NCBI GenBank assembly: GCA_964187785.1
Contig: OZ076409.1
Location: forward strand, 33,544,001-33,608,000
Source: Amphiscolops sp. MND2022
Lineage: Eukaryota
DNA: 64,000 bases
Direction of reading: 5' to 3'
Positions 1 to 64,000 of this stretch are shown here, in pieces (position 1 is the stretch's first letter; every line of letters starts with the position of its first letter). Both the position numbers and the translations under genes were made by a program. The notes under the pieces were generated by a model. It was not told where the DNA came from. It made no database searches and worked only from the letters and a program-made list of their open reading frames with translations.

Positions 1-68
1 TTGTTGAAAAACATGGATTAAAAAACGAAGCAACTTCCAATGTAAAAATAAAAGAAATCTGAAAACTC

Positions 69-386
69 ATGGACATAACCGAGTGTGGAATATACATGAG
101 AGATGATAAGTTTAACACTACCAGTGGTATAGTTAACTTACATCCAACTAAAGGAACACATTGGGTTATGTATAAAAACCAAAACTATTTTGATTCATAT
201 GGATGCCCACCCCCAACTAATATACTTAATCATAATAAAAATGGTATTTATTCAGAATATCAAATTCAGACAAACGACAGTTATTGCGAGGCGTATTGTT
301 TATACACACTGTATCTCACAAATAAAATTGGGTTCAAAAATGCAGTACTAAATTTATACTATCAAACTTTCAAACTTAATAAATGA
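69..386 (+). CDS. Adenain-like cysteine protease of the Polinton (true start probably upstream, frameshifted)
   Basis: Motifs IVNL...GTHWV (His), YFDSYG (Asp) and QIQ..DSYCEAYCL (Gln/Cys), as in Polinton/adenovirus maturation proteases. Confidence 0.88.
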   Translation: MDITECGIYMRDDKFNTTSGIVNLHPTKGTHWVMYKNQNYFDSYGCPPPTNILNHNKNGIYSEYQIQTNDSYCEAYCLYTLYLTNKIGFKNAVLNLYYQTFKLNK

Positions 387-597
387 AGAAAATTAATAAT
401 TATTCAACTCAATAAAAAATTATCTCGCGCAGCTTCGCGCACAGCTCCACAGAACAGCTTCACAATCAAAATCAAAATCATGGAAAAAATACAACAAATT
501 TGCATAAGAAACCATTATCAAAAGATAGGCAAGAATTTATAAATAACATTTCCCCTAGTGGATTCAAACAAATTCAAGCATGATTTTTTCCTAATAA

Positions 598-1638
598 ATG
601 GATCTATCAAGCTTTGTAACTTATGATAAAAAAGAATATCTTTTTTCAAGTATTGCAAAATCTAATCAAAAAATTGTTGAAAATACTCATTCTAAACCAC
701 AAGAAACTCTAGAATTTAAAATGACTAAACAAAAAGAATCTTTCTCATTTGATGTTTCATTACTACTGCCTGAAAAATGGGTGATGGGAGTAACAAGTTT
801 AGAAGTATACAACACTGTATATAACATTACTGAAAAGAATAACAAACTTGAAATTCTTCTAACAAAACAACAACTCGAAGAGCATAGAGTTGACACTGAA
901 TTAGTGCCAAAAATAAAGGATTTGTATGAAACATCTGATGATAAACTTATAGAAAAAACTAATACACTCATAACTAATAGTTATATTAAAAAGAAGAAAA
1001 AACTTACTAGAAAAGACTTTAACCAACTCAAGGAATTAATTGAAGTTTTTAACTATCCTGATCAACAAATGCGTATTCCTGACTTTGAAATTGAACATGA
1101 TTCCTTTGGAATACAGCTAACACCAGGAGCATATGAATTAGTTGATATCAATGCTTCCGTAAAACAAATAATTACTGATACGAAGACAGCGTTGCAGTCA
1201 GCTTTCCCGTATTCTGATTTTAAATTCAACATAATACCCGACACAATATCAATGAAATCAGTTTTAACAACCTCAAATCCTATTCATTTTAACTCCGAAC
1301 TTAACAAAGTCCTGGGATTTATACAACGTGATTACCTATCCGGAACTCACACTTCAGAAAAACCAGTTATGATAACAACCACAGACAAAGTTCATCTGAA
1401 GTGTGATTGTGTAGATGGTTCAATTGTTAATGGTATACGAGAACAAATTTTATTTTCTTTCCATTCAAACGCACCTCCCGGATATAAAACTATAAAGGAA
1501 CCCACAACTGTTTTGTACAAGCTGATAAACAAAACACGACTGGACACCATTCAATTTTTCCTTGAAGACTCTAACCACAACCCAGTTGATTTCAACGGGG
1601 AGACACTCAACTTCACAATTCAAATTATCAAGATTTAA
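598..1638 (+). CDS. Polinton minor capsid (penton-like) protein
   Basis: Intact 346 aa ORF with motifs W.MGVTSLEVYNTVYNIT, LTPGAYEL.DIN, VHLKCDCVDGSIVNG, PPGYK.IKEP and PVDFNGETLNFTIQI, typical of Polinton minor capsids. Confidence 0.8.
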   Translation: MDLSSFVTYDKKEYLFSSIAKSNQKIVENTHSKPQETLEFKMTKQKESFSFDVSLLLPEKWVMGVTSLEVYNTVYNITEKNNKLEILLTKQQLEEHRVDTELVPKIKDLYETSDDKLIEKTNTLITNSYIKKKKKLTRKDFNQLKELIEVFNYPDQQMRIPDFEIEHDSFGIQLTPGAYELVDINASVKQIITDTKTALQSAFPYSDFKFNIIPDTISMKSVLTTSNPIHFNSELNKVLGFIQRDYLSGTHTSEKPVMITTTDKVHLKCDCVDGSIVNGIREQILFSFHSNAPPGYKTIKEPTTVLYKLINKTRLDTIQFFLEDSNHNPVDFNGETLNFTIQIIKI

Positions 1639-1656
1639 TACTTTTAATAATAATAA

Positions 1657-2135
1657 ATGAGTTATAATAAATATATAAATAATTCATTTTGTGTTGGTGA
1701 AAAACATTATTCCCCACCACAAATATTTATGGAGATGCTAGAAACAATAATGTAAAAATGTTACGGGGCACCTGTATGATATGTAGCAGAAATAAAAGTC
1801 TTATTGTATCAGATCGCACAATAAATGGGGAAGGATTGGGCGACTTCTTCAAACATTTGGGTTCTGCAGCCAAAAACGTTGGAAAGAAAATACTCAATAA
1901 TCCAGGCCGTGCATTGGAAATAGCAGCAAATATTGGAACGGCAGCAGCAAGAAAAAATCCAAAACTCATTGCTGCAACTGCCTCCGACGTTATTAAATTT
2001 GTTCATCAAGGGAAGGGGTTATACAAAGATGAAGGTTTGTCGAGTAAAGGCAGCAAAGCAGGCAGCAAAGCAGGCAACACAGGCAGCAAAGCAAGTAAAG
2101 GGGGTAAAGGCCTGTATCTGGGGAAAATCCACTAG
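1657..2135 (+). pseudogene. Small Zn-ribbon plus amphipathic-helix virion protein (adenovirus pVI/cupiennin-like); frameshift near 1715-1730
   Basis: ATG at 1657 gives MSYNKYINNSFCVGEKH, continuing after a frameshift into GTCMICSRNK...TINGEG|LGDFFKHLGSAAKNVGKKIL, an amphipathic helix. Confidence 0.6.
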
Positions 2136-2161
2136 TTATATTCAATAAATAAATTTTATAA

Positions 2162-3258
2162 ATGTATTCAATTCATAATCGGGATGACTTGGAAAAATTA
2201 AACAAATTACAAGAAACAAAATCTTTACTACGCAAAAAAATATTAAAAGAGATACTAGGGAAGCAAGACTTCCACTATAGTATGGAAAAAGTTTTTGAAC
2301 CTGTTACTACAAAGCAGGTGGAATCAAATTAAAAACAACTACAAGCCATTGACAAACAAACCCAAGGGGTTACACAAGCAATTGAAAATCAGACAAGAGC
2401 AATAGAACACAATAATAAAAATCTTCACGTAGCCATGCAAAATTCTATTAAAGAAGGAATAAAACAATATAATGAAATTACAAATCATAACAATCAGCTT
2501 CTTACAAGTCTTGTTAATTCCAGCCAGGTTGATTCAAGTATTGTAAAAACAGTTTCTAATTTACCTAATGACAAAAACAAAAGTCAATTTAGTTTAGAAC
2601 CAATTACACAAGACAATCCTAATTAATTCACATTTAATCCCCATAACCCAGAACAAGTACTAATCAAAGGTTCAGCAATGACTTTCGAGAATGGGAATTC
2701 ATACGATCTTAGTGACCCAGATCTTCAATATTTTATACTTAATACACAATTTGACAAACCAATAAATAACCGGGGACCAATTTATACTTTCCTAAATGAT
2801 ATGAAATATGATCTAAATTATGGAGATAAAAAATCACTCAGATATCAACTTATTAAAGAACTATATATTCTCGCTATCAATTACAGACACATGATTTGCA
2901 GGGCTTCGTCCAAGGGTCTTCACATCCACAAAGCTCTATGGACAACACACAAGGAAACCAGTTGAGAAGCCAATCAGGAAGCCAATTGGGAAGTGGATTA
3001 AATGGCAAAGCTGCGCGAAGCCATACAAAGCAGTACATTTTCCTCACATCTGATCCAGATGAATTAGTCGGTCAATTGAAACTACTTTATTTTGAAAAAG
3101 TTGGAGAAAATGATAGTTTTCTGATTATTGAACAAATTATTGCAATTATAGATAATCTCCTGGAGTATGAATGCATAACACCTTCTCAACACCAAAATAT
3201 ACCTCAAAGTAACTCTGACTTAAATAATGAACATCACAAGATGTATGTCTTCCTCTAG
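2162..3258 (+). pseudogene. Conserved Polinton protein of unknown function, fragmented
   Basis: Collinear ORF pieces 2435-2626, 2678-2965 and 2896-3258. C-terminal YIFLTSDPDELVGQLKLL...EQIIAIIDNLLEY resembles a motif recurrent in Polinton ORFs. Confidence 0.55.
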
Positions 3259-4303
3259 TAAAAAATGGATCTATTAATTTCTGATTGGAGTGTAACATGT
3301 CATCAAACACAACACAACAATTTTGAAAATCTTGAATACTTTTATCACCTAAATCTTCTTCCACTACCAGTCCTAAATCCCCGATATCATCTTCGCGTAG
3401 CTCTGTGTGTAGCTCTCTGCGTAGCTCTGTATATTGTTCAGGACTTCTCGTAAAGATATGTATTTGTTTCTCTGCATCACGTAATCGAATTAAATGTAAT
3501 TTGTTTAATAACAAATGAGTTTTACCACAAAATGATGGACCAACTATTAATGTACTATAATGCTCGGGGTTTTGCGAGGGAGCTATCGCGGAAGGTATCA
3601 CGTTAGCTATCGTGATAGCTTCCACGGAGTCTTGATCAGGGTCTTGACTGGGGCCTTGCACGATACCATTCGCGGTAGCTTTCGCAGTAACTTTCGCGGA
3701 GCTACGCACAGGGCATTTAGGAATGGATTTGAAAGAATCTTTTATATTAATATGTTGTTCATACTTAAGTCCTTGATGCCCCTGATGTCCTTGAAGTCCT
3801 TGTGCACCGAGCCCTGCATGAAGTTGTGCAAAGCCTTGTATTGGAGTATTTGTGGTAGCTGTCGCGGTAGCTGACACAGGAGTATTCACGGGAGTTATCA
3901 CAAGAGCATTCGTGGTAGCTGTCGGATAGCTCTGTGGATAGCTCTGCGGATAGCTCTGCGGATAGCTCTGCGGATAGCTCTGCGGATAGCTCTGCGGATA
4001 ACTCTGTGAAAACTGCTGCGCGGAGCCTTGCTGCGTAGCTTCGCGATAGCTTTCGCGCATATGCTGCTTCTTAATATGAGATTTTAAATAACTTTTATTC
4101 AATTCCTTATCACAAAATTCACACCTCATCTTTTTATTAAATTATTCTATGCATGTACTATACATTTTACCATTTTTGGAAATGTAGAAATCTGATTTAG
4201 AAATAGTTTTCATTTTATTACACTCTTTACATTTTTCATTACTACAGTCATTACACAAACTTTTTTCACAACTTTCATTGCAAATTAAGCATCTCGTTCC
4301 CAT
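3146..4303 (-). pseudogene. A32/FtsK-like packaging ATPase 1 with N-terminal Cys-rich and C2H2 Zn fingers and a repeat linker; one internal stop; C-terminus apparently truncated
   Basis: Walker A GPSFCGKT, Walker B CVVFDD, FFTRGRH and YLSQSYF. ATG 4303 is in frame with ORF 4129 (MGTRCLICNESCEKSLCNDCSNEKCKEC...CIE*FNKKMRCEFC...HIKKQH). Confidence 0.8.
3924..4007. repeat. 12-bp tandem repeat GGATAGCTCTGC x7, encoding (QSYP)n in ATPase 1
   Basis: Read directly from the sequence. Confidence 0.95.
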
Positions 4304-4320
4304 TATTCATATAGAAAAAA

Positions 4321-4660
4321 ATCACTAAATTCTTACAATTTCCTCTAAGAATCTCTAAATTCCTCTCAGTGTCGCTAAGAGAATCACTAAGAGAATCTCT
4401 AAGAATCACTAAGGCATCACTAAGTTAAATCTCTAAATTCCTCTAAATTTCTCTAAGAGCCCTAGAACCTCTAAATATCTCTAAATATCTCTAAAATCTC
4501 TAAATAAAGTACTCTTAGAGAAATTTAGAGCTTCTTAGAGATTCTTAGAGAAATTAGTGAATCTCTAAATATCTCTAAATATCTATAAATATCTCTAAAT
4601 ATCTCTAAATTTATTATCACTAAAATCCTCTAAGAATCTCTAAAATCCTCTAAACTTCTC
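4321..4660. repeat. Degenerate ~10-bp CTCTAA(A/G) minisatellite with an internal inverted block (TTAGAG, about 4515-4560)
   Basis: Many ATCTCTAAAT and CTCTAAGA units; orientation flips after GTACTC at about 4510. Confidence 0.85.
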
Positions 4661-4755
4661 TGGAAGAATCAATAATTTTTTCTATGTTTTTTATGTTTTT
4701 TCTTTCTGTTTTTCTTTTTAATTTTCCCTAATTTCTCTAATTATTTAGTTTATTT

Positions 4756-4956
4756 TTAGTAAAAATTTTTTGCATGATCATATATATATATATTTCTTGA
4801 AGTCCCTTTAACTGAGTCACTAATTAGTGGTTGTTGCATACGCTCAACGTAGTTGTCTACTTTGGATTCATTCACTTTAATATTATTTTGTTTGCAATAG
4901 GCTACATAATAATAAGCTACGTTGAGTGGTGTTATTTCAATTTTCTGGTCGGACAT
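4756..4956 (-). CDS. Small hypothetical Polinton protein (66 aa)
   Basis: Compact ORF immediately downstream of ATPase 2 on the same strand; no recognised motif. Confidence 0.4.
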   Translation of the reverse strand: MSDQKIEITPLNVAYYYVAYCKQNNIKVNESKVDNYVERMQQPLISDSVKGTSRNIYIYDHAKNFY

Positions 4957-4962
4957 TTCCTC

Positions 4963-5957
4963 TTAAAATATCTTCAATCTGTTGTATTCATCACCAGTGA
5001 AAAAGTAACTTCCATAAGCAACGAGTTGTTCTGGGCCCCACTTACTTCGTTTGCTTGAATCATAAATTATAATATACTTATTGTTTAATACCTTGTATTT
5101 CTGACTCCTTGTGTCTAATTCAATTATGCATATTCTAACTGATCCCGGTAGTATTTCCAATTAAGCCCCTCCCTAATTGAGGGAGCTATCGCATAAGTTT
5201 GTACAATCGACTCGAAGAAATTATCTGGGTTATTAATTGTTAGAAATATTTTGTGACAGTTTTTCCTCACGATTGGAAGAACATCCTTTGCATAGTGAGC
5301 GAGATAAATTACTTGAATCTGGTGATGTCTACCATATCTAAATAAGTCTTCTACTTTTGTTTTGAGACTCTTGGATGCACCTGCATCATCCAGTATAACA
5401 ATCTTATTAGCAAGTTGTTCAATACTAACATTCTCCAACTGCAGTAGTGGTGCAAAATTTTGAGAGGGAAACTCACGTTCATCTCGCCCGAAAACTACGT
5501 AAGTTCGTGGAGTGGCATTAGTTGTCGCGTGTGCTAAATAATGCTTTAGGAAGGATGTCTTCCCAGAGCCACTACTACCATAGATTATGAATTGAGAGTT
5601 GCTACGCGGAGCTTCGCGATAGCTTTCGCGCACATCTTTGACGGAGCTTCGCGTAGCTTCGCGGGATTCTTTAATTTCCTGTTCGCGTTCCTGGTTTGTC
5701 AGATGAGAGTATTTGAACCCTGCAAATTGTAGTAGTTTTTTAAAAATTGTTTTAAACTGCCTAGGGCGAATATAATTCCAATATATTACAACAGTAATAC
5801 TTATAAATAAAATTAAACATACAATAAACATAGGATTTGTGATTACTTTATAGATTCGTGTTTACTGAAACCAATTGACCGCGCCAGCTTTCGCGCCAGC
5901 TTTTGCGCCGGCTCCATCACCTTGATCATCATTATTCAAGCTATAATCATTATTCAT
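4963..5957 (-). pseudogene. A32/FtsK-like ATPase 2 with an N-terminal transmembrane helix; one stop and one frameshift
   Basis: Walker A GSSGSGKT, Walker B IVILDD and LFRYGRHHQI. Hydrophobic stretch MFIVCLILFISITVVIYW. ATG 5957 is in frame with ORF 5124-5831 across one TAA; the C-terminus continues in ORF 4963-5160. Confidence 0.8.
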
Positions 5958-5987
5958 TTAATTTTTAAAAAAATGTTATAAAAGAAC

Positions 5988-6907
5988 ATGAATCAAAAGG
6001 CGAAAGCTGGCGCAGGGCTTCGCGCGGAGCTTCGCAAAGAGCAGATTGCTAAAGAAATATTCTCTCCTGTAATCAAGAAGTTTCAAAGAATTCAAATACA
6101 AACTCACTATGAAAATGAGTGTTGGAGTATCGATTTAATTGATCGCTCAAGTTTGAGCAAATACAACAAAAACTACAAGTTTATTTTCACAATAAGTGAC
6201 AATCATACTAAATATGCATGGGCGATTCCTCTCAAAGATAAAACAGGAAAAAGTACAACTGCTGCATTCAAGAATTTATTGGAAACTAGTAAAAGAAAAC
6301 CACAAAAAGTGTGGAGTGATAGAGGTAAAAGAGTTACAACACAACATTTTTACACTATTTAAAAGAGCAAAACACTCAAATTTATTCAACTAATTCAGAT
6401 TTGAAGGCTGTTTTTGTTGAACGTTTCATTAGAACACTTTTGGACTTAATCAAAGAACCAATGTACATTGAAGGTAAAGGTAACTGGTTGAATCACCTTG
6501 ATGCTGCTTTACAAAAGTATAATAATCGTGTCCATACCACAACCAAATTGACACCTTTTGAAATGTCAAGGAATAATACACTAATACCTAACAAGAATAA
6601 CAATGCAGCAAAGCTAGTTGCAACGCCGTCTTCGCATAAATTCCCCAAATTTCATGTGGGAGACTATGTAAGAGTTCCAGACAAACGGAACATTTATTCA
6701 AAAGATTATACAACAAACTGGAATAGAGAACTTTTCAAAATACACAACATCAACAAAACAAACACAGTAACATACACTCTAAATGATGAAAACGGAGAAA
6801 TCATTCAAGGAAATAACTATGAACAAGAACTTTTAAGAAGCATATTCAACTTTGACTCTAACAACAAAACGTTAGAAAGTATGAATATTTTCCACAAATT
6901 TGAGTAA
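5988..6907 (+). pseudogene. Retroviral-type (rve) integrase of the Polinton, frameshifted near 6350
   Basis: DDE motifs WSIDLID, VWSDRG and FVERFIRT; C-terminal KFHVGDYVRV...NWNRELF...YEQELL. Confidence 0.92.
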
Positions 6908-6943
6908 TTTTCCAAGTAGCTTCACAATAATTTTTTATTATAA

Positions 6944-8190
6944 ATGAATTCTGTGGAGCTGCGCAATAATACAATGTTTTCTTTTAAAAATAAATACACT
7001 CTTGAAAAACCTATTCATAAAATTGATTTCATTAAATATCCAAGTAGTTTAGCGACAGTCAATAACAAACTCCAATATTTCAGTCAGTTTACCAAGAGAA
7101 GATGCATACATGTTTACAGAATAGTTTCATAAGTCTAGAATTTGAAGTACTTAAAACAATAATACAAGATACATTGATTGTCATAAAATATGCTTGGTTA
7201 ACGTTGGGCCTGTTGCTTTGTTTAGTGAAGCCAAATTAACAACTTCTAGTGGGAAACACCTGGAAAAAGTTGACAACTTGCACCCCATCTCTTTATTGAT
7301 TGAACTTCTAGCAAGCACTAGTCAAACTTCCCAGTTATTGTATGGGTTTGAAGAAAGTACTACTATCAAAAGACAAGAACTAACAAACAACAAAAATGAG
7401 AAAGGAACCTTTTTTGTGAGAATAAAACTAAAAGACTTGTTTGGATTTGCTGATCAAGAAAAAATAACTTTCGGGTTGGGCTACACTCTTACTTTAAAAC
7501 GGAACACTAACAAGGGCCAACGGAACTGATGCTGCAAAAATAGATATTAAAGACATTTCTCGGTATATTCCACACTATGTTCCTAGCTTAGAAAACCAAC
7601 AACTTGTAATGAACCAAATTCTAAATAAAGATCCAACTGAGTTGTTTTATTCCGAACGTACAGTCTTTAGAAAAGATGTTAACACGAATTCGAATTGGAC
7701 ATTTGAATTAGTCAACGCAGGTGGAAATAGCAACAATGACTCCTGCCCTATTTTTGTAATTGCCGGATTTCAAGCTAGAAATAAAATTGATTCACAAACA
7801 CATGATAATGCAGTGTTTGACCGGTTGCCAATTAGGAATGCTGTTTGTAAAATAGGATCAGAAAAATATCCCGATGATGGGATAGAATGTAACTACGACC
7901 GCGACAATTATGATCAAGCATACAGTGAAATTGAAAACTTTTATCAGTTAAAAGGTGAAACTAACTTACTCAATCCCTTCATTGGTTTGCACAAATTCAG
8001 AACAAGTTAAAATTTTTATGTATTTGACCTAAGCAAACAAAAAGATCACATTGCGAGTCAACCAATCCGTTTAGAATTTAAATTTATTGCTGCCATTGAT
8101 GTAGCAGACTATATAGCTTATGCACTTGTATTAACCCCAAAACTAATAAGTATTAGTAGTGATGGGCAAAGGCATTTTGATTTGATATGA
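6944..8190 (+). pseudogene. Major capsid protein (double jelly-roll), several frameshifts and stops
   Basis: Collinear fragments 6944-7132, 7194-7529 and 7609-8010 with Polinton MCP-like motifs (ALFSEAKL...GKHLEKVD, IKLKDLFGFA, PIFVIAGFQ, IGSEKYP, YVFDLSKQ); ends at TGA 8188-8190. Confidence 0.78.
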
Positions 8191-8224
8191 GAGGAATGAT
8201 GAATTATAAAAATGTTATAATAAT

Positions 8225-8370
8225 ATACCAGATTATGATAATAAATGATGATAATAAATGATGAATCAAGGATGAATGATAATAAACGATGATAATGAAT
8301 GATTATAATAAATGATGAAATAAAATGATGATAATAAATGATGATAATAAATGATGATAATAAATGATCA
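8225..8370. repeat. 13-bp TGATGATAATAAA tandem array (multiple AATAAA) downstream of MCP
   Basis: Read directly; lies between the convergent MCP and pPolB stops. Confidence 0.85.
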
Positions 8371-8450
8371 TGTTTAATTAGCTTCGCGTAGCTTCGCGCA
8401 ATTATGAAAGGTGTGCGCGAAAGCTATCGCGAAGCTGCGCATCACGCCAG

Positions 8451-11400
8451 TTATCTTAAAAAATGGGCCCGATCACTTATCAGATTTAAAAGCTGTTGAT
8501 GATTCAGTTTTTCTTTCAGAGTCCAAATGTTATAGTAAATTTCTTCATCCCGGAGGCGAAGCTCCACGCACCTACCATCCGTTTCACTAGTGCTCAATTC
8601 TTTATAATACAAACCAACTAATTTCAAACAATATATACAAGGACAATCACCACTTTGTACGTGTTTATCCCATGATAAACTTTGAATTGGATTTTAAAAC
8701 ACACGCTTGTCATCAAAAGGATTCAAAGCTAGCTTATCTTGCTTCTGAACAGTTAAATTATGAGCAATTGAACGAATAGAATAATTAGTTGCAGTTGTTG
8801 TTTCAGAACTAAATAATGAATTTATAAATTGTGTGTAGGGTGGTGTATGTTTTATTCCTTTTTGTTTTGACTTCTGAACTGTGCTTTGCGTTGCCGCTTG
8901 CGATGCCCCATAGCTAAAAGAATATGATTTAGATCTCAAAGCTACGAAGTTGTCTAATTCAATAATTGGTGATGTTTCTATTTTTATTTTACCTATAACT
9001 TTCTTGTTAATAGTGTCATACAACTCATGATTTTCATCGAGCTTGCTGAAATCAAAATCATCTTTGAAGTATTCCAAATCATTTATAAGGTCTCCAGTTT
9101 TAAAACTTAGAATGAATGAGTCTGTATCCATGTAATGCAGTTTGGCACTTGCATCGCTTCGCGAACTGTAGTATGGTTGTAATTTGTGATAAAAACCTCA
9201 TACAATAACAATTTACTCAGTTCTAAAACAGAGAACCCCAAGTAAATTGGTTTATCAAAGACAGTCTTTTCTTTGTCATATTTATAAAGGCTGAATTCGG
9301 AGTAATGATTTACAATACCTTTAAAGCTTAACTTGGATTGTCTTTTTATTATTTGATCAATATTGGTGTGGGGGAGTATTTGTATGTTAACTCTTTCTCT
9401 TACATTTTCCATAGTCTTGCCAAAAAAAGCGTTGTTCATTATTTTGTACAGGTCTTTTTAAAAGTTTGTTTTTGCTTTGGTGCGTTTTTGTGTGTTATGA
9501 TTAAGGTATTTTTCTAGCCAAAGTGATTGTTTGAATCTGTACTCACAGTGAATCTTTGCTACTTTCATCCCCAAATTCGTGTGAAACTTGAACATCCTGT
9601 AGTGCATCATATAATTATATTTATTTGTTAGGTCACACATAAGTTTCTCGGTTGGTTTGTAGTTGGGTTGTTTTACACTGTTCATGTATTCTGAGAAACA
9701 CTCTGGATCTGCTTTTGTTTGATAAGGACAAAGTGGAAAGTTTTCGGTTTTTTCTTTAATTTCTGCTGGATTTTCTAAATCACCATCTATAAAGTATCCA
9801 AATTCATTGTCATCTGGTGTATTCAAAATGTCTTCTTTAATTTCATTCTTCAGTGCTGAATCATATTCACAACAGAGGTTTGCGAAGCTCCGCATCTTTT
9901 TAAAGTCTCCAGTAGGAGGGTATTGACTCATTGCCCATCCATAAAGATTATTTGCATCAATGTACAACAGTTTCGTATTTTCATTTAACTCAAAGTAACG
10001 AGGTCCCATTACACTTGAAATTGCTCCGCGAATATTATTTTCAAGTAGTGATAATAACTGTTTGTCTTTTATGAAATCTAATTTAAAATTAGTAAGTTTT
10101 AAACCAGCTTTCCATGTATAACCAGGTAAACAGTAACTGTACAAAGGATTGATGCCGTATTCAAGTGTAGACTTCTCAACAAAGTTCTCCATCACATCAG
10201 CTAATTGTAAAACATCCATTTTTAAGTAAAACATAGTTAATCTTTGTCCGTTCTTTAAATCATATTTTTTAATAATTTCTTGTGTACGGTTAATTTCTTG
10301 AAGACTTGGAGTTGTTTGTTTTAGTGTTGACCAAAAGTCTTCTGGACTTAGATTTAACGGTTCTTGGATATTACTTTGATTAAGGTATTCGTAAGGATAC
10401 GCCAATTTCTTTTTAAATAATTCATCATCAAGACCATTTTCATCCATTATTGGGAAACTGTTTATACTCTTAACTAACTTATCTAAACCACTATTTAGAA
10501 AACGGTGTGAGTCTAAAAACCTTAAACAACCTACTTCCACACTTACATAATTTTCCATTGACTTTGGGATTAGTTTTGGTTCACACCCCAATTTGTAAGC
10601 TTGTGTTAAGAGTTCTTCAAATATGAGATGACAATCATAACCACTAAAATTGTGGAAAAATATGGGTATAAATGAACTTGCCTTTTTTACAATTTAAATT
10701 ACACCTGTTGTGGGCTGCTCCTCGGTACTTGCCTGTAAGGTGATCGTGGTCTCTAACTTTTTGCAAAGCACCTTCGGTATCACTGTGTAACTCTCGTTCG
10801 CAAAGCCAACACACTTTGGATTGTTGAAAGGATTCTTGTGAAGCTACGCCTTCTTCGGGGGTTATTTCAAGAGGACTTTTAGTTTCGAAACATTCCGATG
10901 CCAGGTCTTCTAAAGTCAACATATCATTTTCAAACCATGCTACACACGATTCACCAAAGTATGAGCTGTAATTTTTGCCAAATGGTGAATTCAGAAAAAA
11001 TCCTACTGCAATTGGAATTTGTTTATATAATACTTTGGGCGAGATAGCTACCGCAGCTTCGTGGTCATCTGTGGGTTGTGAAACTGCGGTAGCTGTCGCG
11101 TGATTAATACATTCGAAATATGCATATACTCTTATTGGTATGGGAACTTTCATATGATAATCTTCGAACTTTAAGTGATCCTTCCAACTGAATGTGATAT
11201 TAGTTGGTTGTTGTTTTTGACAACGGTCAATGTGTTGACTGAGAATATCCTCAGAACTAAATGCAGTTAGACATCTTCTACACACCCATTTCATGTGTGA
11301 ATCCTTATTTAGTAGGCAATGCAATTTTGTTATTAAGCAATAATGATTTTCAAATAGCAGCAAGTCAATTTGTGATTGTAAGAAATTTTTGTTAATATGA

Positions 11401-12369
11401 ATTGGTGTTAAAACTGCTCCCGTGAGTTCAAAAACATTTACGTTTGAATTATTTAAGTTTTCGAGTTTAGGAATATCTTTAATTTTCATGGGGAATTCCA
11501 AACCATTTAAAATGAGTTTGTTCGTGTGCATTGAATAACTTGATGTTCTATTTTTTTGATCCTCAACGGGAAAAAAGTGTGCTAGGATGCACCACAAAAA
11601 GCAAAATTGATCATCATTTTTTATGTTTATAAATGATTTATTATTCCTAAACTTTTCTGGCAACTCAACCCATGAAGAAGCTTGAGTATCATTGACTTTA
11701 TATACCTCCATTATAACATTGACAATACCGTTTAACACAAAACCTGATCCTTCTAATTGTTCATCATCTAATTTCTGCATTAATGAATTATGAACGTTTA
11801 GGTTTGGCCGAAGGTGCTTTGTATGTGATTGTAATTAAAATCTGATTTAACCCATTTGTGAAATACAACTTCTTCTCCGTTGATGTATTTCGAAAACTTA
11901 GCTAAATAACTCAATTGGAACTTGTATCGGGGAAAGTAATTTTCATTTAGTAAATGATTAATCTGTTCTTCAAGATGATTTGTTGGATTTACTCTCAGTT
12001 TAATTCATTCACAATTCAAAATTTAAGTTTTTTCATTCACAATTATTTCTACACCAGACTGCGTACTGGAGGCGAGAGCTGTTGCATTTTGTGTAGCGTT
12101 GTTTTGACTTCTTAACGTGTGAATTTCACTTGGGAAATGTCTTGAATTACTTATATTTTACCACAATCTTCACACCAAATGTGTTGTTGTTGGGTTTTGT
12201 TTTTATGTTCATCTGAATTTAGATGATTAGACTTGTCAGACAATGGCATAAATGTATTACATTTTTCACAATAATATTGATTTAATTTTTGTAAATGTTT
12301 TAATGATTTTAGATGATCAGACTTGTAAGCTTTTTTATAATCAGAATTGCAAATACTGCAGTTCTCCAT
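8451..12369 (-). pseudogene. Protein-primed family B DNA polymerase with N-terminal C2H2 fingers and an endonuclease VII-like Zn motif; several frameshifts
   Basis: Motifs YIDANNLYGWAMS (A), MNNAFFGKT (B), MDTDS (C), CWLC...RDHDHLTGKYRGAAHNRCN, GSGF and IINIKN-type D..CFLWCILAH across ORFs 12151-12369, 10644-11780, 9458-10591, 9107-9439 and 8694-9131. Reconstructed stop at 8451-8453. Confidence 0.93.
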
Positions 12370-12457
12370 TTATTTATAATAAATTTACGAATTTAATAGC
12401 AGTATATTTTTCAATAGTATATTTTTCAATTATTAGTCTTAATTTTTTCTTTATTTT

Positions 12458-13114
12458 TTATGTTAAAATTGAATAAATTACTTGAAAAAAACTGTGTGGT
12501 TCAAGTGGTATTGTTGGTGGTGTGTGTGAAGCTACTTGTGATTTTGTATGTGATTTTGTGTGTGAAGCTACCTGCGAAGCTTCGTGTGAAGCTACGCGAT
12601 AATTTTCAAATTGAGTCACAAATCGTTGATATTCTTTTTCATCTATAAGATTATCTTTTAGGCTAGTTATATAAAGTTGTCTAAAGTCGTCAAGTGTCTT
12701 CTGAATAATAGCGTAATTAAGTTTATAATTTTGCTCCTTTTTCTTCAAATAACTGGAACAAATTTTAACAAGAATACCAGTTGCACAACCAACTCCTGCA
12801 GTGATTGGAACAACTATAATGCCCACACCAGTAATACTTAGTGTAACGGATGTTGAAGTTGTTCCAATCACTATAATGCCATCGAAGGAGTTAATTATGT
12901 TATTTATTAACTTGTTTTTGGTGTATTTCTGCTTGTATTTCTTTTCTTCCATTCCATAATATTTCATCATTAGACTAATATTTTGAATAGAATTATTGAA
13001 ACTATTTACTTTTTGTAATTCGCTTTGCAATAGCTTGTTTATCATTGATTCTACATCATATGGTGCGGAGGGGGGAGCCGTTGGGGTCAGGGAGGGAAAA
13101 AGTTTTTGTTCCAT
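12458..13114 (-). CDS. Polinton membrane protein with hydrophobic hairpin and coiled coils (resembles the adintovirus 'gasderminX' class)
   Basis: 218 aa ORF with GIIVIGTTSTSVTLSITGVGIIVVPITAGVGCATGILV, then SLKDNLIDEKEY; N-terminal PTAP and PSAP motifs. Confidence 0.6.
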   Translation of the reverse strand: MEQKLFPSLTPTAPPSAPYDVESMINKLLQSELQKVNSFNNSIQNISLMMKYYGMEEKKYKQKYTKNKLINNIINSFDGIIVIGTTSTSVTLSITGVGIIVVPITAGVGCATGILVKICSSYLKKKEQNYKLNYAIIQKTLDDFRQLYITSLKDNLIDEKEYQRFVTQFENYRVASHEASQVASHTKSHTKSQVASHTPPTIPLEPHSFFQVIYSILT

Positions 13115-13117
13115 TTA

Positions 13118-13318
13118 TTAATCATATAAAATGAAATTTATTTCCATTGGTGTTAATTTCATTCTGTGTTTCATATCAACAAGGTCTTTATAGGAATCTT
13201 TTTTCAATGAATCCAGAATTGATTGTCTGGTAGAATATTTTAAATCAGACAGATAATATTCACCATCTGAAGTAAGTATTGTTTTTCCATACTTTTCGTT
13301 TAAATAGGATTCACTCAC
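13118..13318 (-). CDS. Hypothetical Polinton protein (66 aa)
   Basis: Tightly packed between neighbouring same-strand ORFs. Confidence 0.45.
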   Translation of the reverse strand: MSESYLNEKYGKTILTSDGEYYLSDLKYSTRQSILDSLKKDSYKDLVDMKHRMKLTPMEINFILYD

Positions 13319-13925
13319 TAAAAGTTAGATAATTTGCAAAAGCTTGATCTTTATTGGGAAAGGAATCGAACAAACCTTTGTCATAAAGCAGTTGAATTAT
13401 GTTGTTAGTTATAGTAATTTCATTTTGGTCTAGGTTATTAAAAATTTTAATATTTTCATTTTCATTTAGAATCATTCCAGCTTGACCCACTGAACTCAGA
13501 AACTTTAAGTTACGGCCTGTTAACATTTCAAACCTATTGTTGTGTATTAAATTTAATACGTCATTTACTAAAGCAGTTCTTTGTTCGGCGAAAGATTTTT
13601 TCATATTTTGTTCTGACTTATTTATGGTTTTTGAAAGGTCTGAAAACTGGGAATAAAAATCATTCAATAACTTTGTGTTTAATAAAACATTTTGAACTTC
13701 CTGTGGGTCTAGTGTTTGATGCAGCTTCGCGTCTAGCATTTTTTCTTCTACTTGATTTTCTATGTCATTTTCAAAATCGCGTTGCAAATATTCTTTTAAT
13801 TTGGAATGTGTTATTTGGGCTAATTTTTCTTGACTTTTTATCATATTTTTTAGCTCCTGATATTCCCTCAGTTTTAGCTGTTCACTAGAATAACCAAACT
13901 TATGAAGAGACGGAGTTTCATACAT
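13311..13925 (-). CDS. Hypothetical coiled-coil Polinton protein (204 aa)
   Basis: Long ORF in AT-rich DNA with a TAAATG start; first gene inward from the right terminus. Confidence 0.6.
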   Translation of the reverse strand: MYETPSLHKFGYSSEQLKLREYQELKNMIKSQEKLAQITHSKLKEYLQRDFENDIENQVEEKMLDAKLHQTLDPQEVQNVLLNTKLLNDFYSQFSDLSKTINKSEQNMKKSFAEQRTALVNDVLNLIHNNRFEMLTGRNLKFLSSVGQAGMILNENENIKIFNNLDQNEITITNNIIQLLYDKGLFDSFPNKDQAFANYLTFSE

Positions 13926-13949
13926 TTATTAAGATGAAAAAGTTGAAAA

Positions 13950-14497
13950 ATACAAAACCCATAGGCATGCCCGCAGCTTCGCGCATTGACATGCCTATGG
14001 TAAACTCAAAGCCCATCGGGAGTCTGTTCCACTAAGAGTTTCCACAGCAGGGATTATCCTTTTTAAGAACTGTGCCATTGGTGATTATTCTCCCATAGCA
14101 TGTAAGTTGTAACAAAGACTGGGGGAAGTTGGATAGAAGTGAACCCCAAACACTCCGGCCGAAGCCTTAACTTTAGTCAATGCTATAACCACTAAACTTT
14201 GGGAGACGAATCAATGTTAGTTGTAGTTATATAAGGATGTATGCGCCGGTACATTAACGCTGATTGTACATTAACGTTGGCTGTACTTAACGTTGGCTGT
14301 ACAGCAACATGTTATTATTACCATTGAACGCTGGTTGCAACGTTGACATTACACCATAGAGGTTAGTGGATTTTGCTTCATGGTACAAACACTATTTTTT
14401 GATGATTTGTTTTCTAAAAAGTCCTTAAAATCAATGGTTTTGAGGACTTTTAATTTTTGGGGTTTTGGTGGCCCGAATCGGGATTCCCCATACTACT
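13950..14497. repeat. Probable right terminal inverted repeat of the Polinton (inner boundary uncertain)
   Basis: Non-coding region with short internal repeats (TACATTAACGTTGGCTG, about 14250-14302), ending in TACTACT. The partner TIR is not in the window. Confidence 0.6.
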
Positions 14498-15063
14498 CAT
14501 ACGCTTCATTACCTCTTGACTTCACTTCAGCTGAATAGACACCCCCTTTGTATCGCACATCAATGTAATCACCGACCTATTTCGAAGAGTTCGCAGATTT
14601 TTAATGATCACCGATTGTACATTCAACTTACCATTGCCCACTTACCTTGATAGTCGAGCGAGTGAAAAAATCACCTGAGAGACCTTCGTACGAACAGAGG
14701 ATCACAGATGTTTCTTGTTGATCTCTGAAGAAAACAAGAAAAGGAAACAAAGAAAACAGGAAAGTCTGCTTCAAACACTGCTGTACGTCATTTTGATCTC
14801 TCAAGAAGCTTCCCGAAAGAACCACTTCGCGCTCTCTTAAATTCATGAAGAACTGAAAAGAAGCAGTTACTTCGGGTGACTCTTTCGACTAAAGCATCAA
14901 TCTTGAACAGTATTTTCCATTACGACTAATAAATCTTAATTGGAAGTAGCGGGGGTTAAATGGAGTATAGTAAATCGAAATGCTTAGAAATCTTTCCGGA
15001 AGACCTCTGAAATTTGGAGCGTTTCTGGAGCATGATTCGAGATCACATGAAGTAAAAGTTCTT

Positions 15064-15450
15064 GGGTTTAAATAATGAACTGCATAACTTCAACAACAGA
15101 AAATACAGAAGAAAACGCAAGATGTGTGGGTTTCGAGGGTTTAACTCATGAACTGCATAACTTCAACAATAGAAAACACAGAAGAAAACGCAAGATGTGT
15201 GAGTTTCTAGGGTTTAAATACTGAACTGCATAACTTCAACAATAGAAAACACAGAAGAAAACGCAAGATGTGTGAGTTTCTAGGGTTTAAATAAAGAACA
15301 GCATAACTTCAACATTAGAAAATACAGAAGAAAACGCAAGATGTGTGAGTTTCTAGGGTTTAAATATTGAACTGCATAACTTCAACAATAGAAAACGTCA
15401 TAACTTCAACAATAGAAAATACCAAAAACGCAAGATGTGTGAGTTTCTAG
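15064..15450. repeat. 73-bp minisatellite, about 5 copies
   Basis: Units start at 15064, 15137, 15210, 15283 and 15356 (GGGTTTAA...TGAACTGCATAACTTCAAC...GCAAGATGTGTGAGTTTCTA). Confidence 0.95.
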
Positions 15451-15504
15451 CTGTCCCAAAGATCAAAGGGATGCAATGAGAAGAATGTTTTTGACACTGA
15501 ATCA

Positions 15505-17428
15505 TCAAAGATTCGACGATGATGTTTCCGAGGAACGTTTATCGAGTTTAGGTTTTATTTCGTGAGCAATGTTGTTCACGCTCGCCTTCGCCTCAAGATA
15601 GGCGGTTCCACCGCGTCCAGGGAAGACTGTTTCGATGGCTTCTGAAACGAAAGTTCCAGCTTAACATCAGCCAAAAAGAGGACTAGTTTCCATTTGCATT
15701 CACAGCCGAACCCATACAAGAATTAATTTCAAAAAAGAATTACCTCTAAAAATGTCTTTTTGGCCCTGGGGAAAATCCAGACGTTTCGTGCCCCTCTGTG
15801 GGGAGAGCATTCGCCCGATGAGCTCCTCCGAACTCCACATGAATCGAGCCACGTTGCGGCCATAGTCTTTGGGAAGAGTCCCACCAAGTGTCAGAAGGTC
15901 TTTCCCTTTGTACATTAGAGTTGGACGGTTCTCTTTGTCCCGCAGGTCGATACGAGACACTCTATTTGCGACAGTCATCTACACGAAGAATTCAACGTTT
16001 GAAAAACATTTCAACACACGGTCCCTGCGGGCACAGTTTTGTTTCTGCTTTTAGACTTTCATCTTCAATAACTCGGCGTACGAAGGCATAATTATCACTC
16101 GCTCGTTCCATCGCACGAGAAGCGAATTGTTGTCGGCAACTAGAGAAACTTAAATCTCACCCTTATAATCACTGCCAAAAAAAATTCGAATTTTTCAGTA
16201 GTTGAAATCAACCGCAGACATAGAACAAATTGACTTCACATGACAAACTAACGGCATCCTGTAGAACAATAGCCACTTGATTGCAATGCTCGACATTTTT
16301 CTGTGCGAGAAGAGATATGCTGCAATTCAGGGTTGAGATGGACGTCTCCACTCTACTCAGAACGCTTTCCAGTCTCGTTAAAACACGAGTCCCCACAGTC
16401 TCATTGTCAACAGGTTGCGTGAAAAGCACTTCCTACAAACAAAAATATTGAAAAAACTGAAGTTTTAACCACTCAGAACGTTTTTGAAGATGCTAACATC
16501 ACCCAAGCCTGATTTATCAACCACGGAAGCAGCCGCTTGAAAGCCGACTGTTTGTTGTTCTGAAGTGCTTGCCCTCAATGGTGCTACCTCGAATTCTTGA
16601 GCTCCTGGCGTGGACGTCACTCTATTCGCTTTCTGTCCGGTCTGAAAAGGCGTCTGAGCTCAATTAAGACACTTCAAGGTATTTAGAATTACACCTAGGA
16701 AAAGACGAAATGAGACCTCGCGGAAATCAGTGGACGTGTTGATGCTCATGGAGTGGTCCAGGACCCGATTCGCCACTCCAAGAATGGGGCTAGCCTATGA
16801 ATAGTTTTGAATATTACGAAGATCTAAAACAAAATAATGGCTAACAAGCACAAATGTTGGAAGGCACTCACTTGAACAATGCTTCCAGCATTTGCGACTG
16901 GCTACAGCTTGTTACCGAATTGGGATCTGTCACCTAGAAAAAAGCGTTGCTGATTAATATACTTGAATTTGAGGAAATACCCGAAATCAAGTAAGCAAAC
17001 TTGAGCGGGAGCTGATGGAAGCTGGGGCTCTGGGTCAGACAATAACCGGCCCTTGCATATTTGAGAGAGTTCAGGGAGTCTTTGCTCGCACCAACTCCGA
17101 TGTCCGAGATCCTTCACACGCGCAGTGTACCATTGCCCTTGGACTTTCAAGCGAACTATATCGTTCTCCTGGAAGGATCAAAAGCTATTGCCACTGGCTT
17201 CAGTTGTTTGGGGGAAAATGCATCATTACTTACTTTCAAACGTGAGCGCTCCAAAACGTCACCCTCCAAGCCATCGTAAAGAAGAGGCAGTACCATGGAT
17301 TGTCCATCCTCAAAAAAGAAAAGTAGCAAATACTTTCCGTGTAGGCTGGCCTTGAGTTGCCGTTCATATTCTACGAAACTGTCACTCTTCCGTTTGATCG
17401 TTTTCCGCTTTCCGAGAGAGTTATCCAT
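15505..17428 (-). CDS. Multi-exon BEN-domain protein gene (Tudor-like N-terminus, coiled coil, C-terminal BEN domain); one internal exon unresolved, possibly a pseudogene
   Basis: GT-AG exons 17428-17234, 17168-17001, 16933-16872, several more to about 16050, then 15978-15744 and 15641-15505. The spliced C-terminus PKDYGRNVARFMWSSEELIGRMLSP...KDIFREAIETVFP...KASVNNIAHE fits the BEN pattern. N-terminus YLLLFFFEDGQSMVLP...IVRLKVQGQWYTARV. Confidence 0.7.
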
Positions 17429-17530
17429 AGCTCACTGGAAAAACACACTTCTGATAATGGACACGGTGATAGAAAACGAGACGGGGGCAATCCGATCAAT
17501 ATGAGGAGTTAAAGTATCAGTATCGAGGAG

Positions 17531-18120
17531 AACCAGAGCCGCATATGCGGTGAAGGAGTCGGCTTAGGTCTTTTTCTTTCTGACTCGCTCCAATCCCAGT
17601 CATACCAATTTATTGGATTTGCACACATAGGACCATACTATAGTGAACGAAATGAGTGTAGAATATTTTGTTCGAATCGTATGAACACTTTTAGCAAAAG
17701 TCAAACAAAGTCGAAAAATGGCTGTTTTTTGGCCATTTTTGAGTGAATTTAGGCTATGTTTCTCACATCCCAGCCATACGATTTTGATGCCATTGTACAT
17801 ATAGGACTCTAGAATGGTGTAGAATAACTAGAAAATTGCGTTCGAATCGTATGGACAGTATTCGAGAAAGTCGAAAAAAGTCAAAAAATGGCTGTTTTTT
17901 GGCCATTTTGGGTTAATTTTGGCTATGTTTCTCACATCCTAGCCATGCGATTTTGATGACAATTCACATTTAGGACCGTAATATGGTGTAGAATAACTGT
18001 AGAAAATTGTAGAATCGTATGGACAGTTTTTGAGAAATTTGCAACTTTCAGGAAAAGGTGGGGAGAAAAAAAACAGCACGATTGCATAAGTAGTGGAATA
18101 TTTTTTCCGACTCCTAAAAA
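17531..18120. mobile_element. Helentron-type non-autonomous element (HINE/DINE-like), family 1
   Basis: AACCAGAG + palindrome CCGCATATGCGG + subterminal AGGAGTCGG ... CCGACTCCT + AAAAA; internal ~170-bp tandem duplication; no TSD. Confidence 0.6.
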
Positions 18121-19131
18121 TTGAAGGGCGCGAAAAAAATTACCTGAAAACTTTCACTAGCGAAATAGTTCTTGATCTCATCACTTCCAGAAATTTGCAA
18201 AAAAGACTGCGTTATCATGTTTTTCTCACTACAAACTAAAGAACGAGTGATTGAGCGAAGTAAGACTTGAATCTCTATTTGAAAAACCAGACACCACTTT
18301 TACAGAACTCTGAGCAAAAAAAATAATCATCAAAACGGGCGCGGATGTCGGTCAAACTTCATTTGGGCGTGGTTCTGACAACCAGTAATGTCCTTTGCTG
18401 TAAAAGCCCGGATGGGAAGATTCTTTCTTTTAATTGTTGCTCTGTTGTCAAATAATCCGCGTCGTCCTTGAAAGTTCTGCCTCTTCAGGGTGATCTTTTT
18501 TTTCTTTGTAAACACCGATTCAGCTAGTTTTTTTCACACTTTCGAGCCGCCTGTATGGTAAAAAACAGTTGATGTGACAACTAATAAAAAACAACAAAAT
18601 ATCAATGAAAGGAGACCACTAACACTGATTCGGTTGAAATTCAGCTTTACCCAACACTGCTCACGATTTTAAACCTTGACTTCCGTCAGGCATCCATCGT
18701 GGCAATCCTTTATTAAATCTCGAATTACCATTTCAGCCTCCTTTTTATTCTTAAAAACCACCTCTTGGCTACTTGTGTCCCGCTTCAACGAAATTGTCAG
18801 AAAGCTGTCAGCCTCTGCTTCACAAATAGGCTGATTCGCCACATGCAATGCTTGAACTTTGTGAGACTTTGGTTTCGGTTTCGAGGTTCGTTGGTACGAG
18901 TAGTGACGTGGAGGAGCCATAGAATTCACAAAATCTGAACGTTCATGAAGTACATAAAGAAGTTTCCTATGTTTGAATGAAATTTTGGTTCCTTTTCGGT
19001 AAAGGCCCGCACCATGAACGACCCCCCTTTGACCTCGGAGGCGAGGACTATCTGATCAGGTAGTCAGGTAGTAAGAGTTGACTTTGCAAGTAAGTAAAAA
19101 AAACAGTATTTGAACAATTGCAAACCAATTT

Positions 19132-19658
19132 AAAACAAGACGAGAACGTCCCAAGTCGGCACCATATCTTAGGCTCAAAAATATTCGAGGAACAACTATT
19201 GGAAAAATTTTGAATTGGAAATTATTTTTCAATTTTTTTTCGAAAAATGTATTTTTAGGTCGCACAATGCCGAAAAACTCAAAAAGAGTCCATTCAGGCT
19301 CATTCAACGTTTTCTACAAACTGAAAACTTCACAAAAATTCAAGGGGGTAACCTTTGATAAATTTCGAAAATTTTCGAAAAAAGTCGCATAGTGCCGAAA
19401 AAAACCCAAAGGGGGGGGGTACCCTTTGGTCTCACCTGTACTTTTGGAAGCATTAAAAAATTTATGGTTTAGTGCGAGAATCGAACCCACGCTCTCCGGC
19501 TGGGTCGAAGATGGAAGATGAACAAATATGAAAGATGAACAAATTGTAAGAAAAGTGGACCACTCAGAGTAAGATTGTAAACTGAAAAAAAAACAAAAAA
19601 AACTACTCACTGTAAGAGTCGGCCTTTTTTACTTAAGGGCAAAGACGCCGACCAAAAA
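19132..19658. mobile_element. Helentron-type non-autonomous element, family 2
   Basis: AAAACAAG + hairpin GACG-AGAA-CGTC + AGTCGGC ... AGTCGGC-(spacer)-GCCGACC + AAAAA. Confidence 0.6.
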
Positions 19659-19787
19659 CAATAAGAAGAAACAATTGATTTTTAAAGTCCATTTGAAACC
19701 TGTAATTCAAAGATCGGATGTAACATTTCGAAAGGTCGGATATAACGTTTCCAAAGTTCATAAATAGCGTTTCTAAAATTCAGAGAT

Positions 19788-20921
19788 ATTTTTCTGTGCG
19801 AGAAGAGATATGCTGCGATTCAGGGTTGAGATGGACGTCTCCACTCTACTCAGAACGCTTTCCAGTCTCGTTAAAACACGAGTCCCCACAGTCTCATTGT
19901 CAACAGGTTGCGTGAAAAGCACTTCCTACAAACAAAAATATTGAAAAAACTGAAGTTTTAACCACTCAGAACGTTTTTGAAGATGCTAACATCACCCAAG
20001 CCTGAATTATCAACCACGGAAGCAGCCGCTTGAAAGCCGACTGTTTGTTGTTCTGAAGTGCTTGCCCTCAATGGTGCTACCTCGAATTCTTGAGCTCCTG
20101 GCGTGGACGTCACTCTATTCGCTTTCTGTCCGGTCTGAAAAGGCGTCTGAGCTCAATTAAGACACTTCAAGGTATTTAGAATTACACCTAGGAAAAGACG
20201 AAATGAGACCTCGCGGAAATCAGTGGACGTGTTGATGCTCATGGAGTGGTCCAGGACCCGATTCGCCACTCCAAGAATGGGGCTAGCCTATGAATAGTTT
20301 TGAATATTACGAAGATCTAAAACAAAATAATGACTAACATGCACAAATGTTGGAAGGCACTCACTTGAACAATGTTTCCAGCATTTGCGACTGGCTACAG
20401 CTTGTTACCGAATTGGGATCTGTCACCTAGAAAAAAGCGTTGCTGATTAATATACTTGAATTTGAGGAAATACCAGAAATTAAGTAAGCAAACTTGAGCG
20501 GGAGCTGATGGAAGCTGGGGCTCTGGGTCAGACAATAACCAGCCCTTGCATATTTGAGAGAGTTCAGGGAGTCTTTGCTCGCACCAACTCCGATGTCCGA
20601 GATCCTTCGCACGCGCAGTGTACCATTGCCCTTGGACTTTCAAGCGAACTATATCGTTCTCCTGGAAGGATCAAAAGCTATTGCCACTGGCTTCAGTTGT
20701 TTGGGGGAAAATGCATCATTACTTACTTTCAAACGTGAGCGCTCCAAAACGTCACCCTCCAAGCCATCGTAAAGAAGAGGCAGTACCATGGATTGTCCAT
20801 CCTCAAAAAAGAAAAGTAGCAAATACTTTCCGTGTAGGCTGGCCTTGAGTTGCCGTTCATATTCTACGAAACTGTCACTCTTCCGTTTGATCGTTTTCCG
20901 CTTTCCGAGAGAGTTATCCAT
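19788..20921 (-). pseudogene. 3'-truncated duplicate of the BEN gene (lacks the BEN exons)
   Basis: Second duplication unit begins inside the coiled-coil exon. Confidence 0.7.
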
Positions 20922-21023
20922 AGCTCACTGGAAAAACACACTTCTGATAATGGACACGGTGATAGAAAACGAGACGGGGGCAATCCGATCAATATGAGGA
21001 GTTAAAGTATCAGTATCGAGGAG

Positions 21024-21613
21024 AACCAGAGCCGCATATGCGGTAAAGGAGTCGGCTTAGGTCTTTTTCTTTCTGACTCGCTCCAATCCCAGTCATACCA
21101 ATTTATTGGATTTGCACACATAGGACCATACAATAGTGAACGAAATGAGTGTAGAATATTTTGTTCGAATCGTATGAACAGTTTTAGCAAAAGTCAAACA
21201 AAGTCGAAAAATGGCTGTTTTTTGGCCATTTTTGAGTGAATTTAGGCTATGTTTCTCACATCCCAGCCATACGATTTTGATGCCATTGTACATATAGGAC
21301 TCTAGAATGGTGTAGAATAACTAGAAAATTGCGTTCGAATCGTATGGACAGTTTTTGAGAAAGTCGAAAAAAGTCGAAAAATGGCTGTTTTTTGGCCATT
21401 TTGGGTTAATTTTGGCTATGTTTCTCACATCCTAGCCATGCGATTTTGATGCCATTTCACATTTAGGACCGTAATATGGTGTAGAATAACTGTAGAAAAT
21501 TGTAGAATCGTATGGACAGTTTTTGAGAAATTTGCAACTTTCAGGAAAAGGTGGGGAGAAAAAAAACAGCACGATTGCATAAGTAGTGGAATATTTTTTC
21601 CGACTCCTAAAAA
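21024..21613. mobile_element. Helentron-type element family 1, duplicate copy
   Basis: Same termini as 17531-18120. Confidence 0.6.
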
Positions 21614-22628
21614 TTGAAGGGCGCGAAAAAAATTACCTGAAAACTTTCACTAGCGAGATAGTTCTTGATCTCATCACTTCCAGAAAATTGCAAAAATGAC
21701 TGCGTTATCATGTTTTTCTCACTACAAACTAAAGAACGAGTGATTGAGCGAAGTAAGACTTGAATCTCTATTTGAAAAACCAGACACCACTTTTACAGAA
21801 CTCTGAGCAAAAAAAATAATCATCAAAACGGGCGCGGATGTCGGTCAAACTTCATTTGGGCGTGGTTCTGACAACCAGTAATGTCCTTTGCTGTAAAAGC
21901 CCGGATGGGAAGATTCTTTCTTTTAATTGTTGCTCTGTTGTCAAATAATCCGCGTCGTCCTTGAAAGTTCTGCCTCTTCAGGGTGATCTTTTTTTTCTTT
22001 GTAAACACCGATTCAGCTAGTTTTTTTCACACTTTCGAGCCGCCTATATGTTAAAAAACAGTTGATGTGACAACTAATAAAAAACAACAAAGTATCAATG
22101 AAAGGAGACCACTAACACTGATTCGGTTGAAATTCAGCTTTACCCAACACTGCTCACGATTTTAAACCTTGACTTCCGTCAGGCATCCATCGTGGCAATC
22201 CTTTATTAAATCTCGAATTACCATTTCAGCCTCCTTTTTATTCTTAAAAACCACCTCTTGGCTACTTGTGTCCCGCTTCAACGATATTGTCAGAAAGCTG
22301 TCAGCCTCTGCTTCACAAAAAGGCTGATACGCCACATGCAATGCTTGAACTTTGTGAGACTTTGGTTTCGGTTTCGAGGTTCGTTGGTACGAGTAGTGAC
22401 GTGGAGGAGCCATAGAATTCACAAAATCTGAACGTTCATGAAGTACATAAAGAAATTTCCTATGTTTGAATGAAATTTTGGTTCCTTTTCGGTAAAGGCC
22501 CGCACCATGAACGACCCCCCTTTAACCTCGGAGGCGAGGACTATCTGATCGATCAGGTAGTCAGGTAGTAAGAGTTGACTTTGCAAGTAAGTGAAAAAAA
22601 CAGTATTTGAACAATTGCAAACCAATTT

Positions 22629-23156
22629 AAAACAAGACGAGAACGTCCCAAGTCGGCACCATATCTTAGGCTCAAAAATATTCGAGGAACAACTATTGGA
22701 AAAATTTTGAATTGGAAATTTTTTTTGAATTTTTTTTTCGAAAAAAAAGTATTTTTAAGTCGCACAATGCCGAAAAACTCAAAAAGAGTCCATTCAGGCT
22801 CATTCAACGTTTTCTACAAACTGAAAACTTCAAAAAAATGCAAGGGGGTACCCTTTGATAAATTTCGAAAATTTTCGAAAAAAGTCGCATAGTGCCGAAA
22901 AAAACCCAAAGGGGGGGTACCCTTTGGTCTCACCTGTACTTTTGGAAGCATTAAAAAATTTATGAATTAGTGCGAGAATCGAACCCACGCTCTCCGGCTG
23001 GGTCGAAGATGGAAGATGAACAAATATGAAAGATGAACAAATTGTAAGAAAAGTGGACCACTCAGAGTAAGATTGTAAACTGAAAAAAAAACAAAAAAAA
23101 CTACTCACTGTAAGAGTCGGGCTTTTTTCCTTAAGGGCAAAGACGCCGACCAAAAA
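22629..23156. mobile_element. Helentron-type element family 2, duplicate copy
   Basis: Same termini as 19132-19658. Confidence 0.6.
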
Positions 23157-23199
23157 CAATAAGAAGAAATAATTGATTTTTAAAGTCCGTTTGAAACCT

Positions 23200-23420
23200 G
23201 TAATTCAAAGATCGGATGTAACATTTCGAAAGGTCGGATATAACGTTTCCAAAGTTCATAAATAGCGTTTCTAAAATTCGGATATATTGTTTTCAAACTT
23301 CGGTTTTAACGTTTTCAAAATTCCTAAATAACGTTTTCAGAGTTCGGATATAACAATTTCTAATATCAGATGTAACCTTTTCAAATATCGGGTGTAACAT
23401 TTCGAAAGGTCGGATATTTT
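23200..23420. repeat. Degenerate ~22-bp tandem repeat (TCGGATATAACGTTTTCAAA-like); partial copy at about 19700-19781
   Basis: Read directly; the duplication breakpoint falls in this array. Confidence 0.7.
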
Positions 23421-23505
23421 CATTAATACAAAAGCGTCCCCCGTTGGATTTTTTGGCGCAACCACGATTTAACGCAAACTGAATAAATATAAAGATTTCT
23501 GGATA

Positions 23506-23675
23506 CAGTAGGGGGTGTTTATAACGGAGTGCTTTATAACGACGAGCGTTCATAACGACCATTTTCCAACTTCCTGTCCAATAGCAAATGCTCGTAACGA
23601 AAATCTTATAACGGCAGTTTTATAGCGACAATAAAATCAACTGCCCCTCAGGGTCGTTATAAAAGCCCCCTACTG
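23506..23675. mobile_element. 170-bp Tc1/mariner/pogo-type MITE
   Basis: TIRs CAGTAGGGGGTGTTTATAACG and CGTTATAAAAGCCCCCTACTG, flanked by TA on both sides (23504-23505, 23676-23677). Confidence 0.88.
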
Positions 23676-24238
23676 TACATGTGTATAAGTATACCGGTAT
23701 CCATATCTGTTATGGGATCTTGAGAAATTTGCCCCAAGTTTGAAAAGTGGGCACATATCAGAAAATCTGCGAAAAAAAAACGTAGACCATATGGGCATCT
23801 CGCAAAGCTCGAAGCCTCAAAAACTTGTGGAAGGTTTTCAGTCCCAAGGCCAATGAACTGGCCACCAATGAGCTGGTGGAGTGTCCGCTTACCTTTCGGA
23901 TGGCGTTAGACAAAATGCATTGTTAAGTGAATACAATTTGAGCCTTGTGACACTGACAGGGCAACCAACGGGGGCTTGTGCATGAAAAAAGCCCCATTCT
24001 CAATAATACATCAAATGAATGAGCGACAAAAACCGTGTAGATGTCTCTCGAAATATCTAAAACTTCAGCACTGGAATAAAATGAAACCCCACTTTGCGGG
24101 CAGGTATGAAACAACAAATTTAGAACAGTTACAATGTCTACATTGTAACACTGAAGGGAATAAGGAAAATTTCAGGACGAGAATAAGATCTAAAAGAAAT
24201 AAGATATAAAATCAATGAAAACAATAAAGACAATGCAT

Positions 24239-24438
24239 NNNNNNNNNNNNNNNNNNNNNNNNNNNNNNNNNNNNNNNNNNNNNNNNNNNNNNNNNNNNNN
24301 NNNNNNNNNNNNNNNNNNNNNNNNNNNNNNNNNNNNNNNNNNNNNNNNNNNNNNNNNNNNNNNNNNNNNNNNNNNNNNNNNNNNNNNNNNNNNNNNNNNN
24401 NNNNNNNNNNNNNNNNNNNNNNNNNNNNNNNNNNNNNN
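24239..24438. other. Assembly gap (200 N)
   Basis: Run of N; true distance and adjacency unknown. Confidence 0.99.
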
Positions 24439-24719
24439 CGGAAGAAACGATCATAATGGTGAAAACCACTTCTCTTAAAACCTAGTAGAAGTGGAAATAA
24501 TTTTTGAAAATTTCGCATGATTTCATTGATTTTTGGTGCAATTAAATTCACTTCAGTGCTCAAACTTTCTCGTTTCTTTGAAAGTCAGTATTTACATCTA
24601 CCTTCAGTCTGAAAATCAATATTTACATCTACCTTCCCAACTGATTAGCAGTCTGAAAGAATTTCGTTTGAAAATCAATATTTACACCTACAGAGTGAAA
24701 TTCACAAATATTTAGCAGT

Positions 24720-25320
24720 CTAAAAGAACTTCAGCTTTATTCTAAAACATAGTTAGTAGAATTATTGCTCAAGTTCGCCAAAAGCGACCCGAATTCAGCG
24801 CGCTTTGCGTCCTTGCGTCTGGTGTCAAGTACGATCATGTACAATACTCAAGGGCAACAATTTCAACATACGTATTGAACATTCCATCTAAGCACGTGCC
24901 TACACGCGTATCTCAGTGGTCATTTGACGGTATTACTTTACAAATTTCGTGTAAACAAATCATCATCAATGCGGTCTAAAAGGCCTTGTTCAGTCAAAAG
25001 GCCTAATCCGGCAATTACATCAAAGAATAATAAAAGCACAAACAATGTTTGGCTCTGATTGGTTAGTGAGGCGTACTCAAGTCACGTCGCTGGAACAGTG
25101 CTCTAGTTCATTTGAACACGTTTCCGTATTGTTACCCAATTGCTTCTATTTCACAAATTACAGTTTACTACAATGTTATCTAACAACTTCATCTTCTGAC
25201 TCGAACATTTCAGTTCATAATGTTAACAGACTAACTTGTACGTAACAAATATTAACATCAAACAGTATCAAATCAAGAGTATAAAAGTTTCAGTTTAAGT
25301 ACCCGCTAGGTCTCTAGTTT
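24720..25320 (-). mobile_element. Relic LTR of a family related to element B, reverse orientation (boundaries approximate)
   Basis: Reverse complement of about 25050-25130 (ACGGAAACGTGTTCAAATGA...ACGTGACTTGAGTACG...CCAATC) matches LTR B at about 37600-37672. Confidence 0.5.
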
Positions 25321-25334
25321 AATAGATTGGTAGC

Positions 25335-27003
25335 TGTCGCAGGCTGCCGCCTGTGGAGGATTCTATTATCAAATACCGGCAGGAAACAATGCACCTAACC
25401 CTCATCCGGGGTGATTGCCAATTTGAACTATAAAGACCAGCGGGACGAGCGACTATACATAATCTAACCCCTGGGAGGAAAAGAGCGAATTTTACCACTG
25501 GTAACCCAAGGTCGACACGGCTACGGTAAACTTTCAAGCTAAAACATTATTATGTAATTATTAAAGATCATCATCTTACTATTTAGTGTTTTAACTGTTC
25601 ATTGTTTCTGTTACTTGGTATTTATCAATTGACTAGTAAAGTAGGTGATAATTTGGATAGTTTCAACAATGTAAATTAATACGATTTGTTAGTTGAATTG
25701 ACAAGCAATTGTACGCAGTAAAGAAAACGAGTTCAATTACTTGTTTCCTTTAACTAATTGTACGCGCTGTCCAGCTCAGTAGCAGCCAATCACAGAGCAG
25801 TACTATATTGATTTTATCCGCGCGGACCTTGAGTCCGCCAGGACAATAACTATATGTGCTAGCATTGACGTTAGTGGACTGTAGCTGTGCGGACTCTAAG
25901 TCCGCCATGGTGTTATTTGTGCAATAAGTTGTTTGTCATCATGTTTATTTATCTTTTAAGAGTTATAATATTTGGATAAACATGTAAATAGTAACTTGAC
26001 GCATATTACAACCAGAGGTATAACCTAAAACCAATCCCCCCACTATGCTTCGATGCTTTTAATAAACAATCGCTTCGTGATGTAACTATGATGTCATTAC
26101 TCAGGGTTATTGTTAGAATACCTAAGAATAACAATTTTTAACATCATGACTAGATAAATTCTGCGTGTCATGCAATGTAAACTATATATAGCAAGGACGC
26201 TCAGTCCTAATGAAGAATCATCACCTCACTACAAAACAACAAACTTGCTATTTTGAAATCCATACGAACCTACCCTGATTTAATTTGTACCACTAGTTCA
26301 ATCATTATACCTGGTTTTATCAATTCGTTCCACAATTCAATGTGAAACCAGTTGATTCTCTAAATGCCTTCAACTAGAAAGCAAAGAGCTAAAGAGAGGG
26401 GCGTTCTAGGCAAATGGACATGATGTCCGATGTGGAAATTTTGATATAATGCTAGGGAGGTATTCAAGAGATGATGAAAAGAATGACCACAGTGAAAATG
26501 AACTAAATCCGGACTCAGAGTCCAGTAGGCCACAGCAAAGTTCATCCTTGGTAGGAGAGGATTTCAGATCACTGCTCAAAACAATTAGTACAGAAAATAG
26601 TGATGTGACAATAGAGACAACTAGGATGATTAGCGAAAAGATTTTTAACCAAATGTCCATGAAACTCAAAGAGATCAAATCTAGCTTAAGTTTTCAGAGA
26701 CAAAAGGCAATTATCACCGCAAAAGTCGAGAAAGTTCTTCCTTCTATCCAAAATACGTTAGATACGCAGAGGACAACTTATTTCACCGTGGTGGACTGGG
26801 GGTCCTGTGGGCTACTACAGAGCCCAAAAGCGACTAATTTCACCACAGTGGACCGAAGGTCCAGTGGGCTACAACCCCGAAGTTGAAAATACCCAAAAAA
26901 CGTAAAAAAAATTGCCTCAAAACGTGTTTTACGGAGGCAAATTGTAGACGTATGTCTGGAGAGAGTTCAGTAGACACTTATACCGGTGAACAACACCGGG
27001 ACA
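25335..27003 (+). repeat. 5' LTR of element A (1669 bp)
   Basis: TGTCGC...GGGACA immediately followed by PBS TGGTGACAGGAG; TATA-like CTATATATAG at about 26183. Confidence 0.85.
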
Positions 27004-30000
27004 TGGTGACAGGAGCCAACCCTACCCCATATATGGTTCCTGAGTTTCTCACTGGACTGCCTATGCAATACCGTGAACCCTGCAACGCCAAGATTCCGTC
27101 AATGACAAGTCTCAGGACATTGTCCTTCCGGTCCCTGAGACTACAAACCCAAATACCCCGTCAGACCCCATTAACCGTCTTGCTGAAGTATTAGTCGGCA
27201 TGAATATCCGTCAATCAGCGCAATCCCTGATGGTACGCCCAGTCAGCACGACTACACTGACGTTTGACGGCATTTCGGAGAAACTCGAACTTTTCGAAGA
27301 TATCTTCCACATAATGATCCAAATGCAGCCTGAAATGACTGAAGCAAGAAAAATAAACATTTTCCATTCATAGCTACGACAGCTACGCAAAAATGGACTC
27401 CTAAAACGGCAAACAGGCACACATTGGAAGACATACTGGCCGTATTTCGCAGGAAATACGTTAAACCTGAGTCAACACAGGCGACCGCCAACCACAAATG
27501 GCACAGACTGGTGTTTGACCCAAACACCATGAAACTGCCCGATTTCTTTGGCGAGAACGTCCAGGCAATTCTAGATAGCGTCCTCTATGCCAAACTGCCG
27601 CCAAAATTGAAACGTTCAGTCAATATGGCTAGATCCGAAAATGCCACTTATGAGGAAATAGTCGCCCACTTAGAAAAAAAGTAGAATTGAACAGTCTTGA
27701 TGAGGGTGATGACATTCCTGTACCAACAATGTCAACGACCCCGACAACAACACGGCCGGGAACAGGAATCTTTTCCTCCGGCATCGACCCAGGAATAAAA
27801 AAACCCGGTAATGCAAAAAACGAATGTCGCAAACTGAAGCGAAAGGAAGAGCAAAAACAGAATGACGGCCAGTCTACCAAGAAAGAGTACGCGAAGTACA
27901 CGACTTCTGAAAAAAAACCACCCGGCGGAACGGTGTTGGAAATGCGCGGGAGCTCACCTCAAGCACACAAACTTCAAACTCGAGGACTCCCTGATGGGGC
28001 GTCCACAAGCCAAAGTGACACTAACACCAAACAAACGACGTCAATCCTGAGAAATAGGTAGACAATAAATATCCGATTCTTCAACCATATATTATACTGA
28101 ATATTATAAAACGGAACGTTGCAACGAAACTTTGAAATATTATTCAACTCAGCAGCAGATGAAAACTACACCCATTCATTTCACCACTGTGGACCTCACG
28201 TCCAAATGACTACAACATGACACTTCCAGTATACGAACTTTACCTCTTGTAGATGACTTTAACCCCTATTACGCAGACCCTCACTATGGTTTTGACCCCC
28301 ACTGGGACGCTAAGTCATACAATCAATATCATCTATATATTTACAACAATTATAATAAACCAGATCAAAGCCAACATGGTCAACAACACACTGCTGTCAA
28401 CCAATCTCGACCTCAAATATAAACAAACGACGAATCCTCTTTTTTCCAATGTATTTCGGGGAACTAACCTTAGATGGTCTTGTAGACACGAAGCACTATC
28501 TAGTGCGATCCCAGAAGCCATTCTACGTAAAATCCGAATCTTAGCCTCTCAGTCTTTTATAAAAGAGGGCCCGGGGCCCAACTTCCAAAGCATGGTTGCT
28601 AATGGGCCGCTGAAAACTCCGAAGTGCACAGTCGAGCTGAATTTGAAGTTGGCGACATAGATTTCCACGAAATATTTATCGCCATAGAAAAACTTACTAG
28701 CCCATTATTTGGCCTTTCATCCTTTCAACGGAATAATACCATTTTGGATATGAGACAAGGTGTTTCAACTTTCCCCTTTTTCTCTATGCAGCTAAAAACG
28801 GCGGACCACAAATACACCAACGTCATGCAACCCATTTGAATTAGAGAGGACGTAACCAACTCACCTAATGGCCGACAACTGGTCCTAATGGCTTCACAAC
28901 TGTAAGAAGACCTTACAGTTACTGGAATTTTTCAACCGAGCAACACCCTTACATTTGATGGCGATATTGCTTATTGTGCTGCTCTAATCACTTTGACCAA
29001 TGGTCAAGTAGCAGTTCATCTGAACAATTTCACTGATAGCCCGTACACCCACAAAAGGGGCACACAGGTCGCTAATTTCACTGTCTTAACACCAGAACAG
29101 ATGCAATACGTCACATCTATATACCCGGTGACCACAAGGCACCTCTTACAGGGTAATCCTGAATCCTGAGAAAGCTGCTTACTAAGCAAGTAGCTTGATC
29201 AAATCTACGAAACATGAGAACTTCAAAGAAAACCACTGGTTTCCCACAACCTGCTCCAACCTGCTGAAATAGCTCGCATCGAGTACCTACTTGTCGAATT
29301 TCATGATGTATTCGCAAAACACCGGTTTAACATAGGCATGAACGAGGACTTCAAGGTCAAGTTGCCCCCGAAAGACAATTCCCCGGCCTCTAGCCAGAAC
29401 TTACCAATGCCAATCAAACTCGAGGAAAATATCCTTGTGGAACTAGCACTCCTACACCACTATGGGACAATTACAACACTCCCATTCTCCAAATACGCAA
29501 GGCCAATATTTGCCCAAAAGAAACTGAACGGCAAACTGCGACTCTTAGTCTATTTGAGTAAAGTCAACAACAAAATCTCGGATGAGTTGCATACAAAAAA
29601 TTGGCTTAGGACTTAGCCGAGCTCTTTCAGCTTTTTTCAGTTTTTCGCGCAAATATTTGCAGATCATCAAAGTCATCAAAGCAGATCAATGTGCCCAATA
29701 CGTTGATGATATTGGCATAGCTGCTAACGACGCCGAACCACTCATCAACGGAACGCCCGCTATGCACCGGAATATTTTCCGCCTCCAATTGGCTAACTAT
29801 TGACGCTTAATCAAAAATTACTCCTCCTTGGTAAAACGCGATTACTTCGGATATAACGTCAAAATTCGGATATAGCGCAATAGTTTCGAACCTCTGTCTA
29901 CTCCTTGGTAAAACGCAACTTACTTCGCATATAGCGTGCTGGTAGAAATAGGAGAAGTAACTCAATGTGAGCATTTATGTGGGCGGAAAAAACAACTTTA

Positions 30001-31821
30001 GGGCCACATTTCAAAGCATTCAGAACGCCGGTCTGAAACGTACAATGCATCAATTATATTTTGGTTCAACGGAGATTGATTTTCTGGGTGGTACCATCAC
30101 TCCTGGTTAAGTGAAGCCGCAGAGACTTCGAGTCCAAAATTTCCTAGAAAATACGAACATTCCGAGGGCAAGAAAGCACTCCAACGTTACTTGGGATTCC
30201 TAAACTACAACCGAAACTCTATCCCGAGGTTCTCAGGAAATCTACTACGGTTTTTCAAACTGTTATATGAGACGAAAAATCCTAGTTACACCGGATCTGA
30301 TGGAAAAATTCACCGCAATCAATAAGGCTCTTGTTCGATGTTGTGAACTGGCACTCAAACAACCCCTACCGAACAAGCAATTAGCACATATCACCGACGC
30401 TAGCTTCTCGGCCGCAGGGTACGCAGTTCTCATCGAAGAAATAAACATCAATGAGGAAAGCTTTTGCCCCAGTAGCTTATGGATCCAAGACCTTTAGTCC
30501 TACCCAATTGAAAATGTCCATCTACGCGAAAGATTGTTTGGCAATATTCTTTGCTTTTAAGGAATTTGGACTTATTTTGGGGAACCCCGAAACCGGTGAT
30601 TATACTTACAGACAACAAATCCGTCACACGATTTTTTCAGACGAAAATCATTCCCTCGACACTCTGGAATGCACGTGACTTTGTTATCCAGTTCAATTTC
30701 ACAATTTCGCATATCCCAAGCAAAAACAATACAACCGCTGATTACCTACCTCGTCTAGAAATCTCTCCAAACAAAAAACTGATCCTTGGAATTAGGGAAG
30801 ACATCACTTGAACTCCGATCGAACTACACGTTCCATCAGCGGGAGTCTCAGAAGAGGAACAAAACATTTACACGGAGGACGAAGATGAGACGAAAGACCA
30901 AATATCACAACGCAAAAAGCATGCTCGGGCCCACCCAACGAACCAAATACCAGATATTTCATTCGAAAAGTTTACCACACACAAAAGGAATTACCAGCAT
31001 CTTTCATCATTTCAAAAACTTTCAAATACGATCTCTGTAGCTGTAGAGCAGAACAACGACCCCATTCTGCGACAGCTACGACCTAAATATTGAAACAAGG
31101 CCACTCAGAGACCATTGTATTGCAAGAAAATCGATACCAGCTTTACTGTCGCCACTTCGACCGACTGCCCATTACGGATGAAATTATCACAAGACAGTAT
31201 TTCGACAAAACAGGCTCTTTAAAATACAAACAGGTGCTTCTACGACAACACCTAGTAACAGAACTGCTCGAATCACTACACGGAAAGGCTAATAAACGCC
31301 CAGGAATCTCCAAGAAGCTCAAAAAAAACCGACAAAAATCTTGCTACCCTGGCATAGCAAAAATCGTTGAAAATTGTGTTCAAGGATGTGAAACTGCATA
31401 AAAGACAAAAAAATTCCGAACGCATCTGTCACGCTTGAACTGTTTCATCTGCCGGAATGGGACCTTGGCCCAGAGGACGCAATGCAAATTGACCTGTTAC
31501 CAATCTTACCCCCAAGTGGAGGATATGAAAACCTCATTACCGCTATGGATGTGTTTTCAAGATATCTTTTTGCCTACCCAGTAGCCGACGCATAGGCCAC
31601 AAATCCGGCGAAAGTTATCATTGATGTAATGACCAAGCATACCTACTGGCCCTACGCTTTGATCATCGATAAGGAACAGCCTTTACGTCAAAATTGATAG
31701 CTGATATTGCTCAAACTCTGGGAATTCAAATAAAATGCGCAACTACAAAACATCCACAAACAATTGGTAAACTAGAGCGTACTCACGCTAGTCTCAAAAC
31801 AAATCTTAAAATGGCCTCAGG
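26364..31821 (+). pseudogene. gag-pol of element A (many stops and frameshifts; integrase 3' end deleted)
   Basis: MPSTRKQ start, CCHC remnants, LVDT protease, RT QYVDD, RNase H TDASFSAAGY and TDNK, integrase MQIDLLP and GKLER. Confidence 0.9.
27004..27015 (+). promoter_or_regulatory. Primer-binding site TGGTGACAGGAG of element A
   Basis: Starts with TGG directly after the LTR CA; identical 12-mer in element B; 11/12 match to the tRNA-Leu(CAG)-type PBS TGGTGTCAGGAG. Confidence 0.75.
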
Positions 31822-33729
31822 GGGTCAGGAATTGACATCGAAAATCCCTAAAAGGGAATACTGGGAATACTTACAGTGAGGCGTTCCTTCATTTAATTGA
31901 AATCTGGGAAGAGAGACTGATGGTTCACAGCGACAGCAATGTCCCGCTAGAAATTCCGAAAAACGTCGATGTCTCCCTACGAAGGCAAGAACCGCCCTAA
32001 CACTGAAAATTGGACTCGGCCCTGATTCTCTGATGAGCAAGACATGTGTTCGGCTCCAGCCATGTACTCGTCGTAGAATGGGAGCTTTTCACCAATGCCA
32101 ATTAACTCCACATCCTCGGATTTTGGCAGTTCACGGGCCAATTGATAGGGGGTAAGGAGCTTGCCGTCTCTGCCGCAGACTTGAGGGACACGGGGTTTTG
32201 TGTGAGGGTCCATCCTATACAGATATTCGTATCTCCAGCGATGGTCCTTCCTCAAATGTTTTTCTGTAGAGTGGTGTCGAAGTATCTCTCGGGCCCCTTT
32301 GGAATAAACAGAAAAGATTGCCTTGCAGATCTAGCAGTAAAACTTATACTGGTTCCATTTGGGATCTACAGGGCCAGAAACGAAGATTCGAGGATCTACA
32401 CTTCATGCCTCTGAAGAAGGCCTCCTTCATGACAAGTTTTAGACATCTTTCTGCGCGTACCAGAACCTCTAGTTGATAAAGTCTTGAATTGTCCTTTTGG
32501 GTTTCTTACTCGCTATTGGCGATCTTGCACAGCTTCTTGCTTCATGGCTGTTACTGTTTGTGATCCGGGGCTGTCCGCACTGAAGGCACCGTAGGGTAAC
32601 CCGGGGTCCATTCGATTACAGGTGGGATTGCACGAAGGCTGTGGTGGATCTGTTAAAACACCTGGGTTCGAGTATTCATACGAATAACCAAGGCTTCCAA
32701 CGTCATCGTCGCTTCTTATAGCGCCACTAACCTCACTGCTGCCACCAAAGGATGAATCTTGATACCAGCCTCCACTTGTGACTACGGAAGACCCTCTCCT
32801 CGTAGAACCCTTCTTGTTGGATTTATTCCCAACTGGTTCAGTAGCCAACGACAGACGGCTGGCACGATAGATCAAACTCTCAAGCATCTCATACGATGCT
32901 TGGGCTGTTTCATCTGCCACAACTCGTAACACAGTGGAAATTTGGCCCTCTGTAAAACGGGTGTCCAGGTGGCAGTCGGAAGACCTCGCTGGCTGCAAAA
33001 TACTTCCTAATTAGACCGCGACTTCGGCCACCTAAAGGAATATTCCTTGGTCCAGAAGGGGGGTTTACAAGTGTGTCCACACTTGAGTTGTCACTTGTTT
33101 CAAGAAGCAGACAGTGGGTAGTAGGGTTCAAAGCATCCGCTAGGCTTGCACCGACATACTGCCCAAATTCAGAATCAGAGACGTGCCAGACTTCAAAATT
33201 ATAATTATCAAATGGAGGTAGAATATTTACTTGATTGTCTTGCCATCTTAGATCTTCTTGCCTACGTTCGGGATCCTCAGGGAACGCTTGGACACGTAAA
33301 ACAGCCCCGGCAGATGGACTGCTGAGTTGGGATACACTTCGGGGACGCTTGGCTGAAGAACCCACGCGTTCAAGCTCAGGGTTGTTCAGGGCTTCTTTCG
33401 GTGTGTCAAGAAAGACAACTACAGGGTGGCTACACCCTTGCAGACGATTCTAACCATACTGCTGAATGCTGGGAGTGAGCATGATAGGTTCACTAATGCT
33501 TTCCCGTTGGGCCAGTTCATTTACCTCTGAAAACTGATTGGCGACCGCCTCCTCCATCTGGCTCTTTTTGCACGTGTTATACGTGTCACAGCTCTCAATA
33601 AAACTACTGTTTGGACTAGTTCAGTCGCCATTTCAGTATCTGCAGGCGCTTGTGTGGGTTGATCTTTCTTTTCTCTGCATAAATGGAAAAAACAAATTTA
33701 CGCGGTTCACTTTCTGAATATGAATCCAT
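31822..33729 (-). pseudogene. Antisense passenger gene of element A (BED-type Zn finger, hAT-transposase-like), 3' part deleted
   Basis: FISGPVDPKWNQYKFYC*ICKAIFSVYSKGAREILRHHSTEKHLRKDHRWRYEYL...GEKLPFYDEY, homologous to the element B gene; splice donor GTAAGT at 31874. Confidence 0.75.
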
Positions 33730-34862
33730 TTTGCCGCACTTTAAAATCTTCCGGAAGTTCATTATGGAAACATTTCACGATGGAGGAAGTAACTTTCGTT
33801 GGAGTTATACCCTGATCATGTTTGTGCTCAGACAAAATTCAAAAAGAACCAACCTGATGCTGTTTCCATATCGAACAGGCAGAATTTAATACACAACGCC
33901 GAGTCTGCCTTCTGATTATCACGAGAATATCCTCTTTGAACTGATGCTGGTCTGAGAGGTTGCAGCTGATTAGGATGTAGACGGCAAGACTGAAGTTCCA
34001 ACGTGGATAATTCAGAAGGAACTTTAGTTTACAATAAAATACAATCAAAATCGGAAATCGATACCTAAAGAATGCGAGGGGATACTAATTTGTCCTAGGG
34101 TCGGTTAGACAAAACCGTACCACAAACAAAGATTTTACTTTATGGTTCAGATCACTTTTTTATAAGAACGCTAGTCGATTTTCCCACACCAGACTAGACT
34201 GTTGACTAACCTAACACATCAAAACGTTTAAGTAAAATTACCCAAGCTGGATGTCGCGGCCGAGCATAATGACACTTGGTATCGACTATTTTGAATAATT
34301 TTAATATAATCTTTCATGTTTGTAGCCTGCCAGTAGCATACATGAAACTTGGCTTTATTTCGCTATTTAAGCGTTTCATCATGCCTATCATAGTGGCAAT
34401 TATTCAATTGTCACAATCTTATTCATTCTCTTTATGAATTTATTCATTTATCCATCGCAGTCATCTAATTAGACGCTGCATTGATTGTAGTCACATGGAC
34501 CGGTGGTCTTCGAAGGTCTTTTTCTTTACTGGAAGCTATTACAAGTCAACACGTTCATTGGTGATTATCAACTCACTACCTGTTGAACAAATAGAATAAG
34601 AGACACTTGAGGACCTATTTAGCAGAGTATCAACTCATTGAAGAAGTTTACCTGATATTAAAGAATACTTACAAGGGAAAGTTTGGTAAATTTTGAGGAG
34701 ACCTATGACTGTGTTCTCCCGCATAAAAACTTTCCGTGAAACCAGAGAAGACCCCGAGTCGGTGGAGCTAGAGCGAATCAATCTACCCATTTTTACCAAC
34801 ACAATCAAGTTGACTAAACAAAAATTGCGAAGAAACTTTTCTTATCACGCTTTCAAAACGAA

Positions 34863-35692
34863 ATGTCAATACAGATCGACGTAGAAACACTTATCCGCCT
34901 AGTCATTGCAATGTATGAGTCTTCGGATGAAGATATGGAGATCGACACGCAATCAACAACTGTGATCGTCCAAAGTCATGACGGGGACAGTGACGTAGAG
35001 TTAATAGCTTGCTACATAAAGATACCAGTGTTCCCCCCTCAATCAGTAGCGGGACAAGCGATGACTCTAGACTTTAACGCATGCAGAGAAGAACTGGTTA
35101 AGCCTTAGTATGGACCGTCAGGATCAATTGACTCCTCATGGGTAATTGTAGCCGGATAGAATCTATTCCTTACTCGCCTTTGTCACCCCCTTTAATTGAT
35201 CAGGGGCCTTCAACCAGAGCGAATTATGCACAGTGGTCCACGGAGCCAGAGGGCGAAGATGCGTGGATGACAAACCCGCACATAGCAGGATTGACAAAAA
35301 GTGCCAATGGAATCTGTGGCCAGTCAAATTACACTCAACACAGCGATTGCACCGTATGTGGAACATCATTCGCTACGATTCAGGAAGAAATTACCCTTGG
35401 GTATATGGAGAAGACACACGTGCCAGAAGAAATTAACGCCCAGATAATCCGCAGAAGAAATGCATTTCAAGCTGGCATGGGAGCAGGTATTTTCGTTTTA
35501 GTCCCAGGAGGAGTGTCGCAGGCTGCCGCCTGTGACGGAGTCTTTTATCAAATATCGGCAGGAAACAAAGCACCCAACCCCTCCCCCGGGGGTATTGCCA
35601 ATTTGAACTATAAAGTCCAGCAGACGAGCAGCTTTGGCAAGAAAGGAGCTAATTGTACCACGGGAGACAGAAAGTCGACACGACTAAAGTAA
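34863..35692 (+). pseudogene. Extra sense ORF of element A, running into the 3' LTR
   Basis: ORFs 34863-35108 and 35138-35692; CTVC motif; RRRNAFQAGMGAGIFVLVPGGVSQAAACDG shared with element B. Confidence 0.65.
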
Positions 35693-37060
35693 ACATTCAA
35701 GCTCAAACTTATTATTATGCAAATATTAAATATCATCTAGATTACTATTTTGTATCTTAACCGTTCATTGTTTGTGTTACTTGGTAATTATCAATTGACT
35801 AGGAAATTAGCAAGGTGATAATTTGGATAGTTTCAACAAAGTGAACTAATACGATTTGTTAGTTGAAGTAAAGGAAACGAGTTCAAATACTTGTACACTT
35901 GTTTCCTTTAACTAATTATACGCACTGTCCAGCTCAGTAGCAGCCAATCACAGAGCAGTACTATATTGATTGTATACGCGCGGACCTTGAGTCCGCCATG
36001 GTACTAATGATCTGTGCTAGCATTGACGTTAGTGTACTGTAGCTGTGCACACTCTAAGTCCTCCATGGTGTTAGTTATGCAATAAGTTGATTGACATCAT
36101 GTTTATTTCTCATGTAATAGTTATTTTGTTTGGATGAACATGTAAATAGTAACTTAACGCATTGTACAACCAGAAGTATGACCTAAAACCAATCCCGCAC
36201 TATGCTTTGATGCTAATAATAAACAACCGCTGTGTGATGTAGCTATGATGTCATTACTCAAGGTTATTCGTAGAATACCCTGAGTCTAATTTTATTATCA
36301 TGACTAGATAAGTTATGCGTGTCATGCATTGTAAACTATATATAGCAAGGACGCTCAGTCGTAAGGATGAATCATCACCTGACTACAAAACAACAAACTT
36401 GCTATCTCGAAATCCGTACGAACCTACCCTGGTTTTTTTGTACCACTAGTTCAATCATTATACCTGGTTTTATCAATTCGTTCTGGATTTCATTGTTAAA
36501 CCAATTGACTCTCCTTATGCCTTCGACTAGAAAGCAAAGAGCTAAACTGAGGCGTTCTGGGCTAATGGACATAATGTCCGATGTGAAAAATGTTGATATA
36601 ATGTTAGGGAGTTATTCAAGAGATGATGAAAGGAATAAATCACAGTGAAAATGAACTAAATCCGGACTCAGGGTCCAGTGGGCCACAGCGCAAAGTTCAA
36701 CCTTGGTAGGAGAGGGTTTTAGATCACTGCTCAATACAAATAGTAGAGAAAATATTGACGTGACGATAGAGACAACTAGGATGATTAGCGAAGAGATTCC
36801 TAACCAAATGCCCAGGAAACTCATTGAGATCAAATCTTGCCTAAATTTTCAGATACAATACGCACTTACCACAGCAATAGCCGAGAAAGTGCTTCCTTTT
36901 ATCCAAAATACGTTAGATACGCAGAGGAGAGTTAATTTTACCGTGGTGGACAGGGGGTCCTGTGGGCTACAAGAGAGCGCAAGGGCGACTAATTTCACCA
37001 CGGTGGGACGAAGGTCCAGTGGGCTACAACGAAACGCCGAAATTGAAAACAACCCAAAAA
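35514..37060 (+). repeat. 3' LTR of element A, missing the last ~100 bp
   Basis: Aligns with 25335-about 26900; includes a second copy of the gag start (ATG 36517); preceded by AGGAGGAG. Confidence 0.85.
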
Positions 37061-37340
37061 TCCTGCTTGTTCTATGTGGATTCAAATTGAAATATTTCTT
37101 CTCAATTTAGTTTCGACCTGTTGTTTCTATATTGTAAAGTTTTAATCCCGCCTTTACCATCTGTGTAACAGCGTATTGTCTTGACACAACAACTGAGAGT
37201 GATAAAAAAGTCAACACATGCAGGTCTGCATACGTATTTACATAGCAGAAGCAAAATGTCAAGTTCTGCGTAATAAGTGAACTTTACTTTTAAAATTTTA
37301 AAGATGATCGAAAGGTGATGTGTTTGATGGTGAGTGTAAT

Positions 37341-39075
37341 TGTCGCAGGCTGCCGCCTGTGACGGCGCAAGAGACCAGGAGATTATCCCAGGTACTTTGC
37401 CAACATTTTAATTACAAACTAGCATACTTTTAGTAAAACTCATATGCATTTTTCTTTATTGATCTTTTTATAGTTTTGTACCTTATCGGAATTTGTATTA
37501 GTCTGTTAATAGTACGATTTGGCAAACCCAAATCAAATTGCTAAATTGAAAGGCGCGGTAGGAATCAAATCAATATAAGTTGAGTACAACTATACAGCAG
37601 TAACGGAAACGTGTTCAAGTGACGCTAATTTCAACTCCAAAAACGTCACTTGAGCACGGAGCATCATCCAATCGAATTGCTTCATTTGCAGTATTATAAA
37701 TATTTTCATCCAGTGGTTGCCGAATAAGGCCTGTTTGCTTAATATGGTTGTTTTCAATCAGTACTCTAGTCAAACGTCAGGTTCCTGCTATTTTGTGTAA
37801 AGTGAAGATGTGATACCAATTATGTTTATAATTGACCAGTATCATTGTGTTTGCGCTTCTTGTACTAAAAAACCCTTTTTGTGCAGTATTATCCACTAAC
37901 ACTCTAGATTTAGAATTAATAGACAGCTAAAACAATTTGCCTATTTTTTGCCGATGCTCATTCAATTTTGGCCTATTCCGGCCATTTTGTGGAAAGTGCT
38001 TTTGCTCTGATCTTAATATAGTAGTAAATTGATAAACTGGATTGTGTCGAAATGTTACAGTAGCTTATGCATGTACTATTGTATTATCACTCCTTGTTAA
38101 ATTCATCAGTGTTCGCGTGGTGGCACGCGTCAGCACCGCATTCCGATGATATAACACTGCAAACCGTTAAAAGCTAGTGATATTTGTTGACACTCTAGTG
38201 TATATGTTTTCAATGATAATTTGTTTGAAGTTGCGGTGTAAACAAAATACCTCTTGCTTGTTGCTTGTGAACTTCCCAAAATATGTAGAATATCGGGAAA
38301 GTATTTTAAGGTCATGTAGCAAGTGATATTGTACGAATGAGAAGAATGTGACAGTCATGCCTTAGTAGGTATAAATACTCTTCACTCACTTGGGTGAGAC
38401 ACGACAGTGTACACTCAAATTGAAAGACGATTCCTCCAAACTCACCAAACATAGTTTTCCGATCTGAAGAAGTTCAAATATTATTCCTCGGACATTCTAA
38501 ATGCCTACTACCAGCGAACAAAAGAAAACTAGGAAGTCAAGAGAATTAGAGATGCTCTCTGATGTTGAGAATCTAGACATAATGCTTGGTGAAAACCATT
38601 TTGATACAGTAGAAAGAGAAGAAAGTTTAACTAGCAACCTTGCTAGAAGGCCTGAAATTGTCGATAGCAAAAACTTTGAAAACAATAATGAAAATACGTA
38701 TCTGAACTCAGGAGTTATCAACCCTGGTATTAACTACGATCAAAAATCAGCAAGTGCCAACTCTAGTGCTGAGAATAATAGATTGTCAAGTGAATTGAAC
38801 ACCAGGATATCTAGGGAAATGGATGAGATGATGAACGGTGTCAGAATCCAAATCCAAAAGGCCATTAACGATGCTATTAGCAATCAGGTTTTACCCCAGA
38901 TTCAAAATGTCATCATGGCTTGTTCAGGATATTAGACCAAGAAAGGAAGGAACGTTCCGACCGAGGGACCGGAAACTAATACCGAAGTTCTGCGAAACGA
39001 AAAGGCCAGAAACAATTCGAAAAAAGCTTGTCCAAAACCGTCTTAGTGACGGAGCCATAGATAATGCTTACGACA
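37341..39075 (+). repeat. 5' LTR of element B (1735 bp)
   Basis: TGTCGCAGG...TTACGACA; TATA box GGTATAAATA at about 38368; gag ATG at 38501. Confidence 0.9.
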
Positions 39076-41442
39076 TGGTGACAGGAGACAACGAATCTCC
39101 AATCCAAAAGCCTGAGTTTCTCTTGGGACAATTGCCATCACGAAGTTATCTCAACCAACCCCATGACGACCTCAATCCCCTTCTTGACACGACGATCCCA
39201 GCACAAGAAAGAAATGCACAGGCTGTCGAATCAGATCCAATCAACAGACTGGCTGATGTCTTGTTCAATATGCAGAATCAACCAACAACCCAACAACTTA
39301 CTACACGTCCGATCAACTCTAATACAATGACCTTTGACGGCAACAGCGAGAAGTTTGAGCGGTTTCAGTTATTTTTCACACTATGATCAAGATGCAGCCC
39401 GAGATAGTCTGAGCAAATGAAGATCATCACCTTTCACTCACTTTTGAAGAGACATGCGTTGCAAACCTTCAGAAATTTTAGTACAGCTAACAGACAAACA
39501 CTCGAAGAAGTTCTAGTCATCTTCAGACGAAAATACGTCGAGCCTGAATCTCAGGTAACTGCCAAGCACAAATGACACCGTCTGGTCTTCAATCCTAACA
39601 CGATGAAGCTACCAGATTTCCTTGAAGAGTTGAATCAAGGCGCAAAAAAAGCGTTCGAAGACAACGCCAGAAAGATGATTGACAGTCTCTTCTAGGCAAA
39701 ACTGCCGCCAAAGCTCAAAAGATCAGCAAACATGGCCAGGTTGGAAAATGGCTCGTATGACGAGATAGTTGCTCGCTTGGAGAGAGAGCTTGAGTTTAAC
39801 GCCTTTAGGAATCAGATGACCTTCCTATGACAACGATGACCTCCTCAACGTCTAAGCCTATAATCCCTCTCTCCACTGGGCAAACGTCCGACATCTCCTG
39901 CATTTATTGCAAGGAAAAGGACCATATGGTCAAAGATTATTAAAGATTGAAAAAGACAAAAGAGAAAGATGCCCAACAAGGCAAAACTACTCAAAAGAAA
40001 ACAGACACCAAATGTTAGACCTGAGGCAAGACTAATCATCCGGAAGAACGATTTTGGCAAGGTGCCGGCGCGCTTCTCAAACCTATGCGCACCAGACCCG
40101 AGGACTCATCTGATAATGCTCCTGATTCAAAAGCACCAAATTCCACTATAACCCAACATCGTACAATTCCCAATCTCTATCCAAGAAAGACTACTCAAAA
40201 AACTAGCTTCGCCACGACTCCAATATAACCAACTTGTCTCAGTCTAACAGTACATCAGGTCGGATCCTCCAACAAAAACTTTCCTCGATTATCTACAACA
40301 ATTGATTGGCTATCCCTCTGTTGTCCTGCAGCAACAGATGGAAAAAGCATTCACTATTACTTATAATAACACTCAGTTGTATCAAATACCAATTCCTGTT
40401 TGGGACCTTGATTACACAACAAACTTCACTTCCCGATTCAGGCCCATTCCCTTGATTGACGATTACAATCCAACGTATATCGATCCAGACTATGGCAGAC
40501 TTCCCTATTGGAACACTGAGATCTATAACCAGGATCTATTACAATTCCACTTCATCCTAGATGACATCGAGCACTACAAAACAGCAGTCCACGAAACCAT
40601 CCAAAAACACACGATAAGAAAACTAGAGCACTGATCGAAAAGTGGCAAATGAAAGATGGTACCAACCATCCAGTGTTCCCAAACCCTCTGGGAACCGACA
40701 ACCCTGAAACTACCATTGATGCAATTCCCCAAACTTTGTTGGACGGGAAGCAATTTCAAACTGTCCTTATAACCAAAAATGGCGAACCCGATTGTATACC
40801 GCTTTCGACAAATATCAACCTCAAATGCAAGAAGCGCATGTTGTACTTCCCAATGAACTTTGGGGAATTGATCATAGACGGCCTTATAGACACTGGGGAT
40901 TTATCCAGTGCAATTCCTGAAATGGACCTCCGGAATGTTCGACTTCTCTCTCCACAATCTGTTTAAGGGATCAATCTAAATTTTAGGTTGGTGATATCGA
41001 GTTCCACGATATCTTCATAGTGATGGAGAATTTGACAAAACCAATCATTGGACAATTGTTCCTTCAGCGAAACCATACAGTTCTGGACATGGGGCAAGGC
41101 ATTTTGAATTTCCCGTTCCTCTCTATGCAGCTAAAAACAGCTGACCACCGATATTCTAACGTCTTGGAACCATTACTCAATCCGACAGAAAGAACTATTC
41201 TACCGAATGACAGAGTCCAAATCAGGACAAACTCCATACTTTACCCTGAGAATGTTGTCAGTGGGATACTACAACCCAGCTACCTTCTACACGAAGAAGG
41301 CGACATTACCTTTTGCCAAGCTTTGGTCACTCTGAATGATGGCAATATTTAGATACCTGTGATTAACTTCACGGATCACCCCTATAAACTCAAAATTTGA
41401 CACCATTTTGCTAGCTTCTCTGTTATGACGCCAAAATCAGTG
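38501..41442 (+). pseudogene. gag and protease of element B (5' part, interrupted by BEL)
   Basis: MPTTSEQ start, MKLPDFLEEL, CIYCKEKDH knuckle, LIDTG protease; multiple stops. Confidence 0.88.
39076..39087 (+). promoter_or_regulatory. Primer-binding site TGGTGACAGGAG of element B
   Basis: Directly follows the LTR end; absent after the 3' LTR. Confidence 0.8.
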
Positions 41443-42403
41443 TGTTGGTGCCAGTCAATTGCGAGATCAGAAACTCAAACTCGAACGTGACTGATGAAAC
41501 TTATAACTCAAAACACTTAGAAACTTTATCAAGGTTTAAGTTGGAAAAATACAAGTCTTAGCAAAAATGACCCTATGTAAAAAAGGGCCACCCCCCCGTC
41601 CCGGTAAACCACTCATTCAATCACCTTGAAACTTGGCACACGTATAGTAGTGGTGCTACGCTAACTTTTCACTCGAAACACCGAACCCCGTATCTTCTCT
41701 GGGTTCCGAGCAATTAACACCCAAAGTGACCTAGGTCGGACCCCATGAATTACCCAATTTTGATGTATTAATTATTATGTTATTTTCTCATATGACCTTG
41801 AAGGAAATGTAACTCTGTTGAAATTAATGATATTTACATTGTGTAAACATACCTTTTACCCCACCTGACCAACATGCCAAAACCACCACATCGTTTGTTT
41901 ACTTAGCCAATAACTTCATTTTATGCTTTAAATGTCATTTATTTATACAACATATTTCAACTGATATTTGCTTATATTTACTGTAGAATTGTAAACGATA
42001 TGTATACCAATATTAGATAGAGATTTTCTCCACTGAATAGCTATAGTCAAGTTGGGTCTCAGGACCGCGAGACTAATAAATCAACTTCTCAATCTTCACA
42101 ACTTTTCGCTAGAGTTGGAGCGACTAAGTAGCTACTCTCATAGTTGGAGAGCCGGAGCGCGTGAAGATACGGTGAGGGAAGTGTGTACGGATCACATCGG
42201 ATCCAATTCAGTACAAAGAGGAATCGCAGGAGATTCCACGGGTCACATCGGACCCATCAAGCCAAAAGATACAGTCCTTTAAAACAAGAAACCAGGAATT
42301 GTTTAGTGACGGTCCACAGCACTAAGCAACGGATCAGGGCGGCGTAAAGCTTGTCAAGCCTCAGCGCAGGATAAGGGCAAGCAGCCGTTTTATTTGGTCC
42401 GCC

Positions 42404-42800
42404 GACCCGGACAACTCGTTGGTGGACGACCCGGACAACTCGTTGGTGGACGACCCGGACACCTCGTTGGTGGACGACCCGGACTAGAAGTAGAAGACGA
42501 CTCGTTGGTGGACAACTGAGAAGATTGCCCAAGAAGAACAAGTGTCTGGATCTTGGAGTTGCTGATTTTGTGTCTCTGGGAGATTGGGCTACTGTGTCTC
42601 TGGGAGATTGGGCTATTGTGTCTCTGGGAGATTGAGCTACTGTGTCTCTGGGAGATTGGGCTACTGTGTCTCTGGGAGATTGGGCTACTGTGTCTCTGGG
42701 AGATTGGGCTACTGTGTCTCTGGGAGATTCGGCTACTGTGTCTCTGGGAGATTGGGCTATTGTGTCTCTGGGAGTTTGGGCTATTGTGACTTTGGGAACT
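42404..42800. repeat. Two 24-bp tandem arrays in the BEL 5' leader
   Basis: GACCCGGACAACTCGTTGGTGGAC x3+ (42404-42515) and TGTGTCTCTGGGAGATTGGGCTAC x~9 (42570-42800). Confidence 0.93.
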
Positions 42801-42823
42801 GAGTTCAATCAAGAAGAGAAGAA

Positions 42824-45800
42824 ATGGCTCAACCAAAACGGTTTGATATCAACAAAGTTGAAAATTTTCTGAAGAACTCTGCAGACGCGGCCCAAATTGT
42901 GAGTCATTGGAATGCAGCTTGCGAGCACGGCAAGACGATCAGAGCAATTGATGAAAACCTAGCTAGGAATGATGACAACAAACAGATAGCAGAGCTTCTG
43001 TTACGACGAATAGATGTCATAAACAGGCGAGAACGACTCTTTAAGGCAATCCAAAATGCAATCAAAATCAAGTACCAACCCCAGATACCCGAAATGTTCT
43101 CAACAGTGATCCAAGCGATGAAGAGCCGATTTGTTGAGTTGCAGCGACAAGACTCTAACACTGGAAGGGTGATAATACTGATGTCAGCATTGCAAGATGA
43201 AAATCAGATACTAAACTATTTGGATCTTGAAGAGAAGAAACGTGCTATTGATGAAAGAATCGCCCACAACGAAAAGTTGCGCGACGAACGAATTGAAAAC
43301 GGCGAGGACGCCGAAGAAGATTATGCAGCAGCATGTCAGGAATTGCTTCACGAGAGGTCTGACCTCAAACTGAAAATTGAAGCTCTCCTGAAGTCAAGAG
43401 AAACTGGAGCCATTTTGCGAAGCCTTGAAGACGCAGAACAAAGACTAGCAGACGTTCGCGCAAGCGTAGCCGCAGACAAATCAAGTAAAAATGGCACTTC
43501 ACCACAAAAGGAGCCGCAACCAGACGATGAGCAAAACGAACATGATGGTCACAACGCGGATGACAGTCAAGAGCCAAGAAATGGAGCTAGATCATTGCCA
43601 ATAGAAGAATTGAGCATACATTCGCGAAGTGAAAGAGCCAAAAGCAACAAAACCTCAGTGATTTCAAAAACATCAAGTGCAAGACGAGTTATGCATTTAG
43701 AACTGAAAGCTCTGAAAGAGCACGAAGAACTTCAAAAGCGCCTGGAGAAACTGGAACGAGAAGCAAAACAACTGGAACGAGAGGCGAAAGAAAAGGAGAT
43801 AGCAGACTTGCAAGAAGAGGTGGCCCGCAGGGCCAGAATTGCTGAAAAGGAAATAGAGATGGCGAAAGTTCCGAGTAGTTGTGGGTCTAGTTTCAGAAGT
43901 ATCTCACCAGTCGAGACTCCAGACGACAATCTGACGAAAGTCTCAGATTGGATGGACAAGACCGAAGAAGCTGAAAACGTGGCATCGCCGATTAACGTGC
44001 CATCTGTATACCAGCAAACGTCCGTCTCAGCACCAGTGACTACAGGACAATTGATGCAAGGAGGACAACGCTCCTCGCAAGTGAGGGACTTGAAGTCCTC
44101 ATTGAAACCGGTCATGTCCACAGAGACCGCTCTGCGAGATATTGGAAAGGACAGAACAAAGACTGTCATAGATGTGGGCAGTCAAAGAGCAACAGCAAAA
44201 CCAGAAGTGAAATTCGCCTCATCGAAGCCGTCGATGACTCTCAGTGCAGACCAGAATCGGTTACCACCTAAGTTTGGAGGCATTCCGAGTGGTGCATTTC
44301 AAGTACCACAGCTTGCGAACACGCCGAAGCCGTATCTGCCTCGTCAAGGGCATAACATAGTGTCAAATGCGAGAGATGACTATTTCATCAGATCCAGCTT
44401 GCCAAAATTGAAGCTGGCAGAGTTTTCAGGTGACCCATTGGAGTGGCCAGAGTGGTCACAACTGTTTCAAGCAACCGTCCACGCAGCAAACATGGACGAC
44501 AGTGTAAAGATGAATCACCTGAAAACAATGGTCACGGGCAAAGCCAAAGAGGCGATTGCTGGCCTTGGGTACACCGCGGAGATGTACAATGTGGCGTGGA
44601 ACGTTCTAGTTCGAAACTTTGGAAAACCTCAAATGGTTGTGAATGCTCAACTAAAGAGAATTTACTCCTTTCCACCGATGAAACCTTATGATGGAGCCGC
44701 ATTGATCAAGTTTGCGAGAATAGTGTCGAGTTGCGTGAATGTTTTGACACAATTCAACTACGTGGGAGACCTAAACTCAGAAGGAGTTCTGGGCAGTGCC
44801 ACAAGGAAGTTAACGCTAGACATGAAAACGAAGTGGCTCACTCATGTGAGGCAAATGAACCTGTATCAACCTGGACTCGCTGTGTTCAGTGAATGGCTAA
44901 ATGATATAGCAGATGTGCAGGATGAATTGCTTTTGTCTTCAAACCCGAATGCTGATCGCGCGAAGTCGAGCTACAAAGAAAAGGCAAAAGGCTCCACGTT
45001 TGCAACGTCAACAACAAACACAGCCAGTGACAACTCGAAATACCAGCGAGAGTGTGCGCTGAAAGATGGCAAACATCCAATATGGAAATGTGAGAAGTTC
45101 AAGAAGATGAACGTCGAAGAAAGAGGACAAAAGGCGAAAGAGTTGAAATTGTGCTTCAAATGTTTGTCAGACGCACATCAGATGAGAAATTGCTCTGGTA
45201 GACTCTGTGACGTCAATGGTTGCGGAAAACCTCATCACCGATTGCTACACAGACCATACAAGAACGTGGAACAAAAGAAAAATGTTGAAAATGTTGAGGA
45301 GGTTTCAAATCTGTCCCCTATGAGAAGCAGTGGAGTGCTTCCCGTCATTCCAGTATCGATAGAGAGTGGGAGCAAAAATGTGAAAACGTTCGCTTTGTGT
45401 GACTCTGGAGCAAGCCTGTCCTTTGTGGACGAGAGCCTGATGAAAGCGCTAAATCTGACGGGACAGCCAGTGGATCTGAATGTTGCAGGGATTCATGGAA
45501 CGTCAGATATTAGTAGCAAACGACTTCGAGTCAAGATTGGAGATAAAGACGGAAAGGTCAAAGAAGATATCATGGCCTATAGTCATCCCAACGTAAACGC
45601 AGGAAATCGAACGTACAACATCAAGAAATTGAAGGAAGCATATCCTCACCTGTCAGTGTTGAGGGATTCTACCATCAACTTGGGAGAAGTGAAAGTCATC
45701 TTGGGCCAAGATTGCTACCACTTGCATAGAGCAATCGACTATAGAAAGTGTGGAAACGCCAAGCCCTGGGCAGTGCGAACGAAGCTGGGATGGATGCTCA

Positions 45801-48800
45801 GTGGACCATTGCCTCAACAAGAGACAGCAAAGCTCGCAACTGAAAGTCTAGTTGCAGCAGAAGTGGACCCGTTAGCGGATCAAGTGAAGTCTTGGTGGAG
45901 CATGGAATCGTTTGCTTCCAACTGCAGCGTATCCGGAAGGTCCAAGGAAGACGAGCGAGCCCTCGAAATGCTCAAAGCAACCACGAAGTTCGACGGAAAG
46001 AGATACGAGGTCGGGTTACTTTGGAAAAATGCAAAGCCGCATTTGCCAAACAATTACAGTTCAGCAGTAAGTCAATTGAAGTCTCTCGAGCGCCGACTGG
46101 AAAAGGATGCGAACTTGAAACAACGCTACATAGAGACAATTGATGTGGACGTACAAGAGGGATTTGTGAGAATTCTGGATGAAGCAGAGCTTGAAAACAC
46201 TAAATCAGACCTTCAGTGGTACGTTCCACATCTTCCTGTGCTGAACCCGAACAAGCCGGACAAAGTGAGACGAGTTTGCAACGCTGCCTCAAAGTTCGGA
46301 GGTGTTTCACTTAATGATAACTTGATGGCCGGTCCAGACCTCCTACAATCGCTGATAGGAATTATCTTCAGATTCAGGGAAAAGGAAATCGCCCTGACAG
46401 CAGATGTCGAAGCGATGTTTCTCCAAGTGAAAGTACCCCCTACTGATTGCAAAGTTCTCAGATTTTTGTGGAGAGAAAACCACACTGAACCTATCTCTGT
46501 GTATGAATATGGAAGACACATTTTTGGAGCTAAGAGTTCGCCAACATGTGTCAACTACGCTTTGCAACAAGTCGGACGAGACACCAGAGATGGCAATGGG
46601 ATGGTTGCAAATTTGATCAACAGAAATTTCTATATGGATGACTTTGTGAAGTCAGTAGCTTCAGAGGAAGAAGCTGCGGAAGTGTATAAATGCTTGCGAA
46701 AGTCCTTAGCAGATGGTGGATTCCAACTAACCAAATGGATTTGCAACTCAGAGAAAGTGATGGAAGAAATATCCCCGGATGATAGATCAGTCGCGCTAAG
46801 CAAAACATTCGAAGCTGAACCCTTGGCACCCTCTATCTTGGGACTCCAGTGGAATGTGGAGTCAGACAGTCTTGAGATTTGCCGCGGTACGGGAAAAGAG
46901 GTGCCTGCCAAGATCACTCAGAGAATTGTTCTATCCCACGTATACTCTGTGTTTGACCCGTTGGGACTGTTTCCCCCTTTCACAGTCAGGATGAGATTGT
47001 TGCTCAAAGGAATTTGGAAGACACATGGGCAATCGTGGGACGAAGAGTTATCTCCAGAAGACGGGATAGCATTCAAGGATTGGGCATCGGAGTTGAATCA
47101 CATGAATGAAATGGCTATCAGAAGAAAGTATTTATCGAAAAATGCTGAAGTAGTGGACTTGCATAGTTTCGCCGATGCGTCCCTGGAAGCAACGTGCATA
47201 GTTGCCTACTTTCGAGATCAACAAACTGGAGAGCTTGCCTATGTGGTAGGGAAATGCCGAGTAGCGCCAATGAAGCAACAATCAATTCCCCGACTAGAGC
47301 TACAAGCAGCTATGTATGGAACCCGATTAAAACAACTGATCGTAAACGAACATGACATTCAAATTGAACGAACTTTCTTTTGGACGGATTCGACAACTGT
47401 TTTGCAATGGTTGCATGGAGCTGACAAGAAACAACCGGTGTTTGTAGCGAATAGAGTCGCCGAAATCCTTGACAGTTCAACCATTGATCAGTGGAGATAT
47501 GTCGAAGGAATCTTAAACCCTGCCGACATCGGAACAAGAGGAAAATCTGTCCATGAATTAGAAAAGAGCGAGTGGTTCACAGGGCCGGCATGGCTTCGAG
47601 AGAAAGAAGATGCTTGGCCACAAACCTCACCACAGTTGTTTCAGCAGAAAACAGAAGACATAGAGCAAGTCTTTGAAGTCGTGCCAGAAGAAAAGAACAT
47701 TGATTGGGAGAAGTTCGGTTCTTTCAGAAGAATGACCCGGATCTTCGCCTATTGCCTTCGGTTCAAATCAAAAATCAAAGGAAAGGTGGTGATAACAGAA
47801 GAAATGCAGCAAGTGATCCGACTGTTACTGCGGAAGAGCCAGATGGAAAGTTTTGGTCCAACATATCAAGCATTGGCCGCAGGTAAACCAATGGCTGCAT
47901 CTGATCACTTGAACAAACTGTCACCATTTATGGAAGATCAGAACCTAATGCGATTAAAAGGACGACTACGTCATGCTGATGTGAGTTATGAAATGAAACA
48001 TCCAATTTTGCTATCTGCGAAGCATCCAATAGTGAGGAAATTGATTGAAGATGCGCATGAAAGAAACTATCACGAAGGAACAGAGTATGTTCGCAGCATT
48101 TTGCAGCAAAATTACTGGATAATTGGACTCCGAAACGCGCTCAGAAATGTGAAGTTGAAGTGTGTTAAGTGCAGAAAGCAACAAGTTGGAGGAGTTCAAC
48201 CTTTCATGGCAGACTTACCCAAAGAAAGATTGGAAGAAAGAGTTTTCCCTTTTGCCAATACTGGAGTAGACTATTTTGGACCATTCGAAGTGAGATTCAT
48301 GAGGAAATCAATGAAACGGTGGTGTTGTCTATTCACATGTTGGACAACAAGAGCTGTGCATGTTGAAGTTGTGCCCAACCTGGAAGACGACGCATGTCTT
48401 GCTGCAATTACGAGATTCATCGCAAGAAGAGGAAAACCGAATATCATTCTAAGTGATAATGGAACAAATTTTGTGGGTGCAGCAAGGGAAATGCGAGAAT
48501 GGATAGAAGCTTGGAATCAATCAGACATTGAGCAGTCTTTGGCTCAAAAGCAAATAAAATGGAAGTTCAACCCCCCAGGAGCTCCGCATTTTGGAGGTGT
48601 TTGGGAGCGAATGGTCAGAAGCTGCAAGAATGCTATGATGGCAATTGTAGGAAACAGAACACTGACAGATGATGTATTATTCACAACAATGTGCCTGGTC
48701 GAGCAGATATTGAATTCGAGACCTCTGACTAGTGTCAGTGATGATCCTGAAGATTTGGAAGCTTTGACTCCAAACCACTTCCTGCTAGGACGTGCAAGTC

Positions 48801-49225
48801 CAGCAACCCCATTTATTCCTGACGCTCAGCGATATACCGATCTGAGAAAAGTATTCAGACTATCACAAGCATACACAGACATGATTTGGAGCAGATGGAA
48901 TAGAGAATATTTACCACAATGGAATGAGAGATCTAAATGGAATAATGAAGAAGTTAGACAACTGGAAGTCAATGATTTGGTTTGGATAGTGGATGAGAAT
49001 GTAAAAAGAGCACACTACAAGATGGGTAGAATGTTGGAAGTCTACCATGGAAGCGATGGGCGAGTGAGATCAGCGCTGGTGAAAACAGAAGATGGAAAAC
49101 TCAAAAAACCAGTAGTGAAACTGGCACCCATGTTCTACGAAAGTGTTTTTCGGGAGAAAAACAGGGCCGGCAATGTTGGCGCCAGTCAATTGCGAGATCA
49201 GAAACTCAAACTCGAACGTGACTGA
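42824..49225 (+). CDS. BEL/Pao gag-pol polyprotein, 2133 aa, uninterrupted
   Basis: LPKLKLAEFSGDPLEW (Pao gag), triple Zn knuckle, LCDSGA protease, FYMDD RT, FADAS/PRLEL/WTDS/NPAD RNase H, GVDYFGP/SDNGTNF/VWERMV integrase. Confidence 0.97.
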   Translation: MAQPKRFDINKVENFLKNSADAAQIVSHWNAACEHGKTIRAIDENLARNDDNKQIAELLLRRIDVINRRERLFKAIQNAIKIKYQPQIPEMFSTVIQAMKSRFVELQRQDSNTGRVIILMSALQDENQILNYLDLEEKKRAIDERIAHNEKLRDERIENGEDAEEDYAAACQELLHERSDLKLKIEALLKSRETGAILRSLEDAEQRLADVRASVAADKSSKNGTSPQKEPQPDDEQNEHDGHNADDSQEPRNGARSLPIEELSIHSRSERAKSNKTSVISKTSSARRVMHLELKALKEHEELQKRLEKLEREAKQLEREAKEKEIADLQEEVARRARIAEKEIEMAKVPSSCGSSFRSISPVETPDDNLTKVSDWMDKTEEAENVASPINVPSVYQQTSVSAPVTTGQLMQGGQRSSQVRDLKSSLKPVMSTETALRDIGKDRTKTVIDVGSQRATAKPEVKFASSKPSMTLSADQNRLPPKFGGIPSGAFQVPQLANTPKPYLPRQGHNIVSNARDDYFIRSSLPKLKLAEFSGDPLEWPEWSQLFQATVHAANMDDSVKMNHLKTMVTGKAKEAIAGLGYTAEMYNVAWNVLVRNFGKPQMVVNAQLKRIYSFPPMKPYDGAALIKFARIVSSCVNVLTQFNYVGDLNSEGVLGSATRKLTLDMKTKWLTHVRQMNLYQPGLAVFSEWLNDIADVQDELLLSSNPNADRAKSSYKEKAKGSTFATSTTNTASDNSKYQRECALKDGKHPIWKCEKFKKMNVEERGQKAKELKLCFKCLSDAHQMRNCSGRLCDVNGCGKPHHRLLHRPYKNVEQKKNVENVEEVSNLSPMRSSGVLPVIPVSIESGSKNVKTFALCDSGASLSFVDESLMKALNLTGQPVDLNVAGIHGTSDISSKRLRVKIGDKDGKVKEDIMAYSHPNVNAGNRTYNIKKLKEAYPHLSVLRDSTINLGEVKVILGQDCYHLHRAIDYRKCGNAKPWAVRTKLGWMLSGPLPQQETAKLATESLVAAEVDPLADQVKSWWSMESFASNCSVSGRSKEDERALEMLKATTKFDGKRYEVGLLWKNAKPHLPNNYSSAVSQLKSLERRLEKDANLKQRYIETIDVDVQEGFVRILDEAELENTKSDLQWYVPHLPVLNPNKPDKVRRVCNAASKFGGVSLNDNLMAGPDLLQSLIGIIFRFREKEIALTADVEAMFLQVKVPPTDCKVLRFLWRENHTEPISVYEYGRHIFGAKSSPTCVNYALQQVGRDTRDGNGMVANLINRNFYMDDFVKSVASEEEAAEVYKCLRKSLADGGFQLTKWICNSEKVMEEISPDDRSVALSKTFEAEPLAPSILGLQWNVESDSLEICRGTGKEVPAKITQRIVLSHVYSVFDPLGLFPPFTVRMRLLLKGIWKTHGQSWDEELSPEDGIAFKDWASELNHMNEMAIRRKYLSKNAEVVDLHSFADASLEATCIVAYFRDQQTGELAYVVGKCRVAPMKQQSIPRLELQAAMYGTRLKQLIVNEHDIQIERTFFWTDSTTVLQWLHGADKKQPVFVANRVAEILDSSTIDQWRYVEGILNPADIGTRGKSVHELEKSEWFTGPAWLREKEDAWPQTSPQLFQQKTEDIEQVFEVVPEEKNIDWEKFGSFRRMTRIFAYCLRFKSKIKGKVVITEEMQQVIRLLLRKSQMESFGPTYQALAAGKPMAASDHLNKLSPFMEDQNLMRLKGRLRHADVSYEMKHPILLSAKHPIVRKLIEDAHERNYHEGTEYVRSILQQNYWIIGLRNALRNVKLKCVKCRKQQVGGVQPFMADLPKERLEERVFPFANTGVDYFGPFEVRFMRKSMKRWCCLFTCWTTRAVHVEVVPNLEDDACLAAITRFIARRGKPNIILSDNGTNFVGAAREMREWIEAWNQSDIEQSLAQKQIKWKFNPPGAPHFGGVWERMVRSCKNAMMAIVGNRTLTDDVLFTTMCLVEQILNSRPLTSVSDDPEDLEALTPNHFLLGRASPATPFIPDAQRYTDLRKVFRLSQAYTDMIWSRWNREYLPQWNERSKWNNEEVRQLEVNDLVWIVDENVKRAHYKMGRMLEVYHGSDGRVRSALVKTEDGKLKKPVVKLAPMFYESVFREKNRAGNVGASQLRDQKLKLERD

Positions 49226-50126
49226 TGAAACTTATAACTCAAAACACTTAGAAACTTTATCAAGATTTAAGTTGGAAAAATACAAGTCTTAGCAAAAATG
49301 ACCCTATGTAAAAAAGGGCCACCCCCCGTCCCGGTAAACCACTCATTCAATCACCTTGAAACTTGGCACACGTATAGTAGTGGTGCTACGCTAACTTTTC
49401 ACTCGAAACACCGAACCCCGTATCTTCTCTGGGTTCCGAGCAATTAACACCCAAAGTGACCTAGGTCGGACCCCATGAATTACCCAATTTTGATGTATTA
49501 ATTATTATGTTATTTTCTCATATGACCTTGAAGGAAATGTAACTCTGTTGAAATTAATGATATTTACATTGTGTAAACATACCTTTTACCCCACCTGACC
49601 AACATGCCAAAACCACCACATCGTTTGTTTACTTAGCCAATAACTTCATTTTATGCTTTAAATGTCATTTATTTATACAACATATTTCAACTGACATTTG
49701 CTTTATTTACTGTAGAATTGTAAACGATATGTATACCATTATTAGATAGAGATTTTCTCCACTGAATAGCTATAGTCAAGTTGGGTCTCAGGACCGCGAG
49801 ACTAATAAATCAACTTCTCAATCTTCACAACTTTTCGCTAGAGTTAGAGCGACTAAGTAGCTACTCTCATAGTTGGAGAGCCGGAGCGCGTGAAGATACG
49901 GTGAGGGAAGTGTGTACGGATCACATCGGATCCAATTCAGTACAAAGAGGAATCGCAGGAGATTCCACGGGTCACATCGGACCCATCAAGCCAAAAGATA
50001 CAGTCCTTTAAAACAAGAAACCAGGAATTGTTTAGTGACGGTCCACAGCACTAAGCAACGGATCAGGGCGGCGTAAAGCTTGTCAAGCCTCAGCGCAGGA
50101 TAAGGGCAAGCAGCCGTTACACAGTG

Positions 50127-53100
50127 AAATACGTCAAACCGGTTTATCTGGTATCGACCTGGCATCTCTAACAAAACGACCAAGAGCAGGCAGCTCATTA
50201 TGTTAGTTGTCTCATCAAGACCAATAAAAAACCTCAAAACTCGGAAAATTATTGGTTCCCAACTCCGGAAAACCCAGGAAACCCAGATGAACGTACGCCA
50301 ATCCAGAAAAGGATGTTACGGGAACTACAGGCCCTACAGGACCTAAAGACCCTTGATCCTACTACGGCTGAGGAGTCTAGAGCAAAGTACCTAAAAAATT
50401 TTGATCGGAAAGATTCCACTCTAGCTACCGATGAAAAAGGAAAAATTGAAGAATTCTTAGTGACATTTCATGACATCTTTGCGGGACATAGATTCGACAT
50501 AGGCTTGAACGAGGAATTCAAGGTGAAACGGACCCCTAAGGACGAGTCCCCAGCCTACAGCCAGAGCCTCCCAGCACCAATAAACTTGAAGCAGGACATT
50601 TCAGTTGAGTCAGCCATTTTGCACAAATATAGAATCATTTCTACTTTAACATTTTCAAAGTATGCTAGTCCAATATCTGCCCAGAAGAAGCCAAATAGAA
50701 AACTCCGACTCTTGGTTCACGTGACAAACATCAACAACCTAACCTCGGATGAATTTATAAACAATAATCACCCTCTCAGTACTCTAGTCGATGCTGCCCA
50801 GCATATGGCAGGCGAAAAGTTTTCTTGCAAACTAGACTGTTCGCAGGCGTCTCATTGCCTCCAGATGGCTGACCAACGATCAATTGAAATTTTGCCTTTC
50901 GATTTCGCCAGCCGCACATTTGCATACAGACGCTTGGCACAAGGCCTTAGTCGCGCGCTGTCCGCATTTTTGAGCTTTATGAGGGAATACCTTGATTAGG
51001 TTATCAAAGTGGATCAGTGTGCCCAGTATGTGGACGATATCAGCATCGCAGCCAACGATGCTGATCACCTCATTGCCAAACTGAGAGCGGCTTTCAAATG
51101 CAGGCATTGAATTTACGATGCACAAATGTTATTTCGGTGCAACAGAAAGTGATATCTTTGGACGAACAATTACCCCACAAGGCAATAAACCCCAGAAACA
51201 GAACGCACAGAACTTCCTTGAACAAACCAAAGATTGTTCCGAGATTGTCTGAACGCCTTGCTCCGTTTTACAAGATACTTAAAAGTGACAAAAAAGTCCT
51301 CGTATCGAAAGAATTGGTTCCACAATTTGAGGAAAAAAACAGAGCACTCGACAAATGTTGCGACTTGGCCCTACAGCAACCAATTTCAAACAAAGAAATT
51401 GCACTAATGACTTTGGTGCTGCTGGATATGCAGTCCTAATCGAAGATGATCCCAATCAGAAATTCACATCAATACGCAAATCATATGTACCGGTCGCTTA
51501 CGAATCAAATGATTTCACCCCAGCCGAGATAAAGATGTCCATCCACGCAAAAGAATTTCGTGCGATTTATTTTGCTTTCAGAGAATTCGGGCATATTTTC
51601 GAACCGGTCATTATCCTAACCGACAACAAAGCCGTAACCAGATTTTTCCAAATGAAAATTGTACCTCCAGCCCTGTGCAATGCTTGTGTTTACGTCATAC
51701 AATTCAATTTTGTCATAGCCCACATTCCAGGAACACAGAACACGGCAGCAGAATTATTGTCCCATCTGGAAGCTGACCCGAAGGACAAACTAGTCATGAA
51801 AATCAGAGAGGACGTTCAGACGGTCCCAATTGAAATAAATGTCCAATCGGCAGGAGTCTCACAGGAAGAACAAACCGTCTATACGATTGATGACGATTAG
51901 ACAGAAGAGCAATTTTGGGCAAGCAAAGAAGCAATCAGGGAGAATCCCGCCACAGAAAAACCTGCCGTAACAATACAAAGACTGTCCACAAATTTGGTCA
52001 AACATCAACCTGAAATCCAAGCCCGACTACGGAAGACGAACCAGATGAATATTGAGCAATCCAAAGATGCAGTATTACAGCAATTGAAGGCAAAACTCCT
52101 TCATGAAGACTTTTCAGAAAACGTACAGCAACAGGATGATCGATACAGACATCATGCAAACATCTTAGAACGTCTTCTAGTCACGACAGATATCCTGACC
52201 AGTCAATACGTCGACGAAACATGGAATGTGAAAAATCATCAGATCCTTCTCCCGCAACATTTACTACAAGAATTGTTTCAGTCCCTTCACGGGACAGCTC
52301 ACAAGCACCCTGGCATACCAAAGATGTTACAAGAGATCAGGCAGATGTATTACTACCCTAGCATTTCGAAATACGTTAAAAAGTAGGTAGAAGGGTACGA
52401 ACATTGTGCAAAGGACAAACAAATGCAACAATCACGTCTGAACTACTTAACCTGCCGGAATGGGACCTTGGACCCGCAGACGCTATGCAAATCGATCTAT
52501 TGCCGAATCTTCCCCCAAGTGGAGGATTTGAAATTGTTCTAACTGCAATCGATCTCTTCTCTCGATATTTGTTCGCTTATCCACTTTCGGACGCATCAGC
52601 AAACAATGTAGTAAAAGTGCTCATTGACATTATCACTAAACATGCGTATCTACCAACAACGCATATTTCCAACAAAGGGACTGCATTCATTTCCACGATT
52701 ATTGCGGAGATCACGCAGATTTTAGGAATCATACTCAAATGTGCAGCGACAAAGCACTCGCAAACGATCGGGAAATGAAAAGAGCGGACACATGCTTCAC
52801 TCAAGACGAATCTCAAAATGGCATGTCGGGAATATCGCTGTCAATGGCATAAATATTTGCCATTAGCAGTTCTAAATCACAATACGAGCCATCACTTGAG
52901 TATTGGTTGTGAACCAACAAGAGTATTCCATGGAAGAATTCCATATAATATCTTGGATCACAAGCTTGGAAATAATCCAAACGAGCAGATGAATCCTTCG
53001 ACCGAATTTGCGGGAGAAATCCAAACTGGACAAAAATCCTAATTAACAAAACAAAGCAGAGTATAATGCAGTCTTATATCGATACAAGGAACACTACGAT

Positions 53101-53871
53101 CACAGAGCGAAAGCTGCTCCACTCAAGGAAAGCGATAACTGTTTTGTATTGCAGCTAAATGCGGTCATCAAGAATCAAAAATTCCATTGAGAGATTACCG
53201 TTGAGTTGGACCATTTATAGTCCAAAAGGTACTACGTAATCAGAACTACATTGTATGTCGGCTCAATACAAATAAAACTCCAATATTGCATCGAATTCGC
53301 CTTAAATGATTGTCATTCCGCAAGACGACTCGAATACAATAACGTGGGGAATAAACTTTGGTGACCAGCTAGCTACATGAGGCAACGAGCCTACGCCGCC
53401 TAGCTTGCCGAACGGCGACAGGACAGTTACGTCAGATACGAATTTAAAGTACACACGCGAGAATAAAGCGGAGAACATAATCACCACTGATAGTCCGAAT
53501 GACGTCAACGACGCGGCGGAAAGACGAAAATGAAGAATGAAAAATGACGTCAGCAACTGAAATGAAGCTAATAAAGCAAATAAAGCAAAAAAAATGAAAA
53601 CTCTGATTGGCCGGATTCGGCCGCTGACCACAAAAATTACGAACAATATTCGCCGGGTCTGTCCGAAAGACAAGAAAATGATGCCAATTGTTTGGAAGAA
53701 AATTCCTAACATGAAGACGACGCACAACGTTCTCCAAAAAGGGGGGATGATATTATCGTGCCCGAAATATCTCAAAGCGATGAAAGAAATGAAAATCTGT
53801 GTCCTAGAGGTGGGAGATATAATCTCAGGCCTAATCCTAACCCAAACTACTCAAAAGACATTAGATACTGA
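50127..53871 (+). pseudogene. RT, RNase H and integrase of element B (3' part)
   Basis: KLDCSQA, QYVDD, TDNKA, H..AHKHPG, MQIDLLP; C-terminal LRPNPNPNY*; many stops and frameshifts. Confidence 0.9.
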
Positions 53872-54157
53872 AAACGATTGATTTCTGTCCAGAAATGAGC
53901 GTTATCTTTTCTTTTTCTATTCCCCATCCTTTTTCTTTCCTTTTCGGTTCAGTCCCTTGGGAGATAAATGTTGAATAATAGAGGGACATAACGCCAAAAT
54001 CCCTTCCAAGTAAAATGCAGGGATTGAGGAATCAGCAACAAAATGAAGATTACCCAATAAATACAAGCAACAAAATTAACAAAAAGTGAATGAATACGGA
54101 TCAAAACAGAGAACTAACAAGTTTACAAACTGTGTACACCTAAATACATATGTACAC

Positions 54158-57100
54158 TTAGTCTTTAGAAGAACATGGCTGAGCGGATCCAACAGTAGGA
54201 TCAGCGACGGATGAAGTACACGACCGGGATGCTTTCCGTTCCATCTTTTTCCGCTTGCTGCTACTAGGGGCCGATGGCGTTTTCATCGGCAACGGATCCC
54301 GAATCTCCTGTCTCAATGCAGACTAGCGCCTTCTTCGGAGTAGGGACAGCAACTCGGTATGAAGCTAGCAGAGATTCATAAATCTTGGAGCGGCCAAAAG
54401 TGTCAAAATAATTCCAGGGGCATAGTCTGCGGAAAAAGCGGATCGCCGAAAGGAGGCCGAAAGAAAAGAAAATCTGTTCAAATAGTCGTCATCGCTGCAA
54501 AAGACTACAGAATCCCGTACATTGGCAAAAGAAATCTGGCAAGGGAGTATGACGTCGGTAAATCGGACTCGGCGTCCCGTAGTAGTGACGTTCTCTAAAG
54601 TAACGTCGGGAAAAACTGGACTAACTGTAATGGAGCACAAACAGCACAAATTTAAAGCGTAGAGCAAATCTGCACGATCCTCCAGGAATTCGAGCCCAAC
54701 TAAGAACTCGATCAAGTCTCCGCAGATGCTGGTTACATCGAAATTGGGCCCATACGCAGTTCGTAAATGATTCAGCAACTGCATGTACCGATCCCGGCAC
54801 AAGGTCTCATTGGCGCTGGAGACACACGAGCGAAGAGCAAAGGTCCTGAGTACCATGTCAAAATGCCGTAACGCCACATCCGTCGGTCTCTTGAGCATTA
54901 TGAAAGAGTCAAAAGCAGCTAACCCCCCCATCACTATATTTGTAGATAATCCAGTTCGCTGCAAGACTTCATTGATCAAGAATTGGATATAAAGCTGACT
55001 GTCATTGATGAAGTCTGTCTTTACAGTCTCAGTGGTAGCTTGCATCGCGGATCGTTCAGACGTCTTGCCGAAATGCATCCCTTGGGCTCGTGCCTTGCTA
55101 GCTGCTGCCACTTTGCTTGTCAATTTTAGCCGGACCAAGTATTCGTCCCCGGGCAAGAAGGTACCATCGCTGGTTTGGAAACGAAGAAGCAAAAACCAGG
55201 CATTCTCCAGGGCAGTGTCGGGGGTATAGACGTGAGAGCACAGCTGGCTTATGAACCTACTGACCTCAACGCAGAGGTAAAAGCAGGAATATTTTGTAGA
55301 TTCACAACGAAGCTGCTCACATCTAGAAAAAGAACCATGTCCGAATGAGGACAATGACAAAACGTCCATACTTTATCCGAACAAACTTACAGTCACGGAC
55401 AAGTCTGCTGAAGATTTCCAGCTTAACGACAAAAAACTCGTCGCAAATCAAGGACCACTCGAAGTTCTGTACCTGAAACAGGGATCCCATTAACTATTTG
55501 GTACAACTGTTATGCAGACAAGTAGGGTTGAAACCTAAAGTCGGATTTCTTTGACTGAACTAATGTGCGTGGACTAGATGAAAACTAACTCTGCATCGAG
55601 ATCCTTGACCTTCTCGTAGTGGAGCATGGGCTGTCAGGAATCGCAACATACACTTCCACTCATTGATGAGTTCCCAGCAGAGAGTGGAGAGAGTTGGGAC
55701 GTCGAGTTTGCAGGTAGTGACGGCCAATAAAACCCTGAGTATGAACCTAGTATATTAAAACTTGTTATGTCCCTTCACCCCCCTACCATTGCATTTTCAT
55801 GGGAAAAATCTATATCAACGACGCTCACCTTAGTGAGTTCAGGACGTATTATCCAGTCTGCGGCGCCCAAAGAGACCATCAAGGCTTGAAGTACGGAAAA
55901 AAATCTTGCCAAAGACGCTGTAACTTGATTCGTGCATTAGCCTCGCGAGCGGCAGGTGCTCAAATTGGAAGCAACTCTGAACTCTTTGGGAAAAGTATTC
56001 AGACTGGTCAATGGTCTTAGCAAAATCAACTTGGCACCCAGAGCAGGCTACTACATCGGGCCTCGTAGAGACTGCGGACAGGAACCGGGACAACGACCCA
56101 AGTTTCCCGGTCACATCTGTTGCTCGGAATGAGCTGCGGCAAATGAAGACTCTACAGAGCCCAGAATTCTTCCAAACTTTCACGGACATGTAATGATTGA
56201 CCCCTGCTGCTTCGAATTCAACTGCAACGAATTGTTGGGTAGCCACTTGTTCTGCGATGTCACTCAAAGCGCAGACGAAGAAATGTTGGAATATTGCCTG
56301 AAAAGAAACGGAATTCCTCAGTTTCTATTGGGACCAAAGAGGCAAGTTCTCTGGAAATTATACTTACTGTCATACGTTCTTCCCCCAGTCGGATTCTGTG
56401 ACAATAGCTTGATGGTTAGTGGAAGAACCCATTCGCGACCACAAGTTCATCAAGACCATCAGATCACTTTGAGTCTTCACGAAATCACCCACGAGACAAA
56501 GCTGGGTTTTGGATATAAATTCCGACGTCACCAGAGCGGTTCTGGAACCCTTGATTTAATCCTCGTAGAAAGATAATCTTTCCCCGATGTCCACTAGTTC
56601 CACAATGATGAAGCGGGGCATTTTGCAGTTCCTTTGCTAGTTCCATTTTGGTCGGGACTTTACCATTGCCACCGCGAAAACGGTGTTGCACCTTACCACT
56701 TACGGGGTCAATGCTCTTCAGATGTTCATATCGCCTCATGATCTCGGCGTAAGTGGCGCTCAGTCCGGTGATGCCTGAGGATCTCGCACGGGCCTTTTGA
56801 TTTAATCGAAAAGTTTTTCTTACATACATGGCACCAGACCATATAGGGGTTGTGGACTGGATCTGCGGGTCCAGAGATGAAGGACCTAGTCCACCCGATC
56901 TTCGAGAAAAATTCTTCTTGCAAGGGAATGCCTCGTCTGGTGAGCCTCTTATTCCCCTTTGGTCTTTTGGCCCTGGAAAAAGTTTCTGTGGAGTCTTGCG
57001 CTTGCTCTCTTATTGCGAGCAGAGTAGCGTCCTGGCTGCTGCACTCTGACGAATCAGGCTCAGCGGCCGAATCAGGCTCTCTCCATAGTATGACGATTCC

Positions 57101-58277
57101 CCTGTACCATCAGATGGTTGTTCATGCGGACCTGCTGTTGTTGAAGGATCATCGCCGCCTGACTCATTTGCTTTTGAGTCACTTGGAGCCCTTCGCATTG
57201 TTGTCTGGCAACGACCTTTGATTTGGAAACGGGCAGTTCGGGAAGGGCAGCAGTGAGGGACCCTCGGACAACATCAATAACCATGCGCTGCATGGTGGAA
57301 AACGACCTGCTGAATGTCTCATCTGGTAAGACACGAAGACGATGATATACCTGTGGTTCAGTGAAGGCGATCGTGGAGTGCCACACAGAAAGGCGGATTG
57401 GGGAGGCCTCTTCAAAGTATTCTTTCAGAATTGCTCTACTACGGCCGGAGAGGTCTGGAAGTTCGTCTCATACTGGCCGAGATTTGAAAGCGGAGCATTT
57501 GCTGGGCCCGGGAGTTTGTTCATCAGAATTTGTTTCATCTCCGACCTCAGTCCCGGATTCAATAGCAAAAGGATGGAAGCCATACAAGGCAATCCGATTG
57601 ATCTGACTAGTCTCCTCCATATTCTTTTCTTCCTCACTCTGGCCAGCTAAGAACTGTATTCTGGGGCCGCCTCCGGGCAAGGCTGGCACGTCAAAAACAG
57701 ATGAAACATTATCGTCATCAATCCTTGAAGGGGCAGTACTGACATTGGTTTGTCCTGGATTGGTTCTGTCCGGTAATTGAGACTCTGACGTAATAATGAC
57801 CCTGAGAGCAGACTCCAAGGCTGACAAATTGGTGTCAGGATTTCCTTCCTCCTCAGATAAGACAGGGGTACTTGAGCTTAGCTCCCCAGGAGTAAGCGCT
57901 GTCAGGACTGCGAGACTTGAATCCAAAAGTTCACTTGGGACCGGGGTTGTGCATGAATTTTCTTTATATCGCGAGGTAGACGATTGCATCTGCTCTATTC
58001 AGAGAACTACCGATTCTGTGTAAGTAGTGACATCAACGTCACTATCCTGGCTGTGAGAAGGACTGTCATGCTCGACCAATCACTGAGGTCGTAAAATTTG
58101 ATTGCTGATTTCCTCTGGTGGAAGACCTTCGGACTCAGCGACTGGGTTGTCAGAGGAAGCTGGTTTGCTGGCTTGGGATATGGTTGGTGGAGTCGTATTC
58201 TCCTTCGGCTCCACGAACTCTCTATCTAAACGAAAGAGAATAAAATTTAGCGGTGTGCTTCCTTGATATAAATCCAT
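54158..58277 (-). pseudogene. Antisense, intron-containing passenger gene of element B: low-complexity N-terminus, BED-type Zn finger, hAT-transposase-like body, basic C-terminal tail
   Basis: Collinear minus-strand ORFs (57468-57989, 56726-56923, 55839-56267, 54365-55369); WCHVCKKNFSIKSKGPCEILRHHRTERH; introns 56298-56367 and 55323-55390 (GTAAGT...TTTYAG); stop at 54158-54160. Confidence 0.78.
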
Positions 58278-59324
58278 TTACCGCGATCAGAAATCTTCCG
58301 GAAGTGTCTCCCAAACTCAAATGAAACGTGTTATCACGTGTCCAATGATGGAAACAGTAAGCGTCGAATGAGCAAATTCAATCCTGATCAAGTTGAACTA
58401 GTTCAAAAAGAAAAAAATGAAAATCCAAACAAACCAACCTGAGTCAGAAAACAAGCTGCTGGAGATATAGTCAATTGAATGACAATCCGAATAGGGACAA
58501 CTGCTAATGGGAAATTGGCCGGGTTCGGCTGCTAAGGGAAAGATGCTCCGGAATACTTCAAGGATGAAGTGAGCGACGAATATGAAGACGGATGTGGACA
58601 GATGTAGTAAACAAGAATACAAGTGTAAAGAGTTCGAATAATAATGGAATTAGAAATTAATCAAATTCAAAAGTTGAAGTTCGTGGCTGAGGAAATTACC
58701 AGACTAGTAGTTTATGTTTATTTACATATTTATAACTTTGCATGGAGTCTGCCAGCAAAATGTACAGGAGATTCTTCGTTATTTACAGCTTGATTAGTTA
58801 GTAGCCGATTATGGCCGTTTACCATGTTTAGTTTTGCCGTTTTGTTCTGTTACCCTTATTTATCTTAGTTAGAATTTTCGCCATATTTGGATACTTAGAA
58901 TTATTACTTCACGCCATTATATTATTCATTTTTCAGTTTTATTGAAGGTTAATTCTGAGTGACTGAAGCCATCTTGAAGGAAGTTGTTCGACTCGTGCCG
59001 TTAATTACACTCAAGCTCACTGTTATTTACCCACTTAACTCAAGTTATTTGTTGATGAGAACTTAGAGACTCTTAACACCTCTTCTGATGATGGTAGCGA
59101 GAGGGGGCAAACACCGCGAAGTCAGAGGATGCCGACTCTCAGAAAACTTCCATTCAGAATGTTTACGACGGATCAGGACGTTTAACCGAAAGTTCTACCG
59201 CCAAATTGAAACTCCGGAAAAATCCTGACTTGGCCTGAAACAGAATTCTATTAAATTTATTCTGATTTGAATCTCGCTAGTAATAAGTCGCCTCTCGAAC
59301 TTCAAACTAGCTAGGAAAATAATA

Positions 59325-59798
59325 ATGCGAAGATTTAATCTTGCTAGACAACCTTTCATCATCGATGGAGCAGATTCTGGAGACTCAGATAATTCAGTTA
59401 CCTACATCTCGAGTGGCGATCCCGATTCATCGGACGTATGGGAATCCTACTGCTCCACAGACACAGAGCAAGAAGTAGCCCGCATCGAAAGAGAGGTCAT
59501 CGCCAGCCCAATATTGATCGGTGGGCGGATAATGACTGTGGAAGACGAGCAAGAGGAGTTCCTTGCCCCAGTTCCAGCGGACAACTAGATGTGGTTATAT
59601 ATGTGCCGGTCTACCCCACGAGATGATCCAGAACAGATAACGAGGCTCAGAAGGGAGGCATTCGAAAACGGGCTCAATACCGGCTGTATTCTCTTGATAA
59701 CACCCGCAGTGTCACAGGCGGCAGCTTGTGACGGTACAGCTATACCAACTACCGCAAGAGACCAGGAGATTATCCCAGGTACTTTGCCGACATTTTAA
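59325..59798 (+). pseudogene. Extra sense ORF of element B, running into the 3' LTR
   Basis: ORFs 59325-59588 and 59589-59798 in one frame; LRREAFENGLNTGCILLITPAVSQAAACDG is homologous to the element A ORF. Confidence 0.65.
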
Positions 59799-61488
59799 AT
59801 ACAAACTAGCAAACATTTATTAAAACTCATATGCATTTTACTATATTTATCTTTTTATAGTTTTGTACCTTAACGGAAATCGTATTAGCCTGTTAATAGT
59901 ACAGTTTGGCAAATCCAAATCAAATTGCTAAATCTAATTGAAAGGCGCGGTAGCAGTGAATCAAACCAATGTGAGTTGAGTACAAGTATACGACAGTAAA
60001 GGAAACGTGTTCAAGTGACGCTATATGCTACTCTGAAAGCGTCAATTGAGCACGGAACATCATCCAATCAAAATGCTTCGTTTCCAGTAATAATAATGCT
60101 TTCATCTAGTGATGGTCGAATAAGGCCTGTTGGCTCAATATGGTTGTTTTTAATCAGTACTCTAGTCGAACGGCCGGTTCCAGCTATTTTGTGTAAGGTG
60201 AAGCTGTGATACCAATTATCTTTATAATTGACCAGTATTATTGTGTTTGCGCTTCTTGTACCAAATAACCCTTTTTGTGCAGTATTATCCATTATTACTC
60301 TAGATTTAGAATTAAGAGACGGCCAAGACCATTTGACTATTTTTTGCCGATGGCCATTCAAGATTAGGGATTTGGCCTATTCCGGCCATTTTGTGGAAAC
60401 TGCGTTTGCTCTGATCTTATTATAGTAGTAAACTGATAAACTGGATTGTGCCGAAATGTTACATTAGCTTATGCATGTACTATTAAATTTTCACACCTTG
60501 TTAAATTCTTCAGTGTTTGCGTGGTGGCACGCGTCAACATCGCATTCCGATGATATAACACTGCATTCCGTTGATAGCTAGTGATATTTGTTGACACTCT
60601 AGTGTATATGTTTTCAATGATAATTTGTTTGAAGTTGCAGTTTAAACTAAATACCTCTTGAAATGTTGCTTGTAAACTTCCCAAAATATGTAGAATATCG
60701 GGAAAGTATTTTAAGGTCATGTAGCAAGTGATATTGTACGAATGAGAAGAATGTGACAGTCATGCCTTAGTGGGTATAAATACTCATCACTCACTTGGTC
60801 GAGACACGACATTGTAAACTCAAACTGAAAGACGATTCCTCCAAACTCACCAAACATAGTTTTCCGATCTGAAGAAATTCAAAGATTATTACTCGGATTT
60901 TCTCAATGCCTACTACCAGAAAACAAAAGAAAGCTAGGAAGTCAAGAAGACAAGAGATGCTTTCTGAGATTGAGAATCTAGACATAATGCTTGGTGAAAA
61001 CCATTTTGATACAATAGAAAGAGAAGAAAGTTTAAATAGCAATCTTTCTAGAAGGCCTGAAAAAGAAGATAGCAATAACTTTGAAAACGATGATGAAAAT
61101 ACGTATCTGAATTCAGGAGTTATCAACCCAGGTATTAACGCCAATTACGGTCGAAACTCAGTTAGTGCCAACTCTAGTGCTGAGAATAAAAGATTGTCAA
61201 GTGAATTGAACTCGAGGATATCTAGGGAAATGGATGAGATGATGAACAGTGTCAGAGACCAAATCCAAAGGGCCATTAACGATGCTATTTTCAATCAGGT
61301 TTTACCCCAGATTGAAAATGTCATCATGGCCGGTTCAGGATATTAGACCAAGAAAGGATGGAACGTTCCGACCGAGGGCCCTGAAACTAATACCGAAGTT
61401 CTGCGAAATGAAAAGGCCAGAAATAATTCGAAAAGTGAGCTTGTCCAAAACGGTTTCAGTGACGGAGCCATAGATAATCCTTACGACA
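59710..61488 (+). repeat. 3' LTR of element B (1779 bp)
   Basis: TGTCACAGG...TTACGACA; roughly 90% identical to the 5' LTR by eye; contains a gag N-terminal copy (60906-61346). Confidence 0.92.
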
Positions 61489-61493
61489 GTATT

Positions 61494-64000
61494 GGACGTT
61501 CGCGATTGATCGAGGCTATTCGTTTCCTTCATGTTGACAAAAAGTGAAATTGTTCGGATTGAAGAAGTTGAGGAAAGCGGAGAAATAACCACTGTGTAAC
61601 GGTTTTCTCAGAAATGGTCCCACTAAAAAGATGCCCTCTGCTGTGCTTACGGGTCTCAATTTTGTACCCGAGATGGATGTACTGTCAGCCAAACGTTTTC
61701 CTTCCAGCTGTTTGCAACATAGCTATTGATCCGTTGTTATAGTCTAGCTGAATTGGCTAAAGAACTAGATAGACGAAAGAAGATGAAGTGTGAGAAACTG
61801 TATTGTATGGCGTAACTGTCTGTATTGGCAGATTGTTTTCTTTTGCCACTTTTACTATTTTTGACAGGTTGTTAATAAATAGTGTAATTAAATTTTTTCA
61901 CACTTTTGTTTTAGCAAGCTGTACAACAAGTGCTCTACCACACTCCCCTCTCTAGAATAGGAGGTGAAGGGGGAACGATTTACAAAGTACTTCAAGAATC
62001 TCAAAATAGCGCCATAGGGTTAATGGTACTCACACTCAGTTTATAAATTACCACAAAAGCAACGACTAGCTCAAGGGTACAATTTGGCTAGTTTAACTAA
62101 AAGACAATTTATTGATTTCGATAAGTAGAACCAACTGTGTTTAAAAGTTTGGTACGTTAGCACTGGTTAAATGTTTGTTTTAAAAGTTTTCAGCTTTCTG
62201 TGCCAGTTTTTCTTTCGGGTTAGGAATTTCCATCACGCTGGGGAGGCTTTCTTCTTCATTGGCAGAGTCTGGTTCGATCTTTGCTATCATGACATTGTTG
62301 CCCCATCTGTCGGGCTTTTTTGTTACTCCTGATGAGGTTCGGGATTTCTCCCATTTCACTGTGCCTTGGATTGGCGTAGATTCAAGAGATTACTTTTCGG
62401 CACTTTCTATTTCATCTTCGCTGTTTGCGGTTTGATCTTATTGATCTTTGTGTGTCTTTCTTCGTTGTCCTGTTGTTCCTTCACAGGCGGGATTGTTGTC
62501 TTTTCTTCTTCTTCATGATGTGGTGATTTGTTTTCTTCCACTTGTTTTTGGTGGCTAATTCCCATCTCTTGACCTATTGCTGTTTTTAGCTTCTTAGCCA
62601 CTTTATTCGATTTTGCCTCTTTTTTCCTTTTTGCCATTTTGTTCGCGTTTGCCTTCTTGCTTGGACTTGCTAGCTTACTTCCTGCTGCCGCGTCTCTTTT
62701 TGAGTAGATAACTTGATGGCCTGTTTTAGGTAAAACAGTAATGGTGTGGCTTGACTCTCCCACAATCTTTCTCTTTACCTTTTTGAAGGCGCCTTCTAGC
62801 TTGGTCCCTCTGACTCTCTCCCTGACCAAGATGGTTGAGTCTGCCTCTTCACTAAAAACTTCGGGTTCTATTTCAATTTGTGGGTCTTGTTCTAAAATAC
62901 ATTTTTCTATCATTCGTGATTTTTCCGTATTTGGTTTTCTTCCATTTTGTTTCTCGAATGCAGATTTACCGTCTGGTCCCTTTTCTGATCTTAATGCGAA
63001 CAAGATATTTGAAATGCCATTTTTGTCTTTTGAGATTAATATTTTTTCGTTCGTTCTTAGCCTTTCGTTTATTGTTCTAATCATTCGTTCTACTTTTCCG
63101 TTCCCCCGGTAGTCTCTTACCGGGCAAATGACATGTTCTATCAGTTTTTCTTTACAAAATGTTTTGAACTTTTCGCTTTTGAATGCGGTTCCAGGGACTG
63201 TCCGGACTCTTTTTGGTATACCGTTTTTTGATATGTACTCTACTAAAAATTCGATAACCTTATCCGCCGTGGGATTCGGTAAAAATAGCGCATCTGGCCA
63301 TCCCGAGTGATTGTCAACTGATACAAGTAAGTATTTTTTCTTTAAATTGGCGTTTTGGAAGGGGCCGGCAAAATCAAGAGAAACTTCGTCATTCGGCTGA
63401 TTTGCTTGTGGTAACTTTCCGAATTCTTTTTGAGATTTTATACACTTGAAATTCTTACCTGCTTCTCGGCATTCGCTACAATTTCTCGCCTTGTTGATAA
63501 TTTCTCTATGGATGCGAGGCCACCAGACGTCTGAGGCCTCCCTCAGCATTGCGTCACGTCCTGCGTGGCCAAAGTGTATGGCCCGGAGCATATTCTCCCG
63601 CATATCTTTGGGGATAATGAGGCGGTGGTCCATATATAAAAGACCGTTCGAATCCACAGAAAAGGAATTAAAATTTTCCCTCCACGGTGGGGGTAATCGA
63701 GCAATTACAGCTGTATTTTTATTTAGGACGAGATTGATTACTTTTTGAATTGTCCGATCGTTTTCAGCAATCGCTTTTACGTAGACCGAGCTAATTTTTG
63801 ATTTTGTCAAATCTTTGGCTTCTGCCATTTCAATTAGTTGTTTGTCAACTGCTTTCTCTTTTTCAATTTTGCTGTCTATTTGCATAGGCGCTTGGATTGA
63901 CAAAACTTTGTTTGCTTGCGTATGCTGAACTTTCCTACTTTCCTGCGATTTGATTGGCTTACGCCAATCTGCCAATCGCTTCGTTTCTGGCGTGATCTCT
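61494..64000 (-). mobile_element. Third Gypsy element (3' part), minus strand, continuing beyond the window
   Basis: Integrase ORF, PPT AGAGAGGGGAG (61943-61953), and 3' LTR starting TGTGGTAG at 61942 and running left toward element B. Confidence 0.8.
62407..63975 (-). pseudogene. Gypsy integrase (HHCC + rve); second catalytic Asp mutated to Val
   Basis: IHFGHAG...CSEC, SLDFAGPF, RTVPGTAF (GTC at 63196-63198 where GAC is expected), NGKVERMIRT. Confidence 0.88.

Follow-up and report, generated by a model that had tools for sequence, protein, structure and literature searches.

The window, that is, the whole 64,000-nt stretch of DNA from Amphiscolops sp. MND2022 that was analysed, holds two LTR retrotransposons of different lineages, elements A and B (Table 1). 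The gene studied here lies on the minus strand of element B, between its decayed pol and its 3' LTR, in convergent orientation to pol. A preliminary description of this DNA had placed a minus-strand gene of about 4.1 kb at this site, and the interval it gave, 54158-58277, matches the gene exactly, from its start codon (58277) to its stop codon (TAA, 54160-54158 on the minus strand). Using tblastn, residue 1 of a related intact first-exon ORF (P0001) aligned at window position 58277. A multi-copy alignment resolved the gene into five exons and four conserved GT-AG introns, the latter overlooked in the preliminary description. Exon 1 holds the start codon and encodes a long N-terminal stretch of low complexity, a CxxC-x16-HH-x4-H finger (near 56800-56900) and a linker. 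Exon 2, which contains the FVAVEFE...MSVKVW segment, encodes the N-terminal half of what is predicted to be an RNase H-like core. Exon 5, with the L..L.LCCLC stretch and a basic tail at the C-terminus, is predicted to be helical throughout. These peptides, as well as the FISGP..C..CK..FS..SKG..EILRHH motif quoted earlier, were all present in the translations.

The LTRs of element B are 89.6% identical to each other (self-BLAST) and are flanked by GTAAT and GTATT, which resemble a 5-bp target duplication differing at one position. The gag start codon of B is located inside the 5' LTR, with a gag ORF at 38501-38935, and the C-terminus of its integrase was found by tblastn at 52974-53871 on the plus strand. 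A third sense ORF, of which a remnant is left near the 3' LTR, matched no known family. Element B is interrupted by a BEL/Pao element whose LTRs (41443-42389 and 49174-50118) are 99.3% identical and whose gag-pol is open over 2140 aa (42803-49225). BEL/Pao elements are known only from animals, and the present host genome carries them.

The copy of the antisense gene in the window is decayed. Its exon 1 is interrupted by in-frame stops and changes frame at least three times, the acceptor of intron 2 is mutated from AG to TG, and exon 5 begins with a 7-nt gap and shifts frame near 54464, leaving 54365-55372 as its longest open piece. An AATAAA poly(A) signal was found about 190 nt past the stop codon in a related copy, L014; the hexamer was absent after the stop in the window copy and in copy C11. 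Element A, whose LTRs (25335-26899 and 35514-37060) are 84.8% identical, had been described as holding a homologue at the same position. The homology was recovered by tblastn (43.7% identity over 174 aa at 32390-31869, E = 1.4e-43), with weaker matches extending to about 33596 and a 'MDSY' start near 33740, but what remains is exon 1 only. Since the pol of element A ends at 31879, abutting the exon 1 remnant, exons 2 to 5 and the C-terminus of the integrase were deleted.

Table 1. Antisense gene and carrier elements in the window (positions in the window).
Feature	Position	Strand	Basis or context
Exon 1	56368..58277	-	tblastn of intact relatives, ORF pieces; boundary mapped via alignment to copy L014
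Intron 1, GT..AG, phase 0	56298..56367	-	9-copy alignment
Exon 2	55829..56297	-	AlphaFold2 on homologous L014 exon, mapping
Intron 2, GT donor	55725..55828	-	9-copy alignment
Exon 3, 45 codons	55590..55724	-	alignment, mapping
Intron 3, GT..AG, phase 0	55473..55589	-	9-copy alignment
Exon 4, 82 nt	55391..55472	-	9-copy alignment; boundary identical in A-type copy
Intron 4, GTAAGT..TAG, phase 1	55323..55390	-	9-copy alignment
Exon 5	54158..55322	-	ORFs, tblastn, AlphaFold model, alignment, stop codon
Element B 5' LTR, starts TGTCGC, ends ACA	37341..39075	+	self-BLAST
Nested BEL/Pao element interrupting B	41443..50118	+	self-BLAST, ORFs, domain search
Element B pol, decayed (RT, RNase H, integrase)	50172..53871	+	ORF pieces, tblastn
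ORF3 remnant, third sense ORF	59271..59588	+	between antisense-gene start and 3' LTR
Element B 3' LTR	59753..61488	+	self-BLAST
Element A, other lineage	25335..37060	+	self-BLAST
Exon 1 remnant of antisense gene in element A	31866..33774	-	ORFs, tblastn

The exon-intron structure was conserved among nine aligned copies. Intron 1 had GT and AG in all nine, with low identity and indels that are not multiples of three; over introns 1 to 3, 52 of 54 splice dinucleotides were canonical, and most copies showed GT[ATG]AGT...AG at intron 4. In C11, an A-type copy, all four introns occupied identical codons and phases, and the proteins of the two lineages that share these positions are only 31-39% identical. 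Intron 1 is absent from P0230, and intron 2 from P0212. Identity between copies was 72-86% in exons versus 50-75% in introns, with intron indels not in multiples of three and the introns near saturation. The antisense gene, with its four conserved GT-AG introns, is probably spliced. Differences between copies accumulated at third codon positions (e.g., 48/30/142 for the three positions), and dN/dS gave strongly purifying values of 0.03-0.16 for exons 2-3 in 12 of 21 pairs, those with computable dS. The gene is therefore under strong purifying selection.

The gene is also abundant in the genome, beyond what chance resemblance would give. All 120 scored places for the last exon, drawn from 5,326 first-look candidates, matched with E-values of at most 1e-121, and 62 places were scored among 9,294 candidates for the A-type exon 1, several of them 98-99% identical and with open frames. 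The C-terminus of the integrase lies convergent beside exon 5 in 11 of the 12 loci examined. Full copies from both lineages present the identical convergent layout: in C4, a younger B-type copy, both gag-pol and the antisense gene lie between LTRs that are 1749 bp long and 98.7% identical, with TG..CA ends and the target duplication AGTCT, and in the A-type copy C11, arranged in the same way, the LTRs are 1554 bp long and 98.6% identical, with the duplication ACCTC. A domain search of the carrier revealed, in order, zf-CCHC gag, aspartic protease, RVT_1, RT_RNaseH and Integrase_H2C2. The carrier is a Ty3/gypsy LTR retrotransposon of about 16 kb, and the antisense gene is a part of it, inherited with it across two deeply diverged lineages, as the preliminary description had suggested for a family-level component.

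The product would be a protein of about 1,300 aa that begins with a disordered part, continues with the CxxC-x16-HH-x4-H finger and an RNase H-like core, and ends in a helical region and a basic tail. Of 85 exon-1 ORFs, 81 retain the finger motif, as do P0230 and P0324. The motif had earlier been designated a BED-type finger; in Pfam, zf-BED had no match at E <= 1 or 5 with the window and L014 pieces; one of 20 distant members matched zf-C2H2_ZN292 at 1.8e-4, below the cut-off of that family. Exon 2 of L014, modelled with AlphaFold2 from 61 sequences (pLDDT 76.8), was predicted to form a helix (2-21), three strands (23-31, 34-43, 46-55), a helix (62-75), a fourth strand (81-86) and a final helix (90-98). 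This helix-b1-b2-b3-helix-b4-helix order is that of an RNase H-like core, and FVAVEFE...MSVKVW, previously proposed to represent RNase H strands, corresponds to strands 1 and 2 of the predicted fold. The top structural neighbours of the model all had RNase H-like or actin-like folds. The best Foldseek E-value was 0.015, with Hermes ranking only 33rd in that search (E = 0.13). In structural alignments of the model, Hermes was one of several matches tied for best.

In the predicted model, whose positions are not derived from a hAT alignment, the strand 1 residue was Glu in 39 and Asp in 2 of 48 sequences. The site after strand 4, also placed from the model, reads S-G-C, with an acidic residue at the Gly in 2 of 61 sequences, and five residues beyond it D or E was found in 35 of 61. 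The canonical second catalytic Asp of a D-D-E triad thus appears to be absent, no residue could be assigned as the third, and the proposal that the protein is non-catalytic is plausible from the S-G-C site, but not proven. The model of exon 5 was all-helical but poor (pLDDT 53.9), its structural matches were uninformative, and 69 of the 120 last-exon ORFs carried a basic run in their tail.

Descent of the gene from hAT transposases, as claimed in the preliminary description, is probable but not proven. The specific pointer to hAT consists only of protein-language-model neighbours, obtained for both halves of the protein. In the ESM Atlas, the neighbours of the finger plus exon 2 carried DUF4371, FAM200-ZBED5_RNase-like, ZBED1_RNase-like, DUF659 or zf-BED (scores of 0.87-0.93), and 22 of 30 neighbours of exon 5 belonged to the Dimer_Tnp_hAT set, in addition to FAM200-GTF2IRD2-like (0.90-0.93), bearing in mind that, by the tool's own note, scores of 0.9 or more arise for 4-10% of shuffled proteins. 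Sequence-based methods yielded no link to hAT. Pfam, including zf-BED, Dimer_Tnp_hAT and Transposase_28, yielded nothing meaningful on the window pieces, the L014 pieces or the 20 distant members, and nothing on any of the 61 (exon 2) and 46 (exon 5) alignment members; PF05699 (hAT dimerisation) matched 0 of the 46 exon 5 members. Searching PDB sequences with both family alignments gave 0 matches at E <= 10. DUF4371 (PF14291) had no match in the genome either, a result of little weight because the control also matched nowhere. In hhalign comparisons with six genuine hAT transposases from this genome, the probability was 0.2% for the 61-member and 0.06% for the 46-member alignment. The sole alignment obtained for exon 5, although insignificant, falls on the hAT C-terminal motif.

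Considering these data, we favour, with a probability of roughly 55%, a spliced antisense accessory gene of this ~16-kb Ty3/gypsy lineage, most likely a hAT-derived nuclear DNA-binding helper that does not cut DNA. The gene would most likely stem from a DNA transposase of the hAT type whose canonical catalytic Asp after strand 4 was lost. As expected from the replication of LTR elements, the retroelement is copied through its sense RNA, where the antisense introns are wrongly oriented for splicing, and each new copy therefore retains them; only a transcript from an internal antisense promoter can be spliced into mRNA. The encoded protein may bind DNA in the nucleus to the benefit of the element, most likely by controlling its transcription or silencing or by steering integration. 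More tentatively, at somewhat less than even odds, an animal retrotransposon could have taken over a DNA-transposase gene as a spliced antisense accessory of its own. The element would thereby possess a second DNA-binding module, derived from a transposase, for integration-site choice or anti-silencing, and the antisense introns would permit splicing of the mRNA yet leave the genomic RNA intact.

The alternative that survives best, though we consider it unlikely, is that the gene is an integral and selected accessory gene of another origin, its core coming from a host gene or from a transposase or nuclease of a different superfamily, and its finger being a generic C2H2-like one. However, for each of two separate halves of the protein the language-model neighbours are the matching half of hAT-derived proteins, and Hermes yields the longest structural alignments with the exon 2 model, including the helix before strand 1. 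In hAT transposases, a finger is followed by RNase H strands, a helical region and a C-terminal stretch, and the parts predicted for the present protein come in the same order.

Less probable still is that the antisense unit holds the element back instead of aiding it, either because its transcript feeds small-RNA silencing by pairing with genomic RNA or because its protein acts as a copy-number repressor. The antisense transcript would indeed be complementary to 4.1 kb of genomic RNA, and control mediated by double-stranded RNA has been raised as a possible role of plant antisense ORFs in the text of PMC7264820. Yet selection acts on the amino-acid sequence, as the low dN/dS indicates, something that a role at the RNA level alone would not require, and both gene-carrying lineages have many copies, including nearly identical ones.

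A transduced passenger gene without a role, carried along by chance, is very improbable. LTR elements can transduce host sequences, but the transduced genes reported in these sources occur in one or few copies and usually in sense (PMC7264820, PMC11963269). Here, open frames were retained across lineages despite the divergence of their proteins, and the third-position bias and low dN/dS differ from neutral evolution, for which dN/dS near 1 would be seen. A scenario in which hAT DNA transposons inserted independently into two gypsy elements and now lie nested in them can practically be dismissed: genuine hAT elements are plentiful in this genome (150 scored Dimer_Tnp_hAT matches), but their transposases have no detectable similarity to the gene, neither TIRs nor an 8-bp target duplication bound it, as no inverted repeat was found at matching flanks in the window and L014 (the sole pair roughly bracketing the window gene, 15 nt and 87%, has no counterpart in L014), position, orientation and introns are alike in both lineages and recur in 11/12 loci, and LTR pairs with 5-bp duplications enclose the gene. 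The preliminary description had itself named such insertions as a finding that would speak against its reading.

Antisense extra genes have so far been described mainly in plants and, in these accounts, without introns. The Ty3/gypsy elements maize Grande (gene23), rice RIRE2 and Silene Retand (ORF4) carry an antisense extra ORF between pol and the 3' LTR, which all or most members of a family share; an internal promoter was shown for Grande and a nuclear protein in some cases (PMC7264820, PMC11963269). The present gene resembles them in its position, its presence in most copies and the unusual length of the element. It differs in that their hosts are plants and their recurrent domain is Transposase_28 (PF04195), which it does not match. 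The main text of PMC7264820 and PMC11963269 does not mention introns, whereas the present gene has four conserved ones, together with a predicted RNase H-like core. Our case concerns an animal. The gene is present in very many copies, is clearly under purifying selection and encodes a recognisable fold, and it offers a natural example of antisense introns passing through reverse transcription.

Complex retroviruses also have a minus-strand protein-coding gene in a reverse-transcribing element, read from an antisense promoter, namely HBZ of HTLV-1 and ASP of HIV-1. HBZ has a spliced form, and its fold is bZIP. Both genes overlap or adjoin env and the 3' LTR, are short, and are unrelated to the present gene in sequence and fold, without an RNase H-like core or multi-intron structure. 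The HTLV antisense promoter is located in the 3' LTR (PMC7264820). Among animals, LTR retrotransposons of bdelloid rotifers (Juno, Vesta and others) have captured third ORFs that are kept at the family level; the types listed there are env, DEDDy, GDSL, CC and TM, and in the text of that paper 'antisense' occurs once, for small RNAs, introns and transposases being unmentioned (PMC5408684). We found no title or abstract on a gypsy element from an animal in which a gene is antisense, contains introns or resembles a transposase, in a search whose scope excluded most subscription journals and Repbase reports, where a prior description is possible.

Finally, hAT transposases and their derivatives (Hermes; ZBED, FAM200, GTF2IRD2 and DUF4371 proteins) share with the present protein its predicted order of parts, beginning with a CxxC..H..H finger. 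The present gene differs from this group in that it shows no detectable sequence similarity to it and has no TIRs or 8-bp duplications, and its product has a Glu in strand 1 and S-G-C after strand 4 of the predicted fold. It is also carried by a retrotransposon and is neither a host gene nor a DNA transposon. If the hAT link is true, a retroelement would have domesticated a DNA transposase, whereas the usual domesticator is the host. With one protein and one element, the system is tractable for asking what an accessory gene does.

The antisense gene belongs to the retrotransposon that carries it and is passed on together with its introns, under selection on its protein product. Two younger copies of the same genome, a B-type copy on contig C4 (stretches L013 and L014) and an A-type copy on contig C11 (L039 and L040), were compared with elements A and B of the window. 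The B-type copy is 16,081 bp long, with LTRs of 1749 bp (98.7% identical), TG..CA ends and a target duplication AGTCT; the A-type copy has LTRs of 1554 bp (98.6% identical) and a target duplication ACCTC. On the plus strand, both encode gag (DUF1759, zf-CCHC), an aspartic protease, RVT_1, RT_RNaseH and Integrase_H2C2, which is the domain order of Ty3/gypsy, and the integrase is followed by the minus-strand antisense gene and a short sense ORF (ORF3) reaching into the 3' LTR. Because pol and the antisense gene both lie within the LTR pair and the target duplication, the two form one mobile unit. No inverted repeats flanking the antisense gene were found at matching places in L014 and the window, and the preliminary description was right to treat the gene as a component of the retroelement. 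The integrase C-terminus is convergent with the gene, about 250 bp from its stop, in 11 of 12 last-exon loci including the window's own (the exception is L003). Two of these loci, L008 and L009, overlap with the same local tandem array (G000:C5:60771387-60775806) of about 1.77-kb units, each containing the integrase end and most of the antisense last exon. ORF3 extends into the first LTR bases, is kept in both lineages with 34% amino acid identity between them, and matched no Pfam family. Since the gag frame begins within the LTR, before crossing the LTR end and primer-binding site, its start is present in both LTRs.

In element B, the antisense gene occupies exactly the interval first proposed, 54158-58277, since an intact exon-1 relative aligns from residue 1 at 58277 and the stop TAA lies at 54160-54158. 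Encoded on the minus strand, the gene converges with the decayed pol of this element, whose integrase C-terminus ends near 53871. The homologue claimed in element A was recovered at 32390-31869 (43.7% identity over 174 aa, E 1.4e-43), with weaker matches further up; exon 1 alone is retained there, the remaining antisense gene and the integrase end being deleted. Exon and intron limits were set from an alignment of nine natural copies, the window's included, and canonical introns were also read in L014. For introns 1-3 of these copies, 52 of 54 splice dinucleotides were GT or AG, the two non-canonical sites being the intron 2 acceptor of the window (TG) and the intron 3 donor of L009. Identity was 50-75% in introns versus 72-86% in exons, and intron indels were not multiples of three. 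All four GT-AG introns of the A-type copy match those of the B type in codon position and phase, the two antisense proteins being only 31-39% identical. Among database members of the family, the ORF P0230 is without intron 1 and P0212 without intron 2. The best identity of P0230 to anything in this genome is 39-44%, and the family is therefore present in at least one other genome.

Structure of the antisense gene and coordinates of retroelement features (window positions unless stated)
Feature	Position	Size	Intron phase	LTR identity	Basis or remark
Exon 1		about 680 codons			nine-copy alignment
Intron 1		about 70 nt	0		nine-copy alignment
Exon 2		162 codons			nine-copy alignment
Intron 2		about 105-115 nt	0		nine-copy alignment
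Exon 3		45 codons			nine-copy alignment
Intron 3		about 120 nt	0		nine-copy alignment
Exon 4		82 nt			nine-copy alignment
Intron 4		about 70-80 nt	1		nine-copy alignment
Exon 5		about 375 codons			nine-copy alignment
Element A LTRs	25335-26899 and 35514-37060			84.8%	self-comparison
Element B LTRs	37366-39075 and 59753-61488			89.6%	self-comparison; true 5' end 37341
BEL/Pao element nested in B	41443-50118; LTRs 41443-42389 and 49174-50118			99.3%	self-comparison
ORF3	59271-59588, 34818-35692; L014 6434-7302				sense strand, between antisense-gene start and 3' LTR
gag frame	38501-38935, 60873-61346; L013 4018-4630

Differences between subfamilies fall mostly in the third position of codons, one set of counts being 48/30/142. 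Among 21 pairs compared over exons 2-3, dS was computable in 12, where dN/dS (Nei-Gojobori) was 0.03-0.16; the other nine had pS > 0.75 and saturated dS. Genome searches matched the last exon at all 120 scored places (E <= 1e-121) from 5,326 first-look candidates, and A-type exon 1 at 62 scored places from 9,294, these candidate totals not being copy numbers. Several A-type exon 1 matches were 98-99% identical, with open 717-aa frames. In a library of 1.84 billion proteins, exon 2 found 238 clusters (50% identity level, E <= 0.001), and the best 150 were almost all exon-sized ORFs.

The origin of the protein, proposed in the preliminary description to be a hAT transposase, is less directly read. 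Pieces of the protein matched no Pfam family, none recurring among 61 exon-2 or 46 last-exon members, and profile searches of PDB sequences gave no match. With hhalign, six hAT transposases of this genome with confirmed Pfam domains gave probabilities of 0.2% and 0.06%, that is, no support; the sole last-exon alignment, insignificant, falls on the hAT C-terminal motif. Two agreeing leads came from the ESM Atlas, where the nearest Pfam-bearing clusters to the finger-to-exon-2 part of P0230 carried DUF4371, FAM200-ZBED5_RNase-like, ZBED1_RNase-like, DUF659 or zf-BED (0.87-0.93), and where 22 of 30 neighbours of exon 5 belonged to the Dimer_Tnp_hAT set, plus FAM200-GTF2IRD2-like (0.90-0.93). By the figures given with the tool, neither lead is strong by itself. 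Chance less easily explains that both halves find the matching halves of one superfamily, and we put descent from hAT at roughly two in three. Of 85 exon-1 ORFs, 81 retain the finger motif CxxC-x16-HH-x4-H with RWRYEHL after it. The AlphaFold2 model of exon 2 (61 sequences, pLDDT 76.8) has a helix, three antiparallel strands, a helix, a strand and a helix, a predicted order that is that of the RNase H-like motif, and the segments earlier read as RNase H strands (FVAVEFE...MSVKVW) coincide with its predicted strands 1 and 2. Foldseek returned weak matches only, nearly all RNase H-like proteins; Hermes had the highest query TM-score (0.43) but ranked 33rd (E 0.13). In strand 1, as placed from the model, a Glu position is E in 39 of 48 sequences and D in two. 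After strand 4 comes S-G-C, acidic at the Gly in just 2 of 61, and the canonical second Asp is therefore absent. The model of exons 4-5 was all-helical and poor (pLDDT 53.9; its first sequence contained in-frame intron 4 read-through), with no useful structural matches. A basic tail occurs in 69 of 120 last-exon ORFs.

LTR elements replicate through a genomic RNA that is the sense transcript. Antisense-oriented introns cannot be spliced from this RNA and are therefore copied into each new insertion. The only spliceable transcript would be the antisense one, starting from a putative promoter inside the element, in the 0.9 kb that separate the ATG from ORF3. Its product is probably a nuclear DNA-binding helper of the element, combining the finger and the basic tail with a transposase-like core in which the acidic triad is incomplete, and would control transcription or silencing of the element or direct its integration. 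The main functional rival is that the antisense unit restrains the element.

Antisense additional ORFs in gypsy elements are already known from plants, and the present case is a variant. Those of Retand, Grande and RIRE2 are described at the same place in the element, that of Retand carries a Transposase_28 domain, and their roles are unknown; four introns interrupt the gene described here, whereas the word "intron" is absent from the main texts on the plant ORFs (PMC7264820, PMC11963269). Complex retroviruses, with their antisense genes, and bdelloid rotifer elements, with their captured third ORFs, are also among the closest described systems. The rotifer ORFs are listed as being of other types (env, DEDDy, GDSL, CC, TM; PMC5408684). 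Among titles and abstracts listed by full-text searches of a library that holds neither Repbase reports nor subscription journals, none describes a gypsy element from an animal that carries an antisense gene with introns or of transposase-like character; an annelid LTR survey mentions antisense ORFs in its introduction only.

The window, from a 1.07-Gb genome, is crowded with retroelements, and its self-comparison found three LTR pairs. The nested BEL/Pao element is young and has an open 2140-aa gag-pol with Peptidase_A17, RVT_1, rve and DUF5641. To our knowledge, the BEL/Pao group is confined to metazoans, and the host was read as an animal because of this element and its Peptidase_A17. A 24-nt tandem repeat (42503-42838) lies just ahead of the ORF of this BEL/Pao element. 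Positions 1-14000 are AT-rich (GC 0.30-0.33) and carry minus-strand ORFs, one with a Pox_A32-type packaging ATPase match (5124-5861, E 2.5e-8) and one with an Endonuclease VII motif (10644-11834, E 1.5e-5); this insert looks like a Polinton/Maverick-like or virus-like one. Positions 15059-15423 hold a 73-nt tandem array, and a 3.5-kb unit is duplicated in tandem at 16292-23292 (98.4% identical), with smaller inner repeats at 17659-18037 and 21086-21530. An assembly gap (N run) at about 24250-24450 appears as X in a translated frame. At 62407-63999, an ORF of another retroelement, lying on the minus strand and carrying Integrase_H2C2 and rve, continues past the window end.
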